DNA of 64,000 nt from Escherichia coli. Its GTDB lineage: Bacteria > Pseudomonadota > Gammaproteobacteria > Enterobacterales > Enterobacteriaceae. Where the stretch lies: the NCBI GenBank assembly GCA_009729775.1, contig GCA_009729775.1_4081.1; one strand, written 5' to 3'. The position numbers and the translations under genes are program-made. The notes beneath the pieces were generated by a model that saw only the letters and a list, made by a program, of their open reading frames with translations, did no database searches and had not been told where the DNA came from. Of the stretch, positions 1 through 64,000 are shown piece by piece. Within the stretch, counting starts at the first letter, position 1. Every line of letters begins with the position of its first letter.

Positions 1-74
1 TGTTGAACTGTATTGAACAGTGCGTCCTGGATAAAATAATTTGCAGTATCGATGTTTCCTAAAATATCTAACAT
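1..74 (-). CDS. hypothetical protein, 5' part only (continues beyond window start)
   Basis: ATG at 72-74 on minus strand, open to coordinate 1; overlaps stop of upstream gene (ATGTTAG coupling). Confidence 0.3.
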   Translation of the reverse strand, partial: MLDILGNIDTANYFIQDALFNTVQ

Positions 75-604
75 AACTTCTCCTTTATAGCTGTCATATT
101 TAGAAGAAATTCAGTAAGCAATTCCTCCGTAACATGCTCTGTATACCAGAATATCACAATATCTTTTGAAAGTCTAGTATTCATAAAAATATCTACTAAC
201 TCTTTGTAGTACTCTAGCGTTTCGAGATTTGTGAGAATTAACGAGTACTGAAAGAGTAATTCTTCAGTTAGATTAAATTCTGGATAAAGTAAATCATTGA
301 ACTCATGTGATGCAGTTTGAACTTGAATTCGGTCAAAGTTATTGGTTATACAACCGGAATAACTATTTCTGTACAACGCTCTGTACAACGCAGCATAATC
401 TATGAATTTTGCTTTAGGGTTAAAATCAAGAACACTTTCACCTTTATATGACAATCGGTGGAACGCCGAGAACATAGTCACTTCCCACGGTTGCTTAATA
501 TCTAGCTCAGTGATATCAATATTATTGGACAGAAGAACCGTAAAAATCTCACCAATCTTTAATAGTAATTTTGTACGTGCCAGTGCTACCATCGGATCAG
601 ACAT
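68..604 (-). CDS. family A paralog (hypothetical)
   Basis: 178 aa ORF; core motif EELLFQYSLI. Confidence 0.7.
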   Translation of the reverse strand: MSDPMVALARTKLLLKIGEIFTVLLSNNIDITELDIKQPWEVTMFSAFHRLSYKGESVLDFNPKAKFIDYAALYRALYRNSYSGCITNNFDRIQVQTASHEFNDLLYPEFNLTEELLFQYSLILTNLETLEYYKELVDIFMNTRLSKDIVIFWYTEHVTEELLTEFLLNMTAIKEKLC

Positions 605-1017
605 TATACACCTTCATATTCATCAAGAAAATCTTCGATAATCATTTCAGCTTCATCCATATGCATAGCATCAACTTCAATGATGCGAACTTTAGATGCA
701 TCCCAAATCATATAACTAGGAACATTATCAGGCTCGTAGTCATTTTTGTACTGAACAGCATCATAACCTTGAGCAGTGCAATTCTCAATAAGTGAACGCC
801 ACTCATCATCACTGCCTAAATCTTCACACAGAAGCACGTTATCAACATCAACTTCTAAGGTATGCAAGTATACTGTACATGCGTCTACTACGTTCAGTGG
901 GCTTCTCAGCTTGCGTAATGCAGCTTCCAAAGCACTGTGTTTACCTCCCATATGAAGACCACCATACGGGATATAAAAGTTATCAATTTTTACAGTACTC
1001 GCATGATACAGTTTCAT
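604..1017 (-). CDS. hypothetical protein
   Basis: 137 aa ORF in operon context, no family motif. Confidence 0.55.
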   Translation of the reverse strand: MKLYHASTVKIDNFYIPYGGLHMGGKHSALEAALRKLRSPLNVVDACTVYLHTLEVDVDNVLLCEDLGSDDEWRSLIENCTAQGYDAVQYKNDYEPDNVPSYMIWDASKVRIIEVDAMHMDEAEMIIEDFLDEYEGV

Positions 1018-1026
1018 ATTTCATTC

Positions 1027-1611
1027 CTATTTCAGTACTTTAGTCAATGCTTTCACAGCGGTTTCGAGTTGAGCATAGTCGTTAATTGTAAGGTAATGAA
1101 TACCATGTGCCTTCATTTCAGCATCTATTTTACTATATAAATCAAACATGTCAAGGATATGATTGTATGCATATGAAGTATTTGAAACACACAATTCTTG
1201 GAACAAACGTTCTTCCAAGTCATTCACAACTTCTCCATGAATATCAAGTACTACACCATCTTTGTAAGTGTAGTACTCTTCACTCCACTCTTCAGAAAGT
1301 CGGAACAGTAACGGATTCCCGCCGAACACTTCCATGTCATAGGAATTTATCTCACTAAGTAGTGTTTCACCTGGTTCTGGTGTGAAGTCAAAATATGCGA
1401 GTGTTGTACCATCATAGTCCTTGAGTGATATACCAGTATGATTTAAGGTTACTTCACCATAATTATTATTCTTGAACTTGATTTTGATATTAATCTCAAT
1501 GTATTTTATTGTCTCATCATCACTGAAATTGTAATCAACTTTATACTTTTTCCAAAGAAGTTTGATATCTTTGAAGTACTTTAATTTACTTTCAATTTCT
1601 TTAAAGTCCAT
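1027..1611 (-). CDS. hypothetical protein (possible divergent family A)
   Basis: 194 aa ORF, acidic, contiguous with array. Confidence 0.55.
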   Translation of the reverse strand: MDFKEIESKLKYFKDIKLLWKKYKVDYNFSDDETIKYIEINIKIKFKNNNYGEVTLNHTGISLKDYDGTTLAYFDFTPEPGETLLSEINSYDMEVFGGNPLLFRLSEEWSEEYYTYKDGVVLDIHGEVVNDLEERLFQELCVSNTSYAYNHILDMFDLYSKIDAEMKAHGIHYLTINDYAQLETAVKALTKVLK

Positions 1612-2203
1612 CTGGAACCACCATTTCTTGAATGTGCTTACATTTTATATTTGCCATATTGGTATGTAATATAATGCTGTGTTTACGCAATGATTTTACT
1701 TTGTAGCACTCATTGAGTACTGAAATAATTCCCCATAACTCTTCTACACTAATAGTGATAGGTTCACTTGTACTCAGTTGCATCAGTGCTGCTTGAACAT
1801 CATCTTTGTTATTAATAGTGAACTGGATTCCTCTTTTGAGAATTTTAGTTTTTGGATTGTACTCAGCTAATACATCACCTTCTGGATAACCCTCATGAAG
1901 TAATAATGTTGTTTCAAAATCACCGCAGTTGAAGTTAATTTCATCATAATCAGGTACACAAATGTTCCCTTCCCCGTACTCATTAGGTTCAGATTCTAGT
2001 GTTAAAATACGCTGAGTCTCATTGCTCAGGATGATAGAATCATTCCAGTACTGGGTAGTGAATGCTCTACGTTTCTTTTGAAAGCACATACTCGACATTG
2101 AACCATACTTCTTGTATATGGACTTCTTGAACTCAATAGCAGCAGGAGCCACCTTGATAACTTCACGAATTAAGTCAATAGCTTCTTGATAACTTTTTCT
2201 CAT
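1601..2203 (-). CDS. hypothetical protein
   Basis: 200 aa ORF, overlaps neighbours by few nt. Confidence 0.55.
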   Translation of the reverse strand: MRKSYQEAIDLIREVIKVAPAAIEFKKSIYKKYGSMSSMCFQKKRRAFTTQYWNDSIILSNETQRILTLESEPNEYGEGNICVPDYDEINFNCGDFETTLLLHEGYPEGDVLAEYNPKTKILKRGIQFTINNKDDVQAALMQLSTSEPITISVEELWGIISVLNECYKVKSLRKHSIILHTNMANIKCKHIQEMVVPDGL

Positions 2204-2751
2204 TTATCGTATCCATATAAAATATGATCTAGTGTACTTTGTACTTCTTCATGAAAGAATGAAGGGTAAACTTGTATCAATTTATCTTTAAGTTCAAGGG
2301 AATGGCATAGTTCTAATGTTTTGTAACAATCCTCGTACTGTGCCAGATCATGTAATGTACTTAACTGAAAATGTTGTTCTTCGGAGTACAATAAATCATA
2401 AACCATATTATCGGATAAAAGATTAGATTTGATTGAAGGATCAAGTACTGTCTGGTGGTGACCAACCCAAAAGATAGCTTTTGAGTTAATGTTATTACAA
2501 CCCCATCCTTTCCCCATCTTTTGGTGAATAGCAAATACACAGGAATCATACAAATTAATGCTCAGACGTTCTTCGTCTGCATGGATAGTTACACCATCAA
2601 TAGATAGTGTATATTTGAAATCCATAGCCCCCTCACTTCGTGCACGAGAACTAAAGACCAGATATCGATGAATTATGGTATTGATTTTATCTGTCCATCC
2701 ATCAACACATTTGGATGCACATAATGTAAAAAGATCATGATTGTAGTTCAT
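2200..2751 (-). CDS. family A paralog
   Basis: core EEQHFQLSTL. Confidence 0.7.
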   Translation of the reverse strand: MNYNHDLFTLCASKCVDGWTDKINTIIHRYLVFSSRARSEGAMDFKYTLSIDGVTIHADEERLSINLYDSCVFAIHQKMGKGWGCNNINSKAIFWVGHHQTVLDPSIKSNLLSDNMVYDLLYSEEQHFQLSTLHDLAQYEDCYKTLELCHSLELKDKLIQVYPSFFHEEVQSTLDHILYGYDK

Positions 2752-2812
2752 AAAATTCTCCTTTAGGACAATGTATCATACAAAAATACCAGAGTCAACC
2801 CCTGGTACGAAT
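2752..2812 (-). promoter_or_regulatory. putative sigma70-like promoter (TTGACT-17-TACATT) and GGAG RBS
   Basis: read on reverse complement of intergenic gap upstream of 2200..2751. Confidence 0.3.
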
Positions 2813-3394
2813 TTAATCCATCATAAGTGGGATAATTGCCCATATCTTTTTCATAATCATATCTTCAGTAAAAACAAATGTTTTAGGAGCAGTATATGAT
2901 ATTGACACACCAAATGGAAGTTTGATTGCATCATCAATTATATTATGAATATCAAACCATGTTTTAACATAATCATACGGTGGAAGTTCATGAATTGTAC
3001 TTAACTGAAAGTAATTCTCTTCACCAAAATCACTATATTCAATTTCACAAATTTTAGTGAATTGATGATTCCATTTAGATATAATACTATTTTTATTATT
3101 GTACATAGTAGTTCTATGCATAAAACCATTTTTGCTAGTATGATTTGATATTACGTTTTCTTCAATGTCAGTATCTATTTTAAAATTCATATCAAAGTTG
3201 TAGTACGGACTTGACGATTCTTTGAATTTTAAATGTAAATTGCGATTGTTATTAATTTCAATTTCAATACAAAACACATCTGAATCAAAACGATTAAACT
3301 TGTAATCGTTATCTTCCGGTAGATTCTGTATTTTTTTCATAATACTAAGCATAGGGTGTACTACACTTTTAATAAAATCATTTGTTATTTTCAT
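2813..3394 (-). CDS. family A paralog
   Basis: core EENYFQLSTI. Confidence 0.7.
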   Translation of the reverse strand: MKITNDFIKSVVHPMLSIMKKIQNLPEDNDYKFNRFDSDVFCIEIEINNNRNLHLKFKESSSPYYNFDMNFKIDTDIEENVISNHTSKNGFMHRTTMYNNKNSIISKWNHQFTKICEIEYSDFGEENYFQLSTIHELPPYDYVKTWFDIHNIIDDAIKLPFGVSISYTAPKTFVFTEDMIMKKIWAIIPLMMD

Positions 3395-3887
3395 AGTATT
3401 CCTTTAGAACTTTATATGATTCAACAATACTATCTTGTGTATAATTTGAACTATATACAACAGCACTTGTTTTAGTTGACCATAGATATGACATAAAGGT
3501 TATAACACTACTACATGGACTTAATGTATTGTTTTGAAATTCAATTTCTTCAATGTTATCAGTACTGGTATAGATGAATTGGAAAGTATCCATTGATTTA
3601 TTGGACAGCGATACTATAGTAGAATCCGTACCAGGACTATACATGAATGTCTCATTGCTAATAGTACTATCATTAGTATATGATGGTTTAGGAATATAAA
3701 TCAAACGCATGATATCACGCTCCAGACCTGACTTATTACTTTCCACCAAAGAAATCATATCTATATTTGTTATATGTTCAACACTGACATGGAACTTTTT
3801 GTTTAGAATTACATCTTTTGGTGAATTTTTATATGAAGACAAAATCTCATACAGCTCAACCAATTCTCGTGCATTTAATAAACTCAT
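3378..3887 (-). CDS. family A paralog (divergent)
   Basis: core EEIEFQNNTL. Confidence 0.6.
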   Translation of the reverse strand: MSLLNARELVELYEILSSYKNSPKDVILNKKFHVSVEHITNIDMISLVESNKSGLERDIMRLIYIPKPSYTNDSTISNETFMYSPGTDSTIVSLSNKSMDTFQFIYTSTDNIEEIEFQNNTLSPCSSVITFMSYLWSTKTSAVVYSSNYTQDSIVESYKVLKEYYENNK

Positions 3888-4312
3888 GTTTTGTCTCTTA
3901 ATGAAAGAATATCCTTAGTATAAACTGAAACAGAAATATGATTATATTTCATCATTAATTTATACACATAAGAAGCTAGTACTAAATCGTAAATTAATTT
4001 AGTATTATACAGTACTTGGTATTGTAACGCAAGTGAATCAATATCATCTTTACTTTCAATATCCAGAAATGTACCAAAAATTGTAGTACCGTGTAGATGA
4101 AAAGTGGAATTAATGCAATCAATGCATTCATTGTCCAATAGAGTAGATGATGATGCCCTCGGTGAATCCCAAATAGTCACTGCGTGTATGCCCTCAACGA
4201 ACAAATCTATCCATATTTTGTGTCGTTGTCTTTTTTTTGTTTTATAATTTTCTGGATTTGAAAGTGTAGTTTCAATTATATCCCATATGTACAAACAATC
4301 ATCTCTTGTCAT
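3884..4312 (-). CDS. hypothetical protein (possible divergent family A)
   Basis: 142 aa ORF, ATGA overlap with neighbours. Confidence 0.55.
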   Translation of the reverse strand: MTRDDCLYIWDIIETTLSNPENYKTKKRQRHKIWIDLFVEGIHAVTIWDSPRASSSTLLDNECIDCINSTFHLHGTTIFGTFLDIESKDDIDSLALQYQVLYNTKLIYDLVLASYVYKLMMKYNHISVSVYTKDILSLRDKT

Positions 4313-4890
4313 TATAGAACCTTATCCATTGCTGCATTTAATGCTTTTAAACGATCTACATTCAAATTATTGAAGATGTATGTTCCTAACATGTGGAAAT
4401 CGAACTGGTACTTTTTGTATTCATGATAAATTAAACTACAAAAAATAACAGTACTAAGAACCTCTTCAGGTATAACAGTGCTCATCTGGAACAGGTCTTC
4501 TTCAACTGTACTTGATTCTGGATCGATAGCTTTTAACTCATACTCTTCATCACCGAATAGTACTTTAATATTATATAAAACACCAACAGTACTAATATGG
4601 AATGGGTGGTGTGAAAAACTTCCATCATCCTTAATTTGTATATCGGTTCTAATCTCACACTCTTGATTACTTTTATTTTTATTTTTTACAATACAAATAT
4701 TTCTAGCCCCAGAAATAGTAAGAATGCCGTGATCGTAATATTCATTGGACCAACATTTAGATGAAATTGCTACATCACGGATGAGGTATTGTTTTTCAAT
4801 TTCTTTTGAACTACTAACAATTGATAACATTTTTGTACTGATATCATATAATAACTGATGGCGTTCTGTCATATAACTATAAGCGTTCAT
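4312..4890 (-). CDS. family A paralog
   Basis: core EEDLFQMSTV. Confidence 0.7.
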   Translation of the reverse strand: MNAYSYMTERHQLLYDISTKMLSIVSSSKEIEKQYLIRDVAISSKCWSNEYYDHGILTISGARNICIVKNKNKSNQECEIRTDIQIKDDGSFSHHPFHISTVGVLYNIKVLFGDEEYELKAIDPESSTVEEDLFQMSTVIPEEVLSTVIFCSLIYHEYKKYQFDFHMLGTYIFNNLNVDRLKALNAAMDKVL

Positions 4891-5461
4891 ATTTTTCCTT
4901 AACCAATTCTATATTTTGAAGTAGTGTATTCAGAACATCAGTCTTGTAATTGATAAAATCATTGTACATAACTAGTTCACCACAATCAAGAACTTTTGCA
5001 GTATCGTAACAAAGCATTAAGTACTCGAATTCTTTGTAATTGTCCAACAATGATTTCTGGAAAATGAATGCATCTCGAATATCTTCACTTTGGTCTAATT
5101 CTGGTGGAACATCCAACCCAATAAAACCATCATCTTCACTGAAATCAGATTCTACAATTTTATTAATTTTTTCATGTAATGCATTCGCAAATACCATATT
5201 AGAAGAAATAGAACCAATACGTTCACGATTTCTGGATGTGCGAATGTACATAGTAATCGTATCCCATGAACTTTTAATTTTTTTAGAAAATTCATAAGTT
5301 TTATATACATCCAACTGAACTGATCCAAAACGATGTTTGGATTTGTTTTCAATTTTCAATCGATAATCATCAAATTCAACAATTTCTGTAATGTCATGAA
5401 TCTCTGAAAGTTCTGCAATGTCATGCATGAGTCTCAAAATTTTAGTTCTGATATGGTTCAT
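4877..5461 (-). CDS. family A paralog
   Basis: core DAFIFQKSLL. Confidence 0.65.
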   Translation of the reverse strand: MNHIRTKILRLMHDIAELSEIHDITEIVEFDDYRLKIENKSKHRFGSVQLDVYKTYEFSKKIKSSWDTITMYIRTSRNRERIGSISSNMVFANALHEKINKIVESDFSEDDGFIGLDVPPELDQSEDIRDAFIFQKSLLDNYKEFEYLMLCYDTAKVLDCGELVMYNDFINYKTDVLNTLLQNIELVKEKYERL

Positions 5462-6036
5462 TGTGCATCCTCGAATTTAACAGGTACATGTTCATTAATG
5501 AAATTCTTAAGAGCCTGTACTAAATCCTCTAATTCTTTTGTACTGTATTTTAAAATAGTTTTAAAGTGAATCAAATCTTTTCTTTCCATGATCTTTGGAA
5601 TTTTATATGCTAACTCTAAACAGCGTACAGTACTGGCATCATACAAAAGGTTTGCGTTGAACATTAGAACATTGTATTCATCAGATGAAATTTTATAATT
5701 ATATGTATCAATCACTTCATGTGTGTATAAATTCTTATACACAATTTTATTCTCACTGAAGTTTGAGCAAACGCACAGATAATCGTTGTAAAATGAAGAA
5801 CGATAATCTTGTTTACGTTGTACATCTGCTATGATTTGTAATACTGTATATTTTTCTTCAGAATCCAACTCAATGTTAGCATAACTGCTCGCAGTTTCAG
5901 ATACAAGGATATTGATGTTATATTTCTCATTAACTTTAATGTACTGGCGTGAGCCAGTATCAGGAATGAACTTAAAACAATGCTTCAGAAGTAATGTGAC
6001 TTCTTTAATTAATTCAGTACTCATAGATTCCTCCAA
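5458..6036 (-). CDS. hypothetical protein (possible divergent family A)
   Basis: 192 aa ORF; RBS GGAGG upstream. Confidence 0.55.
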   Translation of the reverse strand: MEESMSTELIKEVTLLLKHCFKFIPDTGSRQYIKVNEKYNINILVSETASSYANIELDSEEKYTVLQIIADVQRKQDYRSSFYNDYLCVCSNFSENKIVYKNLYTHEVIDTYNYKISSDEYNVLMFNANLLYDASTVRCLELAYKIPKIMERKDLIHFKTILKYSTKELEDLVQALKNFINEHVPVKFEDAQ

Positions 6037-6041
6037 CTCTA

Positions 6042-6080
6042 GTTAAAATCAAGTATAACACACCTGAATGCTCTTGTAAA
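6042..6080 (-). promoter_or_regulatory. putative sigma70-like promoter (TTTACA-17-TATACT)
   Basis: reverse complement of gap upstream of 5458..6036. Confidence 0.35.
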
Positions 6081-6081
6081 G

Positions 6082-6111
6082 CCATAAACACAAAAAGACC
6101 CATACGGGTCT
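6082..6111 (-). terminator. rho-independent terminator
   Basis: hairpin AGACCC-atac-GGGTCT directly after stop of 6112..6678, followed by U-tract on minus strand. Confidence 0.55.
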
Positions 6112-6678
6112 TTATTTTGGTAAAACACTGTCAATGTACGCTAGAACCTCATCTCGAAGGTACGTTCCATCTATAGTTAGGTAATAGTTCATGGGAATAT
6201 CACTCCCAACCTTCTCATAAATTTTCATACATGATATCACATCTTCATCACAAATGGTACTCAATTGAAAAAGAACTTCATCGGTTAACGGTACGATATC
6301 ATGTTTAGATAGGGGATTTGTATTTTCATTCAACACAATATTAATCAAGTTAGGAGTATTCTTTGACGAAATATAACGATGCTTACTACGAATTACCATT
6401 CTCGATAGTGAAATACTGGAACTCCATCTTGGATCAACATCTTCATATGATAACGATATTAACATCTCGTGAAAATCTTGAAATTTCATTGACGCATAAT
6501 ATGTTTTATCCTCACCGTACATACCAAATGATTTAAATTCAATATCCCCCACTTTGTATGTATCGACATCATTATTTGAGAACTTTATTAAACTATTAAT
6601 TAGTCTAATTAGAATATCATCTTTATCCATTCTTAAATAACTCCAAGTGCATGTCGTATAAATCTCTGAAGTCTTCAT
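6112..6678 (-). CDS. family A paralog
   Basis: core DEVLFQLSTI. Confidence 0.7.
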   Translation of the reverse strand: MKTSEIYTTCTWSYLRMDKDDILIRLINSLIKFSNNDVDTYKVGDIEFKSFGMYGEDKTYYASMKFQDFHEMLISLSYEDVDPRWSSSISLSRMVIRSKHRYISSKNTPNLINIVLNENTNPLSKHDIVPLTDEVLFQLSTICDEDVISCMKIYEKVGSDIPMNYYLTIDGTYLRDEVLAYIDSVLPK

Positions 6679-7186
6679 AGAAATCTTTTTCTTCGAGAAT
6701 ATTCTTTAAACTGGGAATCTCTTCCATAATTTCATCTATATCTGATTCTATGAAAAATCCTGATGGATTATCGTAGTTTTGTAACAGATAACTGAAAGTA
6801 ATAATGTAAAGAAGTTCATTAGGATTGTGAATTAAACTTAGCTGGAACATAGCTGATTCTAAATCTGATTCAGTACTAAGATCAACCCAACGTGAATTTC
6901 TATAATCAACTCGTACTTGACTTGTATTTGGATTCCATGTGAAGCAATGTGTACCAATATGACCTATACAACCAACCCTTGTACTGTCTCCGGTATCAAC
7001 ACTGATATCAACAAATAGTTCAATACCGATATCGGTTGATGTTACACGACCTTTTTTCAGAAATAAATCATTATCCTTACGAAATTGTTTGGATGAAAGA
7101 GTGTCAATGATGCACATCAATGTTTTTGCAAATGCAACACAATGACGAAATTCAAGCCTATGAAATTGGTAATCATTGATATTCAT
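6623..7186 (-). CDS. family A paralog
   Basis: core ESAMFQLSLI; start approximate. Confidence 0.65.
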   Translation of the reverse strand: MNINDYQFHRLEFRHCVAFAKTLMCIIDTLSSKQFRKDNDLFLKKGRVTSTDIGIELFVDISVDTGDSTRVGCIGHIGTHCFTWNPNTSQVRVDYRNSRWVDLSTESDLESAMFQLSLIHNPNELLYIITFSYLLQNYDNPSGFFIESDIDEIMEEIPSLKNILEEKDFYEDFRDLYDMHLELFKNG

Positions 7187-7725
7187 AATTCAACCCTCAA
7201 TATTTTATCAGCAATTGATATAACCTTATCATTGAATACATTACCAATCTCAATCCTTATATACATAGCAGGTGGAATCTTTCCTTGTAGTGAATAATAT
7301 GTTTGTATACCTAAGTACTCATTATCTGATAATGAAAATTTGATTCTCTCCATATCAATGTCTGTTACTGGTAAATCTATCATTTCATAATGGTAGTCAA
7401 CGTTTTCAGTGTATATTTTATCGAAGTAATTTGAATAATCACTACTAATATAGATGCTATCATCACGAATAATCACTTTATAATCAGAAGGTTCAAATTT
7501 ATCTTTAGAAGAAAAGAATGCATCATCTATCTTCTCTTCTCTTATACCGAATAACATTTTACCATCATATTTTACATCAAGAATACTACCTAGTATATTA
7601 ATGGTACAATGCTCATCAATATTATGACGTAAAGAACGAGTCTTGTATTTTGGGTTAATGAAAATTTTCATTAATTTTATACAAATTTCAGTAATGCATT
7701 TTACATTCTCATTTTCTATGTACAT
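7183..7725 (-). CDS. hypothetical protein
   Basis: 180 aa ORF. Confidence 0.55.
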   Translation of the reverse strand: MYIENENVKCITEICIKLMKIFINPKYKTRSLRHNIDEHCTINILGSILDVKYDGKMLFGIREEKIDDAFFSSKDKFEPSDYKVIIRDDSIYISSDYSNYFDKIYTENVDYHYEMIDLPVTDIDMERIKFSLSDNEYLGIQTYYSLQGKIPPAMYIRIEIGNVFNDKVISIADKILRVEL

Positions 7726-8212
7726 TAAAAGCCCTCTTTAATTCTTTTACATTTTTAATGAATACTTTCATTGCAGAAATCTCAAAAGATAATGTATTAA
7801 ATTTGCAGTACTTTTTAAAGTACGACATAATATATAACATTTTGAGTTCTTTTTCTGTATAAATTAAACTGTTTTGAAAGTAACTTTCTTCGGAAATGTC
7901 CGTAAGAAAAGAATAAAATGTATTTTGCTTGTGCACAATTTTAATACTATCAGACCAAGATTTGTAAGAAACGTAATCAGTACGTGCAAAATCATATAGT
8001 GAATTAGATGTATCTGTGTATGTTTCCGAGAACACAATCTTATATATCTTATCTTGAATTCGAGAACATATGTACCTATGGTCATCTGTCTCACTGATTG
8101 CAATGTATCTATGGAGTAAATCTTTATGAGCATTGATGAACTCAAACACTTCTAAACACTCCCTAGCGAACTTCATAGTTTCTCTGTACTTTCGGTTCAT
8201 TAGTCTCTCCAA
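7709..8212 (-). CDS. family A paralog
   Basis: core EESYFQNSLI. Confidence 0.7.
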   Translation of the reverse strand: MERLMNRKYRETMKFARECLEVFEFINAHKDLLHRYIAISETDDHRYICSRIQDKIYKIVFSETYTDTSNSLYDFARTDYVSYKSWSDSIKIVHKQNTFYSFLTDISEESYFQNSLIYTEKELKMLYIMSYFKKYCKFNTLSFEISAMKVFIKNVKELKRAFNVHRK

Positions 8213-8613
8213 ACTTTACCAGGGAAGTGTTTCTCGTAGTACTCATCATCACTTAACATATAATCAGGAGTTTCTACTTCTATGGTTTTGAAGATTGTTT
8301 CTGGAATGTGTGTGACTTTATTGGGTTGTACTTTATGTTCGCGTAAAACCTTCTGTATCGCTCCTAGACGTTGTAAATCGATACATGTAGGAAAGACTAA
8401 GCTGTACTGAAATAACTCATCAGGGGTCATTATAGACACATCTTTAGCTTGTTTGATTTGATAATTAGTACTAATGAATATATCAAATCCTTGTACAGCA
8501 TTATAGCTTACATAGGTTGTTTTATTTTTGTCAATAGGAGCACTTAAACGATATCCATATATCCCGTGTTGGTCAACAACACATCGTTGCATAATTTTAA
8601 TCATTTCGAACAT
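8200..8613 (-). CDS. family A paralog
   Basis: core PDELFQYSLV. Confidence 0.7.
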   Translation of the reverse strand: MFEMIKIMQRCVVDQHGIYGYRLSAPIDKNKTTYVSYNAVQGFDIFISTNYQIKQAKDVSIMTPDELFQYSLVFPTCIDLQRLGAIQKVLREHKVQPNKVTHIPETIFKTIEVETPDYMLSDDEYYEKHFPGKVWRD

Positions 8614-8959
8614 AATTTACCTCGTGTGTGATATAACTCCACGCAGTAAGAATATCTATTTGTATATCCTGTACTTCATGAAAATATTTAAGTACCTTCT
8701 GGTATTCCATTATTTTGTACACATCTTCAGTACTGATAGTGCTCTGCTGAAACAATTCCTCTTCTGATAAAGTACTATAATCAGGGATTTTTATTTCTGA
8801 ATATATATCATTTATCTTTCCATTGTCTTGATAAATCTGGATATAAAATTGATTGTATTCTGGAATATAGGTTACATAATGATTGTGTCTGATTACATAT
8901 CTTGAAACAAAGTATTCAGTACCATCAGTCATGTACTGAATTGTTGTCGTATTTTGCAT
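8597..8959 (-). CDS. family A paralog
   Basis: core EEELFQQSTI. Confidence 0.7.
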   Translation of the reverse strand: MQNTTTIQYMTDGTEYFVSRYVIRHNHYVTYIPEYNQFYIQIYQDNGKINDIYSEIKIPDYSTLSEEELFQQSTISTEDVYKIMEYQKVLKYFHEVQDIQIDILTAWSYITHEVNYVRND

Positions 8960-9419
8960 TCAAATAATCCACGCATTTATAGTATACTACTAAATCTAAA
9001 AAGAATCGTTGTTTGTATTTGTAATGATGAAGTAGTGCACCATAAAATAACATAGCATTAAGTACTTTTACATCATGAATACAAGAACCCTGAAAGTACA
9101 TTTCCTCTGACATGAACACTAAATCATCATACTTAACAAATACTGCTTCTCTATAATTGTCAATATTAATCTTCAAATCAGACCCAGGGCAATATGAAAT
9201 GTATCCGGCTTTGTAATGAAAGTCATTGTCATCAAAGTACTCGGTATAGATTTGATTACCTCTTTCATTAGTAAATGCAAGTCTTCCGTTGGATGAACTA
9301 AACTCATCGTATTCGAACATACCACCAAATGGGTCAGGACTTCTGAACTCCTTTGCAATGCGATAGATATTTTCTGCAAATTCTAAAACACCATCGTAAT
9401 CATATTCTGTAGTAATCAT
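8925..9419 (-). CDS. family A paralog
   Basis: core EEMYFQGSCI; start approximate. Confidence 0.65.
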   Translation of the reverse strand: MITTEYDYDGVLEFAENIYRIAKEFRSPDPFGGMFEYDEFSSSNGRLAFTNERGNQIYTEYFDDNDFHYKAGYISYCPGSDLKINIDNYREAVFVKYDDLVFMSEEMYFQGSCIHDVKVLNAMLFYGALLHHYKYKQRFFLDLVVYYKCVDYLNAKYDNNSVHD

Positions 9420-9892
9420 AAACCATTTTTCTCCAGGTACTCAATAATACAATCGAGATTGTTCAGGTCCAAGTAGAAATGATCACTATCTGAATTTAGT
9501 TCATTTTTAAGGGCAGTGTAAATCACTGAACTGAAAACAATCCTCTCTGGATACACAGTACTGTACTGGAAGAACTCTTCTTCAGTGTTAATTTCAGCCG
9601 TATCAAATCCTTCATTTATAAGATGATGATTGTAGTATTTGAAATTATCTGAACTTGGGAAATGGTATGAAATAAAATCACCACTTGGTACTTCATCAAG
9701 CACTCTAATACTACAAGTTGATTCATCTGAACTATAGAGTAACACATCCATAAAGGAAAGGTATCCATTTCGTTTTTTGACTGTATGTTTGCCTACGGAA
9801 AAATCTTCAGTAACATTTGTAAGGAATTTATAAACCCTGATAATGTCTTTTGCTATTTTTTGTGCATTGCTAAATGATAGGTCTTTGGACAT
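9416..9892 (-). CDS. family A paralog
   Basis: core EEEFFQYSTV. Confidence 0.7.
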   Translation of the reverse strand: MSKDLSFSNAQKIAKDIIRVYKFLTNVTEDFSVGKHTVKKRNGYLSFMDVLLYSSDESTCSIRVLDEVPSGDFISYHFPSSDNFKYYNHHLINEGFDTAEINTEEEFFQYSTVYPERIVFSSVIYTALKNELNSDSDHFYLDLNNLDCIIEYLEKNGL

Positions 9893-9951
9893 TGTGATAT
9901 AACCCTTTACAATTAATATAAAGAGATTATATCACAAAGAATCGGAGGGTG

Positions 9952-10536
9952 TCAAGATGGGTTGCGAAGTTCTACCATTTCTTTCCAAACTAATTGGTAA
10001 TCTTCTAAGTCCAGATAGAAGTCTTCATTCCAGTGCTCATGAAAGTACTTATACATGAATAGAACTCCTAAATCGTATGCAGGAAACAATAATGATAGTT
10101 GAAAGTAGTATTCCTGATTTAAAACTATATCAATAAACTCTAATGTACGTATGCCACCTTTCGATGAACGTATCTCAATGTGTGAGGTATCCTTCATACA
10201 GTAACACATGAAACCACCTCTAAATTCTGGATCATATTCACATTCGAACTGCTCACTGTTGTTATAGAAATCTCTCCCACTTTCTTGATCTTTCGGTCTA
10301 CGTACTGATACATGAATATTTTTATCACGGTACATTGAACGATTTAGTATTTTCAAACATTTGAACTTATCTTCTTTAATGAACTTGATAATATCAATTA
10401 TATCTTGTGCTGTACTGATAGCTGATTCGAATGTATCCAACTTAAGATGATTATATTGGGTTCCAGAGTTCATTTTTTTATCTAACATATAAACCTCATA
10501 ATTCATACATTTTTGATTTGAACTGCATATGACCAC
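9952..10536 (-). CDS. family A paralog
   Basis: core QEYYFQLSLL. Confidence 0.7.
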   Translation of the reverse strand: MVICSSNQKCMNYEVYMLDKKMNSGTQYNHLKLDTFESAISTAQDIIDIIKFIKEDKFKCLKILNRSMYRDKNIHVSVRRPKDQESGRDFYNNSEQFECEYDPEFRGGFMCYCMKDTSHIEIRSSKGGIRTLEFIDIVLNQEYYFQLSLLFPAYDLGVLFMYKYFHEHWNEDFYLDLEDYQLVWKEMVELRNPS

Positions 10537-10837
10537 CTATTTCACATGGATAACAATTCATAATTTTGTTCAATAGAATCTGGTATTTTTTAATAACTTC
10601 TATATCAATTTTTATATTACTATTAAAAACTAATGATTCTTGAAATAATTCCCCCTCGTCAAGTGAAGTAAAATCATTTATCTTCAAGGGTATATTGTTG
10701 CATCGCAAGGAGAATGTATTTTCATCACGAATTAAAGTATAGAAATCATTATGTTTTTTATTATAATCAAATTTAACAAGTAGTAGTTTAATATGAGTAG
10801 CGTACATTACTTTAACTAATTCAGATTCACGTCGCAT
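10496..10837 (-). CDS. family A paralog
   Basis: core EGELFQESLV; start approximate. Confidence 0.65.
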   Translation of the reverse strand: MRRESELVKVMYATHIKLLLVKFDYNKKHNDFYTLIRDENTFSLRCNNIPLKINDFTSLDEGELFQESLVFNSNIKIDIEVIKKYQILLNKIMNCYPCEIGGHMQFKSKMYEL

Positions 10838-11259
10838 ACCATACCTCTCTTATGATGCAAACATTCTTGCATAATGTGTTGTATTTTTCGTAACAGAAAC
10901 ACATCCAGTTCATTAAAAACAGTACTGTACTGGAACATCTCTTCTTCCCCGTACTCAGTTAAATCATCAATTTCATCTCTAGAAACAGCTACAATATTAA
11001 AACCACGTGTACTACAATAACCCTTAGTAAGATAATATATGTACTTGTACTCTCCGTTGATATCTAAGAGATCTTGTGTGATACAGAAGCTTTTGGGTGA
11101 CAGTTTATCATCAGGAACCATATGCCTTGCTTGTACATAGCAACGGATACCATCACCTATACTATATGTAATAACTTCAAATTCAATCTTCATAGGTGAA
11201 TATAATCCTTTTATATTGCTCAGGTGCAGTACTGAAACGTTTGATTGGATAATTATCAA
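10816..11259 (-). CDS. family A paralog
   Basis: core EEEMFQYSTV. Confidence 0.65.
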   Translation of the reverse strand: MIIIQSNVSVLHLSNIKGLYSPMKIEFEVITYSIGDGIRCYVQARHMVPDDKLSPKSFCITQDLLDINGEYKYIYYLTKGYCSTRGFNIVAVSRDEIDDLTEYGEEEMFQYSTVFNELDVFLLRKIQHIMQECLHHKRGMVCDVNLN

Positions 11260-11545
11260 AGATTCTTTTCATTTCTTTCTGGATTAAACATAAGAAATCA
11301 AAGTTACAATCGTACTTATTATCCCATACTAAACTTTCTTGGAATAACTCATCCTCTTGCATTAGTGTAGTGTCAATTACATCTTCACGGACATAGCTAT
11401 ATACTTCATAGCTCTTGAAGCCATCTTCTGATAATTCTAATTCATATGCAGCCATATCAAACATATCATCATGGTTTGTCTTCAAAGATATTAAACAAGT
11501 AACTAATTTTTTAGTTGTATAGTATGTAATACTTAATGTGTTCAT
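11183..11545 (-). CDS. family A paralog
   Basis: core EDELFQESLV. Confidence 0.7.
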   Translation of the reverse strand: MNTLSITYYTTKKLVTCLISLKTNHDDMFDMAAYELELSEDGFKSYEVYSYVREDVIDTTLMQEDELFQESLVWDNKYDCNFDFLCLIQKEMKRIFDNYPIKRFSTAPEQYKRIIFTYED

Positions 11546-11550
11546 TTGTT

Positions 11551-12153
11551 TTATACCTCAGTATATAGCTTACAATAGCTTTCATCGAAATTACAAACAC
11601 TTCTCAAGTACTGACACAGGTCATTGAAAATATTTACATTTGATATATATACATTATCAAATTCTGTTCGTTGAAAGAATGTATGCATAGAATTTGTAAT
11701 ATATCGCATTGCATCTTCACGTCCCATAGTTATATCATTTGTGAACATTGCATCTTCATCAGTACTGATGTGTTCTATTTTAAATGATTTCATAAATGGA
11801 ATACTCTTTCCTAGGGCATAACCATCACCATATGATGCTTCTACTGCACCTTTAGAATAAAGGAATTGATATAAGTCCGAATCACGATTATAAAAAGTAC
11901 GACATACGGAGGAACATAATTTATTATCTATATGAAATAAAAATCTTTTAGCATTTTTGTCTAATACTATTCGCAATGCATCACTCTCTAGAAATATATC
12001 ACCATCAAGCATAAATGAGAACTGTACTAATGCTTTTTCTAAATCCGCTCGTTTGTGATAAATCATTTCCTGCATATATATAATATCATTTGCTAATTTC
12101 TTAAAAAACAAATGCACATCTGCACTACAACATTTATTTGCATTTATTGACAT
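11551..12153 (-). CDS. hypothetical protein
   Basis: 200 aa ORF. Confidence 0.55.
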   Translation of the reverse strand: MSINANKCCSADVHLFFKKLANDIIYMQEMIYHKRADLEKALVQFSFMLDGDIFLESDALRIVLDKNAKRFLFHIDNKLCSSVCRTFYNRDSDLYQFLYSKGAVEASYGDGYALGKSIPFMKSFKIEHISTDEDAMFTNDITMGREDAMRYITNSMHTFFQRTEFDNVYISNVNIFNDLCQYLRSVCNFDESYCKLYTEV

Positions 12154-12704
12154 AATAGTTCCTTATACATATGATGTACTTTACAAATCTCATTATAGTA
12201 TTTCATATCAATGTCATTTGTATTAAAAACGGAAACAGACAATACTGCTAACTTATCAATTAAGTAATTATTATCGGCGTACTCTTTTAACTTATTGAAC
12301 ATATAGATGCATTTTATGCTTAATTCATCATGCAACACACTGTTCTGAAAAATATTCTCTTCAGTATTAGGAGATAAGTAATCTTCAATTATATACGATA
12401 AACTACTATCGCAATCTTTATAGATTGAAATTGATGGATGTAATGTGTCATACATTACACTAAACAGAACACCGTCATATGTGGATATTAAACTATTATT
12501 GGAAACAGTAGGATGATAATATTTCAGTACTGAAAACTTTGAACAATCAGTGCAGTAAAAATGATCCATCCCTCGACGACTTTCGTATGAGAATAGTTTA
12601 CTTGTATATTCAATCCCTTTGGTGCGACGGATTGTTTCATGCATTTCTGCACATTGCATTAAAATTACCATACGTTCAAACGCAATATCTAAATCATCGT
12701 ACAT
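12144..12704 (-). CDS. family A paralog
   Basis: core EENIFQNSVL. Confidence 0.7.
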   Translation of the reverse strand: MYDDLDIAFERMVILMQCAEMHETIRRTKGIEYTSKLFSYESRRGMDHFYCTDCSKFSVLKYYHPTVSNNSLISTYDGVLFSVMYDTLHPSISIYKDCDSSLSYIIEDYLSPNTEENIFQNSVLHDELSIKCIYMFNKLKEYADNNYLIDKLAVLSVSVFNTNDIDMKYYNEICKVHHMYKELLCQ

Positions 12705-12885
12705 AACGGATATCCTTCTTCAGCGAATTAATATATTCCAAAATAACTTGTTCCTGATATTGGGTTCCCAAGTACATCAGGACTTTCAACTCTTTGAATT
12801 CAGTACTATATGAGTCTGTTTGCATCATTCTAGTAGAATATATATTGAATAGTTTAGCAATGTCATTTTGGTCTATTATTTTCAT
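12694..12885 (-). CDS. family B paralog (small protein)
   Basis: 63 aa; motif YLGTQYQEQV; isolated inside family A array. Confidence 0.65.
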   Translation of the reverse strand: MKIIDQNDIAKLFNIYSTRMMQTDSYSTEFKELKVLMYLGTQYQEQVILEYINSLKKDIRYVR

Positions 12886-13084
12886 ATATTCTCTTCTGGA
12901 TTAGTTCCTGTAAGTGCTGAATATAACCCTTCATTGCAACATCCTGTTTGTTAGAGCCAACGAAGAACAAGAGCTTAAAGTCATGGTAATCCATTTTTGG
13001 TTTAGTAGTGAACCATATGTCCCACACTGCACTCACAGTTCTCATGTATTCAATTCGATTAAATGTTTTTGAATACTTCATCAA
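12863..13084 (-). CDS. family B-like small protein (divergent)
   Basis: 73 aa; FVGSNKQDVAMKGYIQHL. Confidence 0.5.
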   Translation of the reverse strand: MMKYSKTFNRIEYMRTVSAVWDIWFTTKPKMDYHDFKLLFFVGSNKQDVAMKGYIQHLQELIQKRIYENNRPK

Positions 13085-13595
13085 TGTTAATCGCCAATAA
13101 GTTAATATACAAATTACTGTTAAATGCTATCTGCAATTCCATATAGAACTGAATGATAGCATAGTCAGGGTCAGTACACGATAGTTGAAAACACTGTTCG
13201 TCAAATGCATTGTAATTGTACTTAGGGATGTGAATTTCACGCTTCAAATCAGGTTGACCCCACTTCATCGCATACACACCAATGTTATTGTTCTTTTTCC
13301 TTTTCTTAAATGTTAATTGTTGAATATTTCCAGCGTTGTCTAGGAAAATAGTATTATTCGACACAGGTGCACCAATAGAAAACAATGATGTATCAATTAC
13401 GTGTGTCTCACGCACCTCACACTTCTGGAATGCCCCAGTACCCTGTAATACATAATGAAAATTGTACTTCTCATTAACAACAGTACTAGGATCGATTAAA
13501 CCAGTACTGCATTTTTTGAGTACTGGTACAATGGTGCGAATCTTTTTTGATAAATCTTGTAATGCATCAAAGTCATTGATGTTAACTTTCATCAC
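13059..13595 (-). CDS. family A paralog
   Basis: core DEQCFQLSCT. Confidence 0.65.
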   Translation of the reverse strand: MMKVNINDFDALQDLSKKIRTIVPVLKKCSTGLIDPSTVVNEKYNFHYVLQGTGAFQKCEVRETHVIDTSLFSIGAPVSNNTIFLDNAGNIQQLTFKKRKKNNNIGVYAMKWGQPDLKREIHIPKYNYNAFDEQCFQLSCTDPDYAIIQFYMELQIAFNSNLYINLLAINIDEVFKNI

Positions 13596-14041
13596 TCGAA
13601 TGTAGCCTCTTCAGTAGTAACAAAATTGGTTAGTGTATCCAGTTCAGCAGTGTCAAGATAAAATACATCTAGTACAGATTTCTGATATATTACACTGAAT
13701 GTGCATAGATTGTCAAGTGTCCCTTGTTCATAAACAGTACTACCCTGGAAGTACCCTTCTTCAGTACTCAGGGATAAAATATCTGAAATTTTAAAAGATT
13801 CTTCAGTTGCATGTCTTTCTATATTAACTATATTGCCGTTTCGGTTCAATGAAATATAATCGTATGCTAACTCAATTAGACTATAATTATCCGCATTAGT
13901 GTCAAATAAAGCGACAATTTTTCGTCTCAATCTCTCATCGTGATCATGGTTTTCATCAGCTAAGTATTCAGGATTTTCTTTGAAGAATTTAACGACGCGT
14001 AGAATATCATTTGCTTTCTTGATTGCACTTTCGTAACTCAT
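13592..14041 (-). CDS. family A paralog
   Basis: core EEGYFQGSTV. Confidence 0.7.
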   Translation of the reverse strand: MSYESAIKKANDILRVVKFFKENPEYLADENHDHDERLRRKIVALFDTNADNYSLIELAYDYISLNRNGNIVNIERHATEESFKISDILSLSTEEGYFQGSTVYEQGTLDNLCTFSVIYQKSVLDVFYLDTAELDTLTNFVTTEEATFE

Positions 14042-14346
14042 AATAATTCAACCACTCCATCTCTAAAGTACATATAACTACCACCATTGGATACTGTGAA
14101 TTCTATTGTCCCCAATAATATATTATATTTTTTTATTTCACATGTAGTACTTGTAGTGTAAGGCTCACCATCTCCTAAGTACATTGACATATGACATAGA
14201 ACTTTTCTACCAGCATATTTCTCTTCAAACGATTGTTCAAAACTATGCATAATTTGATTTAAAGCTGAAATGTAATTAATAAAGTCAGGTATTTCTGTTA
14301 ATGAATTATAAACCGTACAAAGTGAATCAAATTCATTTTTAGTCAT
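14038..14346 (-). CDS. hypothetical protein
   Basis: 102 aa ORF. Confidence 0.55.
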   Translation of the reverse strand: MTKNEFDSLCTVYNSLTEIPDFINYISALNQIMHSFEQSFEEKYAGRKVLCHMSMYLGDGEPYTTSTTCEIKKYNILLGTIEFTVSNGGSYMYFRDGVVELL

Positions 14347-14660
14347 TATATTTCTATCTCAATGTAATCCTGTGTGATTAAGTAATTCCAATGATACTTC
14401 ACCTGCTTTTGTAATTCAATTAACGTAAAGAAGTTGATCGATTTATCCCACACGAGCGATTCCTGGAAAATAAATGATTCATGTTCATCGTAATAATCAC
14501 ACTCTAAAAAATCAGGTATATATTCACTATCGTGAATGTATTCAACAAATGAACTAGCTTGGCATTTCTTTACTACTAGTAATAATGAATTATCATGATC
14601 AAACAGATACAATAAACTAATTTCACCAGGGACGTACTGAACACTGAATAAGTTTTTCAT
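14346..14660 (-). CDS. family A paralog
   Basis: core ESFIFQESLV. Confidence 0.7.
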   Translation of the reverse strand: MKNLFSVQYVPGEISLLYLFDHDNSLLLVVKKCQASSFVEYIHDSEYIPDFLECDYYDEHESFIFQESLVWDKSINFFTLIELQKQVKYHWNYLITQDYIEIEI

Positions 14661-15109
14661 TCTATACCTTCTGGATCTTTACGAAGTTCTTCGAAATCCA
14701 AATAAAATCGAGGACAGTTAACACTCTTTAAGTACCACATAATAACTAATGCTTCAAGTACTTCATCATCGTAAACAGTACTGTTTTGGAAGTAATACTC
14801 TTCACTATCCCACGGACCTTCCAGTACTTCATAATTCAAAATTAATGGTTTTTTGCGATTAATAAAACGAATGCTACCATTTTCAACATAACTAATAAAT
14901 TCTGCATCTCTATTGTATTCAGAAAACGATATAGGACTATTGGAATTCAACCCAAGAATAACCCTTACACCAACGGAGTTATTATACATTTCATCCTTGT
15001 AGTAGTTGCCGTTCTCGGCTTTGTACACTTCTTTGAACTTTCCTGCCTTTATATCGTCAAAGTATCCATGTAGTTCTTTTGCTTTTTCAAGAGCACTTTG
15101 TAATGACAT
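14657..15109 (-). CDS. family A paralog, MSLQSAL subfamily
   Basis: N-term MSLQSALEKAK; core EEYYFQNSTV; VIMWYLK. Confidence 0.75.
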   Translation of the reverse strand: MSLQSALEKAKELHGYFDDIKAGKFKEVYKAENGNYYKDEMYNNSVGVRVILGLNSNSPISFSEYNRDAEFISYVENGSIRFINRKKPLILNYEVLEGPWDSEEYYFQNSTVYDDEVLEALVIMWYLKSVNCPRFYLDFEELRKDPEGIE

Positions 15110-15575
15110 TACCTTCTCCTACAGTATTCTCTACATATTCATAATCAAAATAGAAACTACTGGAGTCAATACTTTTGAAATACCACATAATTACAATAAC
15201 ATCTAATTCTTCTTCATTGTACAACGTACTATTCTGGAAGTAATATTCTTCACTATCCCACGGTCCTTCCAGTACTGAATAAGGAATGATAGTGTCATCA
15301 GCATCACTATCTGTGTTGTAGATGGTAATATCTTCATTACGACAATAACTAATGTACTGATTGTACATATGATATTCACAGTTATCACTGTCACCAGTAT
15401 CAGTGTGCAGTACTAATGTTTCTGCACATATCTCGGACTCGTCATAATCGTCACGGTCTTTTACAAAAAATTCAGTATCAGATGTTTTATATACACCTGG
15501 TACTGAACCTTCCTGTACCATAATCATGTACTCATGAATCTTCTTTGCTTCTTTCAATGCACTTTGTAATGACAT
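15087..15575 (-). CDS. family A paralog, MSLQSAL subfamily
   Basis: N-term MSLQSALKEAK; core EEYYFQNSTL. Confidence 0.75.
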   Translation of the reverse strand: MSLQSALKEAKKIHEYMIMVQEGSVPGVYKTSDTEFFVKDRDDYDESEICAETLVLHTDTGDSDNCEYHMYNQYISYCRNEDITIYNTDSDADDTIIPYSVLEGPWDSEEYYFQNSTLYNEEELDVIVIMWYFKSIDSSSFYFDYEYVENTVGEGNVITKCS

Positions 15576-16018
15576 TACAAATCCCCTGTACTTAAATATT
15601 CACATGCTCCCCAGTCAAGAAAGAATGGTTCAAAATTCAATTCCTTAAAGTACCACAACACAACCAAGGAATCAAGAATTTCTTGGTTAAAAATGAGACT
15701 CTGTTGGAAGTAATACTCTTCAGTACCCCACGGGCCATCAAGTACCCCGAAGTCAACAGGTGTATTTGTTGTGTCAAAAGTAATCTTAGTACCTGGAATA
15801 TATACAAAAAAATTAGTATATTGACTACATGAAGAGTACTGTATAGTATTGTCTTTATCCTGTCCCATAAGTAAAATATCATCAGAGTATGTCTTTATAC
15901 CTGATAGATAATACTCATCACCAAATGCACTTACTTTATCACCATAGAAACCACTTTTTATGTTATCGTGGAAGTGATGTATTCTGTGTGCTAGTTCAAG
16001 TGCACTTGCTAAACTCAT
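15575..16018 (-). CDS. family A paralog, MSLQSAL subfamily
   Basis: N-term MSLASALELAH; core EEYYFQQSLI. Confidence 0.75.
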   Translation of the reverse strand: MSLASALELAHRIHHFHDNIKSGFYGDKVSAFGDEYYLSGIKTYSDDILLMGQDKDNTIQYSSCSQYTNFFVYIPGTKITFDTTNTPVDFGVLDGPWGTEEYYFQQSLIFNQEILDSLVVLWYFKELNFEPFFLDWGACEYLSTGDL

Positions 16019-16485
16019 ATATCCTCTTTAATAACTCGTAGTAGATCCAAGTCCAAATAGAAGCTAGGACAATCTGTATTATTAAAGTACCACAGAATGA
16101 CAAGCTTGTCAAGTACATCTTCCTCGTAGATAGTATTCTGCTGGAAGTAGTACTCTTCACTTCCCCAGTCATTATCCAGTACTGAATACGGAAGATGTTT
16201 CTCTGCTGCACCAGATATAATGTCAGAATCTTGTATTAAAATATCAGCATCACGACAGAAGTACATGTAATTATCTTCCAAATTAACATCACACCCATTG
16301 AGTGTTGTTTCAGAAGAATCTAAGTTTTCTTCATACATGTGAATGTACTCACTACTGTCATCGTATCTCATTCGACAATATGATTTACCTTCCTTGAATA
16401 GATATCCATTAAGACAATTTGCTACAATTTCTTTGCTGCATAAATCAATTAACTTCGCAATCTCTAATGCTCTTTCTAAACTCAT
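16015..16485 (-). CDS. family A paralog, MSLQSAL subfamily
   Basis: N-term MSLERALEIAK; core EEYYFQQNTI. Confidence 0.75.
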   Translation of the reverse strand: MSLERALEIAKLIDLCSKEIVANCLNGYLFKEGKSYCRMRYDDSSEYIHMYEENLDSSETTLNGCDVNLEDNYMYFCRDADILIQDSDIISGAAEKHLPYSVLDNDWGSEEYYFQQNTIYEEDVLDKLVILWYFNNTDCPSFYLDLDLLRVIKEDI

Positions 16486-16486
16486 T

Positions 16487-16978
16487 TCAACCCCTGTTAA
16501 TACCGTTATCTACAGTTTTCTTTACGTATTTGTAATCGAAATAGAAGTTCCCAGAACCAATACTTTTAAAGTACCACATAATTATAATAACATCAAGTAC
16601 TTCATTATCATATACAGTACTTTGTTGGAAGTAATACTCTTCACTATCCCACGGACCTTCCAGTACTTCACTCGGAATTATAATGTCATTGGAATCGCTG
16701 TCAGTACTGTTGATGGTATCTGTATCATTAATATAGACCATGTACTCATTATGCATATTAATGAAGCATTCATAATCATTAGGGTCGGTATCTAGTATGC
16801 ACGTTTCTGTATCCAGTACGCACGTTTCTGTATCTGAGCAGTCATTATAAAGGAGGTTATCCGGTACATAATATTGAGTACTTGTGTCTTTGAAAACACC
16901 GTAAACTGAACCTTCTTTTGCCATATTCATGTACTCATGAATCTTCTTTGCTTTTTCCAATGAACTCTGTAATGTCAT
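16487..16978 (-). CDS. family A paralog, MSLQSAL subfamily
   Basis: N-term MTLQSSLEKAK; core EEYYFQQSTV. Confidence 0.75.
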   Translation of the reverse strand: MTLQSSLEKAKKIHEYMNMAKEGSVYGVFKDTSTQYYVPDNLLYNDCSDTETCVLDTETCILDTDPNDYECFINMHNEYMVYINDTDTINSTDSDSNDIIIPSEVLEGPWDSEEYYFQQSTVYDNEVLDVIIIMWYFKSIGSGNFYFDYKYVKKTVDNGINRG

Positions 16979-16987
16979 TTTATAATC

Positions 16988-17347
16988 TCATATATTGAAA
17001 TAATAATTATTCGTTCTTGATGGGGATGGATTAAATACGTTTTCTTTTTCAAATCTCTTCATTTCATTTTGCAAAGAAACCATTTCTTCAAATGTACAGG
17101 AGTACTTATTCTTATCAAACACTAATGCAGCCTGAAATAGTTCACCATCGTCCAGTACTGTATAATCTATAAGACTCTCAGATTCATAGTCATAGTCGTC
17201 ATGTGATACATGAATAAATTTAAAACAAGAATCTTTGTAATGCATATATAAACTCAACTCATGTTCCGAGTCGCCCTTAATAAGATTACAGCACAAGTCC
17301 CATCCTTTAGGTAACTTATAATAGTACATAGAATAATCATATGTCAT
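16988..17347 (-). CDS. family A paralog
   Basis: core DGELFQAALVFDKNKY. Confidence 0.7.
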   Translation of the reverse strand: MTYDYSMYYYKLPKGWDLCCNLIKGDSEHELSLYMHYKDSCFKFIHVSHDDYDYESESLIDYTVLDDGELFQAALVFDKNKYSCTFEEMVSLQNEMKRFEKENVFNPSPSRTNNYYFNI

Positions 17348-17700
17348 TCTTGAATTCCTAAATTGAATTTGTATTCTTGATTAATACTTGCATTGGGTTT
17401 ATGCAAAGCAGCATACTCTTTCATTTCATTTTGTATTGCAATAACTTCTTCAAATGTACACAAGTACTTCTTATCAAATACTAATGATTCTTGGAATAGT
17501 TCTGCGGTATCCATTAATGTATAGTCCGGCATATCTTGGTGTGGATACTGTAATGAACTGTAATCAATGAATGTAAATTTACCCTGAGTGTAATGAATAT
17601 ACTCATTTGCACTGTGCATTAAATCACCTTTGTTTAAATTACAAAAGTACTGATAACTGTGCTTGAAAGTATGTACTGATATTAAAAAATCAAATTCCAT
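17344..17700 (-). CDS. family A paralog
   Basis: core TAELFQESLVFDKKY. Confidence 0.7.
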   Translation of the reverse strand: MEFDFLISVHTFKHSYQYFCNLNKGDLMHSANEYIHYTQGKFTFIDYSSLQYPHQDMPDYTLMDTAELFQESLVFDKKYLCTFEEVIAIQNEMKEYAALHKPNASINQEYKFNLGIQE

Positions 17701-18071
17701 CAGTACTCAACCTCTACATAAATAGATTCAGGAAACTTAGTCATATAATCTTCTGGATAGTTCTGCATTACTTTGATCATTTCTGCCTGTGTAGCACGGA
17801 CGTATTCAATTGGTGCTCCTGGTAAATTCCAGACAGTACTTTCCTGAAAGAATTCCTCTTCTGACAGTACTGTCAGATTTACAAAATCATTACGGTAATT
17901 TTTTGAATCATCATATGTGAAGATTTTAAAAGACCCATTTTCATATAGTACAAGAACAAAATGGGAGAATTTTTGTAATGCACCACCAAGGCTTTCCACG
18001 ACCGCATGATTCAGTGTACAGATGACCTCTTTTTTCCTCATACCGAATTGAATTCTAATTTCTTTTTTCAT
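17700..18071 (-). CDS. family A paralog
   Basis: core EEEFFQESTV. Confidence 0.7.
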   Translation of the reverse strand: MKKEIRIQFGMRKKEVICTLNHAVVESLGGALQKFSHFVLVLYENGSFKIFTYDDSKNYRNDFVNLTVLSEEEFFQESTVWNLPGAPIEYVRATQAEMIKVMQNYPEDYMTKFPESIYVEVEY

Positions 18072-18129
18072 AAAATCTCCTTCAGATTAGTACTGAATTT
18101 GTACAGAATATTAGAACTGTATACAGCCT

Positions 18130-18228
18130 CTGTATCTGTATCCATAATCAAATCACCTTTGTTTAAATTACAAAAGTACTGATAACTGTGCTTAAAAGAA
18201 TGTACTGATATTAAAAAATCAAATTCCA
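18130..18228 (-). pseudogene. truncated duplicate of the 5' end of gene 17344..17700
   Basis: about 85 bp near-identical to 17620-17700 (N-terminal codons MEFDFLISVH...) followed by unrelated sequence and early stop. Confidence 0.5.
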
Positions 18229-18606
18229 TCACTCTTCCCCTAGATTGAAATGATTACAAAAATCATCTTCACCAGTACTGCACCAGATGTCTATACATTC
18301 TCTGTGAATACATTTAATTCTACGCTGTAATTCAATCATCTCTTCTAATGTACAGATGTACTTCTTATCAAATACTAATGCCGCCTGAAACAGTGCAGCA
18401 TCATCAAGTACTGTATAGTCCAACATCTCGGTTGCTTTACCCCTAAACCCAGTACTAAAATCCATCAAATAAAAGTCAGCATTCCAGTACTTTAAAATCT
18501 TGTCCCTAGCGTAGTTTAAATCACCCTTGTATAAGTTAGAGTGCGTAACTAACTCACCAGTGTACATCCATGTCCTTGCACAAAATTCATTATATTTTAT
18601 TTCCAT
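18229..18606 (-). CDS. family A paralog
   Basis: core DAALFQAALVFDKKY; start moved to internal Met (MEIKYNEF); track N-terminal extension runs through an intergenic region. Confidence 0.6.
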   Translation of the reverse strand: MEIKYNEFCARTWMYTGELVTHSNLYKGDLNYARDKILKYWNADFYLMDFSTGFRGKATEMLDYTVLDDAALFQAALVFDKKYICTLEEMIELQRRIKCIHRECIDIWCSTGEDDFCNHFNLGEE

Positions 18607-18801
18607 CTTAATCTCTACTATAATTAATAAGGTAAACTCCAATATAAGGAGAACGTTCGGCGGCGGGGTATTTTTTGTTTCAAGAAACATGAACTGTACT
18701 CTGAAAAACACAATATAAAACTTTATATTAAACATATACCTTAGCATGTTTTTCAGCGGAAATTTTTTTGACCCCCTGCGGCCTGTCAAAATGAAACGTC
18801 T

Positions 18802-19026
18802 CTATTTATTCAGCATAGAAAGCTTGATTTCTTCAATCCTTTTCATTGCACAAAGCCTTCGACTCGTCCTCTCGTATATATTCAATACTCGCTGTAATGC
18901 ATTATCTGTATTATCTGGAACTGCAATCTGAACCAAATATGTATCCTTCAAAATAGAATCCATCATGAATTCAAAACCTTTCACACTAAAGCAATATGCC
19001 ACTTCCGGCTCTTCAAACGTAATCAT
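18802..19026 (-). CDS. hypothetical protein
   Basis: 74 aa ORF. Confidence 0.45.
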   Translation of the reverse strand: MITFEEPEVAYCFSVKGFEFMMDSILKDTYLVQIAVPDNTDNALQRVLNIYERTSRRLCAMKRIEEIKLSMLNK

Positions 19027-19243
19027 AATTCCAATCCCCTATTCCCTCTAACCTTCTAAGATATCTTGCGTAAATTATTTCGAAATATCTGTGCAACGAA
19101 ATTACGGATTGCTCATAATCATCATTCCTGTACATTGTGCATGTCAGAAAATCATTTAACCCAAAATCTAAACTGCACTTGAACTTCTCCTTTGCAATAT
19201 CACTATTACTTGCACTTTTCATAATAAACCCTTTGTACCGCAT
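19013..19243 (-). CDS. hypothetical protein
   Basis: 76 aa ORF. Confidence 0.45.
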   Translation of the reverse strand: MRYKGFIMKSASNSDIAKEKFKCSLDFGLNDFLTCTMYRNDDYEQSVISLHRYFEIIYARYLRRLEGIGDWNYDYV

Positions 19244-19397
19244 TGGTGTACTGTGAACTCAGCACCACTAATAGGTAATCTATATTGTAAGCACGATTTC
19301 CTCGTTGACTAGCACGGCTGGAATAAAGAATATTATCCACATATGTATTGAACTGATCTTCAAATAACTCTTTCATCAGCATTATCCCATCACATAA

Positions 19398-19940
19398 TCA
19401 TACATTAACAACTTTATCGATGTAATCTTCTAACATATCAATATATCTGGTATTGGTTCTAACTAAAAGGTATGCAAATCCAGAAAACTCCTGTGTATAA
19501 TGCTTTACAGCGTACATACAACGAAGCTTATCATTGTCATACATTGTACTGTACTGAAACAAACTCTCGTCTGATAGCTCTAATAACGCTTGGGCTTCAC
19601 TTCTCGTGAACTTCATAGGGTCATGTACTGCATCACAAAAACAAACCTGTGTCTCGCTATTGAAACCCTGTGATAGATATATACCTTCACACTCTGAACG
19701 CACCGATACTGCATTATAACTATGTGTTGCCCCCATCATATCTGAACTCAAAACTAAAATCAACCCATTTTTATTTTTAATCAACAAATCTGACTTAAGG
19801 GATTTGATCTCCGTATGGGAAATATCACCAAATCTTCCTGGAACTTCAAACTTATCAACGTTGTATACAATCTTTTGTACTTGCTCTTTTAAACGCTTAA
19901 TTGCACTTCTGTCTTTTTCTAATGTATCTAATAAACTCAT
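19398..19940 (-). CDS. family A paralog
   Basis: core DESLFQYSTM; start set at MSLLDTLEK by analogy with MSLQSAL subfamily. Confidence 0.6.
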   Translation of the reverse strand: MSLLDTLEKDRSAIKRLKEQVQKIVYNVDKFEVPGRFGDISHTEIKSLKSDLLIKNKNGLILVLSSDMMGATHSYNAVSVRSECEGIYLSQGFNSETQVCFCDAVHDPMKFTRSEAQALLELSDESLFQYSTMYDNDKLRCMYAVKHYTQEFSGFAYLLVRTNTRYIDMLEDYIDKVVNV

Positions 19941-19950
19941 TGTACTTTCC

Positions 19951-20295
19951 TTACATATTTGTACCGAACAAAACGGAACTTTGAATGCCATTAATCGACA
20001 CTTCATGTACATATATATTTTGTCTGAATACCTGAAGCAATTGAACTAAACTTTGTTGCATAATAATATGCATATGTACATTATCAAAGGCCGTTTCGTA
20101 TTGGAATCGTGCAGCTTCATCTTCTATGAAATTCGGAACTTGGACTGGATTTTCAAAATTTGTCCTTGTACTGAACTGTACATCATTGTCCTGTACCTTA
20201 ATACCATATGAATTATCATTGTTATCAACTACATCAAATTCAATTAAACTACCATCTTTACTGACGTTTACTATATAAACCGAAAATCGACTCAT
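19951..20295 (-). CDS. family A paralog (divergent)
   Basis: core EAARFQYETA. Confidence 0.55.
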   Translation of the reverse strand: MSRFSVYIVNVSKDGSLIEFDVVDNNDNSYGIKVQDNDVQFSTRTNFENPVQVPNFIEDEAARFQYETAFDNVHMHIIMQQSLVQLLQVFRQNIYVHEVSINGIQSSVLFGTNM

Positions 20296-20807
20296 AAACC
20301 TATTTCCTCTAAATCTTTGACAAATGTATCATAATCCGATAATGACAAAAATATGTCTGTACTGATGTTTTGACGTAATGTATTAAACAAATTATGTACC
20401 TGTAATAAATCAGGTGCATAAATCAGGGATTGCTGGAAATACGATTCTTCTGTATCTAATATATCCCTGCACTCTATTTCACGAACTCGTTGGTATATTG
20501 AATTTAATAATACATTTTCATCTTTGAGCATTGGAAGGTATCGGATGTACATGTGCTCCATCATCTCATCCTGGATTGAACCCCTGAACTGCAACACGTA
20601 TTCAAAACACATCACTACATCTTGTAGGTAATTGGCACTGTAATTATTGCTGTAAACAATCTTATGACTTCTGAACTCATCATCATTTCTGAACCAATTG
20701 TCACCTACTTTGGTGTACTTATGACTAAGCTTCCCATCCTCCAACGCTCGAATGAACTTCATAATGTTAATTGCAAAATCATATGAATGATGCTTGTGTT
20801 GATGCAT
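20292..20807 (-). CDS. family A paralog
   Basis: core EESYFQQSLI. Confidence 0.7.
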   Translation of the reverse strand: MHQHKHHSYDFAINIMKFIRALEDGKLSHKYTKVGDNWFRNDDEFRSHKIVYSNNYSANYLQDVVMCFEYVLQFRGSIQDEMMEHMYIRYLPMLKDENVLLNSIYQRVREIECRDILDTEESYFQQSLIYAPDLLQVHNLFNTLRQNISTDIFLSLSDYDTFVKDLEEIGL

Positions 20808-20815
20808 TTTTTACC

Positions 20816-21010
20816 TCAATTCTGTCCGAAAAAATAACCAAAATGTTTAAAGCAAGAAAGCATTACTATGTTCATCACTCTATCATCAAATTCATCTTGT
20901 GTTTCTGCACATAATGTTTCACAGATATTCAAATGTAATAATTCAAGCTGGAAACTGTCGGTGAACCAATCAAACTTACGGTATTTTTGTTTAACATCAA
21001 CTGTAAGCAT
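20816..21010 (-). CDS. hypothetical small protein
   Basis: 64 aa ORF. Confidence 0.4.
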   Translation of the reverse strand: MLTVDVKQKYRKFDWFTDSFQLELLHLNICETLCAETQDEFDDRVMNIVMLSCFKHFGYFFGQN

Positions 21011-21011
21011 A

Positions 21012-21635
21012 CTATATATCCAACCCTTTTACAACATCTACGAAATGTTCAAACACTTCTTTTGAAAAATAACCACCTTCACAAAAAAGCATACTAAACG
21101 GTGGCAGCATGTCCGATAACTCTTTAGCTAAATTGATTTCTGCTCTTAACTCTTGAACATCAATGATATCATGTACTAAAGATAATTGAAACATGAATGC
21201 ATCTACATCTTCATTCATTTCTGAATTGTAATATAACTCTTCAGGGAATTTGTCGGTTTCGTAATAATAAAAAACTTTATTGTTGAACACACCACTAATA
21301 GGAACATCATTTTCATCTTTCTTTGAAATGTTTGTTTCCCATGACTCTATATTATTAGGAACAAAAAAATCATAGGCTGACTTTGAACCCTGTACTGAAT
21401 CCAACTTTATTCCATAATATTCCGTATCCATGTATTTCTGCTGTAATGTAATACCACGTGTACTGACATTCACTTGGAATATATCATCTTTATCTGGAAC
21501 ACTAAATGGAATACATAACACTGAATTCTCAGGGTATTTGGCAATGAATGCATCCAGCACTTTATTAAGCACCGGAATGGCAATTTTACTGTACTGCATC
21601 AAATCATACATTTTAATTCTGGTCATATCATTCAC
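21012..21635 (-). CDS. family A paralog
   Basis: core DAFMFQLSLV. Confidence 0.7.
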   Translation of the reverse strand: MNDMTRIKMYDLMQYSKIAIPVLNKVLDAFIAKYPENSVLCIPFSVPDKDDIFQVNVSTRGITLQQKYMDTEYYGIKLDSVQGSKSAYDFFVPNNIESWETNISKKDENDVPISGVFNNKVFYYYETDKFPEELYYNSEMNEDVDAFMFQLSLVHDIIDVQELRAEINLAKELSDMLPPFSMLFCEGGYFSKEVFEHFVDVVKGLDI

Positions 21636-22167
21636 CTGTGTATGTTTTCACCCTTAGCGATTCAAAATCCCATACATCACTGATTGTACCATTGTGCCTG
21701 TAATCATAATATTCTACTAATACATTATACAATAACTTCAACGATACAAATTCATGATTCCACGGAGCTTTATTCTCATGAACACATTTGGTGATATAAG
21801 GTATAATATATAAACTAAACAACACTAATGGTGAATGTATACATTGCATTTGAAAATATTCTTCTTCTTGCATACAATGTTCAGGAATAATTAGATCATA
21901 ATGTGTCTCAAATAAATGTAAACCTATTGTGGTTTTTTTCGTATCACATGCGTACCATATTGTACTATCCGAAATAAATGGAATGATACCATTATTGTTT
22001 GCAATGTACATCATATGGTAAGAGCGATTTGTCTTGTTAAATATCTCGATACTTTCGATATTACTACAAATCATGTATTCAAGGCAATCAATGATCTTAT
22101 CTTTAAATGTACCAATTTCATTGAATGACATTGCTTTCTGTACTTTTGATACTGTTGTACTGCTCAT
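21628..22167 (-). CDS. family A paralog
   Basis: core EEEYFQMQCI. Confidence 0.65.
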   Translation of the reverse strand: MSSTTVSKVQKAMSFNEIGTFKDKIIDCLEYMICSNIESIEIFNKTNRSYHMMYIANNNGIIPFISDSTIWYACDTKKTTIGLHLFETHYDLIIPEHCMQEEEYFQMQCIHSPLVLFSLYIIPYITKCVHENKAPWNHEFVSLKLLYNVLVEYYDYRHNGTISDVWDFESLRVKTYTGE

Positions 22168-22838
22168 ATGTTATCCTTAAAAAAATCCAAATACTCTTCA
22201 TTGAAAGCATATGTATCATCTTTTTTGTTATGCACCACATAATCATAAAGAGCTATGAATGCAGGGATTATGATCTTACATGATTTATTATTGTATTTGT
22301 GGTACTCCAAATCAACGGTGTTCAATTTAGCAATAAGCATAGCAACAAAGATATCTTCATGGCGATGTACTGTACTGTACTGAAAATACTCATCCTCTCC
22401 AATATCTGGATGATATAACGGTATAACCAAATTATTACGAATTGACATCTTATATTTTTGTAATGCAGCTAAATGTATGAACCACAATCTATCTTCATTG
22501 AAATATGGAAAAATAATTTTGTCTGTGCTAATAAAAATTTCTTCATTTCGATTATTTGTCACAAGAGGTGCATACATTTTAATTTTTGCAGATCTAATAA
22601 TTAAATTAAAAATATAATGAATCTTATGAACTGCACTTGATGCATCTTCGTATGTACTTGGGATTATGAAACTCACTATATGTTCTCCTTTAAAATGATT
22701 ACACATGATAACAGCTTTGCACTTCTTTGTCAATACCAAAACGAAAAAAGCCCATATCTTACGATACAGGCGTGCTGGGAATGTTGATTTGGATTTCATT
22801 GTACAAATCATCAATATATAGACATGAAAAAAACACAC
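22164..22838 (-). CDS. family A paralog
   Basis: core EDEYFQYSTV; start probably at an internal Met (track start overlaps upstream gene by about 80 nt). Confidence 0.6.
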   Translation of the reverse strand: MCFFHVYILMICTMKSKSTFPARLYRKIWAFFVLVLTKKCKAVIMCNHFKGEHIVSFIIPSTYEDASSAVHKIHYIFNLIIRSAKIKMYAPLVTNNRNEEIFISTDKIIFPYFNEDRLWFIHLAALQKYKMSIRNNLVIPLYHPDIGEDEYFQYSTVHRHEDIFVAMLIAKLNTVDLEYHKYNNKSCKIIIPAFIALYDYVVHNKKDDTYAFNEEYLDFFKDNI

Positions 22839-23265
22839 TATCTTTTAATATATTGTTGTGATAAAGCATTTTAAATACTACATAAAAAAATAAATCAATA
22901 TCATCGTGGACTAAATTCTGCTGGAACCACCACTCGTCTGTTAAATCTTGTGCATTAAAATCATCAGGAACTTCAATGAACGACATATCACAATCTTCTT
23001 TGTACTCAAACCACATGTCGTCATTCGGATAACGTTCATGCTTCTCTGGGTAACAATTGCTGGGATTAAATGTTAAAATATTAAACCCCGTAGAGCAACG
23101 TTCTTTATTTAAAAATGTATTATTCCATACCTGATATTTTTCACCAACATCAAGCTCTTCTGTTACTGATTTTATTGCACATAATGTACTGTATATTGTT
23201 TCTATCTTGTGAACATATTTAAATGCAGCATCTAAGCTGAACTCTAAATCATACATGTACTGCAT
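22759..23265 (-). CDS. family A paralog
   Basis: core DEWWFQQNLV. Confidence 0.65.
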   Translation of the reverse strand: MQYMYDLEFSLDAAFKYVHKIETIYSTLCAIKSVTEELDVGEKYQVWNNTFLNKERCSTGFNILTFNPSNCYPEKHERYPNDDMWFEYKEDCDMSFIEVPDDFNAQDLTDEWWFQQNLVHDDIDLFFYVVFKMLYHNNILKDSVFFSCLYIDDLYNEIQINIPSTPVS

Positions 23266-23585
23266 AAAATTACCTCAACTAAAGCAAGGACTGTATTGAA
23301 TTCCACTATACTTGTAATTCCTTGAAGGTACATGTACTTTGCTACTACATATTTCTGTACTAAATTATAATTTTTAAATTCCTCAAAATTGTAATTCAAA
23401 ATGAAATTTGTACTCAAAAATAACTTATGCATCTCTAATGCACTCTGATAATATTGGTACAACTCTCTGATATCAATACTTTGTAAATCACTTTGTTCAT
23501 ATGTATGATAAGGAATGGCTTCAATTTCAATACGATGAAACCATTCTCTTAACTTATTAATATCAAATGTATTATTCAGCTTCAT
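23244..23585 (-). CDS. hypothetical protein
   Basis: 113 aa ORF. Confidence 0.5.
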   Translation of the reverse strand: MKLNNTFDINKLREWFHRIEIEAIPYHTYEQSDLQSIDIRELYQYYQSALEMHKLFLSTNFILNYNFEEFKNYNLVQKYVVAKYMYLQGITSIVEFNTVLALVEVILCSTCMI

Positions 23586-24138
23586 AACTCAATATCTCCA
23601 TTAAACACTCATAAACACCATCAATCGCATAAGCACAAAAATTGAAATTAATTTTATGATTCTTGTGTAATGGACTATTGTGTACTGTACTAATAAGGAC
23701 ATTATAAAACAACAAACGCACTGGCACAAGCAATGAACCTTGGAAAAATTCTTCCTCTGATTTATATGTATTGTACTCTATTGTTTTGTTCGTTTCTGTA
23801 TCATATTTTACCATTACTAATGGGGAATTTTTATTATACCATGCGTACTCTAAATCATTCTTTCCAATAACAGCACCAGGTGCGAAATCCAAAAGACCAA
23901 TAACACTATGGGCATTTGGTGTATCAGGTGTATTGAATCGTTTATCAAAATGACTCGTGCACGCAATATATGTATTGTACTTCGATGGAATGATACCAAT
24001 ACATTTGTGGATGTGACGCTTGTAATCTTTCTGGGCATTATATAAGGCTGCAACAATACAAGCTAACTTTTGTCCCATAAGGATTGCATTAGCGTAGGTG
24101 TACTGAATTTCATTGCTGGTACGGTACTTCGAGGTCAT
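23572..24138 (-). CDS. family A paralog
   Basis: core EEEFFQGSLL. Confidence 0.7.
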   Translation of the reverse strand: MTSKYRTSNEIQYTYANAILMGQKLACIVAALYNAQKDYKRHIHKCIGIIPSKYNTYIACTSHFDKRFNTPDTPNAHSVIGLLDFAPGAVIGKNDLEYAWYNKNSPLVMVKYDTETNKTIEYNTYKSEEEFFQGSLLVPVRLLFYNVLISTVHNSPLHKNHKINFNFCAYAIDGVYECLMEILSYEAE

Positions 24139-24421
24139 AATATTTCCTTTGCCATATCATGGGCTTAAAATCAATAACAGCTTTCTGTATCTTTTTTAAT
24201 AATAAGACATCATAACCACCCGTATCAATCACTAATTGCTGTTGGAACAATTCTTCATCGGATAATGTATTGAAATCTACAAAATAATCTGTGACTATCG
24301 AATCATTTAAATGTGCCATGTACCAACCTGAACTTCTTGAATAAATCAAATTCCACCCATCGTCATTGTCTTCTAATTCAACATAAATCATATCTGGGGT
24401 ATACATCATTTTATACTTCAT
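24110..24421 (-). CDS. family A paralog
   Basis: core DEELFQQQLV. Confidence 0.65.
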   Translation of the reverse strand: MKYKMMYTPDMIYVELEDNDDGWNLIYSRSSGWYMAHLNDSIVTDYFVDFNTLSDEELFQQQLVIDTGGYDVLLLKKIQKAVIDFKPMIWQRKYYDLEVPYQQ

Positions 24422-24965
24422 AACTATATCCTTGCATTAATAAATCATAAACTACATGGACTAAATTTAATTGAATATAAAATTTTAAACCTTTAATTAA
24501 TGGATTCAAATGCATTGTACTGAATAACATTAGATACATCATCTCATGCGGTTTTGTGATTAATGATTTTTGAAATACTTCAGCTTCATCATAAGGGTCT
24601 ATGAACTGAAATTTGTCTTCATCATAATTTGTATTGGAATGCTGATATATAAAATAATCATCATTGGTATTGTACCACAAATACCCTTCGAATCCTGTAC
24701 TAACACCTTTGGTCAATGGGGATGCTGATACTGGATTTGAACTGATTAATGCACCTACATCAACAATCCCCGTTGTATCATATTCGATTTCAACATCAAT
24801 GTCAATATCAATGTATTTCCTTGCGATATCTGCGTTTATGGACAAATACAAACTACCACCTGTCCTCTGACTCAGGATTCCATCTATCTGCGATATAGGA
24901 TGGTTGTTATTGAGGATAAGCATTATTGTACTTATCTTGTGTGCTAATAACTCTATCTCATTCAT
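24411..24965 (-). CDS. family A paralog
   Basis: core EAEVFQKSLI. Confidence 0.65.
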   Translation of the reverse strand: MNEIELLAHKISTIMLILNNNHPISQIDGILSQRTGGSLYLSINADIARKYIDIDIDVEIEYDTTGIVDVGALISSNPVSASPLTKGVSTGFEGYLWYNTNDDYFIYQHSNTNYDEDKFQFIDPYDEAEVFQKSLITKPHEMMYLMLFSTMHLNPLIKGLKFYIQLNLVHVVYDLLMQGYSYEV

Positions 24966-25298
24966 AATTTACCTTATGGATTCGGGTGCAATAAATGATC
25001 TTGATAACTTAAATGCTCTTGTGATATTGCACTTAAATAATAACTAAAATTTTCAATACCACCCTTTAAATGTATATTGTAATACAACTTAATACTTACT
25101 AATAAAGAATCATTTAAATCATTTATTGCTTTTGTATTAACCACTTTCATTAATGTTCTTCTCTTAAAAATCGTTTGATAGCATAATCTAAATAAAATTC
25201 ATAACACATGCTATCTCTGTTCTTTATCCATATTTTGTAATCGGATTTTATATTACTTAACAAATAATTTGTATTAATTGTGTAATAATCTAATCGCC

Positions 25299-25688
25299 CT
25301 AATCGTGCCATTTAATAGGATACTCCTTTCCTTGTACTACATAAGATATAATCCATCCGTAATGAATAGGACTATTCTTTTCTCCTTTAGGAATAAAATA
25401 TAAAGATGTACTAGGATTATAACTGAATAAATCATTATTGTCAAATGTAAAATGAGATAACGTTATCTTCCTTGTACTTGGACTAATAACATTCTTAACA
25501 CCAAACACGGTATCTTGATATTTCTCTGAAAATTCAAACAATGCATCTGTAATTAAATCATTGAATTCTATACATAATGGTTTAAAAGAACCATCATTAT
25601 CTTTGAATTCCTTATATAAAGAGCTTCTTGTATTCAAAAGAAATATTACTTTTTTAAGATCCTGAACTATTTCTGGATTCATATTCAT
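25299..25688 (-). CDS. hypothetical protein
   Basis: 129 aa ORF. Confidence 0.5.
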   Translation of the reverse strand: MNMNPEIVQDLKKVIFLLNTRSSLYKEFKDNDGSFKPLCIEFNDLITDALFEFSEKYQDTVFGVKNVISPSTRKITLSHFTFDNNDLFSYNPSTSLYFIPKGEKNSPIHYGWIISYVVQGKEYPIKWHD

Positions 25689-25920
25689 TTATCTCATTCT
25701 GTATCTTAAGCATCAAAATTTGCATATTAATTTTTTGTACAAGGTGCTTGATAAATTTCTGTGCCATTTCTTCTTGTTCTTTTGTACCAAGATAAAATAA
25801 CAGATTAAATTCTGATAATCGCAAAGAAAAATCTTCATCACCACCCTTTAAACAAAAATCCCTGTACTTTGTAGCGTACAAATATTGGTTTACCTTTTTA
25901 TAATACCCTGTGTTTTGCAT
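25654..25920 (-). CDS. family B paralog
   Basis: motif FYLGTKEQEEMA. Confidence 0.6.
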   Translation of the reverse strand: MQNTGYYKKVNQYLYATKYRDFCLKGGDEDFSLRLSEFNLLFYLGTKEQEEMAQKFIKHLVQKINMQILMLKIQNEINEYESRNSSGS

Positions 25921-26108
25921 ACTATCTCCGTTCGCAACGAATTTATATAATAATGAACAAATTGTTCTTGTGAACGTGTTCCAAGAAAAATAAACATATC
26001 AAACTCTGTTGTTTTTAAATTCAATGCATCTTTTGTAAAATTCCTGTTGAATTCCCTGTACTTTTGGGTCTTCCATTCTTGATTAATTGTCTTGTATATC
26101 GATTTCAA
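25890..26108 (-). CDS. family B paralog
   Basis: motif IFLGTRSQEQFV. Confidence 0.6.
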   Translation of the reverse strand: MKSIYKTINQEWKTQKYREFNRNFTKDALNLKTTEFDMFIFLGTRSQEQFVHYYINSLRTEIVCKTQGIIKR

Positions 26109-26409
26109 TGATTCTCCCTGACATACCTTGTATTAGCTTATCATACATATCGAGCATCACTTTTTGAATATTAATTAGTACTGGCATCGTGCAAATATCA
26201 ATGTCGTATACTAAGCTGTACTGGAATAATTCATCTTCCTGCATTTGTACTAAATTAGGTAAAGGATAATTGTCTGCCTCTTCATCCTGATACTTGAAAT
26301 GCATAACACCATCCTTTTTGTACAAAAGAATGTCAATATCACCTAACTCTTCTGCATAACCAAAAATACATATACTCGATGTTTTTGCTATATTAAATTT
26401 CATATACAT
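26083..26409 (-). CDS. family A paralog
   Basis: core EDELFQYSLV. Confidence 0.7.
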   Translation of the reverse strand: MYMKFNIAKTSSICIFGYAEELGDIDILLYKKDGVMHFKYQDEEADNYPLPNLVQMQEDELFQYSLVYDIDICTMPVLINIQKVMLDMYDKLIQGMSGRIIEIDIQDN

Positions 26410-26411
26410 CC

Positions 26412-26753
26412 TTATACATAAATTTGATAGACATTTTGAACAAAATACTTTGGAAGACTACTATATGATATCATCTGCCTTTGTACTTCCTTCATCTCTT
26501 CCAATGTCAATCCCAAAGAATCATCGTGTACTATCATGTACTGAAACTCGTCTTCTTCAGAGATATCAAATAAATTCGGTACTGCAATTATATCAATACC
26601 TACCATCCAAAAAAAAGAATTATTACTTTTTCTGTACTCAAAAAAATTCAAAGAAGAACCACTCTGTAAATCAGATACCATAATGGAACATTCATCGTTA
26701 CGTACAATACAATTGAATTTACGCATTATCTCCACCTCTCTCCGTCTGTACAA
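26412..26753 (-). CDS. family A paralog
   Basis: core EEDEFQYMIV. Confidence 0.65.
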   Translation of the reverse strand: MYRRREVEIMRKFNCIVRNDECSIMVSDLQSGSSLNFFEYRKSNNSFFWMVGIDIIAVPNLFDISEEDEFQYMIVHDDSLGLTLEEMKEVQRQMISYSSLPKYFVQNVYQIYV

Positions 26754-26971
26754 GAGTACTGGTACGTTGTCGTTAGGGTAGGGACCATGTTTGTAATGGG
26801 CATGTTGTTAACAATAACCGTAACAGGCATAAGAATCGTCTCTTCTCTACTCTGTCCTGTCCTTGTGCAATTCATCTTTTGCATTTCATCTGAATCCATG
26901 AAATACAATACAAATGGTGCAATCCCAAGAACAATACACAAGACGATAAGGAAATTTAAAAAATTTAACAT
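26726..26971 (-). CDS. hypothetical small protein, possible membrane protein
   Basis: 81 aa; hydrophobic N-terminus MLNFLNFLIVLCIVLGIAPFVLYF. Confidence 0.4.
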   Translation of the reverse strand: MLNFLNFLIVLCIVLGIAPFVLYFMDSDEMQKMNCTRTGQSREETILMPVTVIVNNMPITNMVPTLTTTYQYSCTDGERWR

Positions 26972-27030
26972 AATTTTTACCCTATGATTAACGTTAGTGT
27001 ACTATATCAGTAATGAAAAGTACTATCAAG

Positions 27031-27417
27031 CTAGTATTGCACTGTTCTAATGAAAGTGCCTGAACTCATGGATTTAAGCTTATGAACCTCTTCCTGTATA
27101 CCCTTGATTAACCCTAAAGGTATAGGTACATCATGTACTAAGCTGTACTGAAAGTATTCTTCTTCAGATAAAGTACTAACATCTGGAACTCCAATTTTAG
27201 TTAGATAATCTTGATGTGTTGACCAATAAATTATATCTTCAGTAGAATTGTACTCCCCATATACTGAACAATATTGATGAATATCTTTCCTGTACCCTTG
27301 AGCAATAAAGAACTTATCTACTGCATTACCAGCATTAATAGAATTCACTTCGATTGTCACAGTACTTGAGCTTGTATAACTCTTAATACTCAACTGTGTG
27401 TTCTTCATAATCACCAT
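27031..27417 (-). CDS. family A paralog
   Basis: core EEEYFQYSLV. Confidence 0.7.
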   Translation of the reverse strand: MVIMKNTQLSIKSYTSSSTVTIEVNSINAGNAVDKFFIAQGYRKDIHQYCSVYGEYNSTEDIIYWSTHQDYLTKIGVPDVSTLSEEEYFQYSLVHDVPIPLGLIKGIQEEVHKLKSMSSGTFIRTVQY

Positions 27418-27727
27418 TAGGCTCCTGTTTAGATTCTTTCATTAGTACTATCATCTTATGTACTAATGGCATAGGGAACTCTAAATCCCATACTAATGAT
27501 TCCTGGAAGTATTCCTCTGGTGATAAAGTACTTAAATCTTTAATATCAACGTGCTTGTATATTTTATTTTCGTAATTAACAAATGATATATATAAATCAC
27601 TAACATAAGAATCATAGGTAATTGTGAATGGCTTACCCTTGTAATCCATTACATCTCTACATAGACTACTTTTGATATATGTATGTTCAAATGATTTATA
27701 TACCTTGAGTTGTATATTAGTTTTCAT
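27383..27727 (-). CDS. family A paralog
   Basis: core PEEYFQESLV. Confidence 0.7.
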   Translation of the reverse strand: MKTNIQLKVYKSFEHTYIKSSLCRDVMDYKGKPFTITYDSYVSDLYISFVNYENKIYKHVDIKDLSTLSPEEYFQESLVWDLEFPMPLVHKMIVLMKESKQEPNGDYEEHTVEY

Positions 27728-27992
27728 ATTTCTCTTTATTAGCTTGTTTGGTTTTATAGTGAATTAAATCTATTAATGTAATCAAGTACAACTTCAAAAA
27801 GTACTCTTGATGGTTCGTACCTAATGATACAAAGAATTTATGCTCATAAATTAAAACCTGTTTCACTTCAAAAGGACACTTAATCCTCTGTATAGGTTTA
27901 AGTAAATGGTAGTACTTGTATAATCTATTATGCATTTCTAATTCAGATAGTACTTTCATATTAAACACATACTCCATTAGCTGTAGCATCAC
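27717..27992 (-). CDS. family B paralog
   Basis: motif FVSLGTNHQEYF. Confidence 0.65.
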   Translation of the reverse strand: MMLQLMEYVFNMKVLSELEMHNRLYKYYHLLKPIQRIKCPFEVKQVLIYEHKFFVSLGTNHQEYFLKLYLITLIDLIHYKTKQANKEKYEN

Positions 27993-28182
27993 GTAAAGCT
28001 GTCAAATACTTCTGTACTGCTTGCTCTTGCTTATTTGTACCTAAAAGTATATACATCCATAATTCACTGTAATGTACATCTTGTGTATAAGGGTTGTTGT
28101 AACTTTTTGATAATATAGCATCAAATTCAGATGCATGAACCCTTGTGAACTTAAGCATATCTTGTTGTGTTATGATTCTCAT
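27961..28182 (-). CDS. family B paralog
   Basis: motif ILLGTNKQEQAV. Confidence 0.7.
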   Translation of the reverse strand: MRIITQQDMLKFTRVHASEFDAILSKSYNNPYTQDVHYSELWMYILLGTNKQEQAVQKYLTALRDATANGVCV

Positions 28183-28394
28183 ATCTTTTCCTGTATAAGC
28201 TTCTTAAGAATCTCAATATATGAATTAACAGTTCTCTCTTGATGCTGTGTTCCTAAGAGTGTCAGTACTATCATATCTGAACGCAAAAGATTTTTTTCAA
28301 GTTCACTTATATCAGTTCTTGAATCAAGTGCCATATATTTGTGATTATTCTTCCTGAATAGTGCCAAGTACTCTTGATTTGATATTTCCTTCAT
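28179..28394 (-). CDS. family B paralog
   Basis: motif LTLLGTQHQERTV. Confidence 0.7.
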   Translation of the reverse strand: MKEISNQEYLALFRKNNHKYMALDSRTDISELEKNLLRSDMIVLTLLGTQHQERTVNSYIEILKKLIQEKI

Positions 28395-28618
28395 AGTCTA
28401 TCCTTGATGCCATTTAAAAGTGCTCTAATATGCTCATTGACAAAACGCTCTTGGGAATCTGTGTTTAGAGTGAGAAGCATTCTTAAATCTGAACTTTTTA
28501 TATGATATTCTAAATCATTCTTTGATTCTCGCATAAGTTTCTGAAAGGATGAGAAGTGTAATCCCATGAGTTCAATGTATTCTGCTGTTCCTAGGGGTTT
28601 GTGTATATGTTTGTGCAT
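28391..28618 (-). CDS. family B paralog
   Basis: motif LTLNTDSQERFV. Confidence 0.65.
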   Translation of the reverse strand: MHKHIHKPLGTAEYIELMGLHFSSFQKLMRESKNDLEYHIKSSDLRMLLTLNTDSQERFVNEHIRALLNGIKDRL

Positions 28619-28830
28619 TTTAATTGTATTACCCTTTTGAGTGTATTAATGTAATTATACACATTGGCTTCTTGATAGTTAGTTCCTAGAGTAGCTTGAA
28701 CGTAGATTTCATTTAACTTAATGATTTTATCAGTATCTGGTAGTTTTGATGTGTTAATGGCAAATAACTTCAAAAACAGTCCATTTATGATTGTTAGGTA
28801 TTCTTCTTCTGTAATGATTTTCATTTGCAT
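28591..28830 (-). CDS. family B paralog
   Basis: motif ATLGTNYQEANV. Confidence 0.7.
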   Translation of the reverse strand: MQMKIITEEEYLTIINGLFLKLFAINTSKLPDTDKIIKLNEIYVQATLGTNYQEANVYNYINTLKRVIQLKCTNIYTNP

Positions 28831-29036
28831 TTTCTCAGTACTGATTCTTTAAGTTCATTGATGTAGTCCTCAATGTATTGCTCTTGTAAGTTAGTTCCAA
28901 CATATAAAAGAACTCTTAAATCGGCTCTAAGTACTTCTTTGTCATCATCATCTATATCAGACAGTGTTATGTTTAAGAATTTACTTGCATTCTCTATAAG
29001 TAATATTACTGAATCACCTTCGCTTAAAATTTTCAT
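28821..29036 (-). CDS. family B paralog
   Basis: motif LYVGTNLQEQYI. Confidence 0.7.
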   Translation of the reverse strand: MKILSEGDSVILLIENASKFLNITLSDIDDDDKEVLRADLRVLLYVGTNLQEQYIEDYINELKESVLRKCK

Positions 29037-29244
29037 AATCTCTTTTTGCTTTCCTCGCCAAAAGGTACATATACGATTCTTCGTATTGTGCTTGATAGTT
29101 TGTGTTTAAGAGTCGAAACAACTTCTGTTCTGCTAGAACGAGTTGCTTATCTTCATAACAACGATAGCGTATCAACTTTTTGTATTCGATGTTGATTACA
29201 TCCATTACTATAAGCCCATGTTCATCATCTGTCAAGTGTTTCAT
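29014..29244 (-). CDS. family B paralog
   Basis: motif RLLNTNYQAQY. Confidence 0.65.
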   Translation of the reverse strand: MKHLTDDEHGLIVMDVINIEYKKLIRYRCYEDKQLVLAEQKLFRLLNTNYQAQYEESYMYLLARKAKRDYENFKRR

Positions 29245-29470
29245 GTATCTTTTCCTTAATAGTGATTTTAAGAGATTTAATTATACGTTCAACGTGATAC
29301 TCCTGTCTATCAGTTCCAAGAAGGTATGGTAGTGCTTGGAATAGAGCTTCCGCATTCTTTTCCTCTGGGGTTTGGTTTGGATCATTAGGAAGTTGATTGG
29401 CATATCTCTTGGCACTAACTAATCTCTCGACGTATTCATTATATGTTAAGTATATCATTTCATTTTGCAT
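29225..29470 (-). CDS. family B paralog
   Basis: motif YLLGTDRQEYHV; near-identical to next gene. Confidence 0.7.
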   Translation of the reverse strand: MQNEMIYLTYNEYVERLVSAKRYANQLPNDPNQTPEEKNAEALFQALPYLLGTDRQEYHVERIIKSLKITIKEKIHETLDR

Positions 29471-29696
29471 TTACTTTTTCCTTAATAGTAATTTTAAGAT
29501 ATTTAATTATACGTTCAATGTGATACTCTTGCCTATCAGTTCCAAGAAGGTATGGTAATCTTTGGAATAAAACTTCTGCACTCCTTTCTGCTGGGGTTTG
29601 GTTTGTGTTGTGAGGAAGTTTATTTGTAAGTCTTTTGGATTTATCTAGTCTTTCTGTTAACTCATCATGTGTTAAGTATATCATTTCCTTTTGCAT
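29460..29696 (-). CDS. family B paralog
   Basis: motif YLLGTDRQEYHI; near-identical to previous gene. Confidence 0.7.
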   Translation of the reverse strand: MQKEMIYLTHDELTERLDKSKRLTNKLPHNTNQTPAERSAEVLFQRLPYLLGTDRQEYHIERIIKYLKITIKEKVNAK

Positions 29697-29923
29697 TTAA
29701 TGTTCCTTACGTAAATTGTCTGGATTAAACAATCAATCCACGTTTGAATATATTGGTTTTGATACTGTGTGCCTAAAAGACTCTGCATTTTAAACTCTGC
29801 TTCAAGTTCATATCTCTTTTCTATAGAAAAGCTTAAATGACCATATTCCCTATCGTATCTTCTATGAGCTTCGCCAAGTCTATCAAATCTTTCTGATAAT
29901 CTGATGTTATTAATTTTATTCAT
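29681..29923 (-). CDS. family B paralog
   Basis: motif SLLGTQYQNQYI. Confidence 0.7.
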   Translation of the reverse strand: MNKINNIRLSERFDRLGEAHRRYDREYGHLSFSIEKRYELEAEFKMQSLLGTQYQNQYIQTWIDCLIQTIYVRNIKCKRK

Positions 29924-30210
29924 CGCTCAGTACACCTTAGTGGACGGGTCATTTGATAAAAGTACAGCTTACCTCTGATTTCCATTAGTAATTCATTTAA
30001 TACGCGTTCTACCTCTTGTTCTTGATAGTTCGTGCCTAACAATGCACCCATCTTTAACTCACGCATCATAATCATCTTCTTACTGTGTTGAATTTCTGGG
30101 TTGTGATAGATTGTATTACGTTTAAGAGTAATTTTTGCCATACGCTCGGTATATTCATCTTTACTTAAATTAATCATTTTCATGTTAATTACCCTTACAT
30201 TTATTTTCAA
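29920..30210 (-). CDS. family B paralog
   Basis: motif ALLGTNYQEQEV; start may be internal Met. Confidence 0.65.
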   Translation of the reverse strand: MKINVRVINMKMINLSKDEYTERMAKITLKRNTIYHNPEIQHSKKMIMMRELKMGALLGTNYQEQEVERVLNELLMEIRGKLYFYQMTRPLRCTER

Positions 30211-30415
30211 TACTATTCATGAGTTCTATAAGATAGTTTTCTACCTTACCTTCCTGATAGTTAGTCCCTAGGAAGTTGCACAACACGGCTTCTATAATTT
30301 TGATTTTCCTGATATCCGACTTCAATCTTTTGTTATTGAATATTTGAATCCTTATATCTCTGGATGCATTTAAACGTTTTTGATAGTCATGGTAAGTTAA
30401 ATGAATCATTTTCAT
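30185..30415 (-). CDS. family B paralog
   Basis: motif NFLGTNYQEGKV. Confidence 0.7.
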   Translation of the reverse strand: MKMIHLTYHDYQKRLNASRDIRIQIFNNKRLKSDIRKIKIIEAVLCNFLGTNYQEGKVENYLIELMNSIENKCKGN

Positions 30416-30630
30416 TTACGTTTAACCTCTCGCTGGAGGGCATCAATTAACATTAGTACAGCATTCTCTTGATAGTTTGTTCCTAAGACTGAAAGCATCT
30501 TTATCTCATTTACTAAAATCAACTTCTTTGAGGGTTCAATAATGTGACTATCATAAACGGCCTTACGTGCTGGATAAGTTTTCGCCAGTATAACATAAAA
30601 TTCGTCTTTACTTAAATTAATCATTTGCAT
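30412..30630 (-). CDS. family B paralog
   Basis: motif SVLGTNYQENAV. Confidence 0.7.
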   Translation of the reverse strand: MQMINLSKDEFYVILAKTYPARKAVYDSHIIEPSKKLILVNEIKMLSVLGTNYQENAVLMLIDALQREVKRK

Positions 30631-30839
30631 TTACTTTTAACCTCTTTCTGTAGAGCGTCAATCCATAGATCTACATACATTTGTTGATAGTTTGTGTCTA
30701 TTAGTGCACCTACATAGAGTTCAGCTACCATTGCGTGCTTTATGTCAATAGGGATGCTCTTATCAGATTGAATCTTTCTCCTTCTGCTTCCACATGTTTT
30801 CAGGAGCCTGATGTATTCAAAACCTTGTAAATTTCTCAT
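30621..30839 (-). CDS. family B paralog
   Basis: motif ALIDTNYQQMYV. Confidence 0.65.
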   Translation of the reverse strand: MRNLQGFEYIRLLKTCGSRRRKIQSDKSIPIDIKHAMVAELYVGALIDTNYQQMYVDLWIDALQKEVKSKCK

Positions 30840-31051
30840 ATTTTGGATACCACCTTGTTACGTAAGGAACTTAATAATACGTCAGTGTAGATGTTTTGAT
30901 AGTTTGTTCCTACGAATGCACCCAACTTCATTTCAGCTATTATAACACATTTGTCCTCTTGTGCAATAGACTTGTCTAAAGAAATACTAACAACTTTCCC
31001 TCTTATAGTTTGTAACCTCCAATGATACTGATACTCATTAAGGATTATCAT
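30836..31051 (-). CDS. family B paralog
   Basis: motif AFVGTNYQNIYT. Confidence 0.7.
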   Translation of the reverse strand: MIILNEYQYHWRLQTIRGKVVSISLDKSIAQEDKCVIIAEMKLGAFVGTNYQNIYTDVLLSSLRNKVVSKI

Positions 31052-31298
31052 TCTCTCGTCTCCAGATTTCGGTTCTCATGTGTTGGCAGTGTGCATCAAT
31101 ATATTGCTCTATCGATCTGGCGATTGCTGTTTTATCAGTGCCTGTCATCAGTACAAGCATCTCTGCCTCACTATGAATTAAACGCATGATATCATAGGGT
31201 AATATTTCAGATACTGTATCATAGTGTTTGTGTGTCAGTGTCTGCAATAGTTTACAATACATTTTGTGATTTAGTCTTTGTCGCATTGTTTCTTCCAT
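31038..31298 (-). CDS. family B paralog (divergent)
   Basis: motif region LMTGTDKTAIA, same size and position in array. Confidence 0.5.
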   Translation of the reverse strand: MEETMRQRLNHKMYCKLLQTLTHKHYDTVSEILPYDIMRLIHSEAEMLVLMTGTDKTAIARSIEQYIDAHCQHMRTEIWRRENDNP

Positions 31299-31543
31299 TC
31301 TCTTCTGGCTTGACGGGTTTTTTCTGATATTTCGTTTCTCAATGCAGAGATATATCGTAGAGTGAACAGTTCTTGATAGTTAGTCCCTATGAATTTATTA
31401 AGATATACATCAGCGTTGACGATATCAGCTTCACGGGAATTATAAAGTTTATTGTTCGTGCGAAGGGTGTTTAGAAGAGAGAAGAGGGCAGTCTGATACT
31501 CAGTGCTTGATAAAGTTTTCATATTTTTCCACAATTCGTTCAT
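31271..31543 (-). CDS. family B paralog
   Basis: motif KFIGTNYQELFT. Confidence 0.65.
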   Translation of the reverse strand: MNELWKNMKTLSSTEYQTALFSLLNTLRTNNKLYNSREADIVNADVYLNKFIGTNYQELFTLRYISALRNEISEKTRQARREWKKQCDKD

Positions 31544-31757
31544 TTAGTTTTATCTGTATAAGATCCATTAGTTGTTCAAGATAATCGGTACAATATTTCT
31601 CTTGATATTGGGTTCCCACAAAGTACAGCAACCATAGCTCATGAACTTTAACTTTCATCTCGTTCCATGAAAGTGCATCGTCATCGTAGATTACTCTTGC
31701 TTCTGGGGTGAGCTTTCTAACTCTAATTGAATATTCATCGTCAGTTAAGTGTTTCAT
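31500..31757 (-). CDS. family B paralog
   Basis: motif YFVGTQYQEKYC. Confidence 0.65.
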   Translation of the reverse strand: MKHLTDDEYSIRVRKLTPEARVIYDDDALSWNEMKVKVHELWLLYFVGTQYQEKYCTDYLEQLMDLIQIKLNERIVEKYENFIKH

Positions 31758-31972
31758 TTACATTTATCCCTTATTAGATTTGTGAGGGCAACTATGTGTG
31801 CAACAACATACTCTTCCTGAAAGTTCGTCCCCAGTACAGCCATCATGCGTATATCGGTGGTGTTTATCCTGTGTTCCCTTACACATAAACCTTCTTTGTG
31901 AGGAAGTGTAAAATATTTGTTTATTGCAGCAATGACAATTTTATTCTTCTCGGTGATACTTAAATGTTTCAT
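31754..31972 (-). CDS. family B paralog
   Basis: motif AVLGTNFQEEYV. Confidence 0.7.
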   Translation of the reverse strand: MKHLSITEKNKIVIAAINKYFTLPHKEGLCVREHRINTTDIRMMAVLGTNFQEEYVVAHIVALTNLIRDKCK

Positions 31973-32181
31973 AGTTTACTCCTGATATAATTCTGAAGTG
32001 CAATTAAGTATTCCCCTACATAATACACCTGAAAGTCTGTATCAAGGAATGCACCCATAAGTAAATCTTTTTCTAATACCCTTGATAAGTTAAGGTCTGC
32101 ATTTGAAAGGTATATAAGTAAGATTTCACCCTGTGCGGAATTGAAACGTTTCTTATATTCTTCTGGTGTTAAAAAAATCAT
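31969..32181 (-). CDS. family B paralog
   Basis: motif AFLDTDFQVYYV; close paralog of next gene. Confidence 0.65.
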   Translation of the reverse strand: MIFLTPEEYKKRFNSAQGEILLIYLSNADLNLSRVLEKDLLMGAFLDTDFQVYYVGEYLIALQNYIRSKL

Positions 32182-32393
32182 AATTTGCTCCTGATATATT
32201 TCTCAAGAGATGACAAATACTTTTCCTCATAATACTTCTGATAGTCTGTTCCTAAGAATGCACCCAATAGTATATCATTTTCCAATACCTCGGCTAAGTT
32301 TAAATCAGAAGTCTCTTCGTATATTATGAGGATTTCAAGTTGTCTGGCAGCGATGCGTTCAGTATATTGATATGAGTTTTCTATAATAATCAT
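32178..32393 (-). CDS. family B paralog
   Basis: motif AFLGTDYQKYYE. Confidence 0.7.
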   Translation of the reverse strand: MIIIENSYQYTERIAARQLEILIIYEETSDLNLAEVLENDILLGAFLGTDYQKYYEEKYLSSLEKYIRSKL

Positions 32394-32599
32394 AATTTAC
32401 TCTTTATATCTTCTATTAAAAATCGAATCCATTCTTCAACATAATCTTCCTGATGGTTTGTGTTCAGTACAGCCAACATGCGGATCTCTGCTCTTGCAAC
32501 TTCAATTTCAGTTTTAGGAAGGTCTTTGCTGATATCCACCATTAAGTCCATGTATTTCAAGATAAGTCCGAATGATTGGGTTCGTGTTATAGTTTTCAT
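32390..32599 (-). CDS. family B paralog
   Basis: motif AVLNTNHQEDYV. Confidence 0.65.
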   Translation of the reverse strand: MKTITRTQSFGLILKYMDLMVDISKDLPKTEIEVARAEIRMLAVLNTNHQEDYVEEWIRFLIEDIKSKL

Positions 32600-32796
32600 T
32601 GTTTCCTCGTGGACAATGTTTTATTTTTCAATGTATCCACATATTTCGTTACCCATGCATCCTGATAGTTAGTTCCCAATGTAATCAAAAGGTATAACTC
32701 CATTCGTTCTACGTGTGAGTCTGTATTATAAATCTTTGTGAAGTTTTTACGTAACAGTGCTTGATATTCTTTTTCGGTTAATTTACGCATTTTCAT
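32596..32796 (-). CDS. family B paralog
   Basis: motif ITLGTNYQDAWV. Confidence 0.7.
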   Translation of the reverse strand: MKMRKLTEKEYQALLRKNFTKIYNTDSHVERMELYLLITLGTNYQDAWVTKYVDTLKNKTLSTRKQ

Positions 32797-32990
32797 AGTT
32801 TACTCGTTACATCTTCAATTAAATACCAAATCCAATCGTTGACATACCTTTCCTGAAAGTTAGTTCCAATGAATAGTGCCATAATTAATTCACGCTTATA
32901 GGCAATACCACGGTCATGGGACTTATACATTATCATAGCCATGTTATTGATAAGTCTTTCGTGGTGTTCTGCTTGAGTTAAAATACGCAT
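32793..32990 (-). CDS. family B paralog (first gene of array)
   Basis: motif LFIGTNFQERYV; start set at internal Met (MRILTQ) with AAGGGAG RBS; the track start at 33020 would lie inside the promoter. Confidence 0.6.
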   Translation of the reverse strand: MRILTQAEHHERLINNMAMIMYKSHDRGIAYKRELIMALFIGTNFQERYVNDWIWYLIEDVTSKL

Positions 32991-33020
32991 AGGGACTCCC
33001 TTAAAATTAATATCAATCAT

Positions 33021-33048
33021 ATTTTATACGATTTGTATAAAAAGTCAA
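33021..33048 (-). promoter_or_regulatory. sigma70-like promoter for the family B array (TTGACT-16-TAAAAT)
   Basis: read on reverse complement immediately upstream of first family B gene. Confidence 0.45.
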
Positions 33049-33239
33049 TAACATTTTATTCGTAATACCCCTTTATCGAAGTCGCTAAGGTTACCCGCCC
33101 TTTAGCCCCCTACGCATTTTGCCATAGTCCAATCCCTTTTATTTCAAAAAAGTCAAGGGATTACCTATGCATTTTTTTAACGCATAATTTTAAAAACGCC
33201 TTGACTTTTTTCTGAATCAGTACTAGATCCCTTTACGCA

Positions 33240-33449
33240 TTAATCCTTCGTTACGCTAACGATTATCTGTGTATCCCCGTAGTCCTGCCATACTTCCACG
33301 CCATCCGTCGCCCTGGTTAGTCGTGCTGTCATCTGCTTAACAGTCTTAGGCTTTAGTGGAACCTGTTGCAGTACTGTACGCATAGCATCACTGACGTTAT
33401 CATGTACGCCAGCAATAGTACCTAGAACGCTGTATACTGTATAGAACAT
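33240..33449 (-). CDS. hypothetical protein
   Basis: 69 aa ORF. Confidence 0.5.
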   Translation of the reverse strand: MFYTVYSVLGTIAGVHDNVSDAMRTVLQQVPLKPKTVKQMTARLTRATDGVEVWQDYGDTQIIVSVTKD

Positions 33450-33517
33450 ATGTATGCCCTCCTGATATAGTTAAGGCCGCTAGAGAGCGGCCTATGATGT
33501 TTGGTGATGTGTAATGC

Positions 33518-33919
33518 TTATAGTCCTAAGATAGTGCGTGCTTCGTTACGTTCCGTCCATAGCTGCATGATGTGAGCAAGTAAGTCCTTACTAATGTATC
33601 CGGTGTTCATAGCTTCACGGATAGATACATCATAAGCACCGAACCCCGTGCGAACGATACGCACATCATTTAGGTTAGTGTTATAGATACCGCCAAGATC
33701 AACGGCTTCGAATACTGCATCAACTGAATACTCATTGTTACCATCGTTGAAGTTTTCTAGTGCAATAGTATTGGATACCGCCCAACGTTTGCAGTTTCCA
33801 ATGATGCGGCATTGTTCCGGTTGGAGAGTGCCATTACTTACAGCGTACTCCAGTGCATCTTTACCAAAAGTCCGAGCCAGTACTAAAACGTCAGCGAAGG
33901 AAGTGATTGAGAAGGTCAT
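33518..33919 (-). CDS. hypothetical protein
   Basis: start at MTFSITSF with GGAG RBS; track MVLP extension is translation of 5' hairpin. Confidence 0.6.
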   Translation of the reverse strand: MTFSITSFADVLVLARTFGKDALEYAVSNGTLQPEQCRIIGNCKRWAVSNTIALENFNDGNNEYSVDAVFEAVDLGGIYNTNLNDVRIVRTGFGAYDVSIREAMNTGYISKDLLAHIMQLWTERNEARTILGL

Positions 33920-33939
33920 GATAAAACTCCTTAATTTAG

Positions 33940-34010
33940 GAGGGAGAACCATTTCCCCCTCTCTATGTAAAACATTATACTTGATTCTAAGTACTATGCA
34001 AGTACTTTTT
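33940..34010 (-). promoter_or_regulatory. early promoter cassette: TTGCAT-16-TATAAT followed by GC-rich 5' hairpin
   Basis: reverse complement reads TTGCAT..TATAAT then GGGGGAAATGGTTCTCCC stem-loop then RBS. Confidence 0.55.
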
Positions 34011-34335
34011 ACATTTTAATACCTGGATTCAGGTAGCGGTGAGATCCGTATTCTGGATCTGTTTCGGTCCAGTACTGTAAATCTATAGTACCCTTTGCGT
34101 TAATCTTGTCTACTAGCTTATTCATCTTAGTGTAGACTACTTCGCTAGGGATGTAGTGTAATCCTTTATTATAGAAGTAGTGGTTAGCTTCACTATCGTT
34201 TAAGATATAGCGTGCACCGTTTGCGGTTTGTGCAACAATGAAAGAGTATTCTACTTCCCGATCATTACCATCAACAGTAATGCGGTCGAAATTGGTACGG
34301 ATGAAAGCTTTAACGATAGCGATTGAAGTACTCAT
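34009..34335 (-). CDS. hypothetical protein
   Basis: 108 aa ORF. Confidence 0.55.
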   Translation of the reverse strand: MSTSIAIVKAFIRTNFDRITVDGNDREVEYSFIVAQTANGARYILNDSEANHYFYNKGLHYIPSEVVYTKMNKLVDKINAKGTIDLQYWTETDPEYGSHRYLNPGIKM

Positions 34336-34469
34336 GGTGAATCTCCTAACTTTGTGGGCCGTCGCACCATTGCCGCCCTACGAGATACATTATTGCAGTA
34401 CTGATATACTTTGTCAATACTTTTTTTGAAATAGTTTTGAGTACTGGAATTACATCCACCAGCAGATAG

Positions 34470-34590
34470 TTACTCACCGTTATGAACTATCTTACAGATA
34501 CTTCTCTGCACCCTGTGGGCTAGTTTTTGTCTATGCGTATATAATAGCAAAGGGACTGACCGGAGTCAATCCCTTTTTTTATTCTTTTTT
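34470..34590. repeat. repeated intergenic composite element (GCACCCTGTGGGCTAG core and AAGGGACTGACCGGAGTCAATCCCTTTTTT hairpin)
   Basis: near-identical copies at about 36390-36510, 39760-39870, 43790-43920. Confidence 0.6.
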
Positions 34591-34591
34591 G

Positions 34592-34792
34592 TTAGATGAT
34601 TCTCCAATCTTCTACCAGGATTTTAATATACCGTACCAGTGATTCGAGTGATTCCACTTCCCGATAATCGGTAGCCGTTTGCACGGAACAAGTACAGCCG
34701 ATCAAGCCATTGCCAAGCTCTTTGATCTGTACATCGATGCAGTTGGCTTTTGCTTCATTCAGTACTGCAACCAATTCGTTAGCGATTGACAT
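34592..34792 (-). CDS. hypothetical protein
   Basis: 66 aa ORF with upstream promoter cassette. Confidence 0.5.
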   Translation of the reverse strand: MSIANELVAVLNEAKANCIDVQIKELGNGLIGCTCSVQTATDYREVESLESLVRYIKILVEDWRII

Positions 34793-34810
34793 AATGTTTT
34801 ACTCCTAAAG

Positions 34811-34875
34811 GTGCGGGAGAACTATTCCCCCGCTCTATGTAAAACATTATACATTATCTTGTAGTACTGTCAAAT
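34811..34875 (-). promoter_or_regulatory. early promoter cassette (TTGACA-16-TATAAT) and 5' hairpin
   Basis: reverse complement of intergenic region. Confidence 0.55.
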
Positions 34876-34880
34876 AGTTT

Positions 34881-35138
34881 TTATGAGATATCTTCGATAT
34901 AGTCGGCCCATGTCATTTGTTCAGTACTATCGAGTGCACCAGGATTATTTGGATCAAACCATTCGCCATCCCCTAAGTACATTGCAGCGGATACCGCTTT
35001 ATAGCCATTATAGGCGTTATTCCACTGCATAGCACGATAGATATGGCCTTTAATTGGTGTTAGTACTGGTAACGTTTTATGGTCTTCTACGTAGGCTGTA
35101 GCGATTGGATTTACCCGATACGTTTTGAACTGTTCCAT
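34881..35138 (-). CDS. hypothetical protein
   Basis: 85 aa ORF. Confidence 0.5.
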   Translation of the reverse strand: MEQFKTYRVNPIATAYVEDHKTLPVLTPIKGHIYRAMQWNNAYNGYKAVSAAMYLGDGEWFDPNNPGALDSTEQMTWADYIEDIS

Positions 35139-35212
35139 GATGTTTCCCCTTTAGTTAGTAAAGTTAATACAACAGTACTATCACGCATTGTCAATAGTAC
35201 TGAAATAAAACT

Positions 35213-35437
35213 TTAGATTAGATTATTGATGCCGTTGATGGTAGACTCGCTTTCTTCTTTCTCCCATTGGCGGTAATACTTCCATGCTTCATGATAGGTG
35301 GCGATCAGTTCATCTTTTTGATCCTGAGTACATGCCAGTACTGAATCACTGTAAGCGGTGTTATAGATAGAATCAAATGATTTCTTCTCTTCTGCCAGGG
35401 TAGCTACTTCCCGCATCAGTTCATCAAAGTTAGCCAT
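35213..35437 (-). CDS. hypothetical protein
   Basis: start at MANFDELM; track extension covers 5' hairpin. Confidence 0.55.
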   Translation of the reverse strand: MANFDELMREVATLAEEKKSFDSIYNTAYSDSVLACTQDQKDELIATYHEAWKYYRQWEKEESESTINGINNLI

Positions 35438-35454
35438 TTTAGTACTCCTTATTA

Positions 35455-35520
35455 GTGGGGGAGGATATCTCCCCCTATGCAAAACATTATACTTTGTTTT
35501 ACTTACAATGCAAGTACTTT
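35455..35520 (-). promoter_or_regulatory. early promoter cassette (TTGCAT-16-TATAAT) and hairpin GGGGGAG-atat-CCTCCCCC
   Basis: reverse complement of intergenic region. Confidence 0.55.
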
Positions 35521-35712
35521 TTAAATTTTATTTCCGATATAGTCCGGCCTGTTCTTTTCGGTCATACGCTTAAGCATTTTTTGCATATGGCTTATTGCTT
35601 GTAGTGTATCCTCTTCCAGCGATGAATCAAGATAATCAGGATCATTCTTCACCTTACAATGATTATGATAGCGTAGTACTGCCAGTACTTTTTTAACTTC
35701 TTCAACTGTCAT
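35521..35712 (-). CDS. hypothetical protein
   Basis: 63 aa ORF. Confidence 0.45.
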   Translation of the reverse strand: MTVEEVKKVLAVLRYHNHCKVKNDPDYLDSSLEEDTLQAISHMQKMLKRMTEKNRPDYIGNKI

Positions 35713-35981
35713 AATAAGTATTCCACTTCGTTTGCTTTCAGGTTAGTATCAATCATCAGTGGCTTTTTGTAGTCCACAAAACGATTAGTTTTTTCGATAG
35801 CGAAGCCCATATAATCCAGCTTGCTTACCGTGCATTCATTCTTAAAAACTTCTTTCGCTGCATTGATGGCTGATTGCAATGTTAACCGACCATCTAAGTT
35901 AATGTTTCCAAATGATCCACCAGCAGAAGTAGGATTACCGTTCATATCTTTAATGATCATAGTTGCGGAGTAGCTAGACAT
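35709..35981 (-). CDS. hypothetical protein
   Basis: 90 aa ORF. Confidence 0.55.
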   Translation of the reverse strand: MSSYSATMIIKDMNGNPTSAGGSFGNINLDGRLTLQSAINAAKEVFKNECTVSKLDYMGFAIEKTNRFVDYKKPLMIDTNLKANEVEYLL

Positions 35982-36002
35982 AATTTTGTTTCCTTTTAGT
36001 AT

Positions 36003-36062
36003 CGGGGAGAACTATTCTCCCCTTGATGTAAACTATTATACAGTACTGATATACTTTGTCAA
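36003..36062 (-). promoter_or_regulatory. early promoter cassette (TTGACA-16-TATAAT) and hairpin GGGGAGAA-tagt-TCTCCCC
   Basis: reverse complement of intergenic region. Confidence 0.55.
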
Positions 36063-36065
36063 TAC

Positions 36066-36287
36066 TTAATTACGTTTAAAATGATATGTACCTTTATCAT
36101 CCTGTACGCCCCATACTGATTTACCATCAACGCCAGTGAAGCCGGATTGCAATTCAATATGGAAACCATTATTATCAACTACAAAAACTTTTTTATTTTC
36201 ATCCCGATAACATTGATATTCTGAATCAACATTAAAGGCCGCATCATTCAGAAGATTGGAAGCGTAAATGCAAGTCATTGTAGTCAT
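36066..36287 (-). CDS. hypothetical protein
   Basis: start at MTTMTCIY; track MVLP extension is hairpin. Confidence 0.55.
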   Translation of the reverse strand: MTTMTCIYASNLLNDAAFNVDSEYQCYRDENKKVFVVDNNGFHIELQSGFTGVDGKSVWGVQDDKGTYHFKRN

Positions 36288-36389
36288 GATTTTATTCCTT
36301 ATTCTTTGAGGGAGAACCATTTCCCCCTCTCGATATAAAACATTATACTTGATTCTAAGTACAATGCAAGTACTTTTTTAAAAATAGTT

Positions 36390-36510
36390 TTCAGTACTGA
36401 ATACTTATATAATAGATACACTTCCGCACCCTATGGGTCAGTGAGTTATCTCTCAATGAATATATAATAGCAAAGGGACTGACTGGAGTCAATCCCTTTT
36501 TTAATCTTTT
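36390..36510. repeat. repeated intergenic composite element, copy 2
   Basis: as above. Confidence 0.6.
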
Positions 36511-37095
36511 TTATCGTGTTATAGTTATCGCGTTAACATCACGTTTTTTATAGTACTGATTCCAGATATTGCGGGTTAAACCGTAATCAAGTACTTTAAT
36601 CAAGCCGTTGCGATCCTGGCCGATATTCTGTTTTCTGATATCTCTTATCGTTAGTGTGGATAATGTATCATCAACGTGATTGAGAGCATCAGCGAAATGG
36701 TGATGGCGTTCAATAGTGTTACGTTTAATATTGTACTTTAACTCATTACATGCGGTTACGTGCTTTACACTGCCTTTGCTTGCAGTACTCAAACGATCCA
36801 TAACAATAAACAGATTATCAGGATCGCATAAATGCATATGCACCTTGGCAAAGAACTGTTTAAGGTGCGGACGGTCATAATCTAAAAAATTCCATACCTT
36901 ACATTCAGTTTCATTTTGTTCTACACCCGCATCACAATTCGCGACCTTAATCACTAACCGATCATTTAAAGCGAATACAATACGGGAAGAACCCGCACCG
37001 ACGATCTCCAGTCCAGCTAACCGACAAGCTGAAAGGATCTCTTTGTTGGTTTCCATTGCATGAAGTGAACGGATGAATTTAGTATAGTTACGCAT
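36511..37095 (-). CDS. putative protein kinase-like protein
   Basis: Gly-rich loop GAGSSRIV, VIKV lysine, IRDIRKQN (HRD-like), DYG (DFG-like); start at MRNYTKF with GGAG RBS. Confidence 0.45.
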   Translation of the reverse strand: MRNYTKFIRSLHAMETNKEILSACRLAGLEIVGAGSSRIVFALNDRLVIKVANCDAGVEQNETECKVWNFLDYDRPHLKQFFAKVHMHLCDPDNLFIVMDRLSTASKGSVKHVTACNELKYNIKRNTIERHHHFADALNHVDDTLSTLTIRDIRKQNIGQDRNGLIKVLDYGLTRNIWNQYYKKRDVNAITITR

Positions 37096-37126
37096 TGTGT
37101 TGACTCCTTGAGTTAATGAAACTATA

Positions 37127-37369
37127 TTACAGTACTTTACTATCAATGGCAACTACTTTTTTTACTTGAACTGCGTGGAATACTTCACGCGTATTTTTAG
37201 TACTGAATACTTTTGCCGTACCTTGTTCGACCGCAATACGATAGCGACCGTTAACGTCCACCATGTTGATAAAGTCCGGTGTACTGAATGGAGTTACCCG
37301 GCATTTAAGAACGGTTAACAGTTCCACCAGCGTGGTAGTCTCTTTGATACGTTTTTCTAAAGTAATCAT
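37127..37369 (-). CDS. hypothetical protein
   Basis: start at MITLEKRIKE downstream of TTGACA-17-TACTAT. Confidence 0.5.
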   Translation of the reverse strand: MITLEKRIKETTTLVELLTVLKCRVTPFSTPDFINMVDVNGRYRIAVEQGTAKVFSTKNTREVFHAVQVKKVVAIDSKVL

Positions 37370-37426
37370 TTTGTTTTCCCCGTGTTGGTATGCATTCATA
37401 GTACTAAAACATTTGAGTACTGTCAA

Positions 37427-37645
37427 TTAGATAATAGAATATTTCTTTAGTGATAATGCGTCTTCTGTCGGTTGATATTCTACACCGTTCCCGTTATCAA
37501 CCTTAGTGAGTAAACCTTTATCAATGAGTTTTTTGATGGTACGGTTTCCCTGTTGAAAACTAGTGAAGTGTGAATCATTACGAAAGGTATAACCGTGCTT
37601 CACTGCTTCATCAATAGTTTTCTTTTCGATTTTAGATAATTTCAT
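37427..37645 (-). CDS. hypothetical protein
   Basis: 72 aa ORF. Confidence 0.5.
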   Translation of the reverse strand: MKLSKIEKKTIDEAVKHGYTFRNDSHFTSFQQGNRTIKKLIDKGLLTKVDNGNGVEYQPTEDALSLKKYSII

Positions 37646-37703
37646 TTTGTTTCTCTCTCTCTGTGTTGGTATAGATACATAATACTAAAACATTTGAGTA
37701 CTG

Positions 37704-37958
37704 TCAACGTGATATTAGTTTTATTTTTTTATTGTATTGTTGGTGTTCATATAGATTAATTTTTCCAGTACTCTCGATCACTATTCTATTGTTAGTGTCT
37801 ACATCGATAACACGTAGTTTCCCGTTGCTTAACTTCCTAGGCAATAGACTACCATTAATAAACTCATTAGCAAGCTGTACGGCCTTTGTGATGATTCTCT
37901 GTGGTGCTTTATAGTGTACCCGCAAGATATTATCTTTAGATAGTTGTACCTTCATCAT
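37704..37958 (-). CDS. hypothetical protein
   Basis: 84 aa basic ORF. Confidence 0.5.
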   Translation of the reverse strand: MMKVQLSKDNILRVHYKAPQRIITKAVQLANEFINGSLLPRKLSNGKLRVIDVDTNNRIVIESTGKINLYEHQQYNKKIKLISR

Positions 37959-37973
37959 TTTAGTTTATCCTAT

Positions 37974-37998
37974 AAAAAAGGCGGGAACTGAACCCGCC
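37974..37998 (-). terminator. rho-independent terminator
   Basis: GGCGGG-aactgaa-CCCGCC hairpin followed by U-tract on minus strand, after stop of 38022..38426. Confidence 0.55.
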
Positions 37999-38021
37999 GT
38001 GTTGTTAGTACTGCAAAGTTA

Positions 38022-38417
38022 TTAGATAACCTGGCGGCGTTTACTGTATACTGTTACACGGTTTCCTTTACGGTCATGACGGATCTCTTTCTGGTTACGA
38101 ATCAGTTCACTTGGACGCTTAAGGTTTGCCAGGTGATCCGCGTGAGTCCATGCATTACTATTCACTTGTACTTGAATATCAGAACCTTCCAAGAAGTCAT
38201 CTTGAGCGTTCAGTACTTCAGCCAGTTCTTGAGCTTTCTTCAGTTCTGCTTCAGTAAGTACTGGTTCAGGTGAATTCACAATATCAGAGATCTCTTTGAA
38301 CTGTACCGCCCAGCGTTGTCCTTTCGGTGCATCTTTGCCCATGTCTTTAAATGTTTCACCTTCTTCACGGGCAACGATGCGAGCTTGTTCACGGGTAGCG
38401 AAGAATTTAGTAATCAT
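38022..38417 (-). CDS. hypothetical protein, paralog of 50213..50479
   Basis: shared FATREQARIVAREEGETFKDMG and HDRKGNRVTVYS segments. Confidence 0.6.
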   Translation of the reverse strand: MITKFFATREQARIVAREEGETFKDMGKDAPKGQRWAVQFKEISDIVNSPEPVLTEAELKKAQELAEVLNAQDDFLEGSDIQVQVNSNAWTHADHLANLKRPSELIRNQKEIRHDRKGNRVTVYSKRRQVI

Positions 38418-38516
38418 GGTGTACATCCTATTAGTTAAGTTAATTAGTACTACAAGTTAGAGTCTATTATAAAGTACTATCTGGGTAATGTCAAATAGTA
38501 CTTTAAATGGATTCTA

Positions 38517-38840
38517 TTACATGTCTTTCTTACGTTTTACATCGTAGTAACGAACTGTAATTTCTTTGTTGATCTCTTCCTCAATTCTGTGTAGTACTTT
38601 CTCTTTCGGGTTGAAACCTATTACAGTTTCTTTAATGATCTCCAAGCCCGTGTATTCGCCTTGTGTACCGTAACCGTAAGTAAAGGTTTCATGTCCCAGG
38701 TCTTCCCAGCGGTCACCAATCAATGCAGACACGTAGCATGAGTGGTAAGTATTGCCGTGGCTATCAGTCCACCGATTAACTTTAATGTCAAAGGAAGTTA
38801 CAATTTTCATTTCTACTTTCTGGGTAAGGATCATAGCCAT
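38517..38840 (-). CDS. hypothetical protein, paralog of 45141..45485
   Basis: shared GNTY, YGYG and C-terminal VKRKKD motifs. Confidence 0.6.
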   Translation of the reverse strand: MAMILTQKVEMKIVTSFDIKVNRWTDSHGNTYHSCYVSALIGDRWEDLGHETFTYGYGTQGEYTGLEIIKETVIGFNPKEKVLHRIEEEINKEITVRYYDVKRKKDM

Positions 38841-38861
38841 TTTAATTTCTCTCTTTTAGTT

Positions 38862-38927
38862 AGGAGGGGAACCATTCCCCTGCCTTGATGTAAACTATTA
38901 TACAGTACTAAGATACTTTGTCAATAC
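38862..38927 (-). promoter_or_regulatory. early promoter cassette (TTGACA..TATAAT) and 5' hairpin
   Basis: reverse complement of intergenic region. Confidence 0.5.
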
Positions 38928-39129
38928 TTATTTGTTTTCTTTTCGTAATTTCTTTTCAGCTTCAACTACATTCTTATTTGTGCAAACTACTTCATCGGAT
39001 AAATCTAACTTCCATCCAGACAGGGGTTTGGTTTGTTTCTTTGCTGCTTTGTTCGCTTTCATGATGTTTCCTTTTTAATTAAGATGTAAACTATTATACA
39101 GTACTAAGATACTTTGTCAATCTATTTTA

Positions 39130-39330
39130 TTAGATAGTTTCCCATTTCATGTTACCCGCTTTACGCTGTGAAACAGGAATAAACATGTTATTAATGTTAC
39201 TAATATAACCGACCTGTAAGTCACGCTGTGAACCATATGCCCGACTTGCTGCATTTTTAGCACCGCGTTCTGATTTATAAACGCCGCTGGATACTGTAAA
39301 GCCTACTACACCGAAAGTAAAATGTTTCAT
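39130..39330 (-). CDS. hypothetical protein
   Basis: 66 aa ORF; two tandem promoters upstream. Confidence 0.5.
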   Translation of the reverse strand: MKHFTFGVVGFTVSSGVYKSERGAKNAASRAYGSQRDLQVGYISNINNMFIPVSQRKAGNMKWETI

Positions 39331-39524
39331 TTTGTATTCCTCTTTGTGGTTGATGTAAGTATTATACTCGTTTACTTTCTATTGTCAATCTTTTTTATCA
39401 GGGGAGTTTTTCGTATGTCTTACTCCTGGACTACTTAACGGGGTTACTTGTTTCGTTCCCCGTCCTGATGTAAAACATTATACTTGATTCTAAGTACAAT
39501 GCAAGTACTTTTTAAAAATAGTTT

Positions 39525-39689
39525 TCACTTACTCATATTAACAGGCTTAAACGGTGGCAATGTAAGATCATGCGGGGTTAAACTGTCATGCTTTGCCCAC
39601 ATACCAGAATCCCTACGGAATAATACCTTATTGTTTTTTATACGATAAAAGTTACCATTATCAGTGTTTTTATACCATACCATTTTCAT
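39525..39689 (-). CDS. hypothetical small protein (not in ORF track, below 60 aa)
   Basis: 54 aa ORF MKMVWYKNTDNG... with TTGCAA-16-TATAAT and GGAG RBS upstream. Confidence 0.4.
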   Translation of the reverse strand: MKMVWYKNTDNGNFYRIKNNKVLFRRDSGMWAKHDSLTPHDLTLPPFKPVNMSK

Positions 39690-39759
39690 TTACTCCTGGT
39701 TATGTCGTTATTAAACATTATACGGGGTTATAGATAGTTTGCAATTAGTTTTTCAGTAC

Positions 39760-39870
39760 TAGCCACCAGCATATAATAGATACATTTATGCACCCTGTGG
39801 GCTGATTTGTTTCTATGCGTATATAATAGCAAAGGGACTGACCGGAGTCAATCCCTTTTTTAATTCTTTT
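39760..39870. repeat. repeated intergenic composite element, copy 3
   Basis: as above. Confidence 0.6.
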
Positions 39871-40019
39871 TAAACTTGTTTTGGGTTGCGATATGTGATA
39901 GCGTTCGGGTACATTTGTTTAATGTTATTCCATGCCTGGTTAACATTGTAACCACTTGAGCGAATCAGTTGGTTACTACCGACACCTTGAAACACTACTT
40001 CGAATAAGAATTCTTTCAT
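39870..40019 (-). CDS. hypothetical small protein (below track cutoff)
   Basis: about 49 aa ORF MKEFLFEVVFQG...; ATGA overlap with upstream ORF. Confidence 0.3.
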   Translation of the reverse strand: MKEFLFEVVFQGVGSNQLIRSSGYNVNQAWNNIKQMYPNAITYRNPKQV

Positions 40020-40189
40020 GCTTTCACCTCGCGATCTGCTTTACCTTTACGCCACGCTGTTGCTAATTGTTCGCGTTGCCATAAGTCGAGTGATACGTAA
40101 AGTTTTGCATTATCACCCTTCGGATACTCGCCAGTAGTACCAATCCGATAAAACAGATCTTTCAGTACTGATAATTCCACCTGGATCAT
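40016..40189 (-). CDS. hypothetical small protein (below track cutoff)
   Basis: about 57 aa ORF MIQVELSVLKDL... Confidence 0.3.
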   Translation of the reverse strand: MIQVELSVLKDLFYRIGTTGEYPKGDNAKLYVSLDLWQREQLATAWRKGKADREVKA

Positions 40190-40297
40190 TGTATTACTCC
40201 TGATTGTGTTAGTACTTCTACGATGGCATGAATGATCATAAGTACAGCTAACACAACAATCATCGGATTCATTTGCATAAGCTGTACTCCTTATATA

Positions 40298-40510
40298 TTA
40301 ATCTTTCAGCCAATGATCTTGAATGAATTTTTCACAGAATCCCTGTTTCATAGATTCTAACAGGCGTTCACGGTGAGCGGCGGCATATTGCTCAGTACTA
40401 TGCGTTACGCCAGGTTGATAACGTGAAACACCGTCTGGTCCGATATATTGAACATCCCACGGTTTTTCGTTAGTATCAGACCATTTACGAACGATTAGTT
40501 GACCTTGCAT
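40298..40510 (-). CDS. hypothetical protein
   Basis: 70 aa ORF with promoter cassette and AGAGGA RBS. Confidence 0.55.
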   Translation of the reverse strand: MQGQLIVRKWSDTNEKPWDVQYIGPDGVSRYQPGVTHSTEQYAAAHRERLLESMKQGFCEKFIQDHWLKD

Positions 40511-40527
40511 GTTTCTTTCCTCTTAGT

Positions 40528-40587
40528 GGGGAGAATCATTTCTCCCCTTCATGTAACTTATTATACAGTACTAGATTACATTGTCAA
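40528..40587 (-). promoter_or_regulatory. early promoter cassette (TTGACA-16-TATAAT) and hairpin GGGGAGAA-tcat-TTCTCCCC
   Basis: -35 at 40582-40587, -10 at 40560-40565, hairpin 40528-40547 (coordinates on plus strand). Confidence 0.6.
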
Positions 40588-40593
40588 TAGTTT

Positions 40594-40917
40594 TTATTCA
40601 CCTTGTTTGAATATAGTTTTCTCCATTGATTCCATGATTGCAACCAATACAGCATGGATCTCACTTAACGCGGCATCACTAAAAGCATTAATGAATAGGC
40701 AATCATTCTCGCGAATATTTTTAATGTACTTATCAGCAGTGGTTGCGAATTCATTCAACGGCAGATCAAATGCTTTATCCCATAATGGATGGCGTAACTG
40801 TAACAGTACTGGATTATCACGGTCACCAGGTGAGAAAGTGCCTGTAATGAAACATACACCAGGGATACTTTCGAATTGACAACGAACTTCTTTTGTGATA
40901 GTAGTATGAATATACAT
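40594..40917 (-). CDS. hypothetical protein
   Basis: 107 aa ORF. Confidence 0.55.
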   Translation of the reverse strand: MYIHTTITKEVRCQFESIPGVCFITGTFSPGDRDNPVLLQLRHPLWDKAFDLPLNEFATTADKYIKNIRENDCLFINAFSDAALSEIHAVLVAIMESMEKTIFKQGE

Positions 40918-40944
40918 TTATTTTTATCCTCTATTAAATTAATA

Positions 40945-41133
40945 TTACAGTTTATGAATCAATTCTTTATCCAAGCGATAGCGAACATTATTGATTGTAA
41001 CTGCATTGTTTTTAATGCTACGCTGTACAGGTCCACCAGCAATAACAAACGTTGCCTTATTGCCCCGAACGATGATAGCACTTCCAGGATTACCGAAATC
41101 ATCTTGTACTAAAATGCTTGATAAGTTTTGCAT
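40945..41133 (-). CDS. hypothetical protein
   Basis: 62 aa ORF. Confidence 0.45.
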   Translation of the reverse strand: MQNLSSILVQDDFGNPGSAIIVRGNKATFVIAGGPVQRSIKNNAVTINNVRYRLDKELIHKL

Positions 41134-41149
41134 TTGTCTTTCCTTGTAG

Positions 41150-41208
41150 TGGGGAGAACTATTCTCCCCTTCATGTAAACAATTATACAGTACTGAAAAC
41201 TAATTGCA
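41150..41208 (-). promoter_or_regulatory. early promoter cassette (TTGCAA..TATAAT) and hairpin
   Basis: reverse complement of intergenic region. Confidence 0.5.
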
Positions 41209-41212
41209 AGTA

Positions 41213-41569
41213 CTATGATAAAATCATTATAGGATATTCACTATCAATCAGTACTTCAAAACCAAAACTTTCATACCATTCTTTAAGATTAAATGAGTTA
41301 TCTTCTCCCGTATCGCATTCTAAGATGATACAATCTGAATCATCGGCCGCATCAATAAAGGCATTCATTAATTCAGTACCTTCACCGTTACCGCGATTAT
41401 CGGGATCAACATAAAGAGAATCAATAAACGCTACACGATCATAATCAAGATCTGGTGCAACAATGCCACGTTTAACAAACCAGTACTGCAATTGTGCTAC
41501 TTTGCCTTGTACTTGATAGCCAGTGATCTCACCATTGTCTGTAGTACGCGTGATATGTTGTATACCCAT
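41213..41569 (-). CDS. possible GNAT-like acetyltransferase (weak)
   Basis: segment VAFIDSLYVDPDNRGNGEGTELMNAFIDAA resembles GNAT acetyl-CoA binding motif. Confidence 0.35.
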   Translation of the reverse strand: MGIQHITRTTDNGEITGYQVQGKVAQLQYWFVKRGIVAPDLDYDRVAFIDSLYVDPDNRGNGEGTELMNAFIDAADDSDCIILECDTGEDNSFNLKEWYESFGFEVLIDSEYPIMILS

Positions 41570-41632
41570 GATTTCAATCCTCAGTTAAGATATAAAATAT
41601 TATACACTAACTAACAGTACTGTCAATACTTT

Positions 41633-41890
41633 TTATCTCATAGATCTATGCCAACAATTACGCGGTTGACGTTTAAAAATACTATCATGATCCTCCTGGC
41701 AAGTTATGCAGTACTTACATCCCTTAACGGCCTGGCGACGTTTCTCAGGGATTATATCACCGCAGTCGAGGCAATGTATCAGTGATTCTATTTGTGCGTT
41801 AATTTGCGTTCTAGCGTGGTTAACAGCGGCCTGAATCACTGCGTTAATCTCGTCTTGCTCGGCCCCATCTTTCGTGAATCCTACAGCCAT
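41633..41890 (-). CDS. TraR/DksA-family C4 zinc-finger protein
   Basis: CLDC-x17-CITCQ (C-x2-C-x17-C-x2-C) signature in 85 aa protein. Confidence 0.6.
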   Translation of the reverse strand: MAVGFTKDGAEQDEINAVIQAAVNHARTQINAQIESLIHCLDCGDIIPEKRRQAVKGCKYCITCQEDHDSIFKRQPRNCWHRSMR

Positions 41891-42119
41891 TATTTTAACC
41901 TCATTATAAAAATACTATAGTACTGTAATGCGACAATAATATTACTTGTTCTTACTTTTTCCAATCCACATGATACAACATATTCATCCCCATATGTTCG
42001 AAACGAAACACCATGAAAATTTTTATACACTTGCACTTCTAATCATAACCTTTTGTCTAACCAACTGCGTAGAATTATACTACTTTACGCAAATTGATCA
42101 AGTATTGATCAGATCATTT

Positions 42120-42200
42120 TTTGATCAATATTATACAGTTACATTTGTGCACCCTATGGGTTAGTGCCTTGTGTCCGGCTTATGTACTTATTATACAGTA
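42120..42200. repeat. variant element with GCACCCTATGGG core and CCGGCTT hairpin
   Basis: similar to 50110-50200. Confidence 0.4.
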
Positions 42201-42221
42201 CTTGATGATATTGTCAATAGT

Positions 42222-42419
42222 TTATTTTAATTTTTTTCTGTCATTGATTAATGCTTTCAGTACTATACTAATAACTTGCAATGATTCATCAATGACTATA
42301 AAATTATTTTCTTTCATTAGATGATAGTTACCATTGATTGTATATTCTAATGAGTACTGTTTACGTTTAATTTTTGATAATGTATCAATTTGTTTTTGTA
42401 CTGATTTCATGCTAATCAT
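42222..42419 (-). CDS. hypothetical protein
   Basis: 65 aa ORF. Confidence 0.45.
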   Translation of the reverse strand: MISMKSVQKQIDTLSKIKRKQYSLEYTINGNYHLMKENNFIVIDESLQVISIVLKALINDRKKLK

Positions 42420-42526
42420 TGTTAAACGTCCTGTAATGCATTCTAACGAGATAAACGGTTTAGTACTGGCATTGTATAGGGTAAATGATTAAAGCCCACC
42501 AGCGTTAACCAGTGGGCTATAATCTT

Positions 42527-42670
42527 ACATCTTGCGGATAATCTTAACAGTATCTTTCACCGATTTACCGTCTTGCTGACATTGTTCGATCATCGCGTAT
42601 TGTTCTGCGGTCAGATCCTCGCCAGTTTTTGCCAGTACTGCGTCGATGAATGAATCCAGTGCGATCATTT
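42527..42670 (-). CDS. hypothetical small protein (below track cutoff)
   Basis: 47 aa ORF MIALDSFIDAVLAK... Confidence 0.3.
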
Positions 42671-42767
42671 TATTTCTCTCTTAGGTTAAGTTAACTACTG
42701 TTGATAAAAGTTATTATACAGTACTATCAAACATTGTCAATAGATTTAATAGTACTGGTAATATATT

Positions 42768-42947
42768 TTAGCGGTAATCGTCGTATGCTTTATTAACCTG
42801 GCGAATGTAACTTTCAAAGGCTTCGTCTACCGTTTCATACTCCCGAACATAATCACCATAGGAAACTACATACATCCCTTTTTGATCTTCAAACGTCATG
42901 ATGATAGAATCCAGTCCGATGATTTCAGTTTTTGCGATAATAGCCAT
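42768..42947 (-). CDS. hypothetical protein
   Basis: start at MAIIAKTEI; repeated promoter cassette upstream. Confidence 0.5.
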   Translation of the reverse strand: MAIIAKTEIIGLDSIIMTFEDQKGMYVVSYGDYVREYETVDEAFESYIRQVNKAYDDYR

Positions 42948-43038
42948 TTTAGTATTCCTTAAATTAATATGCGTTGTCTTGATAAAAGTTATTATGCCAG
43001 TACTATCAAACGTTGTCAATAGTACTGTGATAATATTT

Positions 43039-43251
43039 TTAGTTAATGATAGTCAGTGTAAAATTGTAATCCCCTGCCTGGTATAGTACTTTATCGCCGA
43101 ACGTGCCAACACGTTTCATATTGCAATAGATACCCATAACATTTTTTACATCTTTGATATTCCGAACGCCAGTGATATCCTTGTTGAAATTTTCATGATC
43201 AGAAAATAAAACTTGTTTTGCATTTTTCAGTACAGTGCAGATATTAGCCAT
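43039..43251 (-). CDS. hypothetical protein
   Basis: 70 aa ORF. Confidence 0.5.
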   Translation of the reverse strand: MANICTVLKNAKQVLFSDHENFNKDITGVRNIKDVKNVMGIYCNMKRVGTFGDKVLYQAGDYNFTLTIIN

Positions 43252-43270
43252 TTCGATTTCTCTCTGTTAG

Positions 43271-43338
43271 TAGGGAAGTACTGTTACTTCCCGTGCCTTG
43301 ATGTAAACTATTATACAGTACTATAATCTATTGTCAAA
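43271..43338 (-). promoter_or_regulatory. early promoter cassette (TTGACA-16-TATAAT) and hairpin GGGAAGTA-acag-TACTTCCC
   Basis: reverse complement of intergenic region. Confidence 0.5.
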
Positions 43339-43351
43339 CTATTTTTTAATA

Positions 43352-43693
43352 TTATTCAAAATCTTCTGGACCGGACTGATAATCATCCTCACCGTATGCA
43401 CTTTCTAACTTCTCGCCAGTGTAATCATCAGTTAGTGAGTCATCCTCATAGTTCACGTCTACGCCCGTGATGTAAAACTGGCTATCGTCTGGATCATTGA
43501 AATTAATTTTCTGAATGTTTACAATAACTGTATTGATACCCAGGACACAGCCATCAGCCGTTACAAAGTACTGATATTTTTCACATCCACCACTATTGAA
43601 ACCGTAATTGATTTCGGCCCGACCATCATTTAAACGCAGTGCCTGAGCGATGATTTCGTTTTCAAAGTTAGATTGAGCAATTGCAATAGTCAT
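43352..43693 (-). CDS. hypothetical acidic protein
   Basis: 113 aa ORF. Confidence 0.55.
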   Translation of the reverse strand: MTIAIAQSNFENEIIAQALRLNDGRAEINYGFNSGGCEKYQYFVTADGCVLGINTVIVNIQKINFNDPDDSQFYITGVDVNYEDDSLTDDYTGEKLESAYGEDDYQSGPEDFE

Positions 43694-43789
43694 GATTCGT
43701 TTCCTTATTACCAGGGGAAACCGTTTCCCCTTGCGATGTAAAACATTATACGCCTATTGATATAGTTTGCAAGTACTTTTTATCAAATA

Positions 43790-43920
43790 CTTTAAAATAG
43801 TTTTCAGTACTCAATCATTATACAATAGATACACTTATGCACCCTGTGGGCTAGTGAGCTATCTCTCAATGAATACATAATAGCAAAATGGCTGACCGAA
43901 GTCAACCACTTTTTTTCATT
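43790..43920. repeat. repeated intergenic composite element, copy 4 (more diverged hairpin)
   Basis: as above. Confidence 0.5.
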
Positions 43921-44054
43921 TATTTTTAGCTTTTAGAATCGCCGCCTTTCGCGTCATGCCTTGCTTGATGTACTCCTTTACTTTCGCTTTACGTGCTTTC
44001 GCTTTATCTGCTTTCGTTTTAGGAGTACTGTAAATTAAACCGTTAGGATTCATT
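43917..44054 (-). CDS. hypothetical small basic protein (below track cutoff)
   Basis: 45 aa Lys-rich ORF MNPNGLIYSTPKTKADKAKARKAK... Confidence 0.3.
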
Positions 44055-44139
44055 TAAATCACCATAAAGAATAGATAGGTTACTAACAATGCCGCCAGTA
44101 CTGCACCGACCAGGGCCGAACTATAGTAAGCTAATGATT

Positions 44140-44292
44140 TCATTTTTTAGCCTGAAAGTAATGTTTAATTTGTGCGGCGGTCAGTGCACAATTACGCAGG
44201 AAGTTTTCTGTATAACTTTTACGAGTACTGAAAGAGTACTGACCTTTCCCGTTACCGATAGTAACATCAAACCGAGCGTTATATTGTTTCAT
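44140..44292 (-). CDS. hypothetical small protein
   Basis: start at MKQYNARFD; track MVLP extension is hairpin. Confidence 0.45.
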   Translation of the reverse strand: MKQYNARFDVTIGNGKGQYSFSTRKSYTENFLRNCALTAAQIKHYFQAKK

Positions 44293-44309
44293 TTTGTTTC
44301 TCCTAGTAT

Positions 44310-44382
44310 CGGGGAGAACCATTCCCCCCCTCTATGTAAACAATTATACAGTACTGAAAACTAATTGCAAGTACTTTCTAAG
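44310..44382 (-). promoter_or_regulatory. early promoter cassette (TTGCAA..TATAAT) and 5' hairpin
   Basis: reverse complement of intergenic region. Confidence 0.5.
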
Positions 44383-44567
44383 TAATGTTTATAAGCTGAA
44401 TCAACCACTCTTTCGATAACATACGCTAACGGCACGTATCCAACTACATGACTACAATAAAAAGGACTACGATTAGAATCATCGTATGCAAATACTTTTT
44501 CAGGATCTGCATCAATCACATACATATTAACCTTTAAGATGTCTATCTTATCCTGTACAGTAAGCAT
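44361..44567 (-). CDS. hypothetical protein
   Basis: start at MLTVQDK; upstream part of track ORF overlaps another small ORF in a different frame. Confidence 0.45.
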   Translation of the reverse strand: MLTVQDKIDILKVNMYVIDADPEKVFAYDDSNRSPFYCSHVVGYVPLAYVIERVVDSAYKHYLESTCN

Positions 44568-44571
44568 ATTA

Positions 44572-44742
44572 CGCCGCCTTATCAGTACTGGCAACCGGAC
44601 GGATACGGGCCATTTCATGGGCTTGTTCCACACTGTAACGCTCATAAAGGCGGCATTCTTCCGGTGTAGGAACAGCATCAATACGTTTCATTGGTTTAAT
44701 GATGCTTTCAACTTCATTCAGTACTTGATTAACGTTCATGGT
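44572..44742 (-). CDS. hypothetical small protein (below track cutoff)
   Basis: 56 aa ORF MNVNQVLNEVES..., stop 2 nt before next ATG. Confidence 0.35.
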
Positions 44743-44790
44743 ATAATCCCCAATATAAGCGGCCTAAATCGACCGCTAACGATGTTTTGA

Positions 44791-45060
44791 TTAATAGGTG
44801 TATGGTTGACGCTCAAACAATGATTGCACGTTGTACGCCCCGCTAATGGGCTTTGCTGGCAAATCAATTTTATATTGTTCACGCTTAAAAATAATAAAAC
44901 GGCAATTGTTTTTAACATCAAAATTGATTGAACGTTCCAATAGCTTTCCTTCGTGTACAAATACAAGATAACCGCTTGCTACTTGTTTTGTAGTACTGGT
45001 TGCAACCATTGACCGACGAACATGAGTACCTGCATCGATTAAAGTACTGATATTTTTCAT
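44791..45060 (-). CDS. hypothetical protein
   Basis: 89 aa ORF. Confidence 0.5.
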   Translation of the reverse strand: MKNISTLIDAGTHVRRSMVATSTTKQVASGYLVFVHEGKLLERSINFDVKNNCRFIIFKREQYKIDLPAKPISGAYNVQSLFERQPYTY

Positions 45061-45140
45061 TTTACTATCCTCTTAATTTGATTTAATTTCTTTCCCCTAT
45101 GCAGACACTATATCAAAGTATCTGCATAAAGTAAAGCTAA

Positions 45141-45485
45141 TTAAAGATCTTTTTTGCGTTTAACATCAGTTACCGAACTGTAAACAGTGATATTATTGTC
45201 ACGGCAAAAACGGGAAAGATAAGAACCGCGTAAAAACTCTTTATCTTCCATATTAATAACCTTGCTAAATTCTTCCATTGCTACAGTGTCAAAGTGATCC
45301 CCGTATCCATATTGGAACGGCACGTTTACTACTTCAATAAAATTACCATCAATTTCTACGTCTACACTTAAAGAGAAATAAGTGTTACCATATGAAGCCT
45401 GGAACCAACGCCGAGCGGCAATATGTACAACTTCAACAGAAGACAGGTTGATATTTTGTGCTGAGATAGTGTTGATGTTAGCCAT
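45141..45485 (-). CDS. hypothetical protein, paralog of 38517..38840
   Basis: shared motifs, C-terminal VKRKKDL. Confidence 0.6.
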   Translation of the reverse strand: MANINTISAQNINLSSVEVVHIAARRWFQASYGNTYFSLSVDVEIDGNFIEVVNVPFQYGYGDHFDTVAMEEFSKVINMEDKEFLRGSYLSRFCRDNNITVYSSVTDVKRKKDL

Positions 45486-45566
45486 TTTAATTTCCTCTTA
45501 GTTGTCTTGATAAAATCTATTATGCCAGTACTATCAAACTATGTCAATAGTACTGTGATAATAATT

Positions 45567-45779
45567 TTACTTACTTTGCTTTGATGCTTTATGTTGTGCA
45601 ACTGCCATCACTACATCAGCACGAACAAAGTTAGCAACCGTATCAGTATAATATTTGATTGCATCGTCAATATCTGCGAACATCCGATACATTCCGCACC
45701 ATGATACTTTATAACCCGCTTTCACTTGTTCCAGTTTAACCAGTGAATTGTTTACTTTGATTTTTGTAATGATAGCCAT
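45567..45779 (-). CDS. hypothetical protein
   Basis: 70 aa ORF, N-terminus MAIITK similar to 42768..42947. Confidence 0.5.
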   Translation of the reverse strand: MAIITKIKVNNSLVKLEQVKAGYKVSWCGMYRMFADIDDAIKYYTDTVANFVRADVVMAVAQHKASKQSK

Positions 45780-45862
45780 TTTTGTTTCCTCTTAGTTGTC
45801 TTGATAAAATCTATTATGCCAGTACTATCAATCTATGTCAATAGTACTGTGATAATAATTTT

Positions 45863-46006
45863 ACTTACTTTTTGCTTTCTTTATTGCTTCCACCTGGTCG
45901 GCCCACTCTTTACCCCATACTTGAGCGTTATAGTGATACTGACAAAGAGCAACGCCCCGTTTCAAACCAGTGATAGATTTTTTACCACATTGACAAGTTT
46001 TCATTT
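45863..46006 (-). CDS. hypothetical small Cys-containing protein (below track cutoff)
   Basis: 47 aa ORF MKTCQCGKKS...CQYH with its own promoter-hairpin cassette and RBS. Confidence 0.4.
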
Positions 46007-46020
46007 TTAGTTTCCTCTTA

Positions 46021-46086
46021 GTGGGGAGAATCATTTCTCCCCTTGATGTAATGTATTATACTTTATCCGATTTACTTTGCAAGTAC
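46021..46086 (-). promoter_or_regulatory. early promoter cassette (TTGCAA..TATAAT) and hairpin GGGGAGAA-tcat-TTCTCCCC
   Basis: reverse complement of intergenic region. Confidence 0.5.
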
Positions 46087-46089
46087 TTT

Positions 46090-46317
46090 TTAGTTTAATT
46101 CATCCAGGCATAAGATACGATCTACGCCGAGATCCGTTAAGCTAATGGTTGGCACTTGATAGGTTTCAATGTATTCTACACTAGCCCACTGACCGAACTC
46201 ATTCACCGCCCAGGTATTCATTGCAAAATGTAATTCCGCACCTTTCTTATTAGTAATTACAGCAACAGTAGAAGAATTGCCAGTAGTACCAGATACGCGA
46301 GTGATTACGATAGCCAT
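46090..46317 (-). CDS. hypothetical protein
   Basis: 75 aa ORF. Confidence 0.5.
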   Translation of the reverse strand: MAIVITRVSGTTGNSSTVAVITNKKGAELHFAMNTWAVNEFGQWASVEYIETYQVPTISLTDLGVDRILCLDELN

Positions 46318-46750
46318 TGTTTTGATTCCTATTCAGTAGTTGATGTATGTATTATGTCAGTACTTAAAACTATTGTCAAACTATTTTTTAAAGACTATCT
46401 ACGATAGCTGCCGTTTCAATAATAGACTTACCTTTTTTTGAACATGCAATAACTGCTTTAAATTCCTTTGATGACCATTCTTTTTTACTGCATACTAACA
46501 TTACTTGCATAGTGAAACAATCCAGTTCATAAGTATTCATCTTTAAATCCTCAGTTAGTTAAGGTGTCTTGCCTTGATGTAACTAATTATACGCCTTTCT
46601 CTTAATCGTGCAAGTACTTTTTATTACTTTTTGCAAAATACTTTAAACGCTCTCAATCGCATTCTAACGGCCTTAACTCCACCAGCTAGGGCGATGCATC
46701 AGATAATCAGTTTAATGCGTTAGAATCGATTCTATGAGGTGCTGACGGTC

Positions 46751-46786
46751 TGGAATGCAATAAAAACAAAAAAGCCCACTGCTTAT
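46751..46786 (-). terminator. rho-independent terminator
   Basis: AGCCCAC-N8-GTGGGCT hairpin with long U-tract on minus strand after stop of 46816..47313. Confidence 0.6.
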
Positions 46787-46815
46787 AGTGGGCTAGTGAT
46801 TCAGTACTTTAAATG

Positions 46816-47298
46816 TTATGCTTCAATTTTGCGGTGAGATTCGATCCATTCCTCGCGAGTCATACCGCTTTCTTTGATAGCATCCAGTACTACCGCAATG
46901 CAGTTACCGCGTACAGGAATCAAATGTTCTTCCCCGTTATCAAGGACAACCGTAACACGTTCTTGAATCCATTTTTTAGGCTTAGATTCCGGCTTATCTT
47001 CACCGTACTTAACCGCCAGGGCTTTATGTGCCATTTCAATAACCACTTCCAGATCTAAACCAGACACCGCCGCCTGAATACTTTCTATTGTTGCTTGCAG
47101 TTCTGCTTCACGGGCTTTTTTCTGTTCTTCCAGTTCTGCTACCTTTTTGGCTTGTAGTTCTTTCGCTTCACTGTAAGCAATGTTAAAATTGTTGCGTACT
47201 GCTTTCATGGTATCATTATCCAGGTCAGCCAGCAATTCAGCAGCAATCACAGTATCGTTAGAAATCAGTGCTTTCAGAAATGATTTTACATTAGCCAT
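46816..47298 (-). CDS. hypothetical protein, predicted coiled-coil
   Basis: start at MANVKSFLK; Ala/Glu/Lys-rich heptad-like segment. Confidence 0.55.
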   Translation of the reverse strand: MANVKSFLKALISNDTVIAAELLADLDNDTMKAVRNNFNIAYSEAKELQAKKVAELEEQKKAREAELQATIESIQAAVSGLDLEVVIEMAHKALAVKYGEDKPESKPKKWIQERVTVVLDNGEEHLIPVRGNCIAVVLDAIKESGMTREEWIESHRKIEA

Positions 47299-47482
47299 TT
47301 TATAAATCCTCAATTAAAGTTTAAGTTAGTTTATCAAAGTTTGTTTGACGTGTCCAGTTTTTCATTCGACTTACTGGCGGTCTACTTAATGTTCCCCGTC
47401 TTGATGTAATACATTCTACGCTTTTCCCTGGTAATGTCAACTACTTTTTTAAAACTATTTTCAAAGTATACCAGTACTACGA

Positions 47483-47520
47483 TAATACAAAAACAAAAAA
47501 GCCCACTGTTTAAGGTGGGC
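47483..47520 (-). terminator. rho-independent terminator
   Basis: GCCCAC-N8-GTGGGC hairpin with U-tract on minus strand after stop of 47539..47838. Confidence 0.6.
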
Positions 47521-47538
47521 TAGTGATTCAGTACTAGA

Positions 47539-47838
47539 TTATAAACAGTTAATTACTCCGGTGTGCGTTACTTTCTCAGTATCCATCACAGTGACCGAAC
47601 CGCGTTTAGTACTGGCATCATAATAAATTGTTGTGCTACCGTTTTTGTCTTCTTCATGGAACGGGCCGTTTTTAAATGCTTCCGGCTGGATCTCTAAATC
47701 CTTTAATACAATCTCGCCAGTTCTTTCATCGGTCATTGCAACAGTGCACTGAATGAATTTTTCACTACTTACATCTAATGACGCATTAACAGCGAAAGAG
47801 GAAACAGATAAAGCCAGGGCGATGATTGCAATTTTCAT
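47539..47838 (-). CDS. secreted protein with N-terminal signal peptide
   Basis: MKIAIIALALSVSSFAVNA signal-like N-terminus. Confidence 0.55.
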   Translation of the reverse strand: MKIAIIALALSVSSFAVNASLDVSSEKFIQCTVAMTDERTGEIVLKDLEIQPEAFKNGPFHEEDKNGSTTIYYDASTKRGSVTVMDTEKVTHTGVINCL

Positions 47839-47922
47839 TTGATTATCCTTAGTTACCAGGGGGAACCGCTCCCCCTTGCTATGTAAAATATTATACAGTA
47901 CTAAAAACTAATTGCAAGTACT

Positions 47923-48159
47923 TTATGATTTTTTATAAAACATTTCGGCAGTGATATTTTTACCCGTTGGCTGTACTTTATCCAGAATTTTTTGATGCCC
48001 TGGCCGTCCAAATGAATATGATCCGTAAACCGTAAACCAGTAGTTACCCTCAGTGTTTACATGTACAGCACAATAGGGAACGCCCCGCGATTCATCACTA
48101 GTAAAGTGTGCTACCGTTCCCGTTACATTCGAAGTCGTTGATTTGATTTGTTCAAGCAT
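47923..48159 (-). CDS. hypothetical protein
   Basis: 78 aa ORF. Confidence 0.5.
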   Translation of the reverse strand: MLEQIKSTTSNVTGTVAHFTSDESRGVPYCAVHVNTEGNYWFTVYGSYSFGRPGHQKILDKVQPTGKNITAEMFYKKS

Positions 48160-48266
48160 TTTCTTATTCCTTAGTTACCAGGGGAACCGCTCCCCTATGC
48201 AAAACATTATACGCGTTTAAAAACTATTGTCTAGTATTTTAATAAAAAGTATTTGAAAAATAGTTG

Positions 48267-48396
48267 TTGACAAGTGCATCCAGTACTGGCATAATACTTA
48301 CATAAAGACGAGATAGTCACTAACCCACAGGGTGCATAGATCCGTCTATTAAATGATTCAGTACTGCAAAATAAAGGGGATCAATTGATCCCCTCT
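48267..48396 (+). ncRNA. candidate small RNA unit: plus-strand promoter (TTGACA-17-CATAAT), conserved CCCACAGGGTGCAT core, hairpin
   Basis: promoter at 48267-48295, no ORF, ends at palindromic hairpin; core shared with other copies. Confidence 0.25.
48365..48396. terminator. palindromic hairpin, possible bidirectional terminator
   Basis: GGGGATC-aatt-GATCCCC with T-rich flanks on both sides. Confidence 0.4.
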
Positions 48397-48399
48397 GTA

Positions 48400-48621
48400 T
48401 TACTTAGTAAGGTATAAACAGAAGTCACCTTTATTTGCTACGCCGCCAGTGTAACGCGATGAATAGTTAGAAACGTCCTGGACTTCTGCTATTACCAGTG
48501 TATCATCATTCAATTCGTCGCAGAAGCAAACGGCTGGATCTTTTACGCCGATATTGTCGGCATGTTCCCGCATAGATTTAACCAGTGCTTCAAGTTGGGA
48601 AAGAGTAGTGATATTAGCCAT
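48400..48621 (-). CDS. hypothetical protein
   Basis: start at MANITTLSQ; track MVLP extension is hairpin. Confidence 0.5.
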   Translation of the reverse strand: MANITTLSQLEALVKSMREHADNIGVKDPAVCFCDELNDDTLVIAEVQDVSNYSSRYTGGVANKGDFCLYLTK

Positions 48622-48708
48622 TTTATTTTCCTCATTACCAGGGAGAACCATTTTCTCCCCTCTATGTAAACCATTATACAGTACTAAAAACTAATTGCAA
48701 GTACTTTT

Positions 48709-48912
48709 TTAATTTAATTGCTTTAAAACATACTCAAAGACACCACGCACATCATTGATCATCGCCTGGCGGTTAGCAGGTAACGCATCAGGATCGCCAC
48801 TATCCCAGGCATTGATAAAACTCCCCAAATCATGATAGATTTTATTCTGTAAGCCGATCAACTGCAATTCTTTTTCTTCAAGCTCTTTGATACGTTCAAT
48901 TAAATCACTCAT
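48709..48912 (-). CDS. hypothetical protein
   Basis: start probably at MSDLIERIKE. Confidence 0.5.
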   Translation of the reverse strand: MSDLIERIKELEEKELQLIGLQNKIYHDLGSFINAWDSGDPDALPANRQAMINDVRGVFEYVLKQLN

Positions 48913-48929
48913 TATATAATCCTTAGTAC

Positions 48930-49211
48930 TTAATTGTAAGATCCGCAACGGTCGCAGTAGTGCCCCTCGTCATCGTCAACGAATTGACCAACGAAATTAT
49001 CTACTTTCGCTTTCAGGTTATTATAATCGTTTTCTACTTCCTTTAAACGCTTCTGGTAGTATTCCAGTGCTTTAAGATATGCCGCATCAGTAGTTTTCTC
49101 CTGCATAGCTAAATTCATGCCACGCGTTTCATCATAAAGCCAATAACCATCAGTACATTGGCTAATAGACAATGACTTGCTTAACACTGTATAGTTAATT
49201 ACTTTGCTCAT
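48930..49211 (-). CDS. hypothetical protein
   Basis: start probably at MSKVINYTV; C-terminal CDRC pair. Confidence 0.5.
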   Translation of the reverse strand: MSKVINYTVLSKSLSISQCTDGYWLYDETRGMNLAMQEKTTDAAYLKALEYYQKRLKEVENDYNNLKAKVDNFVGQFVDDDEGHYCDRCGSYN

Positions 49212-49301
49212 TAGATAACCCTCAGTAAAGGCGGGAACCACTCCCCGCCTCGATATAAAGTATTATACGCTTTTAAACTTAGTATGCAAGTACTTTTTAA
49301 A

Positions 49302-49913
49302 TTAATATGCGATAGATTCTACTACATCGTCGATAACGTTAAATTGATATTCGTTACCCTCAATCAGTCCTACAATGTTTTCAGTAGTAAACTGGTCTTC
49401 ATAAGCATTTTCTAAATCACGGTACAGCTTACAAGATAATTCTCGGATAGTATCAGTCAGTAAGTTTTCCAGATCCTCAGCTAATGCAGCCTGTTTTACA
49501 GTTAAATCAGTGTAGCGAGTATCAACGCAACCGCCTACCGTGTTTTCGTGAGCGTAGCGTGATTGGGAACGTTCTACACTCATTTCCAAATCATCTTCGT
49601 TCAACAGGTGACGGATGGAACGATATTTCGTTAACGCCTTAACCTTGCGTAAAAACTTCTCAGCGTCAACGTGGTCAGTACTGATTGATGCACCGTCACC
49701 TTGCGACCAAAAACCACTGTATTGCAATTCAGCTTCATCTATGCCGTATTCTGGCAGTACTGTTTCTTTATAGTATTCCAGTACTGATTCAGCAAAGAAA
49801 TTATCCTCACTTGCACGTTCCCGATCCCGAACCAGTTCGATAGCCGCCGCTTGTTGTTCTGCGTTCAGTTCAGAAAAATCCATAACGAAAGTAGTAGTAG
49901 TGATAGTTTTCAT
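49302..49913 (-). CDS. hypothetical acidic protein
   Basis: 203 aa ORF; promoter TTGACA-16-TATAAT upstream. Confidence 0.6.
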   Translation of the reverse strand: MKTITTTTFVMDFSELNAEQQAAAIELVRDRERASEDNFFAESVLEYYKETVLPEYGIDEAELQYSGFWSQGDGASISTDHVDAEKFLRKVKALTKYRSIRHLLNEDDLEMSVERSQSRYAHENTVGGCVDTRYTDLTVKQAALAEDLENLLTDTIRELSCKLYRDLENAYEDQFTTENIVGLIEGNEYQFNVIDDVVESIAY

Positions 49914-50109
49914 TTTGTAACCCTCATTCAGTAGTTGATGTAAGTATTATACGCTTTTAAAAACAATTGTCAAACTATTTTATCAGGGGAGTTTTTCGTG
50001 TGCCTTACTCCTGGGCTACTTAACGGGAAGTTACTTATTTCGTTCCCCGTCCTGATGTAAAACATTATACGCCTTTAAACATAGTTTGCAAGTACTTTTT
50101 GAAAATAGT

Positions 50110-50200
50110 TTTTATCTCTTTCATATAGATACATTCCCGCACCCTATGGGCTATCGCCTTGTGTCCGGCTTGTAAGTATTATCTCACTAAGCCGGATAAC
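50110..50200. repeat. variant element with GCACCCTATGGGCTA core and CCGGCTT...AAGCCGG hairpin
   Basis: similar to 42120-42200. Confidence 0.4.
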
Positions 50201-50212
50201 GGTCAAGTACTT

Positions 50213-50479
50213 TTATTCAAGTACTGCAATCTTTTTAGTACTGTATACAGTAACGCGGTTGCCCTTTCGGTCGTGCTTTATTTCTACCACTCGACGCGAT
50301 ACACTATCAGGACTTTTTAAAACCGATCTCCAGTACTGAATTGATCGGGCTGTACTTTGCTTTACTACGGCCCAACGTTTACCACGTTCAGAATGTACGC
50401 CCATATCTTTAAACGTCGCCCCGTCCTGGCGTGCGGCAATCCGAGCAAGTTCACGCGTTGCAAAGTATATAATATTCAT
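50213..50479 (-). CDS. hypothetical protein, paralog of 38022..38417
   Basis: start at MNIIYFATREL; shared FATRE..FKDMG..HDRKGNRVTVYS. Confidence 0.6.
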   Translation of the reverse strand: MNIIYFATRELARIAARQDGATFKDMGVHSERGKRWAVVKQSTARSIQYWRSVLKSPDSVSRRVVEIKHDRKGNRVTVYSTKKIAVLE

Positions 50480-50561
50480 GCTGTTACCCCTATCGTTGTT
50501 GTATAAAAGAAATCTATTATAAAGTACTATCACCGTGCAATAGTACTTTTAATCTATTCTC

Positions 50562-50801
50562 TTACATTCCAACCATCGCCGCACGGATCGCAGTAGTGCT
50601 ATACTTAAAGCCGTCCGGTGTTTTATCTTGTCCAGTCTGTTCTAAAAATAGCATCATATGACGGGCCGCATCATTACGATTAGTGTTAGCGGCAATAAAG
50701 TCCTGGGCCAACCGGTATAATGATTCGTCGTTATTAATCCAAAGGCTTACATTCCATTGAGTTTTGTTTTTGTGACCTAAGAACATTTTTGATTTAGCCA
50801 T
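50562..50801 (-). CDS. hypothetical protein
   Basis: start at MAKSKMFLG; track extension covers hairpin. Confidence 0.5.
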   Translation of the reverse strand: MAKSKMFLGHKNKTQWNVSLWINNDESLYRLAQDFIAANTNRNDAARHMMLFLEQTGQDKTPDGFKYSTTAIRAAMVGM

Positions 50802-50814
50802 TTTTTTAATCCTC

Positions 50815-50885
50815 TTATATAGTGGGGAACTATTCCCCACCTGATGTAAAACATTATACGCTTTTAAACTTAGTTTGCAAGTACT
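50815..50885 (-). promoter_or_regulatory. early promoter cassette (TTGCAA-16-TATAAT) and hairpin GGGGAA-tagt-TCCCC
   Basis: reverse complement of intergenic region. Confidence 0.55.
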
Positions 50886-50894
50886 TTATTAAAC

Positions 50895-51257
50895 TTATTC
50901 GTAAATCTTTCCACTATCAGCCCATACCAGGAAACGAGGCATATTATCCCATGCATCTTGTTTTAAATTTAAACCGTGTAATACTTCTGTACTTTCCATT
51001 CCTGGTACTGGTTTACTATACACCGCGAACATTTCGCCCATGTACTGATAAGCCATCGTTAAATCACTGGCGATCATCTTATGAATCATCGCATCAAGCA
51101 TCACGGTAGCGGCGTATTGTTCACGCTTAAGCGGTAACATTGCAATAAGTTCCCGATAAGCTGAAATGTGAATTTTTACCGTTTCAGCCGGAAGATCTTT
51201 CATCTCTTCACGGAAGTTAACCAGGTTAGCAATAATTTTAGTGATTTGAGTAGCCAT
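50895..51257 (-). CDS. hypothetical protein
   Basis: start at MATQITKII. Confidence 0.55.
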   Translation of the reverse strand: MATQITKIIANLVNFREEMKDLPAETVKIHISAYRELIAMLPLKREQYAATVMLDAMIHKMIASDLTMAYQYMGEMFAVYSKPVPGMESTEVLHGLNLKQDAWDNMPRFLVWADSGKIYE

Positions 51258-51280
51258 CGTTTTAATCTCTCTTAAAGTGT

Positions 51281-51345
51281 AGCGGGAAGTGTTCCCGCTC
51301 TCGATGTAAAACATTATACGCCTATCGGGATAGTATGCAAGTACT
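51281..51345 (-). promoter_or_regulatory. early promoter cassette and hairpin GCGGGAA-gtg-TTCCCGC
   Basis: reverse complement of intergenic region. Confidence 0.5.
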
Positions 51346-51563
51346 TTCTACTAATACTTTTAAAATAGTTTTCTTTCTATATAGGAGTACTATCATTCAG
51401 TACTGAATCAACCAAATCACTACTATACCCCATAAAACGGCCTCAGCCGCTTTCTAACGCATTAATACACCTAAGCTATACATTTGCACCGCCACCAGCT
51501 AACCAGGGCTTTATAGGCCGTTTAAGGGCGTTAAATTATTTTCAATTATTTTGTTTTTAGCTA

Positions 51564-51700
51564 TTGACTCAGTACAAAAAAAGCGTATAATTACTACATA
51601 GACGCGAGAAAGCGGATACCCCAGGGGGTGGGAAGATCCGTCCAAAATTCATATAATTTAAAAAGGATACACTCCCGCACCTTAGCAGGTCATAGCACTT
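51564..51700 (+). ncRNA. candidate small RNA unit driven by TTGACT-16-TATAAT
   Basis: promoter 51564-51591 in non-coding region; downstream GACGCGAGAAAGCGG...GATCCGTC element related to 48300 copy. Confidence 0.2.
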
Positions 51701-51778
51701 TCTCAGTACTGAATCATAGTACCATAGTACGCCCCTGGATGGCAAGCAAATTAATTAAAACTTTTTACATCCAGGGTA

Positions 51779-51870
51779 TTGCTTTATTTTTCCAGTACTG
51801 TATAATAGTTTCATCAAGTCGAGAAAGACTCAAGCCCACCGGGTGCATAGTTGTATCTAAAATTCAGTAC
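51779..51870 (+). ncRNA. candidate small RNA unit driven by TTGCTT-16-TATAAT
   Basis: promoter 51779-51806; downstream GTCGAGAAAGACTCAAGCCCACCGGGTGCATAG element. Confidence 0.2.
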
Positions 51871-52029
51871 TGAATTATTTTTTAAAAATATCCATCCAGG
51901 CGGTTGACATATCCATCAAAAAGATAGATAATGATTCCAGATTCAGAAAAATCTAACTCCAGATACTGCGGGGAAACCATCCCCACGCGGTAGGGGAACT
52001 ATTGGAAAAAACAAAATAAAAATTTTGAT

Positions 52030-52150
52030 TTAGCCGTCTGTACTTCCAGACGTGTAACCATCTAGCCGTTTAGCCGTCCAAACGTCTAGCCATCCAGCCG
52101 CCTAGAGGGATAGCCATCTTTACTTCCAGACTTCTGGAGGGCTAGACATA
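52030..52150. repeat. iteron-like short direct repeats (AGCCGTC / AGCCATC / ACTTCCAGAC)
   Basis: at least 7 copies of AGCC[GA]T[CT] within 120 bp, non-coding. Confidence 0.5.
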
Positions 52151-52742
52151 TCTACGTCCAAAATCCACCCAGGGTAACTACGCCCAAAATCCGTCAGTAC
52201 TATACTATAGATCTATCTTTTGAAAGGGAGTATTCAGTACTGCCACAATAGCCCTCACTGTTACTGTAGGAGGATGAAGACTATCATGTAGTACTGAATA
52301 CTGTTAGAGGGAATCCACCAGCTTGTGCTGGTGGCATAATGCATTAGATTAAAATCAGTACTGACACCATTCTGTTAATATCAGTACTGTTTATATTACG
52401 AAAAAAGAGGTTATAAAAAGATGTACCACCCATAGGAGGAACTATCCTTTCAGTACTGTCTCACGACAGGAGGTAGAGTGAATGAATTGTTTGCGGCAAC
52501 TCATCTCTCTATGTAGAACATTATACAGTACTGAATCATAATGTCAATAGCTTTCTTTCATTATTCAGTACTGAAATCGTATAATCTGTATCGCTACAAA
52601 ACTCATTATATCCCACAAATCCTATATGTCCCAACGTAAATTTCAACTTTCGAAGATCCAACTTTTATTTCATAGGTACTCCAAATTTTTTACGATCCAG
52701 ATTTAGGATGGAGTACTAACCAACTTTTTGCTGGAGCCTCAA

Positions 52743-52790
52743 GGGGTAATTGAATTTTACCCCGAATGGTAAAGGGGTAATTGAAATTAA
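52743..52790. repeat. GGGGTAATTGAA direct repeat x2, first copy part of a palindrome
   Basis: GGGGTAAttgaattTTACCCC then aaaGGGGTAATTGAAA. Confidence 0.45.
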
Positions 52791-52820
52791 GGTGAAAGTA
52801 ATAATTCAGTACTAATCATT

Positions 52821-53052
52821 GCGTGATTACTTTTGATTACATTTGATGTAATTTGCAAAATGGAAAAGGAGCTTGGAAACTACAAAGTACGGCAGACTTC
52901 CTCTGCCTACTTAGTGGCATATCAGTACTGCTACGTTCTTGATTAAACGTGAACATTCCTGTACTCTAGTACTCACTACTGATCACTACAGTGATTATAA
53001 ATGATTACTTAAATGTTTATATATGATTACTTATGACTACCTATGATTACGG
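52821..53052. repeat. TGATTAC phased direct repeats (two clusters)
   Basis: TGATTAC x2 plus inverted GTAATC at 52821-52850; 5 copies of TGATTA[CT]/TGACTAC at roughly 10-bp spacing in 52990-53052. Confidence 0.5.
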
Positions 53053-53164
53053 GGTTTAGCCTGGGGAGAATCCTAGTGATCGCATTTGTCCAGGCTGAAT
53101 TTTAACAATTCGCCTGTACATAAAGGTTGTTCACTAGGAGCTTCCCCTGTCTACTTGTGTTTAA

Positions 53165-53356
53165 TTACTTCCTATATATAAGCATTAAGATATAGTAGTA
53201 CTGATTATACTGTACATTCTCTTTAATATTATAAGGGTCTATCGCAATCTCGGTACATCTGTTAAATGCATATCTATTAAATGCCAGTGGAATTATAGAT
53301 CTAATCCATACTTGTTCATTTTCTTTTAGTTTACTTATATAGAAGTTTTTATACAT
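53165..53356 (-). CDS. family D small protein
   Basis: 63 aa; C-terminal YYYILMLIYRK. Confidence 0.55.
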   Translation of the reverse strand: MYKNFYISKLKENEQVWIRSIIPLAFNRYAFNRCTEIAIDPYNIKENVQYNQYYYILMLIYRK

Positions 53357-53371
53357 AGTATTCTCTATTAA

Positions 53372-53599
53372 TTAATATGATAGTACTAGTGTTAGTACTG
53401 AGCACAATTGTTCTTTATAGTTCTTAGGGTATATAGAATCTTTTATGCACTCATTGAAGTGCCATAGGTATAATCTTGGGTCGCATTCTTTATATATTCT
53501 TACGGGGACGAATGTTAGTTTTCGTATATAGAATTCTTTATGTTCTTTATTCATATTAGTACCTGAATATAAGTAGGATAGTGTTATATAGCTGGTCAT
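53372..53599 (-). CDS. family D small protein
   Basis: likely start at MNKEHKEFY; C-terminal LCSVLTLVLSY. Confidence 0.55.
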   Translation of the reverse strand: MTSYITLSYLYSGTNMNKEHKEFYIRKLTFVPVRIYKECDPRLYLWHFNECIKDSIYPKNYKEQLCSVLTLVLSY

Positions 53600-53744
53600 A
53601 TGTACTACTATTTTCTATACTTCGTTCTATGCAGTTATTGAATCCCAGTACTGCCAAATCGTTATCCAGGGGGACTTTGTATCTGGCGTAGTGTTCAAAA
53701 ATGCTGGGGAGAAATTGTTTGTAGTATTCTTTGTGGTTATTCAT
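53556..53744 (-). CDS. family D small protein
   Basis: MNNHKEYY...NNCIERSI...LYNTILLIFRY. Confidence 0.6.
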   Translation of the reverse strand: MNNHKEYYKQFLPSIFEHYARYKVPLDNDLAVLGFNNCIERSIENSSTYDQLYNTILLIFRY

Positions 53745-53745
53745 A

Positions 53746-53991
53746 TTAGTACCTGAATGTTAGCATTACTACGTAGTACAGCATATATGGATTATCATCG
53801 TATATGAGCGTGTACTTAGTACATTGTTGGAACATTATCTTTGCGTGATCTTTTATTCCTATTGGTTCTGTTGGTATATGGTGCTGGAGATGCATAGGGA
53901 TTTTATCCCTGTAGTATTCTTTATGCATAGTTTGTAATATACGTAATGAGGTGATGCATTTTCTTATTAGTACTGATAAGTTCCTGTACAT
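53746..53991 (-). CDS. family D small protein
   Basis: likely start at MHKEYYRDK; C-terminal YVVMLTFRY. Confidence 0.55.
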   Translation of the reverse strand: MYRNLSVLIRKCITSLRILQTMHKEYYRDKIPMHLQHHIPTEPIGIKDHAKIMFQQCTKYTLIYDDNPYMLYYVVMLTFRY

Positions 53992-54580
53992 GTTTTGTTA
54001 GTTTGTACGCGTTTTTATAGAGTCCTGGATTATCGATTACAGTACTGTACATGAATTCTTCTTCTGGTGTTAATTCTTTGTTTTGTAGTTCTTTTAGGAA
54101 TTGCAGTACTGTATCAGTTTCGTTAGTACGTTGCTTTTGGAAGAAGTGCATGTTATCGTGTATTTTTTCTGAACCCATGCAGTACATATCGCCGATTTGG
54201 AATTGTGCAGTACTGATATCATGGGTGCTATTACAATTCCCGAAGAAGTATACATTCCCGAAAGATAGAATTATAGTGCACGGGATATTATCCATGTGTA
54301 TATAGATAGATGCATTCTTTAGTGCTTTTGTGCTGGTATTAGTACTCAATACTTTTAAATCAGTATTATAGATATTAATAAAAGCAAGAGCTATATTATT
54401 TTTCTTCAAGTACGATTTGAGGTTCTTAGATACGAGAACATTTCTGGATTTTTTCTTTTTATTTCGTTTCTTTAGTACATTTGGGTGATACATATATGCA
54501 GATGTAATAGATTCTGCTTGAATACTGTTGAGGTACTTAAAGTGCTTAAGGTATTGTTTGCTGTGTGCATTAAGTTTCAT
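53921..54580 (-). CDS. hypothetical protein with family A-like core
   Basis: 219 aa; EEEFMYSTVI resembles family A core with M in place of Q. Confidence 0.55.
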   Translation of the reverse strand: MKLNAHSKQYLKHFKYLNSIQAESITSAYMYHPNVLKKRNKKKKSRNVLVSKNLKSYLKKNNIALAFINIYNTDLKVLSTNTSTKALKNASIYIHMDNIPCTIILSFGNVYFFGNCNSTHDISTAQFQIGDMYCMGSEKIHDNMHFFQKQRTNETDTVLQFLKELQNKELTPEEEFMYSTVIDNPGLYKNAYKLTKHVQELISTNKKMHHLITYITNYA

Positions 54581-54593
54581 TTGGTTTCCTTTA

Positions 54594-54773
54594 TACAGAT
54601 GCCAGGGCGAGGATTTCCCTGTAGGGATTATCTTGTGTTAGTACAGCATAAATGCAGCTATTGAGATTAATATTTTTAGTACTTTTTGTTCCTAGGTTGT
54701 AGTACTTCACGAAGGTGTCGTACATGAAACGGTCGTTAATGCTTATTCTTTCTATATAGTATTCTTGCATAGT
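54594..54773 (-). CDS. family D-like small protein (below track cutoff)
   Basis: 59 aa ORF MQEYYIERIS...NSCIYAVL. Confidence 0.35.
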
Positions 54774-54778
54774 GTACC

Positions 54779-54961
54779 TTAAATAGCGATTAGTTTCATT
54801 ACTTCTCTGTATGTATACTTTTCGTTTTGTGCATCTCTTGTGACGACATATAGGAAGGTGTGTTTATCTTTTTTGTTCCCGCAATTGTAGAAAATATTGA
54901 ACTTATTGAAGTTGAATCTTTCGGCGTGTTGTAGTTTAGTTAAATAGAATTCTATGTTCAT
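54779..54961 (-). CDS. family D small protein
   Basis: MNIEFYLTKL...YREVMKLIAI. Confidence 0.55.
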   Translation of the reverse strand: MNIEFYLTKLQHAERFNFNKFNIFYNCGNKKDKHTFLYVVTRDAQNEKYTYREVMKLIAI

Positions 54962-54969
54962 TTTATTCC

Positions 54970-55155
54970 TTACATTTCAATAAGTTTCAGTACTGCTCGG
55001 TACGTGTACTTAGTTGTCAGTGCTTCTTTAATAGAAATACAGAAGTAATGTTGTTTGTCTCTTATACTGCCGCGTTTGTAGTACCACACATGGGAGTTGT
55101 GACTGTACTTGTCTCTGTCGGATAGTTGTTGGTAGTAGTAGCTTATATGATTCAT
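54970..55155 (-). CDS. family D small protein
   Basis: MNHISYYYQQL...YRAVLKLIEM. Confidence 0.55.
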   Translation of the reverse strand: MNHISYYYQQLSDRDKYSHNSHVWYYKRGSIRDKQHYFCISIKEALTTKYTYRAVLKLIEM

Positions 55156-55207
55156 TGTAATGCAATTATCCTTACTATATTAAAGTACTCGATCCTTGGT
55201 GTACTTT

Positions 55208-55402
55208 TTAGAACTTAAAGATGAGGTTCAGGATAGAGCGGTACTTAGTTGCAGGGAACGTATGTTCTATTGCATCACGTGTCTCCATCCTGAAATCGTA
55301 ATTGTAATATAGATTATTCTTTCTCATAGGTCGTGCTAAAGAGAATGATAGCTGTTCTTGCTTGTGTAGTTTACTACAATAGAAATCTTTATGATTATTC
55401 AT
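55208..55402 (-). CDS. family D small protein
   Basis: MNNHKDFYCSKL...YRSILNLIFKF. Confidence 0.6.
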   Translation of the reverse strand: MNNHKDFYCSKLHKQEQLSFSLARPMRKNNLYYNYDFRMETRDAIEHTFPATKYRSILNLIFKF

Positions 55403-55604
55403 AGAAGTAGATTAGTCCTATTAAACCTGAGTACATAATATTTTTGTTATTGCATTCGATTGCTTCTAGAGTACTACGTATACAATTATTAAAGCAATCT
55501 CTACCGAAGTGAGTATTGGTACTTACAGGTGATACACTCCTTAGAAACAATTGTTCTTCGTTGCTAAGGTATTTGGTGTAGAATTCTTTATGTTCAGTAT
55601 TCAT
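55395..55604 (-). CDS. family D small protein
   Basis: MNTEHKEFYTKYL...NNCIRSTL...LIGLIYFYE. Confidence 0.6.
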   Translation of the reverse strand: MNTEHKEFYTKYLSNEEQLFLRSVSPVSTNTHFGRDCFNNCIRSTLEAIECNNKNIMYSGLIGLIYFYE

Positions 55605-55605
55605 A

Positions 55606-55809
55606 TTAGTGCTCGATTAATAGGGTCAGGATATAATAGTATTGCATACTTTCTGCCCCTTGTAAAGCATTTCTTATTTTATTATTCCTGTACGAGTTCA
55701 GGAGTTTAGGACAACGTTTGTAGTCTATAAAAGTATTTTGTGTATACAGTAGGCTTTCTCGTAGACCTTTTGTTGGTAGTGCATCGATGTAGTACTGTTC
55801 AATGTTCAT
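55606..55809 (-). CDS. family D small protein
   Basis: MNIEQYYIDAL...YYYILTLLIEH. Confidence 0.55.
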   Translation of the reverse strand: MNIEQYYIDALPTKGLRESLLYTQNTFIDYKRCPKLLNSYRNNKIRNALQGAESMQYYYILTLLIEH

Positions 55810-56033
55810 ATAGATAGCAGTACTAAGATTTTTGATAATTGTTTATTGCTATCCCCGCAGATGTTGCTGTGTAAAATACTCACAATGAGGGTATCAATTG
55901 CATTGTTCATCATAAGGGTGCATCCTGGACTATTATAATTTTTTAGCTCAATTAGCCACGAACTATCCGCGAGAAATTCCCCGTACTCTAGTTCATTTAG
56001 AGTATTGAGGTAGTACTTAAGAGTATTTGTCAT
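55806..56033 (-). CDS. family D small protein (first gene of operon)
   Basis: MTNTLKYYLNTL...; promoter TTGACA-17-TACTAT and GGAG RBS upstream. Confidence 0.55.
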   Translation of the reverse strand: MTNTLKYYLNTLNELEYGEFLADSSWLIELKNYNSPGCTLMMNNAIDTLIVSILHSNICGDSNKQLSKILVLLSI

Positions 56034-56135
56034 GTGTAGTTCTCCTTATATTCCTTCTATAGTACACCAGTACTGAAAGGATGTCAAGGGTTTTCTTTAT
56101 GGGGTAAATATGATATAATGAATAAGGAGGGATTT
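56034..56135. promoter_or_regulatory. divergent promoter region
   Basis: minus-strand TTGACA-17-TACTAT for family D operon; plus-strand TATAAT and AAGGAGG RBS for first RCC1-like gene. Confidence 0.45.

Positions 56136-64000: not shown

Follow-up and report, generated by a model that had tools for sequence, protein, structure and literature searches.

Conserved Short ORFs as Probable Micro-Protein Genes in a Proposed Early-Gene Array of an Asteriusvirus-Type Jumbo Coliphage

Introduction

Small 'hypothetical proteins' have already been predicted in genomes of the Asteriusvirus group (121Q genes 278-300, PBECO4 AGC34927, phAPEC6 gp520c). In lambdoid phages, single accessory genes with their own promoter and terminator were reportedly described as 'morons' by Juhala and colleagues in 2000, and SPO1 gp37-60 are said to form a terminal-repeat 'host-takeover' module, reportedly recognized by Stewart and colleagues in 1998. 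Early genes in terminal repeats include the LTR genes of phage K (PMC9241854) and the first-step-transfer pre-early genes of T5/BF23 (PMC10644984). In the T4-type phages RB49/phi1, PeSL (promoter-early stem-loop) cassettes flank ORFans in hyperplastic regions (Arbiol et al., 2010, PMC2839356; Comeau et al., 2014, PMC4122927), and the first of these papers also discusses the lambdoid 'morons'. In the related phage CBB, RpoD-like promoters precede short hypothetical genes (PMC5259590).

We analysed a stretch of 64,000 nucleotides (the window), which has PBECO4, 121Q and SP27 as relatives at ~90% nucleotide identity and which is recognizable from its sequence as that of an Asteriusvirus-type jumbo coliphage. 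Position 1 of fEgEco12 mapped to window position 52911, and the 20,993-bp repeat of that phage ended near window 33.1 kb. Synteny with fEgEco12 suggests that the small-gene array described here lies inside a ~21-kb direct terminal repeat.

Ten short ORFs with coding-type conservation

An earlier note on this DNA had proposed ten minus-strand genes below the 60-aa cutoff of its ORF track. All ten ORFs are present (Table 1); the proposed coordinates were exact for s01, s02, and s03 and off by 1-9 nt for the other seven. The presence of ORFs alone is not above chance, as 103 ORFs of at least 25 aa occur in these 9 kb, and the above-chance signal is the conservation pattern. Conservation of the reading frames, the check that the note itself had named, was borne out: each frame is intact, with its ATG and stop, in 1-14 relatives, all indels are in-frame, and for 10 of 10 ORFs the proposed frame had the lowest dN/dS of the six (0.05-0.31) and was the sole frame without stops. 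Variable sites by codon position, pooled over the ten ORFs, were 76/39/173 (P=1.6e-20), and the third-position excess was significant for each single ORF (P from 0.045 to 9e-5), including the 29-aa s07 (P=0.016 alone) and the 30-aa s04 (P=0.028 alone), in which informative sites are scarce. Building the codon alignments from tblastn hits favours the tested frame; the control frames were read from the same nucleotide columns. Two ORFs on a conserved non-coding element, of 33 aa (43804-43905) and 34 aa (39728-39832), served as negative controls from within the region and failed the same test, showing no codon-position bias (15/15/14 and 10/7/11, respectively) and carrying stops and frameshifts; both were rejected as coding. 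Conserved frames and CDS calls in relatives thus support the proposal of genes below the cutoff, and we consider it highly probable that all ten ORFs genuinely encode micro-proteins (29-57 aa) and belong to a putative early-gene array of this Asteriusvirus-type phage.

All ten are called CDS in at least one GenBank/RefSeq relative (121Q, PBECO4, phAPEC6, fEgEco12, and others), public protein collections already include the exact peptides of nine, and PHROG families are matched by four (s02, phrog_37188, E=3.6e-40; s03, phrog_10572, E=5.9e-27; s05, phrog_34103, E=8.3e-38; s06, phrog_29913, E=3.2e-32). They are therefore known hypothetical proteins, which this ORF track missed only because of its 60-aa cutoff, and the small-gene finding is correct but ordinary, these genes having already been predicted in related genomes.

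Table 1. Positions of short ORFs, further small genes, and sequence elements in the window (coordinates of s01-s10 include the stop codon)
Feature	Position	Strand	Description	Earlier note
s01	39525..39689	-	54 aa; basic, monocistronic	exact
s02	39870..40019	-	49 aa; last of 4-gene mini-operon, start overlaps s03 stop (ATGA)	exact
s03	40016..40189	-	57 aa; start overlaps s04 stop (ATGA)	exact
s04	40186..40278	-	30 aa; hydrophobic	40195-40285 (7-9 nt off)
s05	42525..42668	-	47 aa; acidic, monocistronic cassette	42527-42670
s06	43916..44053	-	45 aa; Lys-rich, pI 10.6; last of 3-gene mini-operon	43917-44054
s07	44054..44143	-	29 aa; hydrophobic; start overlaps stop of upstream 50-aa gene (ATGA)	44057-44146
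s08	44569..44739	-	56 aa; middle of 3-gene operon	44572-44742
s09	45861..46004	-	47 aa; basic, Cys/His; monocistronic promoter-hairpin cassette	45863-46006
s10	46388..46540	-	50 aa; monocistronic cassette	46386-46541
Likely 48-aa gene	41890..42036	-	GTG start; stop overlaps start of DksA-like gene	absent
50-aa gene, first of s07/s06 operon	44140..44292	-	AGGAG 7 nt upstream of ATG 44292	
Non-coding element, conserved, promoter-proximal	43786..43913	-	variable sites 15/15/14; stops and frameshifts between copies	
Non-coding element, second copy	39739..39859	-	variable sites 10/7/11; stops and frameshifts	
Non-coding element, third copy	42101..42219	-		
s01 promoter, sigma70-type	39717..39744	-	TTGCAA-16-TATAAT	
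Promoter, 70-aa gene/s04/s03/s02, consensus sigma70	40560..40587	-	12/12 matches	
5'UTR G/C hairpin, same operon	40528..40547	-	GGGGAGAA-ATGA-TTCTCCCC, -13.9 kcal/mol	
Intrinsic terminator closing s04-s03-s02 operon	39831..39858	-	hairpin also holds -35 box of next promoter	
s05 promoter, consensus sigma70	42713..42740	-	12/12 matches	
Terminator-like hairpin directly past s05	42493..42518	-	AGCCCAC..GTGGGCT then T-rich; read from sequence	
Promoter, 50-aa gene/s07/s06, sigma70-type	44343..44370	-		
Intrinsic terminator past s06	43885..43912	-		
Promoter-like site, 89-aa gene/s08/68-aa gene	45107..45135	-	9/12 matches, TG extension	
s09 promoter, sigma70-type	46055..46082	-		
s09 5'UTR hairpin	46023..46042	-	GGGGAGAA-ATGA-TTCTCCCC, -13.9 kcal/mol	
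s10 promoter	46586..46613	-	TTGCAC-16-TATAAT	

Homologues of the individual genes

Intact copies of s02, which is gene 300 of 121Q, were found in 13 relatives (dN/dS 0.09; variable sites 8/3/22), and s03 (dN/dS 0.25) is intact in 14, including Salmonella jumbo phage SE_PL (36% aa identity). s04 (dN/dS 0.31), annotated as 121Q gene 298, is intact in 10 relatives, with a 29-aa, 52%-identical version in Turkey5 among them. For s05, 13 Asteriusvirus relatives have an intact copy (dN/dS 0.05) and both SE_PL and a jumbo phage of metagenomic origin have 67%-identical versions; an exhaustive profile search returned only 8 clusters, 6 of which are proteins of 45-52 aa. s06 is present in 32 phage records with in-frame length variants of 39, 44, 45, and 47 aa (dN/dS 0.22). 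s07 (dN/dS 0.18; variable sites 5/1/10) has intact copies in 13 relatives and is annotated in phAPEC6 (gp520c), fEgEco12 (g022), E9.1, JP4, and WPEC3. For s09 (dN/dS 0.11), intact copies occur in Phapecoctavirus phiWec186 (83%) as well as in 9 Asteriusvirus relatives, with C4, C21, and H24 invariant and C6 in 6 of 7 sequences.

Seven close relatives have the likely 48-aa gene in intact form (variable sites 1/0/5, P=0.018), and it is annotated in 121Q (gene 293), fEgEco12 (g029), WPEC3, Turkey5, JNE01, and PBECO4. Relatives also annotate a 153-nt CDS at the position of the 50-aa gene. A 60-aa ORF extending to 44322 was rejected as the first gene of that operon, its ATG lying inside a hairpin loop; likewise, the mechanical ORF end of s09 at 46034 was rejected as its start, as that ATG falls within the 5'UTR hairpin loop.

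Some of the ten could instead be decaying or dispensable remnants, a reading that we regard as unlikely and for which the candidates are s08, as a truncated allele, and the sporadic s01 and s10. s08 has 56 aa, compared to 90 aa in most relatives, with residues 1-40 aligning with the 90-aa proteins and ~106 nt missing relative to SP27 (dN/dS 0.26), and may be a crippled allele. However, the 56-aa allele is 98% identical in 121Q, where it is annotated as gene 284, and falls in a cluster of 18 proteins of 56 aa (at least 90% identity); an s08 homologue also occurs in SE_PL. Of 13 Asteriusvirus loci, 12 lack s01 and 10 lack s10, with only three Asteriusvirus orthologs of s10 among the fetched loci. 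Yet both have distant full-length homologues, at 43-50% identity for s01 in three unrelated phages (Enterobacter phage FENT2, Salmonella phage SSBI34, and E. coli phage DanielBernoulli) and at 46% for s10 in Salmonella phage Munch, and both come and go as whole cassettes, not by decay. In all, s10 (dN/dS 0.27) is present in 12 phage records, Munch included.

It is very improbable that a role at the DNA or RNA level (regulatory RNA, promoter spacing, or the AGTACT motif), rather than translation, explains the conservation of these sequences. Promoter cassettes, a hairpin element in several copies, and abundant AGTACT, which falls inside five of the ten ORFs, do crowd the region with conserved non-coding signals, but such constraint gives neither 3-nt substitution periodicity nor frame-specific absence of stops and does not yield amino-acid-conservative divergence down to 35-50% identity; moreover, a correctly spaced SD site precedes every ORF. 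That the ten frames are open by chance, lie in AT-rich DNA of intergenic or leader type, and are conserved only through recent common ancestry is scarcely credible: ORFs abound here, close relatives are ~90% identical, and s01 differs from its sole close ortholog (PBECO4; 98% identical, intact, and annotated) by 5 substitutions (variable sites 1/0/4), but the per-ORF and pooled third-position excess, the stops in the other five frames of the same alignments, the in-frame indels, the homologues of 35-50% identity in other genera, and the failure of truly non-coding ORFs of the region in the codon test all speak against it, and the codon-position data and non-coding controls have already largely refuted it.

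Promoters, hairpins, and operons

Translation and transcription signals accompany the ten probable genes. As had been claimed, an SD-like motif lies 4-9 nt upstream of every start (for example, AAGGAG at 8 nt for s04, AAGAGGAAA at 6 nt for s09, and GAGGA at 7 nt for s10). For s01, AGGAG is 3 or 9 nt upstream of two candidate ATGs, and the alternative start at 39683 would possibly give 52 aa. The proposed start-stop overlaps are also real: ATGA joins s04 to s03, s03 to s02, and the 50-aa gene to s07, and s07 and s06 abut as TAAATG. By contrast, the idea that such genes have their own promoter-hairpin cassette holds strictly for s09 only. A TTGACA/TTGCAA-16/17-TATAAT promoter of its own precedes each of s01, s05, s09, and s10, with a strong G/C hairpin at s09 alone among them, whereas s02, s03, s04, and s07 are internal genes of 3- to 4-gene mini-operons with the cassette at the first gene. 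The mini-operons run from the 70-aa gene through s04 and s03 to s02, from the 50-aa gene through s07 to s06, and from the 89-aa gene through s08 to the 68-aa gene.

The minus strand of these 9 kb carries ~25 near-consensus sigma70 promoters, eight with 12/12 matches, and promoter-like sites on both strands number 57, compared to 35 in shuffles. With a looser pattern, 41 of the 53 minus-strand matches of the whole window fell between 32 and 52 kb. Indels are bounded by cassettes at s01 (39527/39750), s10 (46330/46573), the GNAT gene (41178/41616), and the 107-aa gene (40595/40945).

Two features of the region are more unusual than the ten genes: the multi-copy conserved non-coding hairpin element and AGTACT, which is in 13-fold excess.

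Predicted properties of the small proteins

The earlier descriptions of s04 and s07 as hydrophobic, s06 as Lys-rich (14 K+R of 45), and s09 as Cys-rich (3 Cys plus His) were accurate. The best 19-aa Kyte-Doolittle windows of s04 and s07 score 2.65 and 2.67, respectively, and both are predicted to be single-pass membrane peptides, probably of the inner membrane. AF2 modelled s10 as a three-helix bundle (pLDDT 95), consistent with a soluble protein-binding module; the s09 model (pLDDT 83) may represent a Zn-binding mini-domain followed by a helix, and s06 is possibly a basic, nucleic-acid-binding peptide. Searches of the ten ORFs gave no matches in Pfam, NCBIfam, or PADLOC and no PDB sequence matches, and comparison of the folds of the small proteins gave no specific match. 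Most likely, the small proteins are accessory host-takeover, membrane-acting, or anti-defence effectors.

Discussion

We propose that the terminal-repeat DNA carrying the array would enter the cell first and that host sigma70 RNA polymerase would transcribe the small genes from the near-consensus promoters right after infection, a timing that we infer. The units would be one-gene cassettes (s01, s05, s09, and s10) or mini-operons of 3-4 genes with the others as internal genes; ATGA and TAAATG junctions would couple translation in the 70-aa-gene and 50-aa-gene operons, and several transcription units probably close at intrinsic terminators. The repeated promoter/hairpin/SD cassettes may double as recombination points, so that single small genes would be gained, lost, and exchanged between phages.

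Like lambdoid 'morons', s05 exemplifies an accessory single gene bringing its own promoter and terminator; here, however, exchange appears to be mediated by the regulatory flanks, which are conserved repeats, and the genes are co-oriented with their neighbours. The modules of SPO1, T5/BF23, and phage K resemble this array in having many very small genes in a long direct terminal repeat with host sigma70-type promoters. They differ in sharing no sequence homology with it, and early timing and terminal position are deduced here by synteny with fEgEco12; two-step DNA transfer is not known for these jumbo phages. The likeness to PeSLs comprises a strong promoter of sigma70 consensus preceded by AT-rich DNA, a poly-G/poly-C stem-loop, and an SD with start codon, repeated in many intergenic regions, as well as single-gene indels ending in cassettes. 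In contrast, the lineage here is that of Rak2-like jumbo phages, the hairpin follows the -10 box, within the 5'UTR, and occurs in only about half of the cassettes, and the cassettes carry the AGTACT motif, which is lineage-specific. The small hypothetical proteins of Asteriusvirus, finally, are syntenic orthologues of the ten, 76-100% identical, with equal length, the same neighbours, and no substantive difference. What sets this genome apart from its Asteriusvirus relatives is its own combination of cassettes, s01 together with s10, which most relatives are without, and the short s08 allele.

Ten short minus-strand ORFs appear to be protein-coding

The earlier note had claimed ten short ORFs on the minus strand that fall under the 60-aa cutoff of the ORF track, and all ten (s01-s10; 29-57 aa) were found there; three of the coordinate pairs given for them were exact, and the other seven were off by 1-9 nt. 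Because the chance background amounts to 103 ORFs of ≥25 aa within 9 kb, the presence of an ORF by itself means little. Reading the minus strand directly confirmed the claimed ribosome-binding sites, as SD-like motifs 4-9 nt 5' of every start, and the start-stop overlaps: ATGA links s04 to s03, s03 to s02, and a 50-aa gene to s07, and s07 and s06 are joined as TAAATG.

We compared homologous loci of 13 Asteriusvirus genomes, one divergent metagenomic jumbo phage, Salmonella jumbo phage SE_PL, and three Phapecoctavirus-type phages, drawn from GenBank phage records, with only two loci obtained from IMG/VR. In tblastn searches, each of the ten ORFs was matched over its full length in relatives at 76-100% identity. 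The ATG and stop were kept for every ORF in these matches and in the fetched loci, length changes were in-frame without exception, and the same gene order recurs in SP27, 121Q, PBECO4, fEgEco12, and others. Conservation of the frames in related genomes, which had been proposed as a check, was borne out: the proposed frame of each ORF contains no stops and has a dN/dS of 0.05-0.31, whereas all five other frames contain stops and have dN/dS values of 0.6-6, the wobble-sharing antisense frame excepted. In codon alignments limited to Asteriusvirus sequences, the pooled variable sites at codon positions 1/2/3 numbered 76/39/173 (P=1.6e-20). As an internal negative control, two 33-34-aa ORFs on a repeated, promoter-proximal non-coding element of ~120 nt gave 15/15/14 and 10/7/11 and showed stops and frameshifts between copies. 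This single-frame purifying selection, together with CDS annotation in relatives, supports the claim of likely genes under the 60-aa cutoff. We conclude that s01-s10 are probably protein-coding, as judged by frame-specific purifying selection at the codon level, and that both the observation of the ten ORFs and their reading as small genes were correct.

The earlier note was also right to take s09 as 47 aa rather than as the mechanical ORF, which reaches 46034. Because the ATG at 46034 falls within the 5'UTR hairpin loop and the clusters show no conservation of the N-terminal extension, the 47-aa version, whose start has AAGAGGAAA just 5', is the right one. Similarly, an apparent 60-aa ORF at 44140-44322 owes its extra length to an in-frame ATG within a hairpin loop and really encodes 50 aa. 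Two further ORFs were added to the array: a 48-aa gene, which passes the conservation test, and a Lys-rich 44-aa ORF, for which no homologue was found in the fetched loci.

Small genes, transcription units, presence/absence breakpoints and copies of the non-coding element in the window (variable sites counted at codon positions 1/2/3 in Asteriusvirus sequences)
Feature	Coordinates	Strand	Variable sites	Annotated as CDS in	Remarks
s01	39525-39689	-	1/0/4	PBECO4
s02	39870-40019	-	8/3/22	121Q (RefSeq), gene 300
s03	40016-40189	-	16/6/29	121Q (RefSeq), gene 299
s04	40186-40278	-	15/3/18	121Q (RefSeq), gene 298
s05	42525-42668	-	2/1/10	121Q (RefSeq), gene 291
s06	43916-44053	-	9/8/26	121Q (RefSeq), gene 287
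s07	44054-44143	-	5/1/10	phAPEC6, fEgEco12, E9.1, JP4, WPEC3
s08	44569-44739	-	11/12/24	121Q (RefSeq), gene 284
s09	45861-46004	-	3/2/15	121Q (RefSeq), gene 280
s10	46388-46540	-	6/3/15	121Q (RefSeq), gene 278
Extra small gene, 48 aa	41890-42036	-		six relatives	GTG start; overlaps start of DksA-like gene
Extra small gene, 50 aa	44140-44292	-			true start 44292
Extra ORF, 44 aa	38928-39062	-			perfect promoter and SD site
Unit from P39744		-			s01
Unit from P40587		-			hairpin, 70-aa gene, s04, s03, s02, terminator 39858-39831
Unit from P42740		-			s05, hairpin 42518-42493
Unit from P44370		-			hairpin, 50-aa gene, s07, s06, terminator 43912-43885
Unit from P45135		-			89-aa gene, s08, 68-aa gene
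Unit from P46082		-			hairpin, s09
Unit from P46613		-			s10
Breakpoints, s01	39527/39750
Breakpoints, s10	46330/46573				equivalent positions directly 3' of two successive -10 boxes
Breakpoints, GNAT gene	41178/41616
Breakpoints, 107-aa gene	40595/40945
Further presence/absence difference	45166-45773				cassette ends
Element copy	43913-43786	-
Element copy	39859-39739	-
Element copy	42219-42101	-
Element copy	36500-36373	-
Element copy	34577-34474	-
Element copy	50213-50091	-
Element copy	48259-48387	+			opposite strand to all genes; runs into intrinsic terminator
Element copy	51772-51893	+
Element copy	51563-51652	+

Relatives, prior annotation and distribution

A megablast search of GenBank phages with the 39-47-kb segment returned 97 records, nearly all from Asteriusvirus jumbo coliphages (SP27, E9.1, fEgEco12, JP4, PBECO4, 121Q, phAPEC6), with the top record at 91% identity over 88% of the query. 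Exact peptides are already public as 'hypothetical protein' for nine of the ten ORFs, and s02, s03, s05, and s06 match PHROG families (E 3.6e-40 to 5.9e-27). By these matches the ten ORFs are orthologues of annotated Asteriusvirus small CDS or members of PHROG families; they are ordinary, already catalogued hypothetical proteins, and the finding itself adds little. Exact peptide matches (e.g. WP_196775012.1, WP_155851215.1) are often filed as Escherichia coli, on contigs of 345-358 kb, which are whole jumbo-phage genomes inside bacterial assemblies.

For annotation, the consequence is that a 60-aa display cutoff conceals about one third of the genes in the early region: of roughly 30 genes located at 38.5-47.5 kb, at least 12 fall below 60 aa. 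There is an error in the other direction as well, in that some GenBank relatives carry CDS called on the conserved non-coding element [ELP-22 (locus L002), 5042-5143; JP4 (L007), 5524-5625; WPEC3 (L009), 10799-10900], and these CDS fail the coding test. Some relatives also have CDS annotated on the plus strand opposite the gene array (e.g. L002, 836-955, 1061-1213, and 3222-3416), which look like over-calls.

The single genes vary in distribution and length. Among the fetched loci s01 has one close ortholog, in PBECO4, and full-length homologues at 43-50% identity occur in Enterobacter phage FENT2, Salmonella phage SSBI34, and E. coli phage DanielBernoulli. The s04 of Turkey5 is 29 aa long and 52% identical, and s06 has in-frame length variants of 39, 44, 45, and 47 aa. 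An exhaustive HMM search placed the s05 family in 8 clusters among 1.84 billion representatives, and s10 was found in 12 phage records, one of them that of Salmonella phage Munch (46%). At 56 aa, s08 represents a short allele of a gene whose product has 90 aa in most relatives (locus L001, 6039-6311); compared to the 90-aa form it is missing ~106 nt and has a diverged C-terminus, and the same allele is shared by 121Q and several phage contigs inside E. coli assemblies.

Predicted functions of the micro-proteins

None of s01-s10 could be assigned to a Pfam, NCBIfam, PADLOC, or PDB-sequence family, with nothing above cutoffs in NCBIfam and PADLOC, and word-indexed searches for remote homologues with s09, s10, and s05 returned close relatives only. 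By a criterion of one hydrophobic segment of at least ~19 residues with mean hydropathy above ~1.6, s04 and s07 are predicted to be single-pass membrane micro-proteins: each has one strongly hydrophobic segment (Kyte-Doolittle 19-aa window maxima of 2.65 and 2.67, respectively), and this character is kept in divergent orthologues.

Two other structural readings were considered. A C-terminal 'G-K-S-x-x-E/D-T-A' motif was the cue for regarding s05, s06, and s10 as HTH or sigma-region-4-like proteins, which Pfam and PDB searches did not support; the confident AF2 model of s10 (pLDDT 95) is a three-helix bundle with generic fold matches only and no HTH match. In seven s09 sequences, C4, C21, and H24 are invariant and C6 is replaced by Tyr in one; s09 may contain a zinc-binding mini-domain, for which four invariant Cys/His ligands would be expected. 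The reading of s09 as a relic of an Endo VII/HNH-type zinc domain was rejected, as a PDB profile search gave chance matches only and Foldseek gave nothing; the AF2 model of s09 (pLDDT 83) had no fold match. From their context, s01-s10 may be early accessory effectors, two of them membrane peptides. Such micro-proteins are candidates for jumbo-phage effectors that take over the host, target its membrane, or counter its defences, and expression screens for them are cheap.

Promoter cassettes and the AGTACT palindrome

A promoter scan found 57 promoter-like sites compared to 35 ± 5 in shuffled sequences. The minus strand of the 9-kb region contains sigma70 promoters matching at 12/12 (n = 8), 11/12 (n = 5), and 10/12 (n = ~10) positions, and 41 of the 53 minus-strand matches to a looser pattern in the whole window sit at 32-52 kb. 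Near-consensus sigma70 promoters with an AT-rich upstream region are thus repeated in many intergenic regions, as in the promoter-early stem-loop (PeSL) elements of T4-type phages. Poly-G/poly-C stem-loops (GGGGAGAA..TTCTCCCC and variants; -12 to -15 kcal/mol) are present in 7-8 of ~25 cassettes, or about one third; this G-run/C-run hairpin is placed 3' of the -10 box and 5' of the SD and has no U-tract; hairpin-free cassettes carry the unstructured leader TTTTATCAAGACAACTAAGAGGAAA. The suggestion that some of the small ORFs have their own promoter-hairpin cassette held in full for s09, whereas the units of s01, s05, and s10 have a promoter without a cassette hairpin.

The hexamer AGTACT is the commonest of the window, with 253 sites compared to 19.3 ± 4.3 in shuffled sequences. 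It sits in promoters (AGTACTTGCAA, AGTACTGTATAAT) and within genes in all three codon phases, CAGTACTG, flanked by T-rich 5' and A-rich 3' sequence, occurs 60 times, and AGTACT deserts extend over ~18.5-26.2 kb and 28.9-33.2 kb. All Rak2-like loci examined (Asteriusvirus, SE_PL, RaK2, and CBB) show a 15-21-fold excess, compared to only 0-3-fold in Phapecoctavirus loci with which they have some genes in common. We found nothing specific in the literature on AGTACT in jumbo phages or on promoters in Asteriusvirus.

A conserved non-coding element

The non-coding element is present in nine copies in the window. Each consists of a sigma70-type promoter, 20-28 nt, a near-invariant R-CCC-AYN-GGGU-GC hairpin, and, last, ..GUAUCUAU; four copies have their -35 box within a bidirectional terminator. 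The element recurs at 76-82% identity and 5-10 copies per genome in RaK2, K64-1, Muenster, fENko-Kae01, CBB, PHA46, 7t3, and Hallingskeid, and thus spans several genera of Rak2-like jumbo phages, where it is mostly unannotated and located in terminal repeats.

RNAalifold on a MAFFT alignment recovered the core hairpin alone, and a compensatory change in this core (CCU..AGG) is seen in one copy from CBB. A variable upstream hairpin, which MAFFT could not align in register, has a stem of 3-5 bp, a purine-rich loop, and 18 stem sequences, and was counted in 57 of 85 unique copies compared to 35 in shuffled sequences, a count that, like the covariation, rests on our own hairpin parsing and a lenient shuffle control. 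A stem joining the two flanks did no better than shuffles (mean z = -0.65). The element had no match in Rfam and may be an undescribed structured RNA. The copy at 48259-48395 and two RaK2 copies that also lie opposite all genes and end at an intrinsic terminator look like sRNA genes of ~95 nt.

It seems very improbable that the small genes and this promoter-proximal RNA form the two halves of an early control module of the terminal repeat. On this reading, at least one micro-protein, for example the basic s06, might act on the element RNA, either by N/nut-like or put-like antitermination via the many cassette hairpins or as part of an RNA-protein switch that controls early expression. A distant s06 homologue contains an Arg-rich stretch. 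However, s06 homologues are restricted to Asteriusvirus and the element is far more widespread, so co-distribution does not support a link between s06 and the hairpin. The element and the AGTACT excess deserve separate study.

Terminal repeat, modular exchange and comparison with known systems

Phage fEgEco12 has restriction-mapped direct terminal repeats of 20,993 bp (PMC13070987). Its position 1 aligns with 52911 of the window, coinciding with a sign change of the GC skew near 52 kb, and the inner repeat end corresponds to ~33.1 kb, which places the terminal-repeat equivalent at ~33.1-52.9 kb. By this alignment s01-s10 would lie in the middle of the repeat equivalent and be transcribed inward from the genome end, and so the window would span a genome end or concatemer junction. 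Both s10 and s06 are present twice in records that hold both repeat copies.

In pairwise blastn comparisons with close relatives, the ends of single-gene presence/absence differences fall in promoter cassettes, which indicates PeSL-like modular shuffling of the small genes. A more sensitive search showed that several genes in 42703-46317 are ~75% identical at the nucleotide level in unrelated coliphage myoviruses of 135-150 kb; Phapecoctavirus, Justusliebigvirus, and rV5-like phages share pieces of the small-gene region. This sharing implies that early-gene cassettes have probably been exchanged horizontally between phage families of the same host, and PeSL-like exchange is consistent with the occurrence of s09 and adjacent genes in Phapecoctavirus. 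Promoter type is the one line of evidence from which we infer early expression of the small-gene array.

An early module in the terminal repeat is known from SPO1. Such modules are likewise known in phage K (PMC9241854) and T5/BF23 (PMC10644984). In the related phage CBB, RpoD-like promoters are reported to be concentrated 5' of short hypothetical genes that are supposedly early and involved in host takeover (PMC5259590). Like the PeSL cassettes of T4-type phages, in which indel ends inside the cassettes have been described (PMC2839356), the array combines sigma70 promoters, poly-G/poly-C stem-loops, and cassette-bounded indels.

What the first reader, a model, noticed from the sequence alone, without database searches (positions are those of the whole stretch)
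41633..41890. Phage-encoded TraR/DksA-type zinc finger
The 85-aa protein carries CLDC-x17-CITCQ, the C4 finger signature of the DksA/TraR family, which binds the RNA polymerase secondary channel. A phage copy may redirect host transcription.
Basis: partly seen in the sequence, partly recalled or inferred. Interest (0 to 1): 0.5.

Follow-up and report, generated by a model that had tools for sequence, protein, structure and literature searches.

The report
Jumbo-phage TraR/DksA-family (YbiI-like) zinc-finger protein
This is a real small gene of a 121Q/PBECO4-like jumbo coliphage that encodes a TraR/DksA-family zinc-finger protein, probably a host RNA polymerase binder; near-identical genes are already annotated this way in related phages, so it is largely ordinary, although its polymerase-facing tip differs from the tested TraR proteins.

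Summary
Window 41633-41890 (- strand) is an 85-aa ORF with C40xxC43-x17-C61xxC64, the same spacing as F-plasmid TraR. It passes Pfam PF01258 (41.2 bits, cut-off 24.9) and matches PHROG 54 "DksA-like zinc-finger protein".

The window is an Asteriusvirus (121Q/PBECO4-like jumbo coliphage). The 121Q ortholog, gp294, is already annotated as a C4 / DksA-like zinc-finger protein.

The nearest solved relative is E. coli YbiI (2KGO), followed by TraR. An AlphaFold model superposes on RNAP-bound TraR (TM 0.67-0.72, rmsd about 2.5 A). The RNAP-contact motif IPExRR (TraR E46, R48, R49) is conserved.

The functionally required N-terminal DxxDxA motif is not conserved. Profile-profile alignment covers only residues 18-74. 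The tip is a different, strongly conserved sequence (MAVGFaKDGAEQxE), and there is an invariant basic tail (PRNCWHRSMR) that TraR lacks.

The gene is the second cistron of a small unit behind a sigma-70-like promoter, in a region of consensus early promoters.

The most likely role is an early secondary-channel binder of host RNAP that biases transcription towards the phage. A TraR-like effect on rRNA promoters is plausible but not shown. I class it as a new member of a known kind, of modest interest.

The parts
41633..41890 (-). CDS of the 85-aa TraR/DksA-family (YbiI-like) C4 zinc-finger protein, stop codon included
   Evidence: ORF; Pfam PF01258 41.2 bits against cut-off 24.9; PHROG 54 E 7e-19; ortholog is 121Q gp294
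41849..41890 (-). Codons 1-14, the conserved N-terminal tip MAVGF(T/A)KDGAEQxE. It replaces the DxxDxA tip of TraR. Residues 1-7 are predicted non-helical.
   Evidence: M1, A2, G4 and E14 are invariant and V3, F5, K7, D8, G9, A10, E11, Q12 are at least 90% conserved in 39 cluster representatives. There are 6 synonymous against 2 non-synonymous codon differences from T4-like orthologs. hhalign does not align this stretch to TraR, Orf73 or Orf82. pLDDT is below 50 for residues 1-6.
41804..41869 (-). Codons 8-29, the long N-terminal helix, equivalent to the TraR-N helix that lies in the RNAP secondary channel; it contains the invariant R27 (TraR R24)
   Evidence: AF2 secondary structure H8-29; R27 is invariant across all alignments; hhalign register 18-74 to TraR 15-71
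41699..41773 (-). Codons 40-64, the C4 zinc knuckles C40xxC43-x17-C61xxC64
   Evidence: Read directly from the sequence; all four Cys are invariant; Pfam match covers residues 39-68
41735..41752 (-). Codons 47-52, I-P-E-K-R-R, equivalent to TraR I44-P45-E46-A47-R48-R49 (contacts with the beta' rim helices and beta'Si3)
   Evidence: I47, P48, R51 and R52 are invariant and E49 is 97% conserved. The roles of TraR E46, R48 and R49 come from PMC9239242 and PMC6970531.
41678..41707 (-). Codons 62-71, the C-terminal helix, equivalent to TraR-C which contacts the beta lobe-Si1
   Evidence: AF2 H62-71; aligned to TraR up to residue 71 by hhalign
41636..41677 (-). Codons 72-85, the conserved basic tail FKRxPRNCWHRSMR. 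It is absent from TraR and homologous to the YbiI tail YNRRGSKDSQLR.
   Evidence: R74 and R77-R82 are invariant in 39 representatives. There are 5 synonymous against 1 non-synonymous differences from T4-like orthologs. PHROG 25948 matches residues 59-85. P0097 carries an intermediate tail, NRKVWHRSMR.
41899..41902 (-). Shine-Dalgarno GAGG, 8 nt upstream of the ATG
   Evidence: Sequence read
41890..42036 (-). Upstream 48-aa ORF (121Q gp293, PHROG 38664, function unknown). Its TAA stop overlaps the zinc-finger ATG (TAATG), so the two genes are probably translationally coupled.
   Evidence: ORF; annotated in 121Q; PHROG 38664 E 7e-36; not homologous to the ORFs upstream of the gene in T4-like phages
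42074..42101 (-). Sigma-70-like promoter TTGATC-16-TATAAT (10 of 12), the probable promoter of the 48-aa ORF / zinc-finger bicistron
   Evidence: Consensus scan; position is inferred relative to the ORF start at 42036
41599..41626 (-). Perfect sigma-70 consensus promoter TTGACA-16-TATAAT just after the zinc-finger stop codon. It serves the next gene, a GNAT acetyltransferase at 41213-41569, and marks the 3' limit of the unit.

Best explanation
The ORF is a real phage gene. It is probably expressed early by host sigma-70 RNA polymerase as the second cistron of a two-gene unit. It encodes a small zinc-finger protein of the TraR/DksA family, in the YbiI branch. The most likely mechanism has three parts. 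First, the Zn-stabilised globular domain docks at the entrance of the host RNAP secondary channel, through the conserved I-P-E-x-R-R patch, onto the beta' rim helices and beta'Si3. Second, the long N-terminal helix runs down the channel towards the active site. Third, the short C-terminal helix and basic tail lie against the beta lobe-Si1. In this way the protein changes open-complex kinetics without ppGpp, as TraR and lambda Orf73 do. The expected result is lower output from host promoters with short-lived open complexes (rRNA and ribosomal-protein promoters). RNAP and NTPs would then be freed for phage promoters, which here have consensus hexamers and A+T-rich discriminators. What is shown: the gene is real, it belongs to the family, the predicted fold matches, the contact residues are conserved, and the promoter context is as described. 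What is inferred: RNAP binding, early expression, and the direction of the transcriptional effect. The last is the weakest step, because the tip is not the canonical DxxDxA.
For: Family and fold:
- Pfam PF01258 scores above its cut-off and PHROG 54 matches.
- The best NCBIfam model is the YbiI model NF008243 at 78.4 bits.
- PDB sequence hits are YbiI at 1e-11 and TraR at 2e-5.
- The AF2 model has the helix / Zn domain / helix layout and matches RNAP-bound TraR chains 6N57_M and 5W1S_N with TM 0.67-0.72 and rmsd 2.5-2.6 A.
- hhalign to TraR, lambda Orf73 and P2 Orf82 gives 98.8% probability over residues 18-74.

Contact residues:
- I47, P48, R51 and R52 are invariant and E49 is 97% conserved.
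- They correspond to TraR E46, R48 and R49, which mediate rim-helix and Si3 contacts (PMC9239242; PMC6970531).

Precedent:
- All five phage TraR homologs tested bound RNAP, inhibited rrnB P1 and complemented a dksA deletion, including two with imperfect DxxDxA motifs and one with an N-terminal extension (PMC9239242).
- YbiI itself was reported to rescue dksA-deletion auxotrophy when overexpressed, as data not shown (PMC2613031).

Context:
- Asteriusvirus phages carry a phage sigma factor and are thought to use host RNAP (PMC11895373). The related phage PA5oct relies on host RNAP (PMC7318152).
- The window holds 12 perfect TTGACA-N16-TATAAT promoters, all on the gene's strand, against 0.13 expected.
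- Their discriminators have 0-3 G/C in 8 bases. By established Gourse-lab promoter kinetics, this type is not inhibited by DksA or TraR.
Against: - The DxxDxA motif is absent. It is required for TraR and Orf73 function (D3N and D6N variants are defective) and for VP882 TraR.
- In the register fixed by the invariant R27 (TraR R24) and by hhalign, the motif positions are T6, G9 and E11. The N-terminal 17 residues do not align at all.
- The nearest acidic pair is D8xxE11. In E. coli DksA the equivalent D74E change abolishes function, although D80E is tolerated in Rhodobacter DksA (PMC4010833).
- Some C4 family members of intermediate length do not act like DksA.
- The protein scores below the curated cut-offs of the TraR subfamily and of the YbiI and TraR equivalog models.
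- The AF2 model has only moderate confidence (pLDDT 69.5), and the tip and tail are poorly defined.
- There are no expression or binding data for this phage.
Confidence: 0.6

Rival explanations
1. The protein binds the RNAP secondary channel but does not act like TraR. With a non-canonical, Gre-like DxxE tip plus a flexible conserved heptapeptide, it would act mainly as a plug or competitor. It might exclude host DksA/ppGpp or GreA/GreB, blunting a stringent-type response to infection. Alternatively its tip might directly occlude the active site or NTP entry, giving general host shut-off.
For: - The docking residues (IPExRR, R27) and the fold are conserved, but the tip is replaced.
- In DksA the tip aspartates are needed for function but not for binding.
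- DksA D74E loses function.
- Gre factors use DxxExA.
- The tip is as strongly conserved as the zinc ligands and is under purifying selection, so it does something specific.
- TraR residue 2 is already 4.3 A from the Mg2+, so five extra residues must go somewhere in the active-centre region.
Against: - Homologs with imperfect motifs or an N-terminal extension still inhibited rrnB P1 and complemented a dksA deletion, with lower potency.
- YbiI, which shares this tip type, was reported to rescue dksA-deletion auxotrophy, which argues for DksA-like rather than anti-DksA output.
- A general plug would also hit phage transcription, which depends on host RNAP.
Confidence: 0.22
2. It is a YbiI-type zinc-finger protein whose real partner is not RNAP. 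It might bind another host or phage protein or a nucleic acid through the conserved tip and basic tail, and the family resemblance would be only structural.
For: - YbiI is functionally uncharacterised, and the authors who tested it suspected a role in iron metabolism. It is a sigma-S regulon gene of unknown function.
- Some C4 DksA/TraR-family proteins do not function like DksA.
- The invariant basic tail PRNCWHRSMR has no counterpart in TraR.
- A Mosigvirus 54-aa protein keeps only the second knuckle, the C-helix and the tail. This suggests the C-terminal module can stand without the channel helix.
- VP882 TraR has a dedicated protein partner.
Against: - The exact RNAP-contact residues of TraR (E46, R48, R49 and R24) are invariant or nearly so here, which is hard to explain without RNAP as a partner.
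- The model superposes on RNAP-bound TraR.
- The family is confined largely to Proteobacteria and their phages, which carry the Si1 and Si3 insertions.
- The neighbouring ORFs are not conserved between Asteriusvirus and T4-like phages, so there is no conserved partner gene.
Confidence: 0.15
3. It is a chance ORF or a decaying pseudogene with a fortuitous cysteine pattern.
For: The ORF is short and lies in a 34% G+C genome where short ORFs abound. No expression data exist.
Against: - The Pfam score is above the curated threshold.
- Full-length conservation extends across distinct phage families at 61-95% identity with no frameshifts.
- Synonymous changes outnumber non-synonymous ones in the conserved segments.
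- There is a good Shine-Dalgarno sequence and an upstream promoter.
Confidence: 0.01

Closest known systems
E. coli YbiI (PDB 2KGO; NCBIfam NF008243 / PRK11019), an uncharacterised DksA/TraR-family C4 zinc-finger protein
   Same: - It is the best sequence match among solved structures (E 1.2e-11, aligned over residues 1-69) and the best NCBIfam model.
- Both share the N-terminal tip type MA-x-G-[FW]-x-x-D-G/D-A and the same CxxC-x17-CxxC spacing.
- Both share IP-x-x-RR and a conserved C-terminal basic tail ending S-[QM]-[LM]-R.
- Length is similar (85 against 88 aa).
   Different: - The score of 78.4 bits is below the equivalog cut-off of 96, and identity is only about 36-39%.
- The phage clade has E11 and E14 where YbiI-like proteins have V and Q.
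- Its tail is PRNCWHRSMR instead of YNRRGSKDSQLR.
- It is encoded by lytic phages, not by a sigma-S-dependent chromosomal gene.
- YbiI's own function is unknown, so this similarity transfers little mechanism.
F-plasmid TraR (PDB 5W1S, 6N57) and the tested phage homologs lambda Orf73, P2 Orf82, VHML Orf8, VP882 Orf61 and X. bovienii Gp34
   Same: - All are small single-helix proteins with a C4 zinc domain and a C-terminal helix.
- The cysteine spacing is identical.
- Equivalents of TraR R24, I44, P45, E46, R48 and R49 are conserved.
- The model matches RNAP-bound TraR with TM 0.67-0.72.
- All are carried by mobile elements of gamma-proteobacteria. The tested ones bind RNAP, inhibit rRNA promoters without ppGpp, and lambda Orf73 raises burst size (PMC9239242).
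   Different: - There is no DxxDxA. The first 17 residues are not alignable.
- The tip is MAVGFaKDGAEQxE, with two conserved glycines and an aromatic residue.
- There is a 12-14-residue invariant basic tail beyond the TraR C-terminus.
- Scores are below the TIGR02419 cut-off (52.2 against 59.7) and the TraR equivalog cut-off (28.9 against 108).
- It is found in strictly lytic jumbo and T4-like phages, not in temperate phages near lysis-lysogeny modules.
DksA (PDB 1TJL, 5VSW, 7KHI)
   Same: The Pfam zinc-finger domain is the same. The model aligns with the DksA globular domain and one coiled-coil helix (TMq about 0.52). The presumed binding site, the RNAP secondary channel, is the same.
   Different: The protein is half the size. 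It has a single helix instead of a coiled coil and no ppGpp-site residues. It lacks the DxxDxA tip. The NCBIfam DksA model gives only 13.5 bits.
GreA/GreB tip motif DxxExA
   Same: D8-G-A-E11 in the phage clade reads DxxE, like the Gre tip rather than the DksA/TraR tip.
   Different: There is no sequence or fold homology to Gre factors. Position +5 is D, L or N, not A. No evidence exists for transcript-cleavage activity. This is a resemblance only and was not tested.

Membership tests
Pfam PF01258 zf-dskA_traR (DksA/TraR C4 zinc finger) | Profile score at or above the curated gathering threshold (24.9 bits) | tested here: met
   41.2 bits, E 1.6e-10, residues 39-68 on profile positions 5-34 of 36
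Pfam PF01258 zf-dskA_traR (DksA/TraR C4 zinc finger) | Four cysteines spaced CxxC-x17-CxxC | tested here: met
   C40, C43, C61 and C64 read from the sequence; invariant in 43 homologs; same spacing as TraR C37, C40, C58, C61
TraR-like RNAP regulators (TraR, lambda Orf73 and others; PMC9239242) | Conserved DxxDxA motif at the N-terminus of the helix, required for function | tested here: not met
   In the register set by the invariant R27 (TraR R24) and by hhalign (aligned 18-74 to 15-71), the motif positions are T6, G9 and E11. Residues 1-17 do not align. The nearest acidic pattern is D8xxE11xD13, and position 13 is variable (D, L or N).
TraR-like RNAP regulators (TraR, lambda Orf73 and others; PMC9239242) | Globular-domain residues equivalent to TraR R48 (rim helices) and E46/R49 (beta'Si3) | tested here: met
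   I47-P48-E49-K50-R51-R52 align with TraR I44-P45-E46-A47-R48-R49. R51 and R52 are invariant and E49 is 97% conserved.
TraR-like RNAP regulators (TraR, lambda Orf73 and others; PMC9239242) | Three-element fold: long N-terminal helix, Zn globular domain, C-terminal helix | tested here: met
   AF2 gives H8-29, the Zn region and H62-71 (pLDDT 69.5). Foldseek gives 6N57_M TMt 0.67 with rmsd 2.5 A and 5W1S_N TMt 0.72 with rmsd 2.6 A. The helix is about 3 residues shorter at its N-terminus than TraR's, and the C-helix is shorter (10 against 16 residues).
TraR-like RNAP regulators (TraR, lambda Orf73 and others; PMC9239242) | Binds the RNAP secondary channel, inhibits rrnB P1 without ppGpp, and complements a dksA deletion | not testable with these tools
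   This needs biochemistry and genetics. The only indirect support is the report that YbiI rescues a dksA deletion (PMC2613031, data not shown).
NCBIfam TIGR02419 C4_traR_proteo (phage/conjugal plasmid TraR subfamily) | Score at or above the curated cut-off of 59.7 bits | tested here: not met
   52.2 bits, residues 16-67 only
NCBIfam NF008243 / PRK11019 (YbiI equivalog) | Score at or above the curated cut-off of 96 bits | tested here: not met
   78.4 bits over residues 1-72. It is the best-scoring model but falls below the equivalog threshold.
YbiI-like branch (defined here from the profile search) | N-terminal MA-x-G-[FWY]-x-x-[DE]-G-A tip and a conserved basic C-terminal tail ending S-[QM]-[LM]-[RK] | tested here: met
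   The tip and tail align with YbiI and with YbiI-like representatives. P0097 carries an intermediate tail, NRKVWHRSMR.
DksA proper | Coiled-coil domain, ppGpp site-2 residues, and the NCBIfam DksA model | tested here: not met
   The protein is 85 aa with a single helix. NF033459 gives 13.5 bits against a cut-off of 105.

The most novel reading that the evidence does not exclude
The YbiI-type tip is a flexible, highly conserved M-A-x-G-[FW]-x-x-D-G-A peptide ahead of a shortened channel helix. Together with the invariant basic tail, it may define a mechanistically distinct class of RNAP secondary-channel effectors. On this reading the peptide reaches past the position of TraR residue 2 (4.3 A from the catalytic Mg2+) into the active centre. 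It would then block or retune catalysis directly rather than purely allosterically. Lytic jumbo and T-even-like phages would have adopted an acidified version (E11, E14) as an early host shut-off or take-over factor. This would also give the first function for E. coli YbiI.
Probability: 0.15. Interest if true: 0.6.

Novelty: new member of a known kind. Interest (0 to 1): 0.27.

Why it matters
Small proteins that bind the RNAP secondary channel let mobile elements reprogram host transcription without triggering the stringent response. So far this has been shown only for an F-plasmid protein and for temperate-phage proteins that carry a canonical DxxDxA tip. This gene shows that strictly lytic phages which depend on host RNAP throughout infection keep a related protein under strong purifying selection. 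Those phages are the Asteriusvirus jumbo phages and several T4-like genera. Their protein keeps the docking residues but has a different tip and an extra tail. Testing it would show whether the YbiI branch, including the uncharacterised E. coli gene, acts on RNAP at all. It would also show whether the tip sequence sets the regulatory outcome. As a genome-scan hit the finding is modest, because the family assignment is already present in public annotations of near-identical orthologs.

Tried and rejected
- **Conserved partner gene.** I looked for a partner like QisA of VP882. The translationally coupled upstream 48-aa ORF has no similarity to the ORFs that abut the gene in T4-like phages. All ten neighbours fall in lineage-specific PHROGs of unknown function, apart from one GNAT acetyltransferase.
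- **Rescuing DxxDxA by alignment.** MAFFT gives three mutually inconsistent placements of the N-terminus (and an ungapped offset-5 reading against lambda Orf73). hhalign declines to align residues 1-17. I therefore rejected my initial idea that D8xxE11 sits in register with Orf73 D3xxD6, because the invariant Arg (R27 = TraR/Orf73 R24) fixes an offset of 3.
- **DNA-level explanation for the conserved tail.** I asked whether the invariant tail reflects DNA-level conservation, such as the adjacent promoter. I rejected this because T4-like orthologs differ at 5 of 11 tail codons synonymously.
- **RNA elements.** Rfam and tRNA scans of the whole window found nothing. Folding the repeated intergenic element upstream of the unit gave no significant structure (z = -0.96).
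- **Literature.** A whole-word search for YbiI mostly returned ytterbium chemistry. The 2017 PNAS TraR paper and the 2012 DksA-tip paper are not held, so D74E and the conserved-residue data are cited second-hand from PMC4010833 and PMC9239242. The jumbo-phage comparative review does not mention DksA or TraR.

Full report
**1. The observation**

The ORF is at window 41633..41890 on the - strand. It has an ATG start and encodes 85 aa: MAVGFTKDGAEQDEINAVIQAAVNHARTQINAQIESLIHCLDCGDIIPEKRRQAVKGCKYCITCQEDHDSIFKRQPRNCWHRSMR. This is the same spacing as F-plasmid TraR. A GAGG Shine-Dalgarno sequence lies 8 nt upstream of the ATG.

- Pfam PF01258 zf-dskA_traR scores 41.2 bits, E 1.6e-10, against a curated cut-off of 24.9.
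- PHROG 54 "DksA-like zinc-finger protein" scores E 7e-19.

**2. Where the window comes from, and whether the gene is known**

The surrounding 2.5 kb is about 93% identical to Asteriusvirus jumbo coliphages (vB_EcoM_CRJP21, SP27, 121Q, PBECO4 and others). In 121Q the ortholog is gp294, annotated "C-4 type zinc finger protein" in GenBank and "DksA-like zinc-finger protein" in RefSeq.

tblastn finds the protein in 684 phage records:
- 34 records are at 80% identity or more (Asteriusvirus).
- About 129 are at 60-80%. These are mostly 170-kb T4-like phages of Klebsiella, Citrobacter, Escherichia and Yersinia, in genera such as Moonvirus and Gaprivervirus, where the gene sits in the tk-rI-mobD region.
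- More distant matches include lambda and Stx phages.

The closest protein cluster in the large collection (94% identity) is already named "TraR/DksA C4-type zinc finger protein". The family assignment is therefore right but not new.

**3. Which branch of the family**

- NCBIfam ranks the YbiI model first (NF008243, 78.4 bits, below its cut-off of 96). The TraR subfamily model TIGR02419 comes next (52.2, below 59.7). The TraR and DksA equivalog models score far lower.
- Among solved structures, the best sequence hits are E. coli YbiI (2KGO, E 1.2e-11, aligned from residue 1) and then TraR (5W1S and 6N57, E 2e-5).
- A profile search of 1.84 billion cluster representatives gives 2488 hits at E 1e-3 or better and 269 at 1e-10 or better. 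Only one hit reaches 1e-30 or better, so the phage clade is a single tight cluster.
- The next-best hits are YbiI-like proteins with consensus MAxGW..DGAVQDQID...CxxC...CxxCQ...YNRRGSKDSQLR.

The phage protein shares both hallmarks of that branch. One is the tip MA-x-G-[FW]-x-x-D-G-A. The other is a conserved basic C-terminal tail. One representative, P0097, carries an intermediate tail (NRKVWHRSMR), which links the two tail types.

**4. Anatomy and conservation**

An AlphaFold2 model built from 43 homologs has mean pLDDT 69.5. It shows a disordered N-terminus (residues 1-7), a helix at 8-29, the zinc domain, a helix at 62-71 and a low-confidence tail. Foldseek against the PDB returns YbiI, then TraR taken from RNAP complexes (6N57_M TMt 0.67 with rmsd 2.5 A; 5W1S_N TMt 0.72 with rmsd 2.6 A), then DksA.

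Across 39 cluster representatives of the phage clade (61-94% identical), the following residues are invariant or nearly so:
- M1-A-V-G-F-x-K-D-G-A-E-Q12, and E14.
- A17, A21, A22, H25, A26, R27 and Q29 on one helix face.
- The four cysteines.
- I47-P-E-x-R-R52.
- G57, Y60, Q65, D69 and F72-K-R74.
- P76-R-N-C-W-H-R-S-M-R85.

Codon comparison with two T4-like orthologs shows that the tip and the tail are conserved at the protein level. The tip has 6 synonymous against 2 non-synonymous differences, and the tail has 5 against 1.

**5. Comparison with the functionally defined TraR features**

Gopalkrishnan et al. 2022 (PMC9239242) and Chen et al. 2019 (PMC6970531) define three functional elements:
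- An N-terminal helix with a DxxDxA motif. The helix reaches the active site, with residue 2 lying 4.3 A from the Mg2+.
- A zinc globular domain in which R48 contacts the beta' rim helices and E46, R49 and K50 contact beta'Si3.
- A C-terminal helix that lies on the beta lobe-Si1.

The second element is fully conserved here. I47-P-E-K-R-R52 corresponds to TraR I44-P-E-A-R-R49, and R51 and R52 are invariant. A C-terminal helix is present but shorter.

The first element is not conserved. Profile-profile alignment against TraR, lambda Orf73 and P2 Orf82 is highly significant (98.8%), but it covers only residues 18-74, matched to TraR 15-71. The register is fixed by an arginine that is invariant in all sequences (R27 = TraR R24 = Orf73 R24). 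This places the DxxDxA positions on T6, G9 and E11. The closest acidic pattern is D8xxE11, which resembles the Gre DxxE tip.

The motif matters:
- D3N and D6N cripple lambda Orf73.
- An NxxNxA variant abolishes growth arrest by VP882 TraR.
- D74E inactivates E. coli DksA, although D80E is tolerated in the Rhodobacter protein.

On the other side, homologs lacking D3 or A8, or carrying an N-terminal extension, still bound RNAP and inhibited rrnB P1, with higher IC50. YbiI was reported to rescue dksA-deletion auxotrophy when overexpressed, as data not shown.

**6. Genomic context**

- The gene's ATG overlaps the TAA of a 48-aa ORF at 41890-42036 (TAATG). That ORF is 121Q gp293 and PHROG 38664, of unknown function.
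- A sigma-70-like promoter, TTGATC-16-TATAAT at 42101-42074, precedes that ORF.
- Immediately after the zinc-finger stop codon, a perfect TTGACA-16-TATAAT promoter at 41626-41599 serves a GNAT acetyltransferase gene.
- The window contains 12 such perfect promoters, all on the - strand between 34.8 and 52.5 kb, against 0.13 expected.
- These promoters have A+T-rich discriminators (0-3 G/C in 8) and A+T-rich upstream regions.
- The region is a run of small, lineage-specific ORFs, typical of an early region.
- Asteriusvirus phages encode a sigma factor and no RNAP has been reported for them. The related PA5oct depends on host RNAP.

**7. Most likely mechanism**

I propose an early protein that docks at the host RNAP secondary channel through the conserved IPExRR patch. 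It places its helix in the channel and alters initiation kinetics independently of ppGpp. This would disfavour host promoters with unstable open complexes (rRNA and ribosomal-protein promoters) relative to the phage's consensus, A+T-discriminator promoters.

- Shown: the gene is real, it belongs to the family, the predicted fold matches, the contact residues are conserved, and the promoter context is as described.
- Inferred: RNAP binding, timing of expression, and the sign of the effect.

Because the tip is non-canonical, I give the TraR-like outcome only moderate confidence.

I keep two rivals. In the first, the protein binds the channel but has a different output, acting as a competitor or plug. 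In the second, its partner is not RNAP. Chance or pseudogene status is excluded by the conservation data.

**8. Novelty and verdict**

Phage-encoded TraR homologs that reprogram host RNAP are established (PMC9239242, PMC11323111 and the 2026 VP882 preprint). Orthologs of this gene are already annotated as DksA/TraR zinc fingers. The only new points are descriptive:
- The Asteriusvirus and T4-like clade belongs to the YbiI branch.
- It lacks DxxDxA.
- It has a strongly constrained tip and tail.
- It occurs in strictly lytic phages.

I class the finding as a new member of a known kind, with interest of about 0.27. The most novel reading still open is that the YbiI-type tip is a distinct way of acting on the RNAP active centre. 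I give that a probability of about 0.15.

Noticed in passing
window 34846-52547, - strand (for example 41599-41626, 42190-42217, 42713-42740): There are twelve perfect sigma-70 consensus promoters, TTGACA-N16-TATAAT, all on the - strand, against 0.13 expected by chance. Most carry a conserved AGTACTG immediately before the -10 hexamer, an A+T-rich upstream region and an A+T-rich discriminator. This looks like the early-promoter set of this jumbo phage.
   Followed up: partly
window about 36380-36500, 39745-39865, 42105-42225, 43795-43915 and 50095-50215, - strand: A repeated intergenic module of about 100 nt occurs in five copies. It has a hairpin plus T-run overlapping a TTGAC -35 element, then a conserved core GCCCAYAGGGTGCAnAARTGTATCTATT. 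There is no Rfam match, and the copy at 42105-42185 has no significant predicted fold. Its function is unknown; it could be a terminator-promoter cassette, a small transcript or a protein-binding site.
   Followed up: partly
L005:1117-1281 (Escherichia phage vB_EcoM_JS09, Mosigvirus), PHROG 25948: A 54-aa protein consists of an unrelated acidic N-terminus fused to the second CxxC knuckle, the C-helix and the identical tail (FCVGCQSMRDEIFKREPRNCWHRSMR). It lies in the same tk-rI-mobD region. It is either a truncated or recombined derivative of the zinc-finger gene, or evidence that the C-terminal module works on its own. CxxC plus C-W-H could form an alternative metal site.
   Followed up: partly
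window, 10-30 nt downstream of the promoters at 34846, 36035, 38897, 40560 and 43310, - strand: Several of the consensus promoters are followed by a G+C-rich 5'-UTR hairpin of similar sequence (for example GGGGAGAAatgaTTCTCCCC). These could be mRNA-stabilising or regulatory leader structures.
   Followed up: no
window 1-28000 (- strand) and 55000-64000 (+ strand): The first 28 kb holds about 55 tightly packed, often overlapping - strand ORFs of 100-220 aa, possibly paralogous families. Near 55-56 kb the coding strand switches to larger + strand ORFs of 358-449 aa. There is no tRNA gene and no Rfam family anywhere in the window.
   Followed up: no
Zinc-finger orthologs in Asteriusvirus compared with Straboviridae (L003:2501-2758, L004:2501-2758): The same 85-aa protein, at 64-72% identity with identical tip and tail, is shared by unrelated phage lineages: 350-kb Asteriusvirus and 170-kb T4-like genera. 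Its neighbouring genes differ between them. This implies horizontal exchange of the single gene among lytic enterobacterial phages.
   Followed up: partly
window 41213-41569, - strand: A 118-aa GNAT-type acetyltransferase (PHROG 1249 and 3810) lies immediately downstream with its own perfect consensus promoter. It and the zinc finger are the only two genes with any functional label in this stretch of small early ORFs. Its target is unknown.
   Followed up: no

What the first reader, a model, noticed from the sequence alone, without database searches (positions are those of the whole stretch)
42690..45870. Second promoter cassette type repeated three to four times, driving MAII-start genes
The unit TTGTCTTGATAAAA[GT][CT]TATTATGCCAGTACTATCAA..TGTCAATAGTACTG recurs at about 42965-43030, 45490-45560 and 45785-45870, with a relative at 42690-42760. 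The first two precede genes starting MAIIAK / MAIITK. It lacks the GC hairpin and has a CATAAT -10.
Basis: seen in the sequence. Interest (0 to 1): 0.4.

Follow-up and report, generated by a model that had tools for sequence, protein, structure and literature searches.

The report
Repeated early-promoter cassette in jumbo phage
A roughly 90-base unit found three times here is a strong bacterial-type early promoter folded into an AT-rich palindrome, sitting between tiny genes of a giant E. coli phage; it also seems to serve as a recombination point where those genes are gained, lost or swapped, as already described for T4-type phages.

Summary
The repeat is real. Three minus-strand copies (about 42948-43038, 45486-45566 and 45780-45860) are 74-93% identical over 105 nt. 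The median among 33 strong promoters in the window is 59%. The copy at 42669-42767 is a true but diverged member.

Each copy fills a whole intergenic gap. It runs from the upstream stop codon through an A/T-rich tract, TTGACA, a 17-nt spacer, TGnCATAAT, a short unstructured leader and AAGAGGA to the ATG.

As RNA it folds at -17 to -20 kcal/mol (z about -4.9). It is kept in 33 distinct copies from E. coli, Erwinia and Klebsiella jumbo phages.

MAIIAK and MAIITK are unrelated proteins.

Close relatives (121Q, SHEFM2K, phAPEC6, slurp01, PBECO4, EJP2) differ by gene insertion, deletion or replacement exactly at these cassettes. One junction cassette in 121Q is chimeric. An unrelated Vequintavirinae phage carries the same gene flanked by the same cassettes.

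The best reading is a PeSL-like promoter/stem-loop cassette in an Asteriusvirus-like phage: a new member of a known kind. No transcript ends were mapped, so promoter and attenuator activity are inferred.

The parts
42948..43038 (-). Cassette copy A. It is the whole intergenic gap between the stop of the MANICT gene and the ATG of MAIIAK. -35 TTGACA at 43014-43019; -10 CATAAT at 42991-42996 preceded by TGG; SD AAGGA at about 42956-42960.
42983..43041 (-). Promoter-spanning inverted repeat of copy A (ATTATCACAGTACTAT / ATAGTACTGGCATAAT plus outer A/U pairs). The RNA fold is -17.1 kcal/mol, z -5.0.
   Evidence: (I17)
45486..45566 (-). Cassette copy B, between the stop of MAIITK and the ATG of MANINT. 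-35 at 45542-45547; -10 CATAAT at 45519-45524; SD AAGAGGA at 45493-45499.
45510..45570 (-). Promoter-spanning inverted repeat of copy B. The RNA fold is -20.4 kcal/mol, z -4.85. It is followed by AGAUUUUAUC.
   Evidence: (I18)
45780..45860 (-). Cassette copy C, between the stop of the MKTCQC gene and the ATG of MAIITK. -35 at 45836-45841; -10 CATAAT at 45813-45818; SD AAGAGGA at 45787-45793.
45804..45864 (-). Promoter-spanning inverted repeat of copy C. The RNA fold is -20.3 kcal/mol, z -4.87.
   Evidence: (I19)
42669..42767 (-). TTGACA at 42735-42740, 16-nt spacer, TATAAT at 42713-42718. The 5' AGTACTAT arm is displaced by a ~9-nt insertion. The hairpin folds at -16.4 kcal/mol, z -2.9.
42768..42947 (-). 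Gene driven by copy A: 59 aa, MAIIAK..., PHROG 9374, unknown function.
45141..45485 (-). Gene driven by copy B: 114 aa, MANINT..., PHROG 6246. It has a paralogue at 38517-38840. In 121Q, slurp01 and PBECO4 a 34%-identical paralogue takes its place.
45567..45779 (-). Gene driven by copy C and flanked by copies C and B: 70 aa, MAIITK..., PHROG 35559. It is absent from SHEFM2K, phAPEC6 and slurp01, and present in 121Q, PBECO4 and Vequintavirinae phage W70.
42525..42668 (-). Gene driven by the diverged member: 47 aa, MIALDS..., PHROG 34103.
45861..46004 (-). Upstream gene of copy C (47 aa, MKTCQC...). Its last codons and stop (AGT AAG TAA) belong to the repeated unit. The MAIITK gene ends with the same bases.
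43039..43251 (-). Upstream gene of copy A (70 aa, MANICT...). In phage W70 its homologue sits upstream of the cassette that drives MAIITK instead.
38466..38500 (-). Another promoter with an AGTACT-based palindrome spanning it (AAAGTACTATTTGACA...GATAGTACTTTATAAT). The promoter-spanning fold is -19.9 kcal/mol and the leader is unstructured.
35160..35218 (-). Degenerate family member (AGTACTATTGACAATGCGTGATAGTACTG, weak -10) upstream of the MEQFKT gene.

Best explanation
The three copies are a subfamily of the sigma-70-type early promoters of an Asteriusvirus-like (121Q/PBECO4-type) jumbo coliphage. They are built as self-contained intergenic cassettes.

Each cassette carries, in order:
- the last codons and stop of the upstream ORF;
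- an A/T-rich UP-like tract;
- TTGACA, a 17-nt spacer and TGnCATAAT;
- a ~26-nt unstructured leader with a strong Shine-Dalgarno sequence;
- ATG GCT.

Host RNA polymerase is inferred to start about 7 nt after the -10, giving a short message for the next small gene.

An inverted repeat based on two AGTACT motifs 22 bp apart encloses the -35 and includes the -10. It therefore appears only in RNA that reads through from upstream. There it forms a hairpin followed by a U-rich stretch. It is inferred to attenuate read-through or to give the upstream message a stable 3' end.

Because the 80-125-nt unit is repeated, it also acts as a homology patch for recombination. Genes bounded by cassettes are inserted, deleted or replaced between related phages. 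This is the behaviour described for PeSL (promoter-early stem-loop) cassettes of T4-type phages.

Shown here: the repeat, the promoter-like anatomy, conservation of the palindrome, and gene-content breakpoints at the cassettes.
Inferred: promoter activity, the transcription start, attenuation, and the recombination mechanism.
For: Repeat and subfamily:
- B-C are 93% and A-B/C 74-76% identical, against a 59% median among 33 promoters.

Promoter anatomy:
- 11/12 consensus matches with an extended -10 TG in all three copies; the SD and ATG are correctly placed; each cassette fills the whole gap between minus-strand ORFs.
- In vB_Ec-M-J the homologous cassette lies inside the annotated 21.5-kb direct terminal repeat, among small ORFs.
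- RpoD-like promoters upstream of short hypothetical ORFs were predicted in the related phage CBB (PMC5259590).

Palindrome:
- RNA fold of -17 to -20 kcal/mol, z about -4.9, with 0/200 shuffles as good.
- Among the 33 promoters, five (including these four) have a strong promoter-spanning hairpin and an unstructured leader. About 20 have the opposite pattern, a GC hairpin in the leader. So a stem-loop is a near-constant component whose position varies.
- In 33 distinct copies from E. coli, Erwinia and Klebsiella jumbo phages, metagenomes and W70, 92.6% of pair cells are paired. The covariation score is 0.067 against 0.034 in shuffles (0/500 reach it), with two compensatory pairs.

Shuffling:
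- The window has a 294-bp insertion (MAIITK gene plus one cassette) relative to SHEFM2K, with the alignment blocks overlapping on the single SHEFM2K cassette.
- All four combinations of +/-MAIITK with MANINT or its 34%-identical paralogue exist among the window, 121Q, SHEFM2K/phAPEC6 and slurp01. EJP2 joins MAIIAK to MKNIST through a cassette.
- The 121Q cassette upstream of gp282 is chimeric, with a B/C-type 5' part and an A-type 3' part.
- W70 (Vequintavirinae) carries MAIITK flanked by the same cassettes.

The PeSL definition and its subclasses by stem-loop position come (PMC2839356; PMC4122927).
Against: - There are no transcript 5' or 3' ends, reporter data or expression data for this phage group. 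I found none in the papers searched.
- The hairpin is AU-rich, contains a 2x2 internal loop and two G-U pairs, and is followed by only four U's. The simple terminator scan did not call it, and the phage has canonical GC-rich terminators elsewhere, for example 46773-46794. Strong termination is therefore doubtful.
- The inner 9-10 bp of both arms are sequence-invariant in 39 of 40 copies. That fits sequence-specific recognition at least as well as a purely structural role.
- The main covarying pair separates the E. coli phages from the Erwinia/Klebsiella phages. It may be one or a few events, and the tool warns that relatedness alone can beat its shuffles.
- Recombination at the cassettes is inferred from present-day arrangements. 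It was not observed.
Confidence: 0.7

Rival explanations
1. The palindrome is chiefly a DNA operator. A dimeric phage- or host-encoded protein recognises two (C)AGTACT(G)-containing half-sites 22 bp apart, straddling the -35 and abutting the -10. It switches this subset of early promoters off or on. RNA folding would be incidental. This could coexist with the promoter-cassette reading.
For: - Both arms are sequence-invariant (CAGTACTAT / ATAGTACTG) in 39 of 40 distinct copies across E. coli, Erwinia and Klebsiella phages and metagenomes, while the loop and flanks vary.
- AGTACT is enriched 12-fold in the window (253 against 21.6 expected) and 15-20-fold in the relatives' early regions. It is enriched 5.9-fold in the 121Q structural region, in all three reading frames, which points to DNA-level selection on the motif.
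- The only copy with altered AGTACT arms lies in W70, a genome without AGTACT enrichment.
- Symmetric half-site changes would also look like covariation.
Against: - No candidate binding protein was identified.
- The upper stem relies on two G-U pairs (UUGA/UUGA). These pair only in RNA of the sense strand and are mismatches in a DNA palindrome.
- The W70 variant keeps pairing (AGCGCU with AGUGCU: one compensatory change plus one G-U) rather than identical half-sites.
- AGTACT also occurs at the same two positions in hairpin-in-leader promoters, with different spacing (20 bp) and without an extended palindrome.
Confidence: 0.2
2. The cassette is a bidirectional promoter. The mirrored arm reads TGTGATAAT on the + strand, an extended -10 with GATAAT, and would fire an antisense transcript into the 3' end of the upstream gene.
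For: In all three window copies and in the 121Q and SHEFM2K copies, the + strand reads CAGTACTGTGATAAT. nhmmer also matches the cassette weakly in reverse orientation.
Against: - The + strand -35 position reads TCAAAC or ATCAAA, only 2-3 of 6 matches (read directly).
- The consensus scan did not list this site at its threshold of 9/12 matches.
- In many Erwinia, Klebsiella and metagenome copies the 5' arm reads AATTACTC, TTTTACTCC or AATTAGTC. The reverse complement of these lacks A at -11 or T at -7, so the antisense -10 is not conserved although the cassette is.
Confidence: 0.06
3. The copies resemble each other only because all strong sigma-70 promoters and ribosome-binding sites converge on the same consensus.
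For: The window holds at least 33 promoters close to consensus, and they share AGTACT-containing spacers.
Against: - B-C identity is 93% over 105 nt. It covers non-consensus positions, the last codons and stop of two different upstream genes, and the leader. The family median is 59% and the 95th percentile 70%.
- The same unit is 95-100% identical in about 30 related genomes.
Confidence: 0.02
4. The unit is an autonomous or parasitic mobile element, such as a MITE-like palindromic repeat or a homing target, that spreads by its own mechanism. Promoter-likeness would be secondary.
For: It is a palindromic repeat with 3-5 unique copies per genome. It is present in an unrelated phage family (W70) and marks gene-content breakpoints.
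Against: - Every copy is in the same orientation as the flanking genes and exactly fills a stop-to-start gap with a correctly placed SD and ATG.
- There are no target-site duplications and no associated transposase or nuclease gene in the cassette-bounded modules; the products are 47-114 aa with no Pfam hit.
- In W70 the cassettes arrived within a ~4-kb block together with other jumbo-phage-type genes and promoters, not alone.
Confidence: 0.02

Closest known systems
PeSL (promoter-early stem-loop) cassettes of T4-type phages RB49/phi1, PST and nt-1 (Arbiol et al. 2010, PMC2839356; Comeau et al. 2014, PMC4122927)
   Same: - A sigma-70-consensus early promoter with an AT-rich upstream tract.
- A stem-loop whose position relative to the -35 and -10 varies between subclasses, including overlap with the boxes.
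- A unit that runs from the upstream stop codon to the downstream SD and start codon.
- Dense occurrence between small ORFans.
- Insertions, deletions and replacements between close relatives bounded by the cassettes, with chimeric cassettes at junctions.
   Different: - The host phage is a Rak2/121Q-type jumbo phage, not a T4-type phage, and there is no sequence homology to the RB49 PeSLs.
- The stem is AU-rich and built on two AGTACT motifs rather than GGGG...CCCC.
- Promoter activity, terminator activity and mini-circles were demonstrated experimentally for PeSLs. Nothing has been demonstrated here.
RpoD-like early promoters with an UP-like element, predicted in the Rak2-like jumbo phage vB_PcaM_CBB (Buttimer et al. 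2017, PMC5259590)
   Same: Same phage supergroup. These are TTGACA/TATAAT-type promoters concentrated upstream of short hypothetical ORFs thought to be early genes, some of them in the terminal repeat.
   Different: In the parts of that paper I read, there is a consensus and a list of sites. There are no cassette subfamilies, no promoter-spanning palindrome, no AGTACT motif and no role in gene shuffling.
The hairpin-in-leader promoter cassettes of the same window
   Same: Same overall architecture, the same AGTACT elements beside the -35 and before the -10, a related initial transcribed sequence (TTTACATCAAG against TTTTATCAAG) and the same SD region.
   Different: - The first type has a 16-nt spacer, TATAAT without a canonical TGn, and a GGGGAGAA...TTCTCCCC hairpin inside the 5' leader.
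- The second type has a 17-nt spacer, TGnCATAAT, an unstructured leader, and the stem-loop moved onto the promoter itself.
Palindromic operators overlapping phage early promoters (general class, for example lambda or P22 repressor/Cro operators). This comparison is from my own knowledge.
   Same: An inverted repeat overlapping the -35 and -10, with conserved half-site sequence.
   Different: No cognate repressor is known. The half-site motif is also enriched genome-wide, inside genes, which operators are not. Part of the pairing relies on G-U.

Membership tests
PeSL-type promoter/stem-loop cassette (functional class, Arbiol 2010) | Sigma-70 consensus early promoter with an AT-rich upstream region | tested here: met
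   TTGACA-17-CATAAT with TG at -15/-14, 11/12 matches in all three copies. The upstream tract is AAGTAAAATTATTAT.
PeSL-type promoter/stem-loop cassette (functional class, Arbiol 2010) | A stable stem-loop within or next to the promoter (between, overlapping, upstream or downstream of the boxes) | tested here: met
   -17 to -20 kcal/mol, z about -4.9. The stem encloses the -35 and includes the -10. It is AU-rich rather than polyG/polyC, which is a difference in kind of stem, not in presence.
PeSL-type promoter/stem-loop cassette (functional class, Arbiol 2010) | The unit spans the upstream stop codon to the downstream SD and start, between small ORFan genes in a plastic region | tested here: met
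   The gaps of 81-91 nt are wholly occupied. The flanking products are 47-114 aa with no Pfam hit and PHROGs of unknown function.
PeSL-type promoter/stem-loop cassette (functional class, Arbiol 2010) | Indels and replacements between close relatives are bounded by the cassettes, with chimeric cassettes at junctions | tested here: met
   A 294-bp gene-plus-cassette indel against SHEFM2K. Four module combinations across seven genomes. A chimeric 121Q cassette.
PeSL-type promoter/stem-loop cassette (functional class, Arbiol 2010) | Demonstrated promoter activity and terminator activity of the stem-loop | not testable with these tools
   This needs reporter assays or 5'/3'-end mapping. The simple terminator scan did not call the hairpin.
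PeSL-type promoter/stem-loop cassette (functional class, Arbiol 2010) | Formation of cassette-bounded mini-circles during infection | not testable with these tools
   This needs inverse PCR on infected cells or virion DNA.
PeSL-type promoter/stem-loop cassette (functional class, Arbiol 2010) | Sequence homology to the RB49/phi1 PeSLs, or residence in a T4-type phage | tested here: not met
   The window is 90-95% identical to Asteriusvirus genomes. The stem sequence is AGTACT-based, not GGGG/CCCC. It is therefore an analogue in a new clade, not a homologue.
Intrinsic (Rho-independent) terminator | A G+C-rich stem followed directly by a run of at least 5-7 U | tested here: inconclusive
   The inner stem has 12 pairs, only 4 of them G-C, and 2 G-U. 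The tail is AGAUUUUAUC, with four U's. It was not called by the scan, which did call 46773-46794.
Extended -10 sigma-70 promoter | TG at -15/-14, one base upstream of the -10 hexamer | tested here: met
   TGGCATAAT in copies A, B and C ('TG_before_second: yes'). The hairpin-in-leader promoters have TG directly abutting TATAAT and score 'no'.

The most novel reading that the evidence does not exclude
The two AGTACT half-sites in the cassette may not be just promoter spacer sequence. They could be binding sites for a clade-specific factor that reads (C)AGTACT(G). This palindrome is enriched 6- to 20-fold genome-wide in Rak2/121Q-type jumbo phages, inside genes in all three frames. It is absent from two islands of the window and is not enriched in an unrelated phage that borrowed the cassette. 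On this reading the cassette is where an undescribed genome-wide DNA-motif system meets early transcription. That system could be a phage nucleoid or condensation protein, a self-marking system, or a global transcription or replication factor.
Probability: 0.15. Interest if true: 0.7.

Novelty: new member of a known kind. Interest (0 to 1): 0.35.

Why it matters
If correct, promoter/stem-loop cassettes that both express and shuffle small accessory genes are not special to T4-type phages. They also operate in the 350-kb Rak2/121Q-type jumbo phages, in the terminal-repeat region expected to be transcribed early. Together with their genes they can move into unrelated phage families such as Vequintavirinae.

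This gives a concrete, testable mechanism for the fast turnover of the hundreds of unknown small early genes in jumbo phages. It also gives a practical handle for annotation: the cassettes define true gene starts, for example MAIIAK at 42947 rather than the TTG at 43019. They could also serve as portable strong promoters or insertion points for engineering. The finding extends a known principle; it is not a new kind of system.

Tried and rejected
- Rfam (gathering thresholds) and ARAGORN on the whole window gave no hits, so the cassette and its leader match no curated RNA family.
- Pfam on the six flanking proteins gave nothing. PHROGs gave only 'unknown function' families.
- BLASTP of MAIIAK against MAIITK gave no alignment even at E<=100. 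I therefore rejected the idea that the cassette marks one paralogous gene family.
- The IMG/VR pattern scan returned only 121Q and RaK2. The metagenome scan added about 20 copies, all with AGTACT intact. Four further loci were chance promoter look-alikes without the 5' arm, and I excluded them.
- Covariation on the first 19 copies was no better than shuffles. Only the enlarged set of 33 copies gave a modest signal, and I treat that as suggestive only.
- Literature: I found no promoter or motif analysis in the Sharanji or phAPEC6 papers. There were no papers combining AGTACT with jumbo phage. A search for CAGTACTG returned only primer noise.
- I considered and rejected three readings: an antisense promoter as a conserved feature (the arm is not conserved as a -10), a MITE or transposon (fixed orientation, no target-site duplication, no enzyme gene), and chance or consensus similarity.
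- I also considered recognition of a DNA hairpin by a phage RNA polymerase, as in N4. I dropped it because the sequence is a near-perfect sigma-70 promoter. This rejection rests partly on my own knowledge that this phage group encodes sigma factors rather than its own polymerase. That agrees with the CBB paper.

Full report
**Source of the window.** The region 42000-46800 matches Asteriusvirus jumbo coliphages (SHEFM2K, 121Q, phAPEC6, PBECO4, slurp01 and others, 348-385 kb) at 90-95% identity. No record is identical. The window is 34% G+C. A greedy ORF tiling gives 132 minus-strand and 16 plus-strand ORFs, mostly small. The genes around the finding are on the minus strand.

**Checking the observation.**
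- The repeat finder groups the three copies as a 125-nt family at 42925-43049, 45453-45577 and 45747-45871. The last two are 89% identical.
- I aligned 105 nt around the -10 of all 33 strong minus-strand promoters in the window. Copies B and C are 93% identical and copy A is 74-76% identical to them. The median over all pairs is 59% and the 95th percentile 70%.
- The shared positions include non-consensus bases, the leader, and the last codons plus stop (AGT AAG TAA) of two different upstream genes.
- The 'relative' at 42690-42760 is 64-67% identical. It differs mainly by a ~9-nt insertion between the upstream AGTACTAT and TTGACA. A metagenomic relative (L017) carries the same cassette without that insertion, so it is a true family member.
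- One stated detail is wrong. Read on the coding strand, copy A drives MAIIAK (42947 down to 42768), copy C drives MAIITK (45779 down to 45567), and copy B drives MANINT (45485 down to 45141).

**Anatomy, read on the minus strand.** Each copy occupies the entire 81-91-nt gap between two ORFs. In order it contains:
- the upstream stop codon;
- AAAATTATTATCAC;
- AGTACTA-TTGACA;
- a 17-nt spacer ending GATAGTACTG;
- G-CATAAT;
- AGATTTTATCAAGACAAC;
- TAAGAGGAAA;
- 6-7 nt, then ATG GCT.

The consensus scan scores all three at 11/12 with TG at -15/-14. The window's more common cassette type has a 16-nt spacer, TATAAT without a canonical TGn, and a GGGGAGAA...TTCTCCCC hairpin in the leader. So 'no GC hairpin' and 'CATAAT' are both correct. 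Across the wider family, however, the first base of the -10 hexamer varies (CATAAT, TATAAT, also TAGAAT). C at that position is therefore not a defining feature.

The repeat finder reports 22-nt arms, 82% complementary and 12 nt apart, in all three copies (I17-I19).
- Folded as sense-strand RNA, the segment forms a 12-pair inner stem (CAGUACUAUUGA / UUGAUAGUACUG, including two G-U pairs). Beyond it lie a 2x2 internal loop and outer AUUAU/AUAAU and A/U pairs.
- The energies are -17.1 to -20.4 kcal/mol, with z about -4.9 and no shuffle out of 200 folding as well.
- The -35 lies in the apical part of the 5' arm and the loop, and the -10 lies in the 3' arm. Only RNA reading through from upstream contains the hairpin. 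The cassette's own transcript, if it starts about 7 nt after CATAAT, begins just past it.
- Among the 33 promoters the two locations of structure are complementary. Five promoters (45519, 45813, 42991, 42713, 38466) have a promoter-spanning fold of -16.6 to -20.4 kcal/mol and an unstructured leader (-0.5 to -3.1). About 20 have a weak promoter-spanning fold and a leader hairpin of -10 to -18.
- So 'type 2' is better described as the same cassette design with the stem-loop moved onto the promoter.

**Conservation of the palindrome.** A profile built from the three copies finds the family in several places:
- 121Q and SHEFM2K;
- Erwinia phage Hallingskeid, with at least 9 copies in 32 kb;
- Klebsiella phages K64-1 and RaK2;
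- metagenome contigs, found by a pattern scan.

A BLAST search finds 196 places in 50 phage records, typically 3-5 unique copies per genome.

In 40 distinct copies the core CAGTACTAT...ATAGTACTG is invariant, with one exception.
- On 19 copies the structure showed no covariation beyond shuffles.
- On 33 distinct copies, 92.6% of cells pair and the covariation score is 0.067 against 0.034 in shuffles (0/500 reach it). Two pairs show compensatory changes.
- One of those pairs links the base just after the -10 hexamer with a base about 45 nt upstream (A-U in 16 copies, U-A in 14). It separates the E. coli phages from the Erwinia/Klebsiella phages, so it may reflect few events.
- The other is the exceptional copy in phage W70. 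There AGTACT became AGCGCT in the 5' arm and AGTGCT in the 3' arm, which keeps all six pairs through one compensatory change and one G-U.
- Taken together, the inverted-repeat symmetry is under selection. The data do not separate an RNA hairpin from a symmetric protein-binding site.

**Downstream genes.**
- MAIIAK (59 aa) and MAIITK (70 aa) share no detectable similarity.
- The four downstream products fall in four different PHROGs of unknown function and have no Pfam match.
- In relatives the same cassette precedes genes starting MNQKQY, MDILL, MTGIEL, MSRKT, MSNVT, MSTIKF, MFSVS and MRIKL.
- 'MA' starts are common in this region whatever the promoter type: 10 of the 45 listed ORFs start with MA, and an eleventh (listed from 48651) does if it begins at its internal Met-Ala.
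- The repeat extends only through ATG GCT A. The shared N-terminus is therefore either the 3' edge of the cassette or a favourable start context. I did not resolve which. It is not evidence of related genes.

**Gene shuffling at the cassettes.**
- Against SHEFM2K, window 44576-45577 and 45769-46330 align to blocks that overlap by 104 nt on the single SHEFM2K cassette. The window thus carries a 294-bp insertion of one gene (MAIITK) plus one cassette.
- I mapped the window's proteins onto seven genomes. This is what lies between the conserved MKTCQC and MKNIST genes:

| Genome | Arrangement between MKTCQC and MKNIST |
|---|---|
| Window | cassette, MAIITK, cassette, MANINT |
| 121Q | cassette, MAIITK, cassette, gp282 (a 34%-identical paralogue of MANINT) |
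| SHEFM2K, phAPEC6 | cassette, MANINT |
| slurp01 | cassette, gp282-type |

- PBECO4 lacks MKTCQC.
- EJP2 has MANICT, cassette, MAIIAK, cassette, MKNIST.
- All four combinations of presence or absence of MAIITK with the two paralogues exist. This is what exchange within the cassettes predicts.
- The 121Q cassette upstream of gp282 is chimeric. It is B/C-like through ATCAAGACAAC and A-like afterwards, through its A-type SD region (ACATATTAATTTAAGGAATACTAAA).

**Transfer to an unrelated phage family.** tblastn with MAIITK finds 81%-identical homologues in 137-145-kb Vequintavirinae phages (W70, A7_1, A5-4).
- In W70 the gene is flanked by the same two cassettes, including the AGT AAG TAA gene end.
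- Upstream of it lies a homologue of the window's MANICT gene. In the window, that gene sits upstream of copy A and MAIIAK.
- This W70 patch of about 4 kb also carries hairpin-in-leader cassettes and MAIVIT and MKTCQC homologues.

**Location.** In vB_Ec-M-J the homologous cassette lies inside the annotated 21.5-kb direct terminal repeat. Sharanji has a 20.7-kb terminal repeat. This fits, but does not prove, very early expression.

**Comparison with what is known.** The closest described system is the PeSL.
- Their subclasses are defined by where the stem-loop sits relative to the -35 and -10.
- They have demonstrated promoter and terminator activity, and they mediate indels, replacements and mini-circle formation.
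- Four defining features could be tested here and are met: promoter, stem-loop, stop-to-start unit between ORFans, and breakpoints with chimeric junctions.
- Activity and mini-circles cannot be tested with these tools.
- Homology and residence in a T4-type phage are not met. This is an analogue in a different clade, with an AU-rich AGTACT-based stem.
- For the Rak2-like group I found only a prediction of RpoD-like promoters with UP-like elements upstream of short early ORFs in phage CBB. I found nothing on cassette subfamilies, palindromes or shuffling.

**Mechanism I commit to (confidence about 0.7).**
- Host sigma-70 RNA polymerase starts at each cassette and makes a short message for the next small gene. 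This is inferred from sequence.
- The promoter-spanning hairpin plus U-rich tail acts on read-through RNA from the upstream gene, as an attenuator or a 3'-end stabiliser. This is inferred and the weakest step. The stem is AU-rich, the tail has only four U's, and the simple scan did not call it, although it did call canonical terminators nearby.
- The repeated 80-125-nt units serve as homology for recombination that moves cassette-bounded genes. This is supported by the comparative data.
- The main rival, which is not exclusive, is that the invariant AGTACT half-sites are an operator for a sequence-specific factor.

**The AGTACT motif.** The rival reading draws weight from a striking side observation.
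- AGTACT occurs 253 times in the window against 21.6 expected. CAGTACTG occurs 60 times.
- 167 of the AGTACT copies lie inside ORFs, in all three frames.
- Enrichment is 15-20-fold in the early regions of 121Q, K64-1 and Hallingskeid. It is 5.9-fold in a 50-kb structural region of 121Q.
- It is absent from W70 outside the borrowed patch.
- I found no description of this motif.

**Verdict.** The repeat is real and is not explained by consensus. Its link to 'MAII' genes is spurious. Its most interesting property is that it marks recombination joints for small early genes within the jumbo-phage clade and across to another phage family. This is a new member of a known kind, and I score interest at 0.35.

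Noticed in passing
whole window; also loci L002 (Erwinia phage Hallingskeid), L003 (K64-1), L004 and L026 (121Q): The palindrome AGTACT is hugely over-represented: 253 copies against 21.6 expected in the window (12-fold). GTACTG is 14-fold enriched and CAGTACTG occurs 60 times. 167 of the AGTACT copies lie inside ORFs, in all three frames. Only about 30 are explained by the promoter elements AGTACTGTATAAT and AGTACTTGCA. Enrichment is 15-20-fold in relatives' early regions and 5.9-fold in a 121Q structural region. Most other 6-bp palindromes are at or below expectation. I found no description of this in the literature searched.
   Followed up: partly
window about 18800-26000 and 28400-33200: Two islands of tightly packed small minus-strand ORFs contain essentially no AGTACT (0 in the 20-24 kb bin, 4 in the 28-32 kb bin), although the motif occurs at about 3-7 per kb elsewhere. 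This may reflect a different origin or a different constraint.
   Followed up: no
window 34508, 36426, 39790, 42149, 43839, 50139 (+ strand) and 48324-48335, 51835-51846 (- strand): There are eight copies of GCACCCTRTGGG (0.12 expected), embedded in a ~40-nt conserved block AGATACAYTT..GCACCCTRTGGGYTAGTGA. In four copies (34508, 36426, 39790, 43839) an intrinsic terminator follows about 45 nt later (AAGGGACTGACCGGAGTCAATCCCTTTTTT), and three of these (all but 34508) start right after a -10 element. This suggests a family of ~85-90-nt small RNAs, some antisense to the gene flow. There is no Rfam match.
   Followed up: partly
L013 (Escherichia phage W70, Vequintavirinae) about 18000-24000; window 42768-46317: An rV5-like 137-kb phage carries a ~4-kb patch with homologues of the window's MAIVIT, MKTCQC, MANICT and MAIITK genes. 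The patch includes both cassette types and all 8 of the AGTACT sites found in the 45 kb examined. This points to horizontal transfer of gene-plus-cassette modules between unrelated coliphage families.
   Followed up: partly
window 33000-53500, minus strand: Ten of the 45 small early ORFs listed start with Met-Ala, and an eleventh (the ORF listed from 48651) does if it begins at its internal Met-Ala. Several share ATGGCTA(A/T)(C/T)AT (MAIIAK, MAIITK, MAIVIT, MANINT, MANICT), whatever promoter type precedes them. This could be a translation-start preference or the 3' edge of recombining cassettes.
   Followed up: partly
window 46762-46808 and 47489-47535: A 47-nt direct repeat (94% identical) contains a canonical GC-rich terminator hairpin (AGCCCAC...GTGGGCT plus a T run) followed by TGATTCAGTACT. 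This is another repeated regulatory unit in the same region.
   Followed up: no
window 45141-45485 and 38517-38840; 121Q gp282 (L004 20397-20720): These form a small paralogous family (PHROG 6246, 31-39% identity). Different members occupy the same cassette-bounded slot in different Asteriusvirus genomes.
   Followed up: partly
window 42768-43019: The mechanical ORF call begins at a TTG inside cassette A (83 aa). The cassette anatomy and the annotated homologues place the true start at the ATG at 42947 (59 aa).
   Followed up: yes
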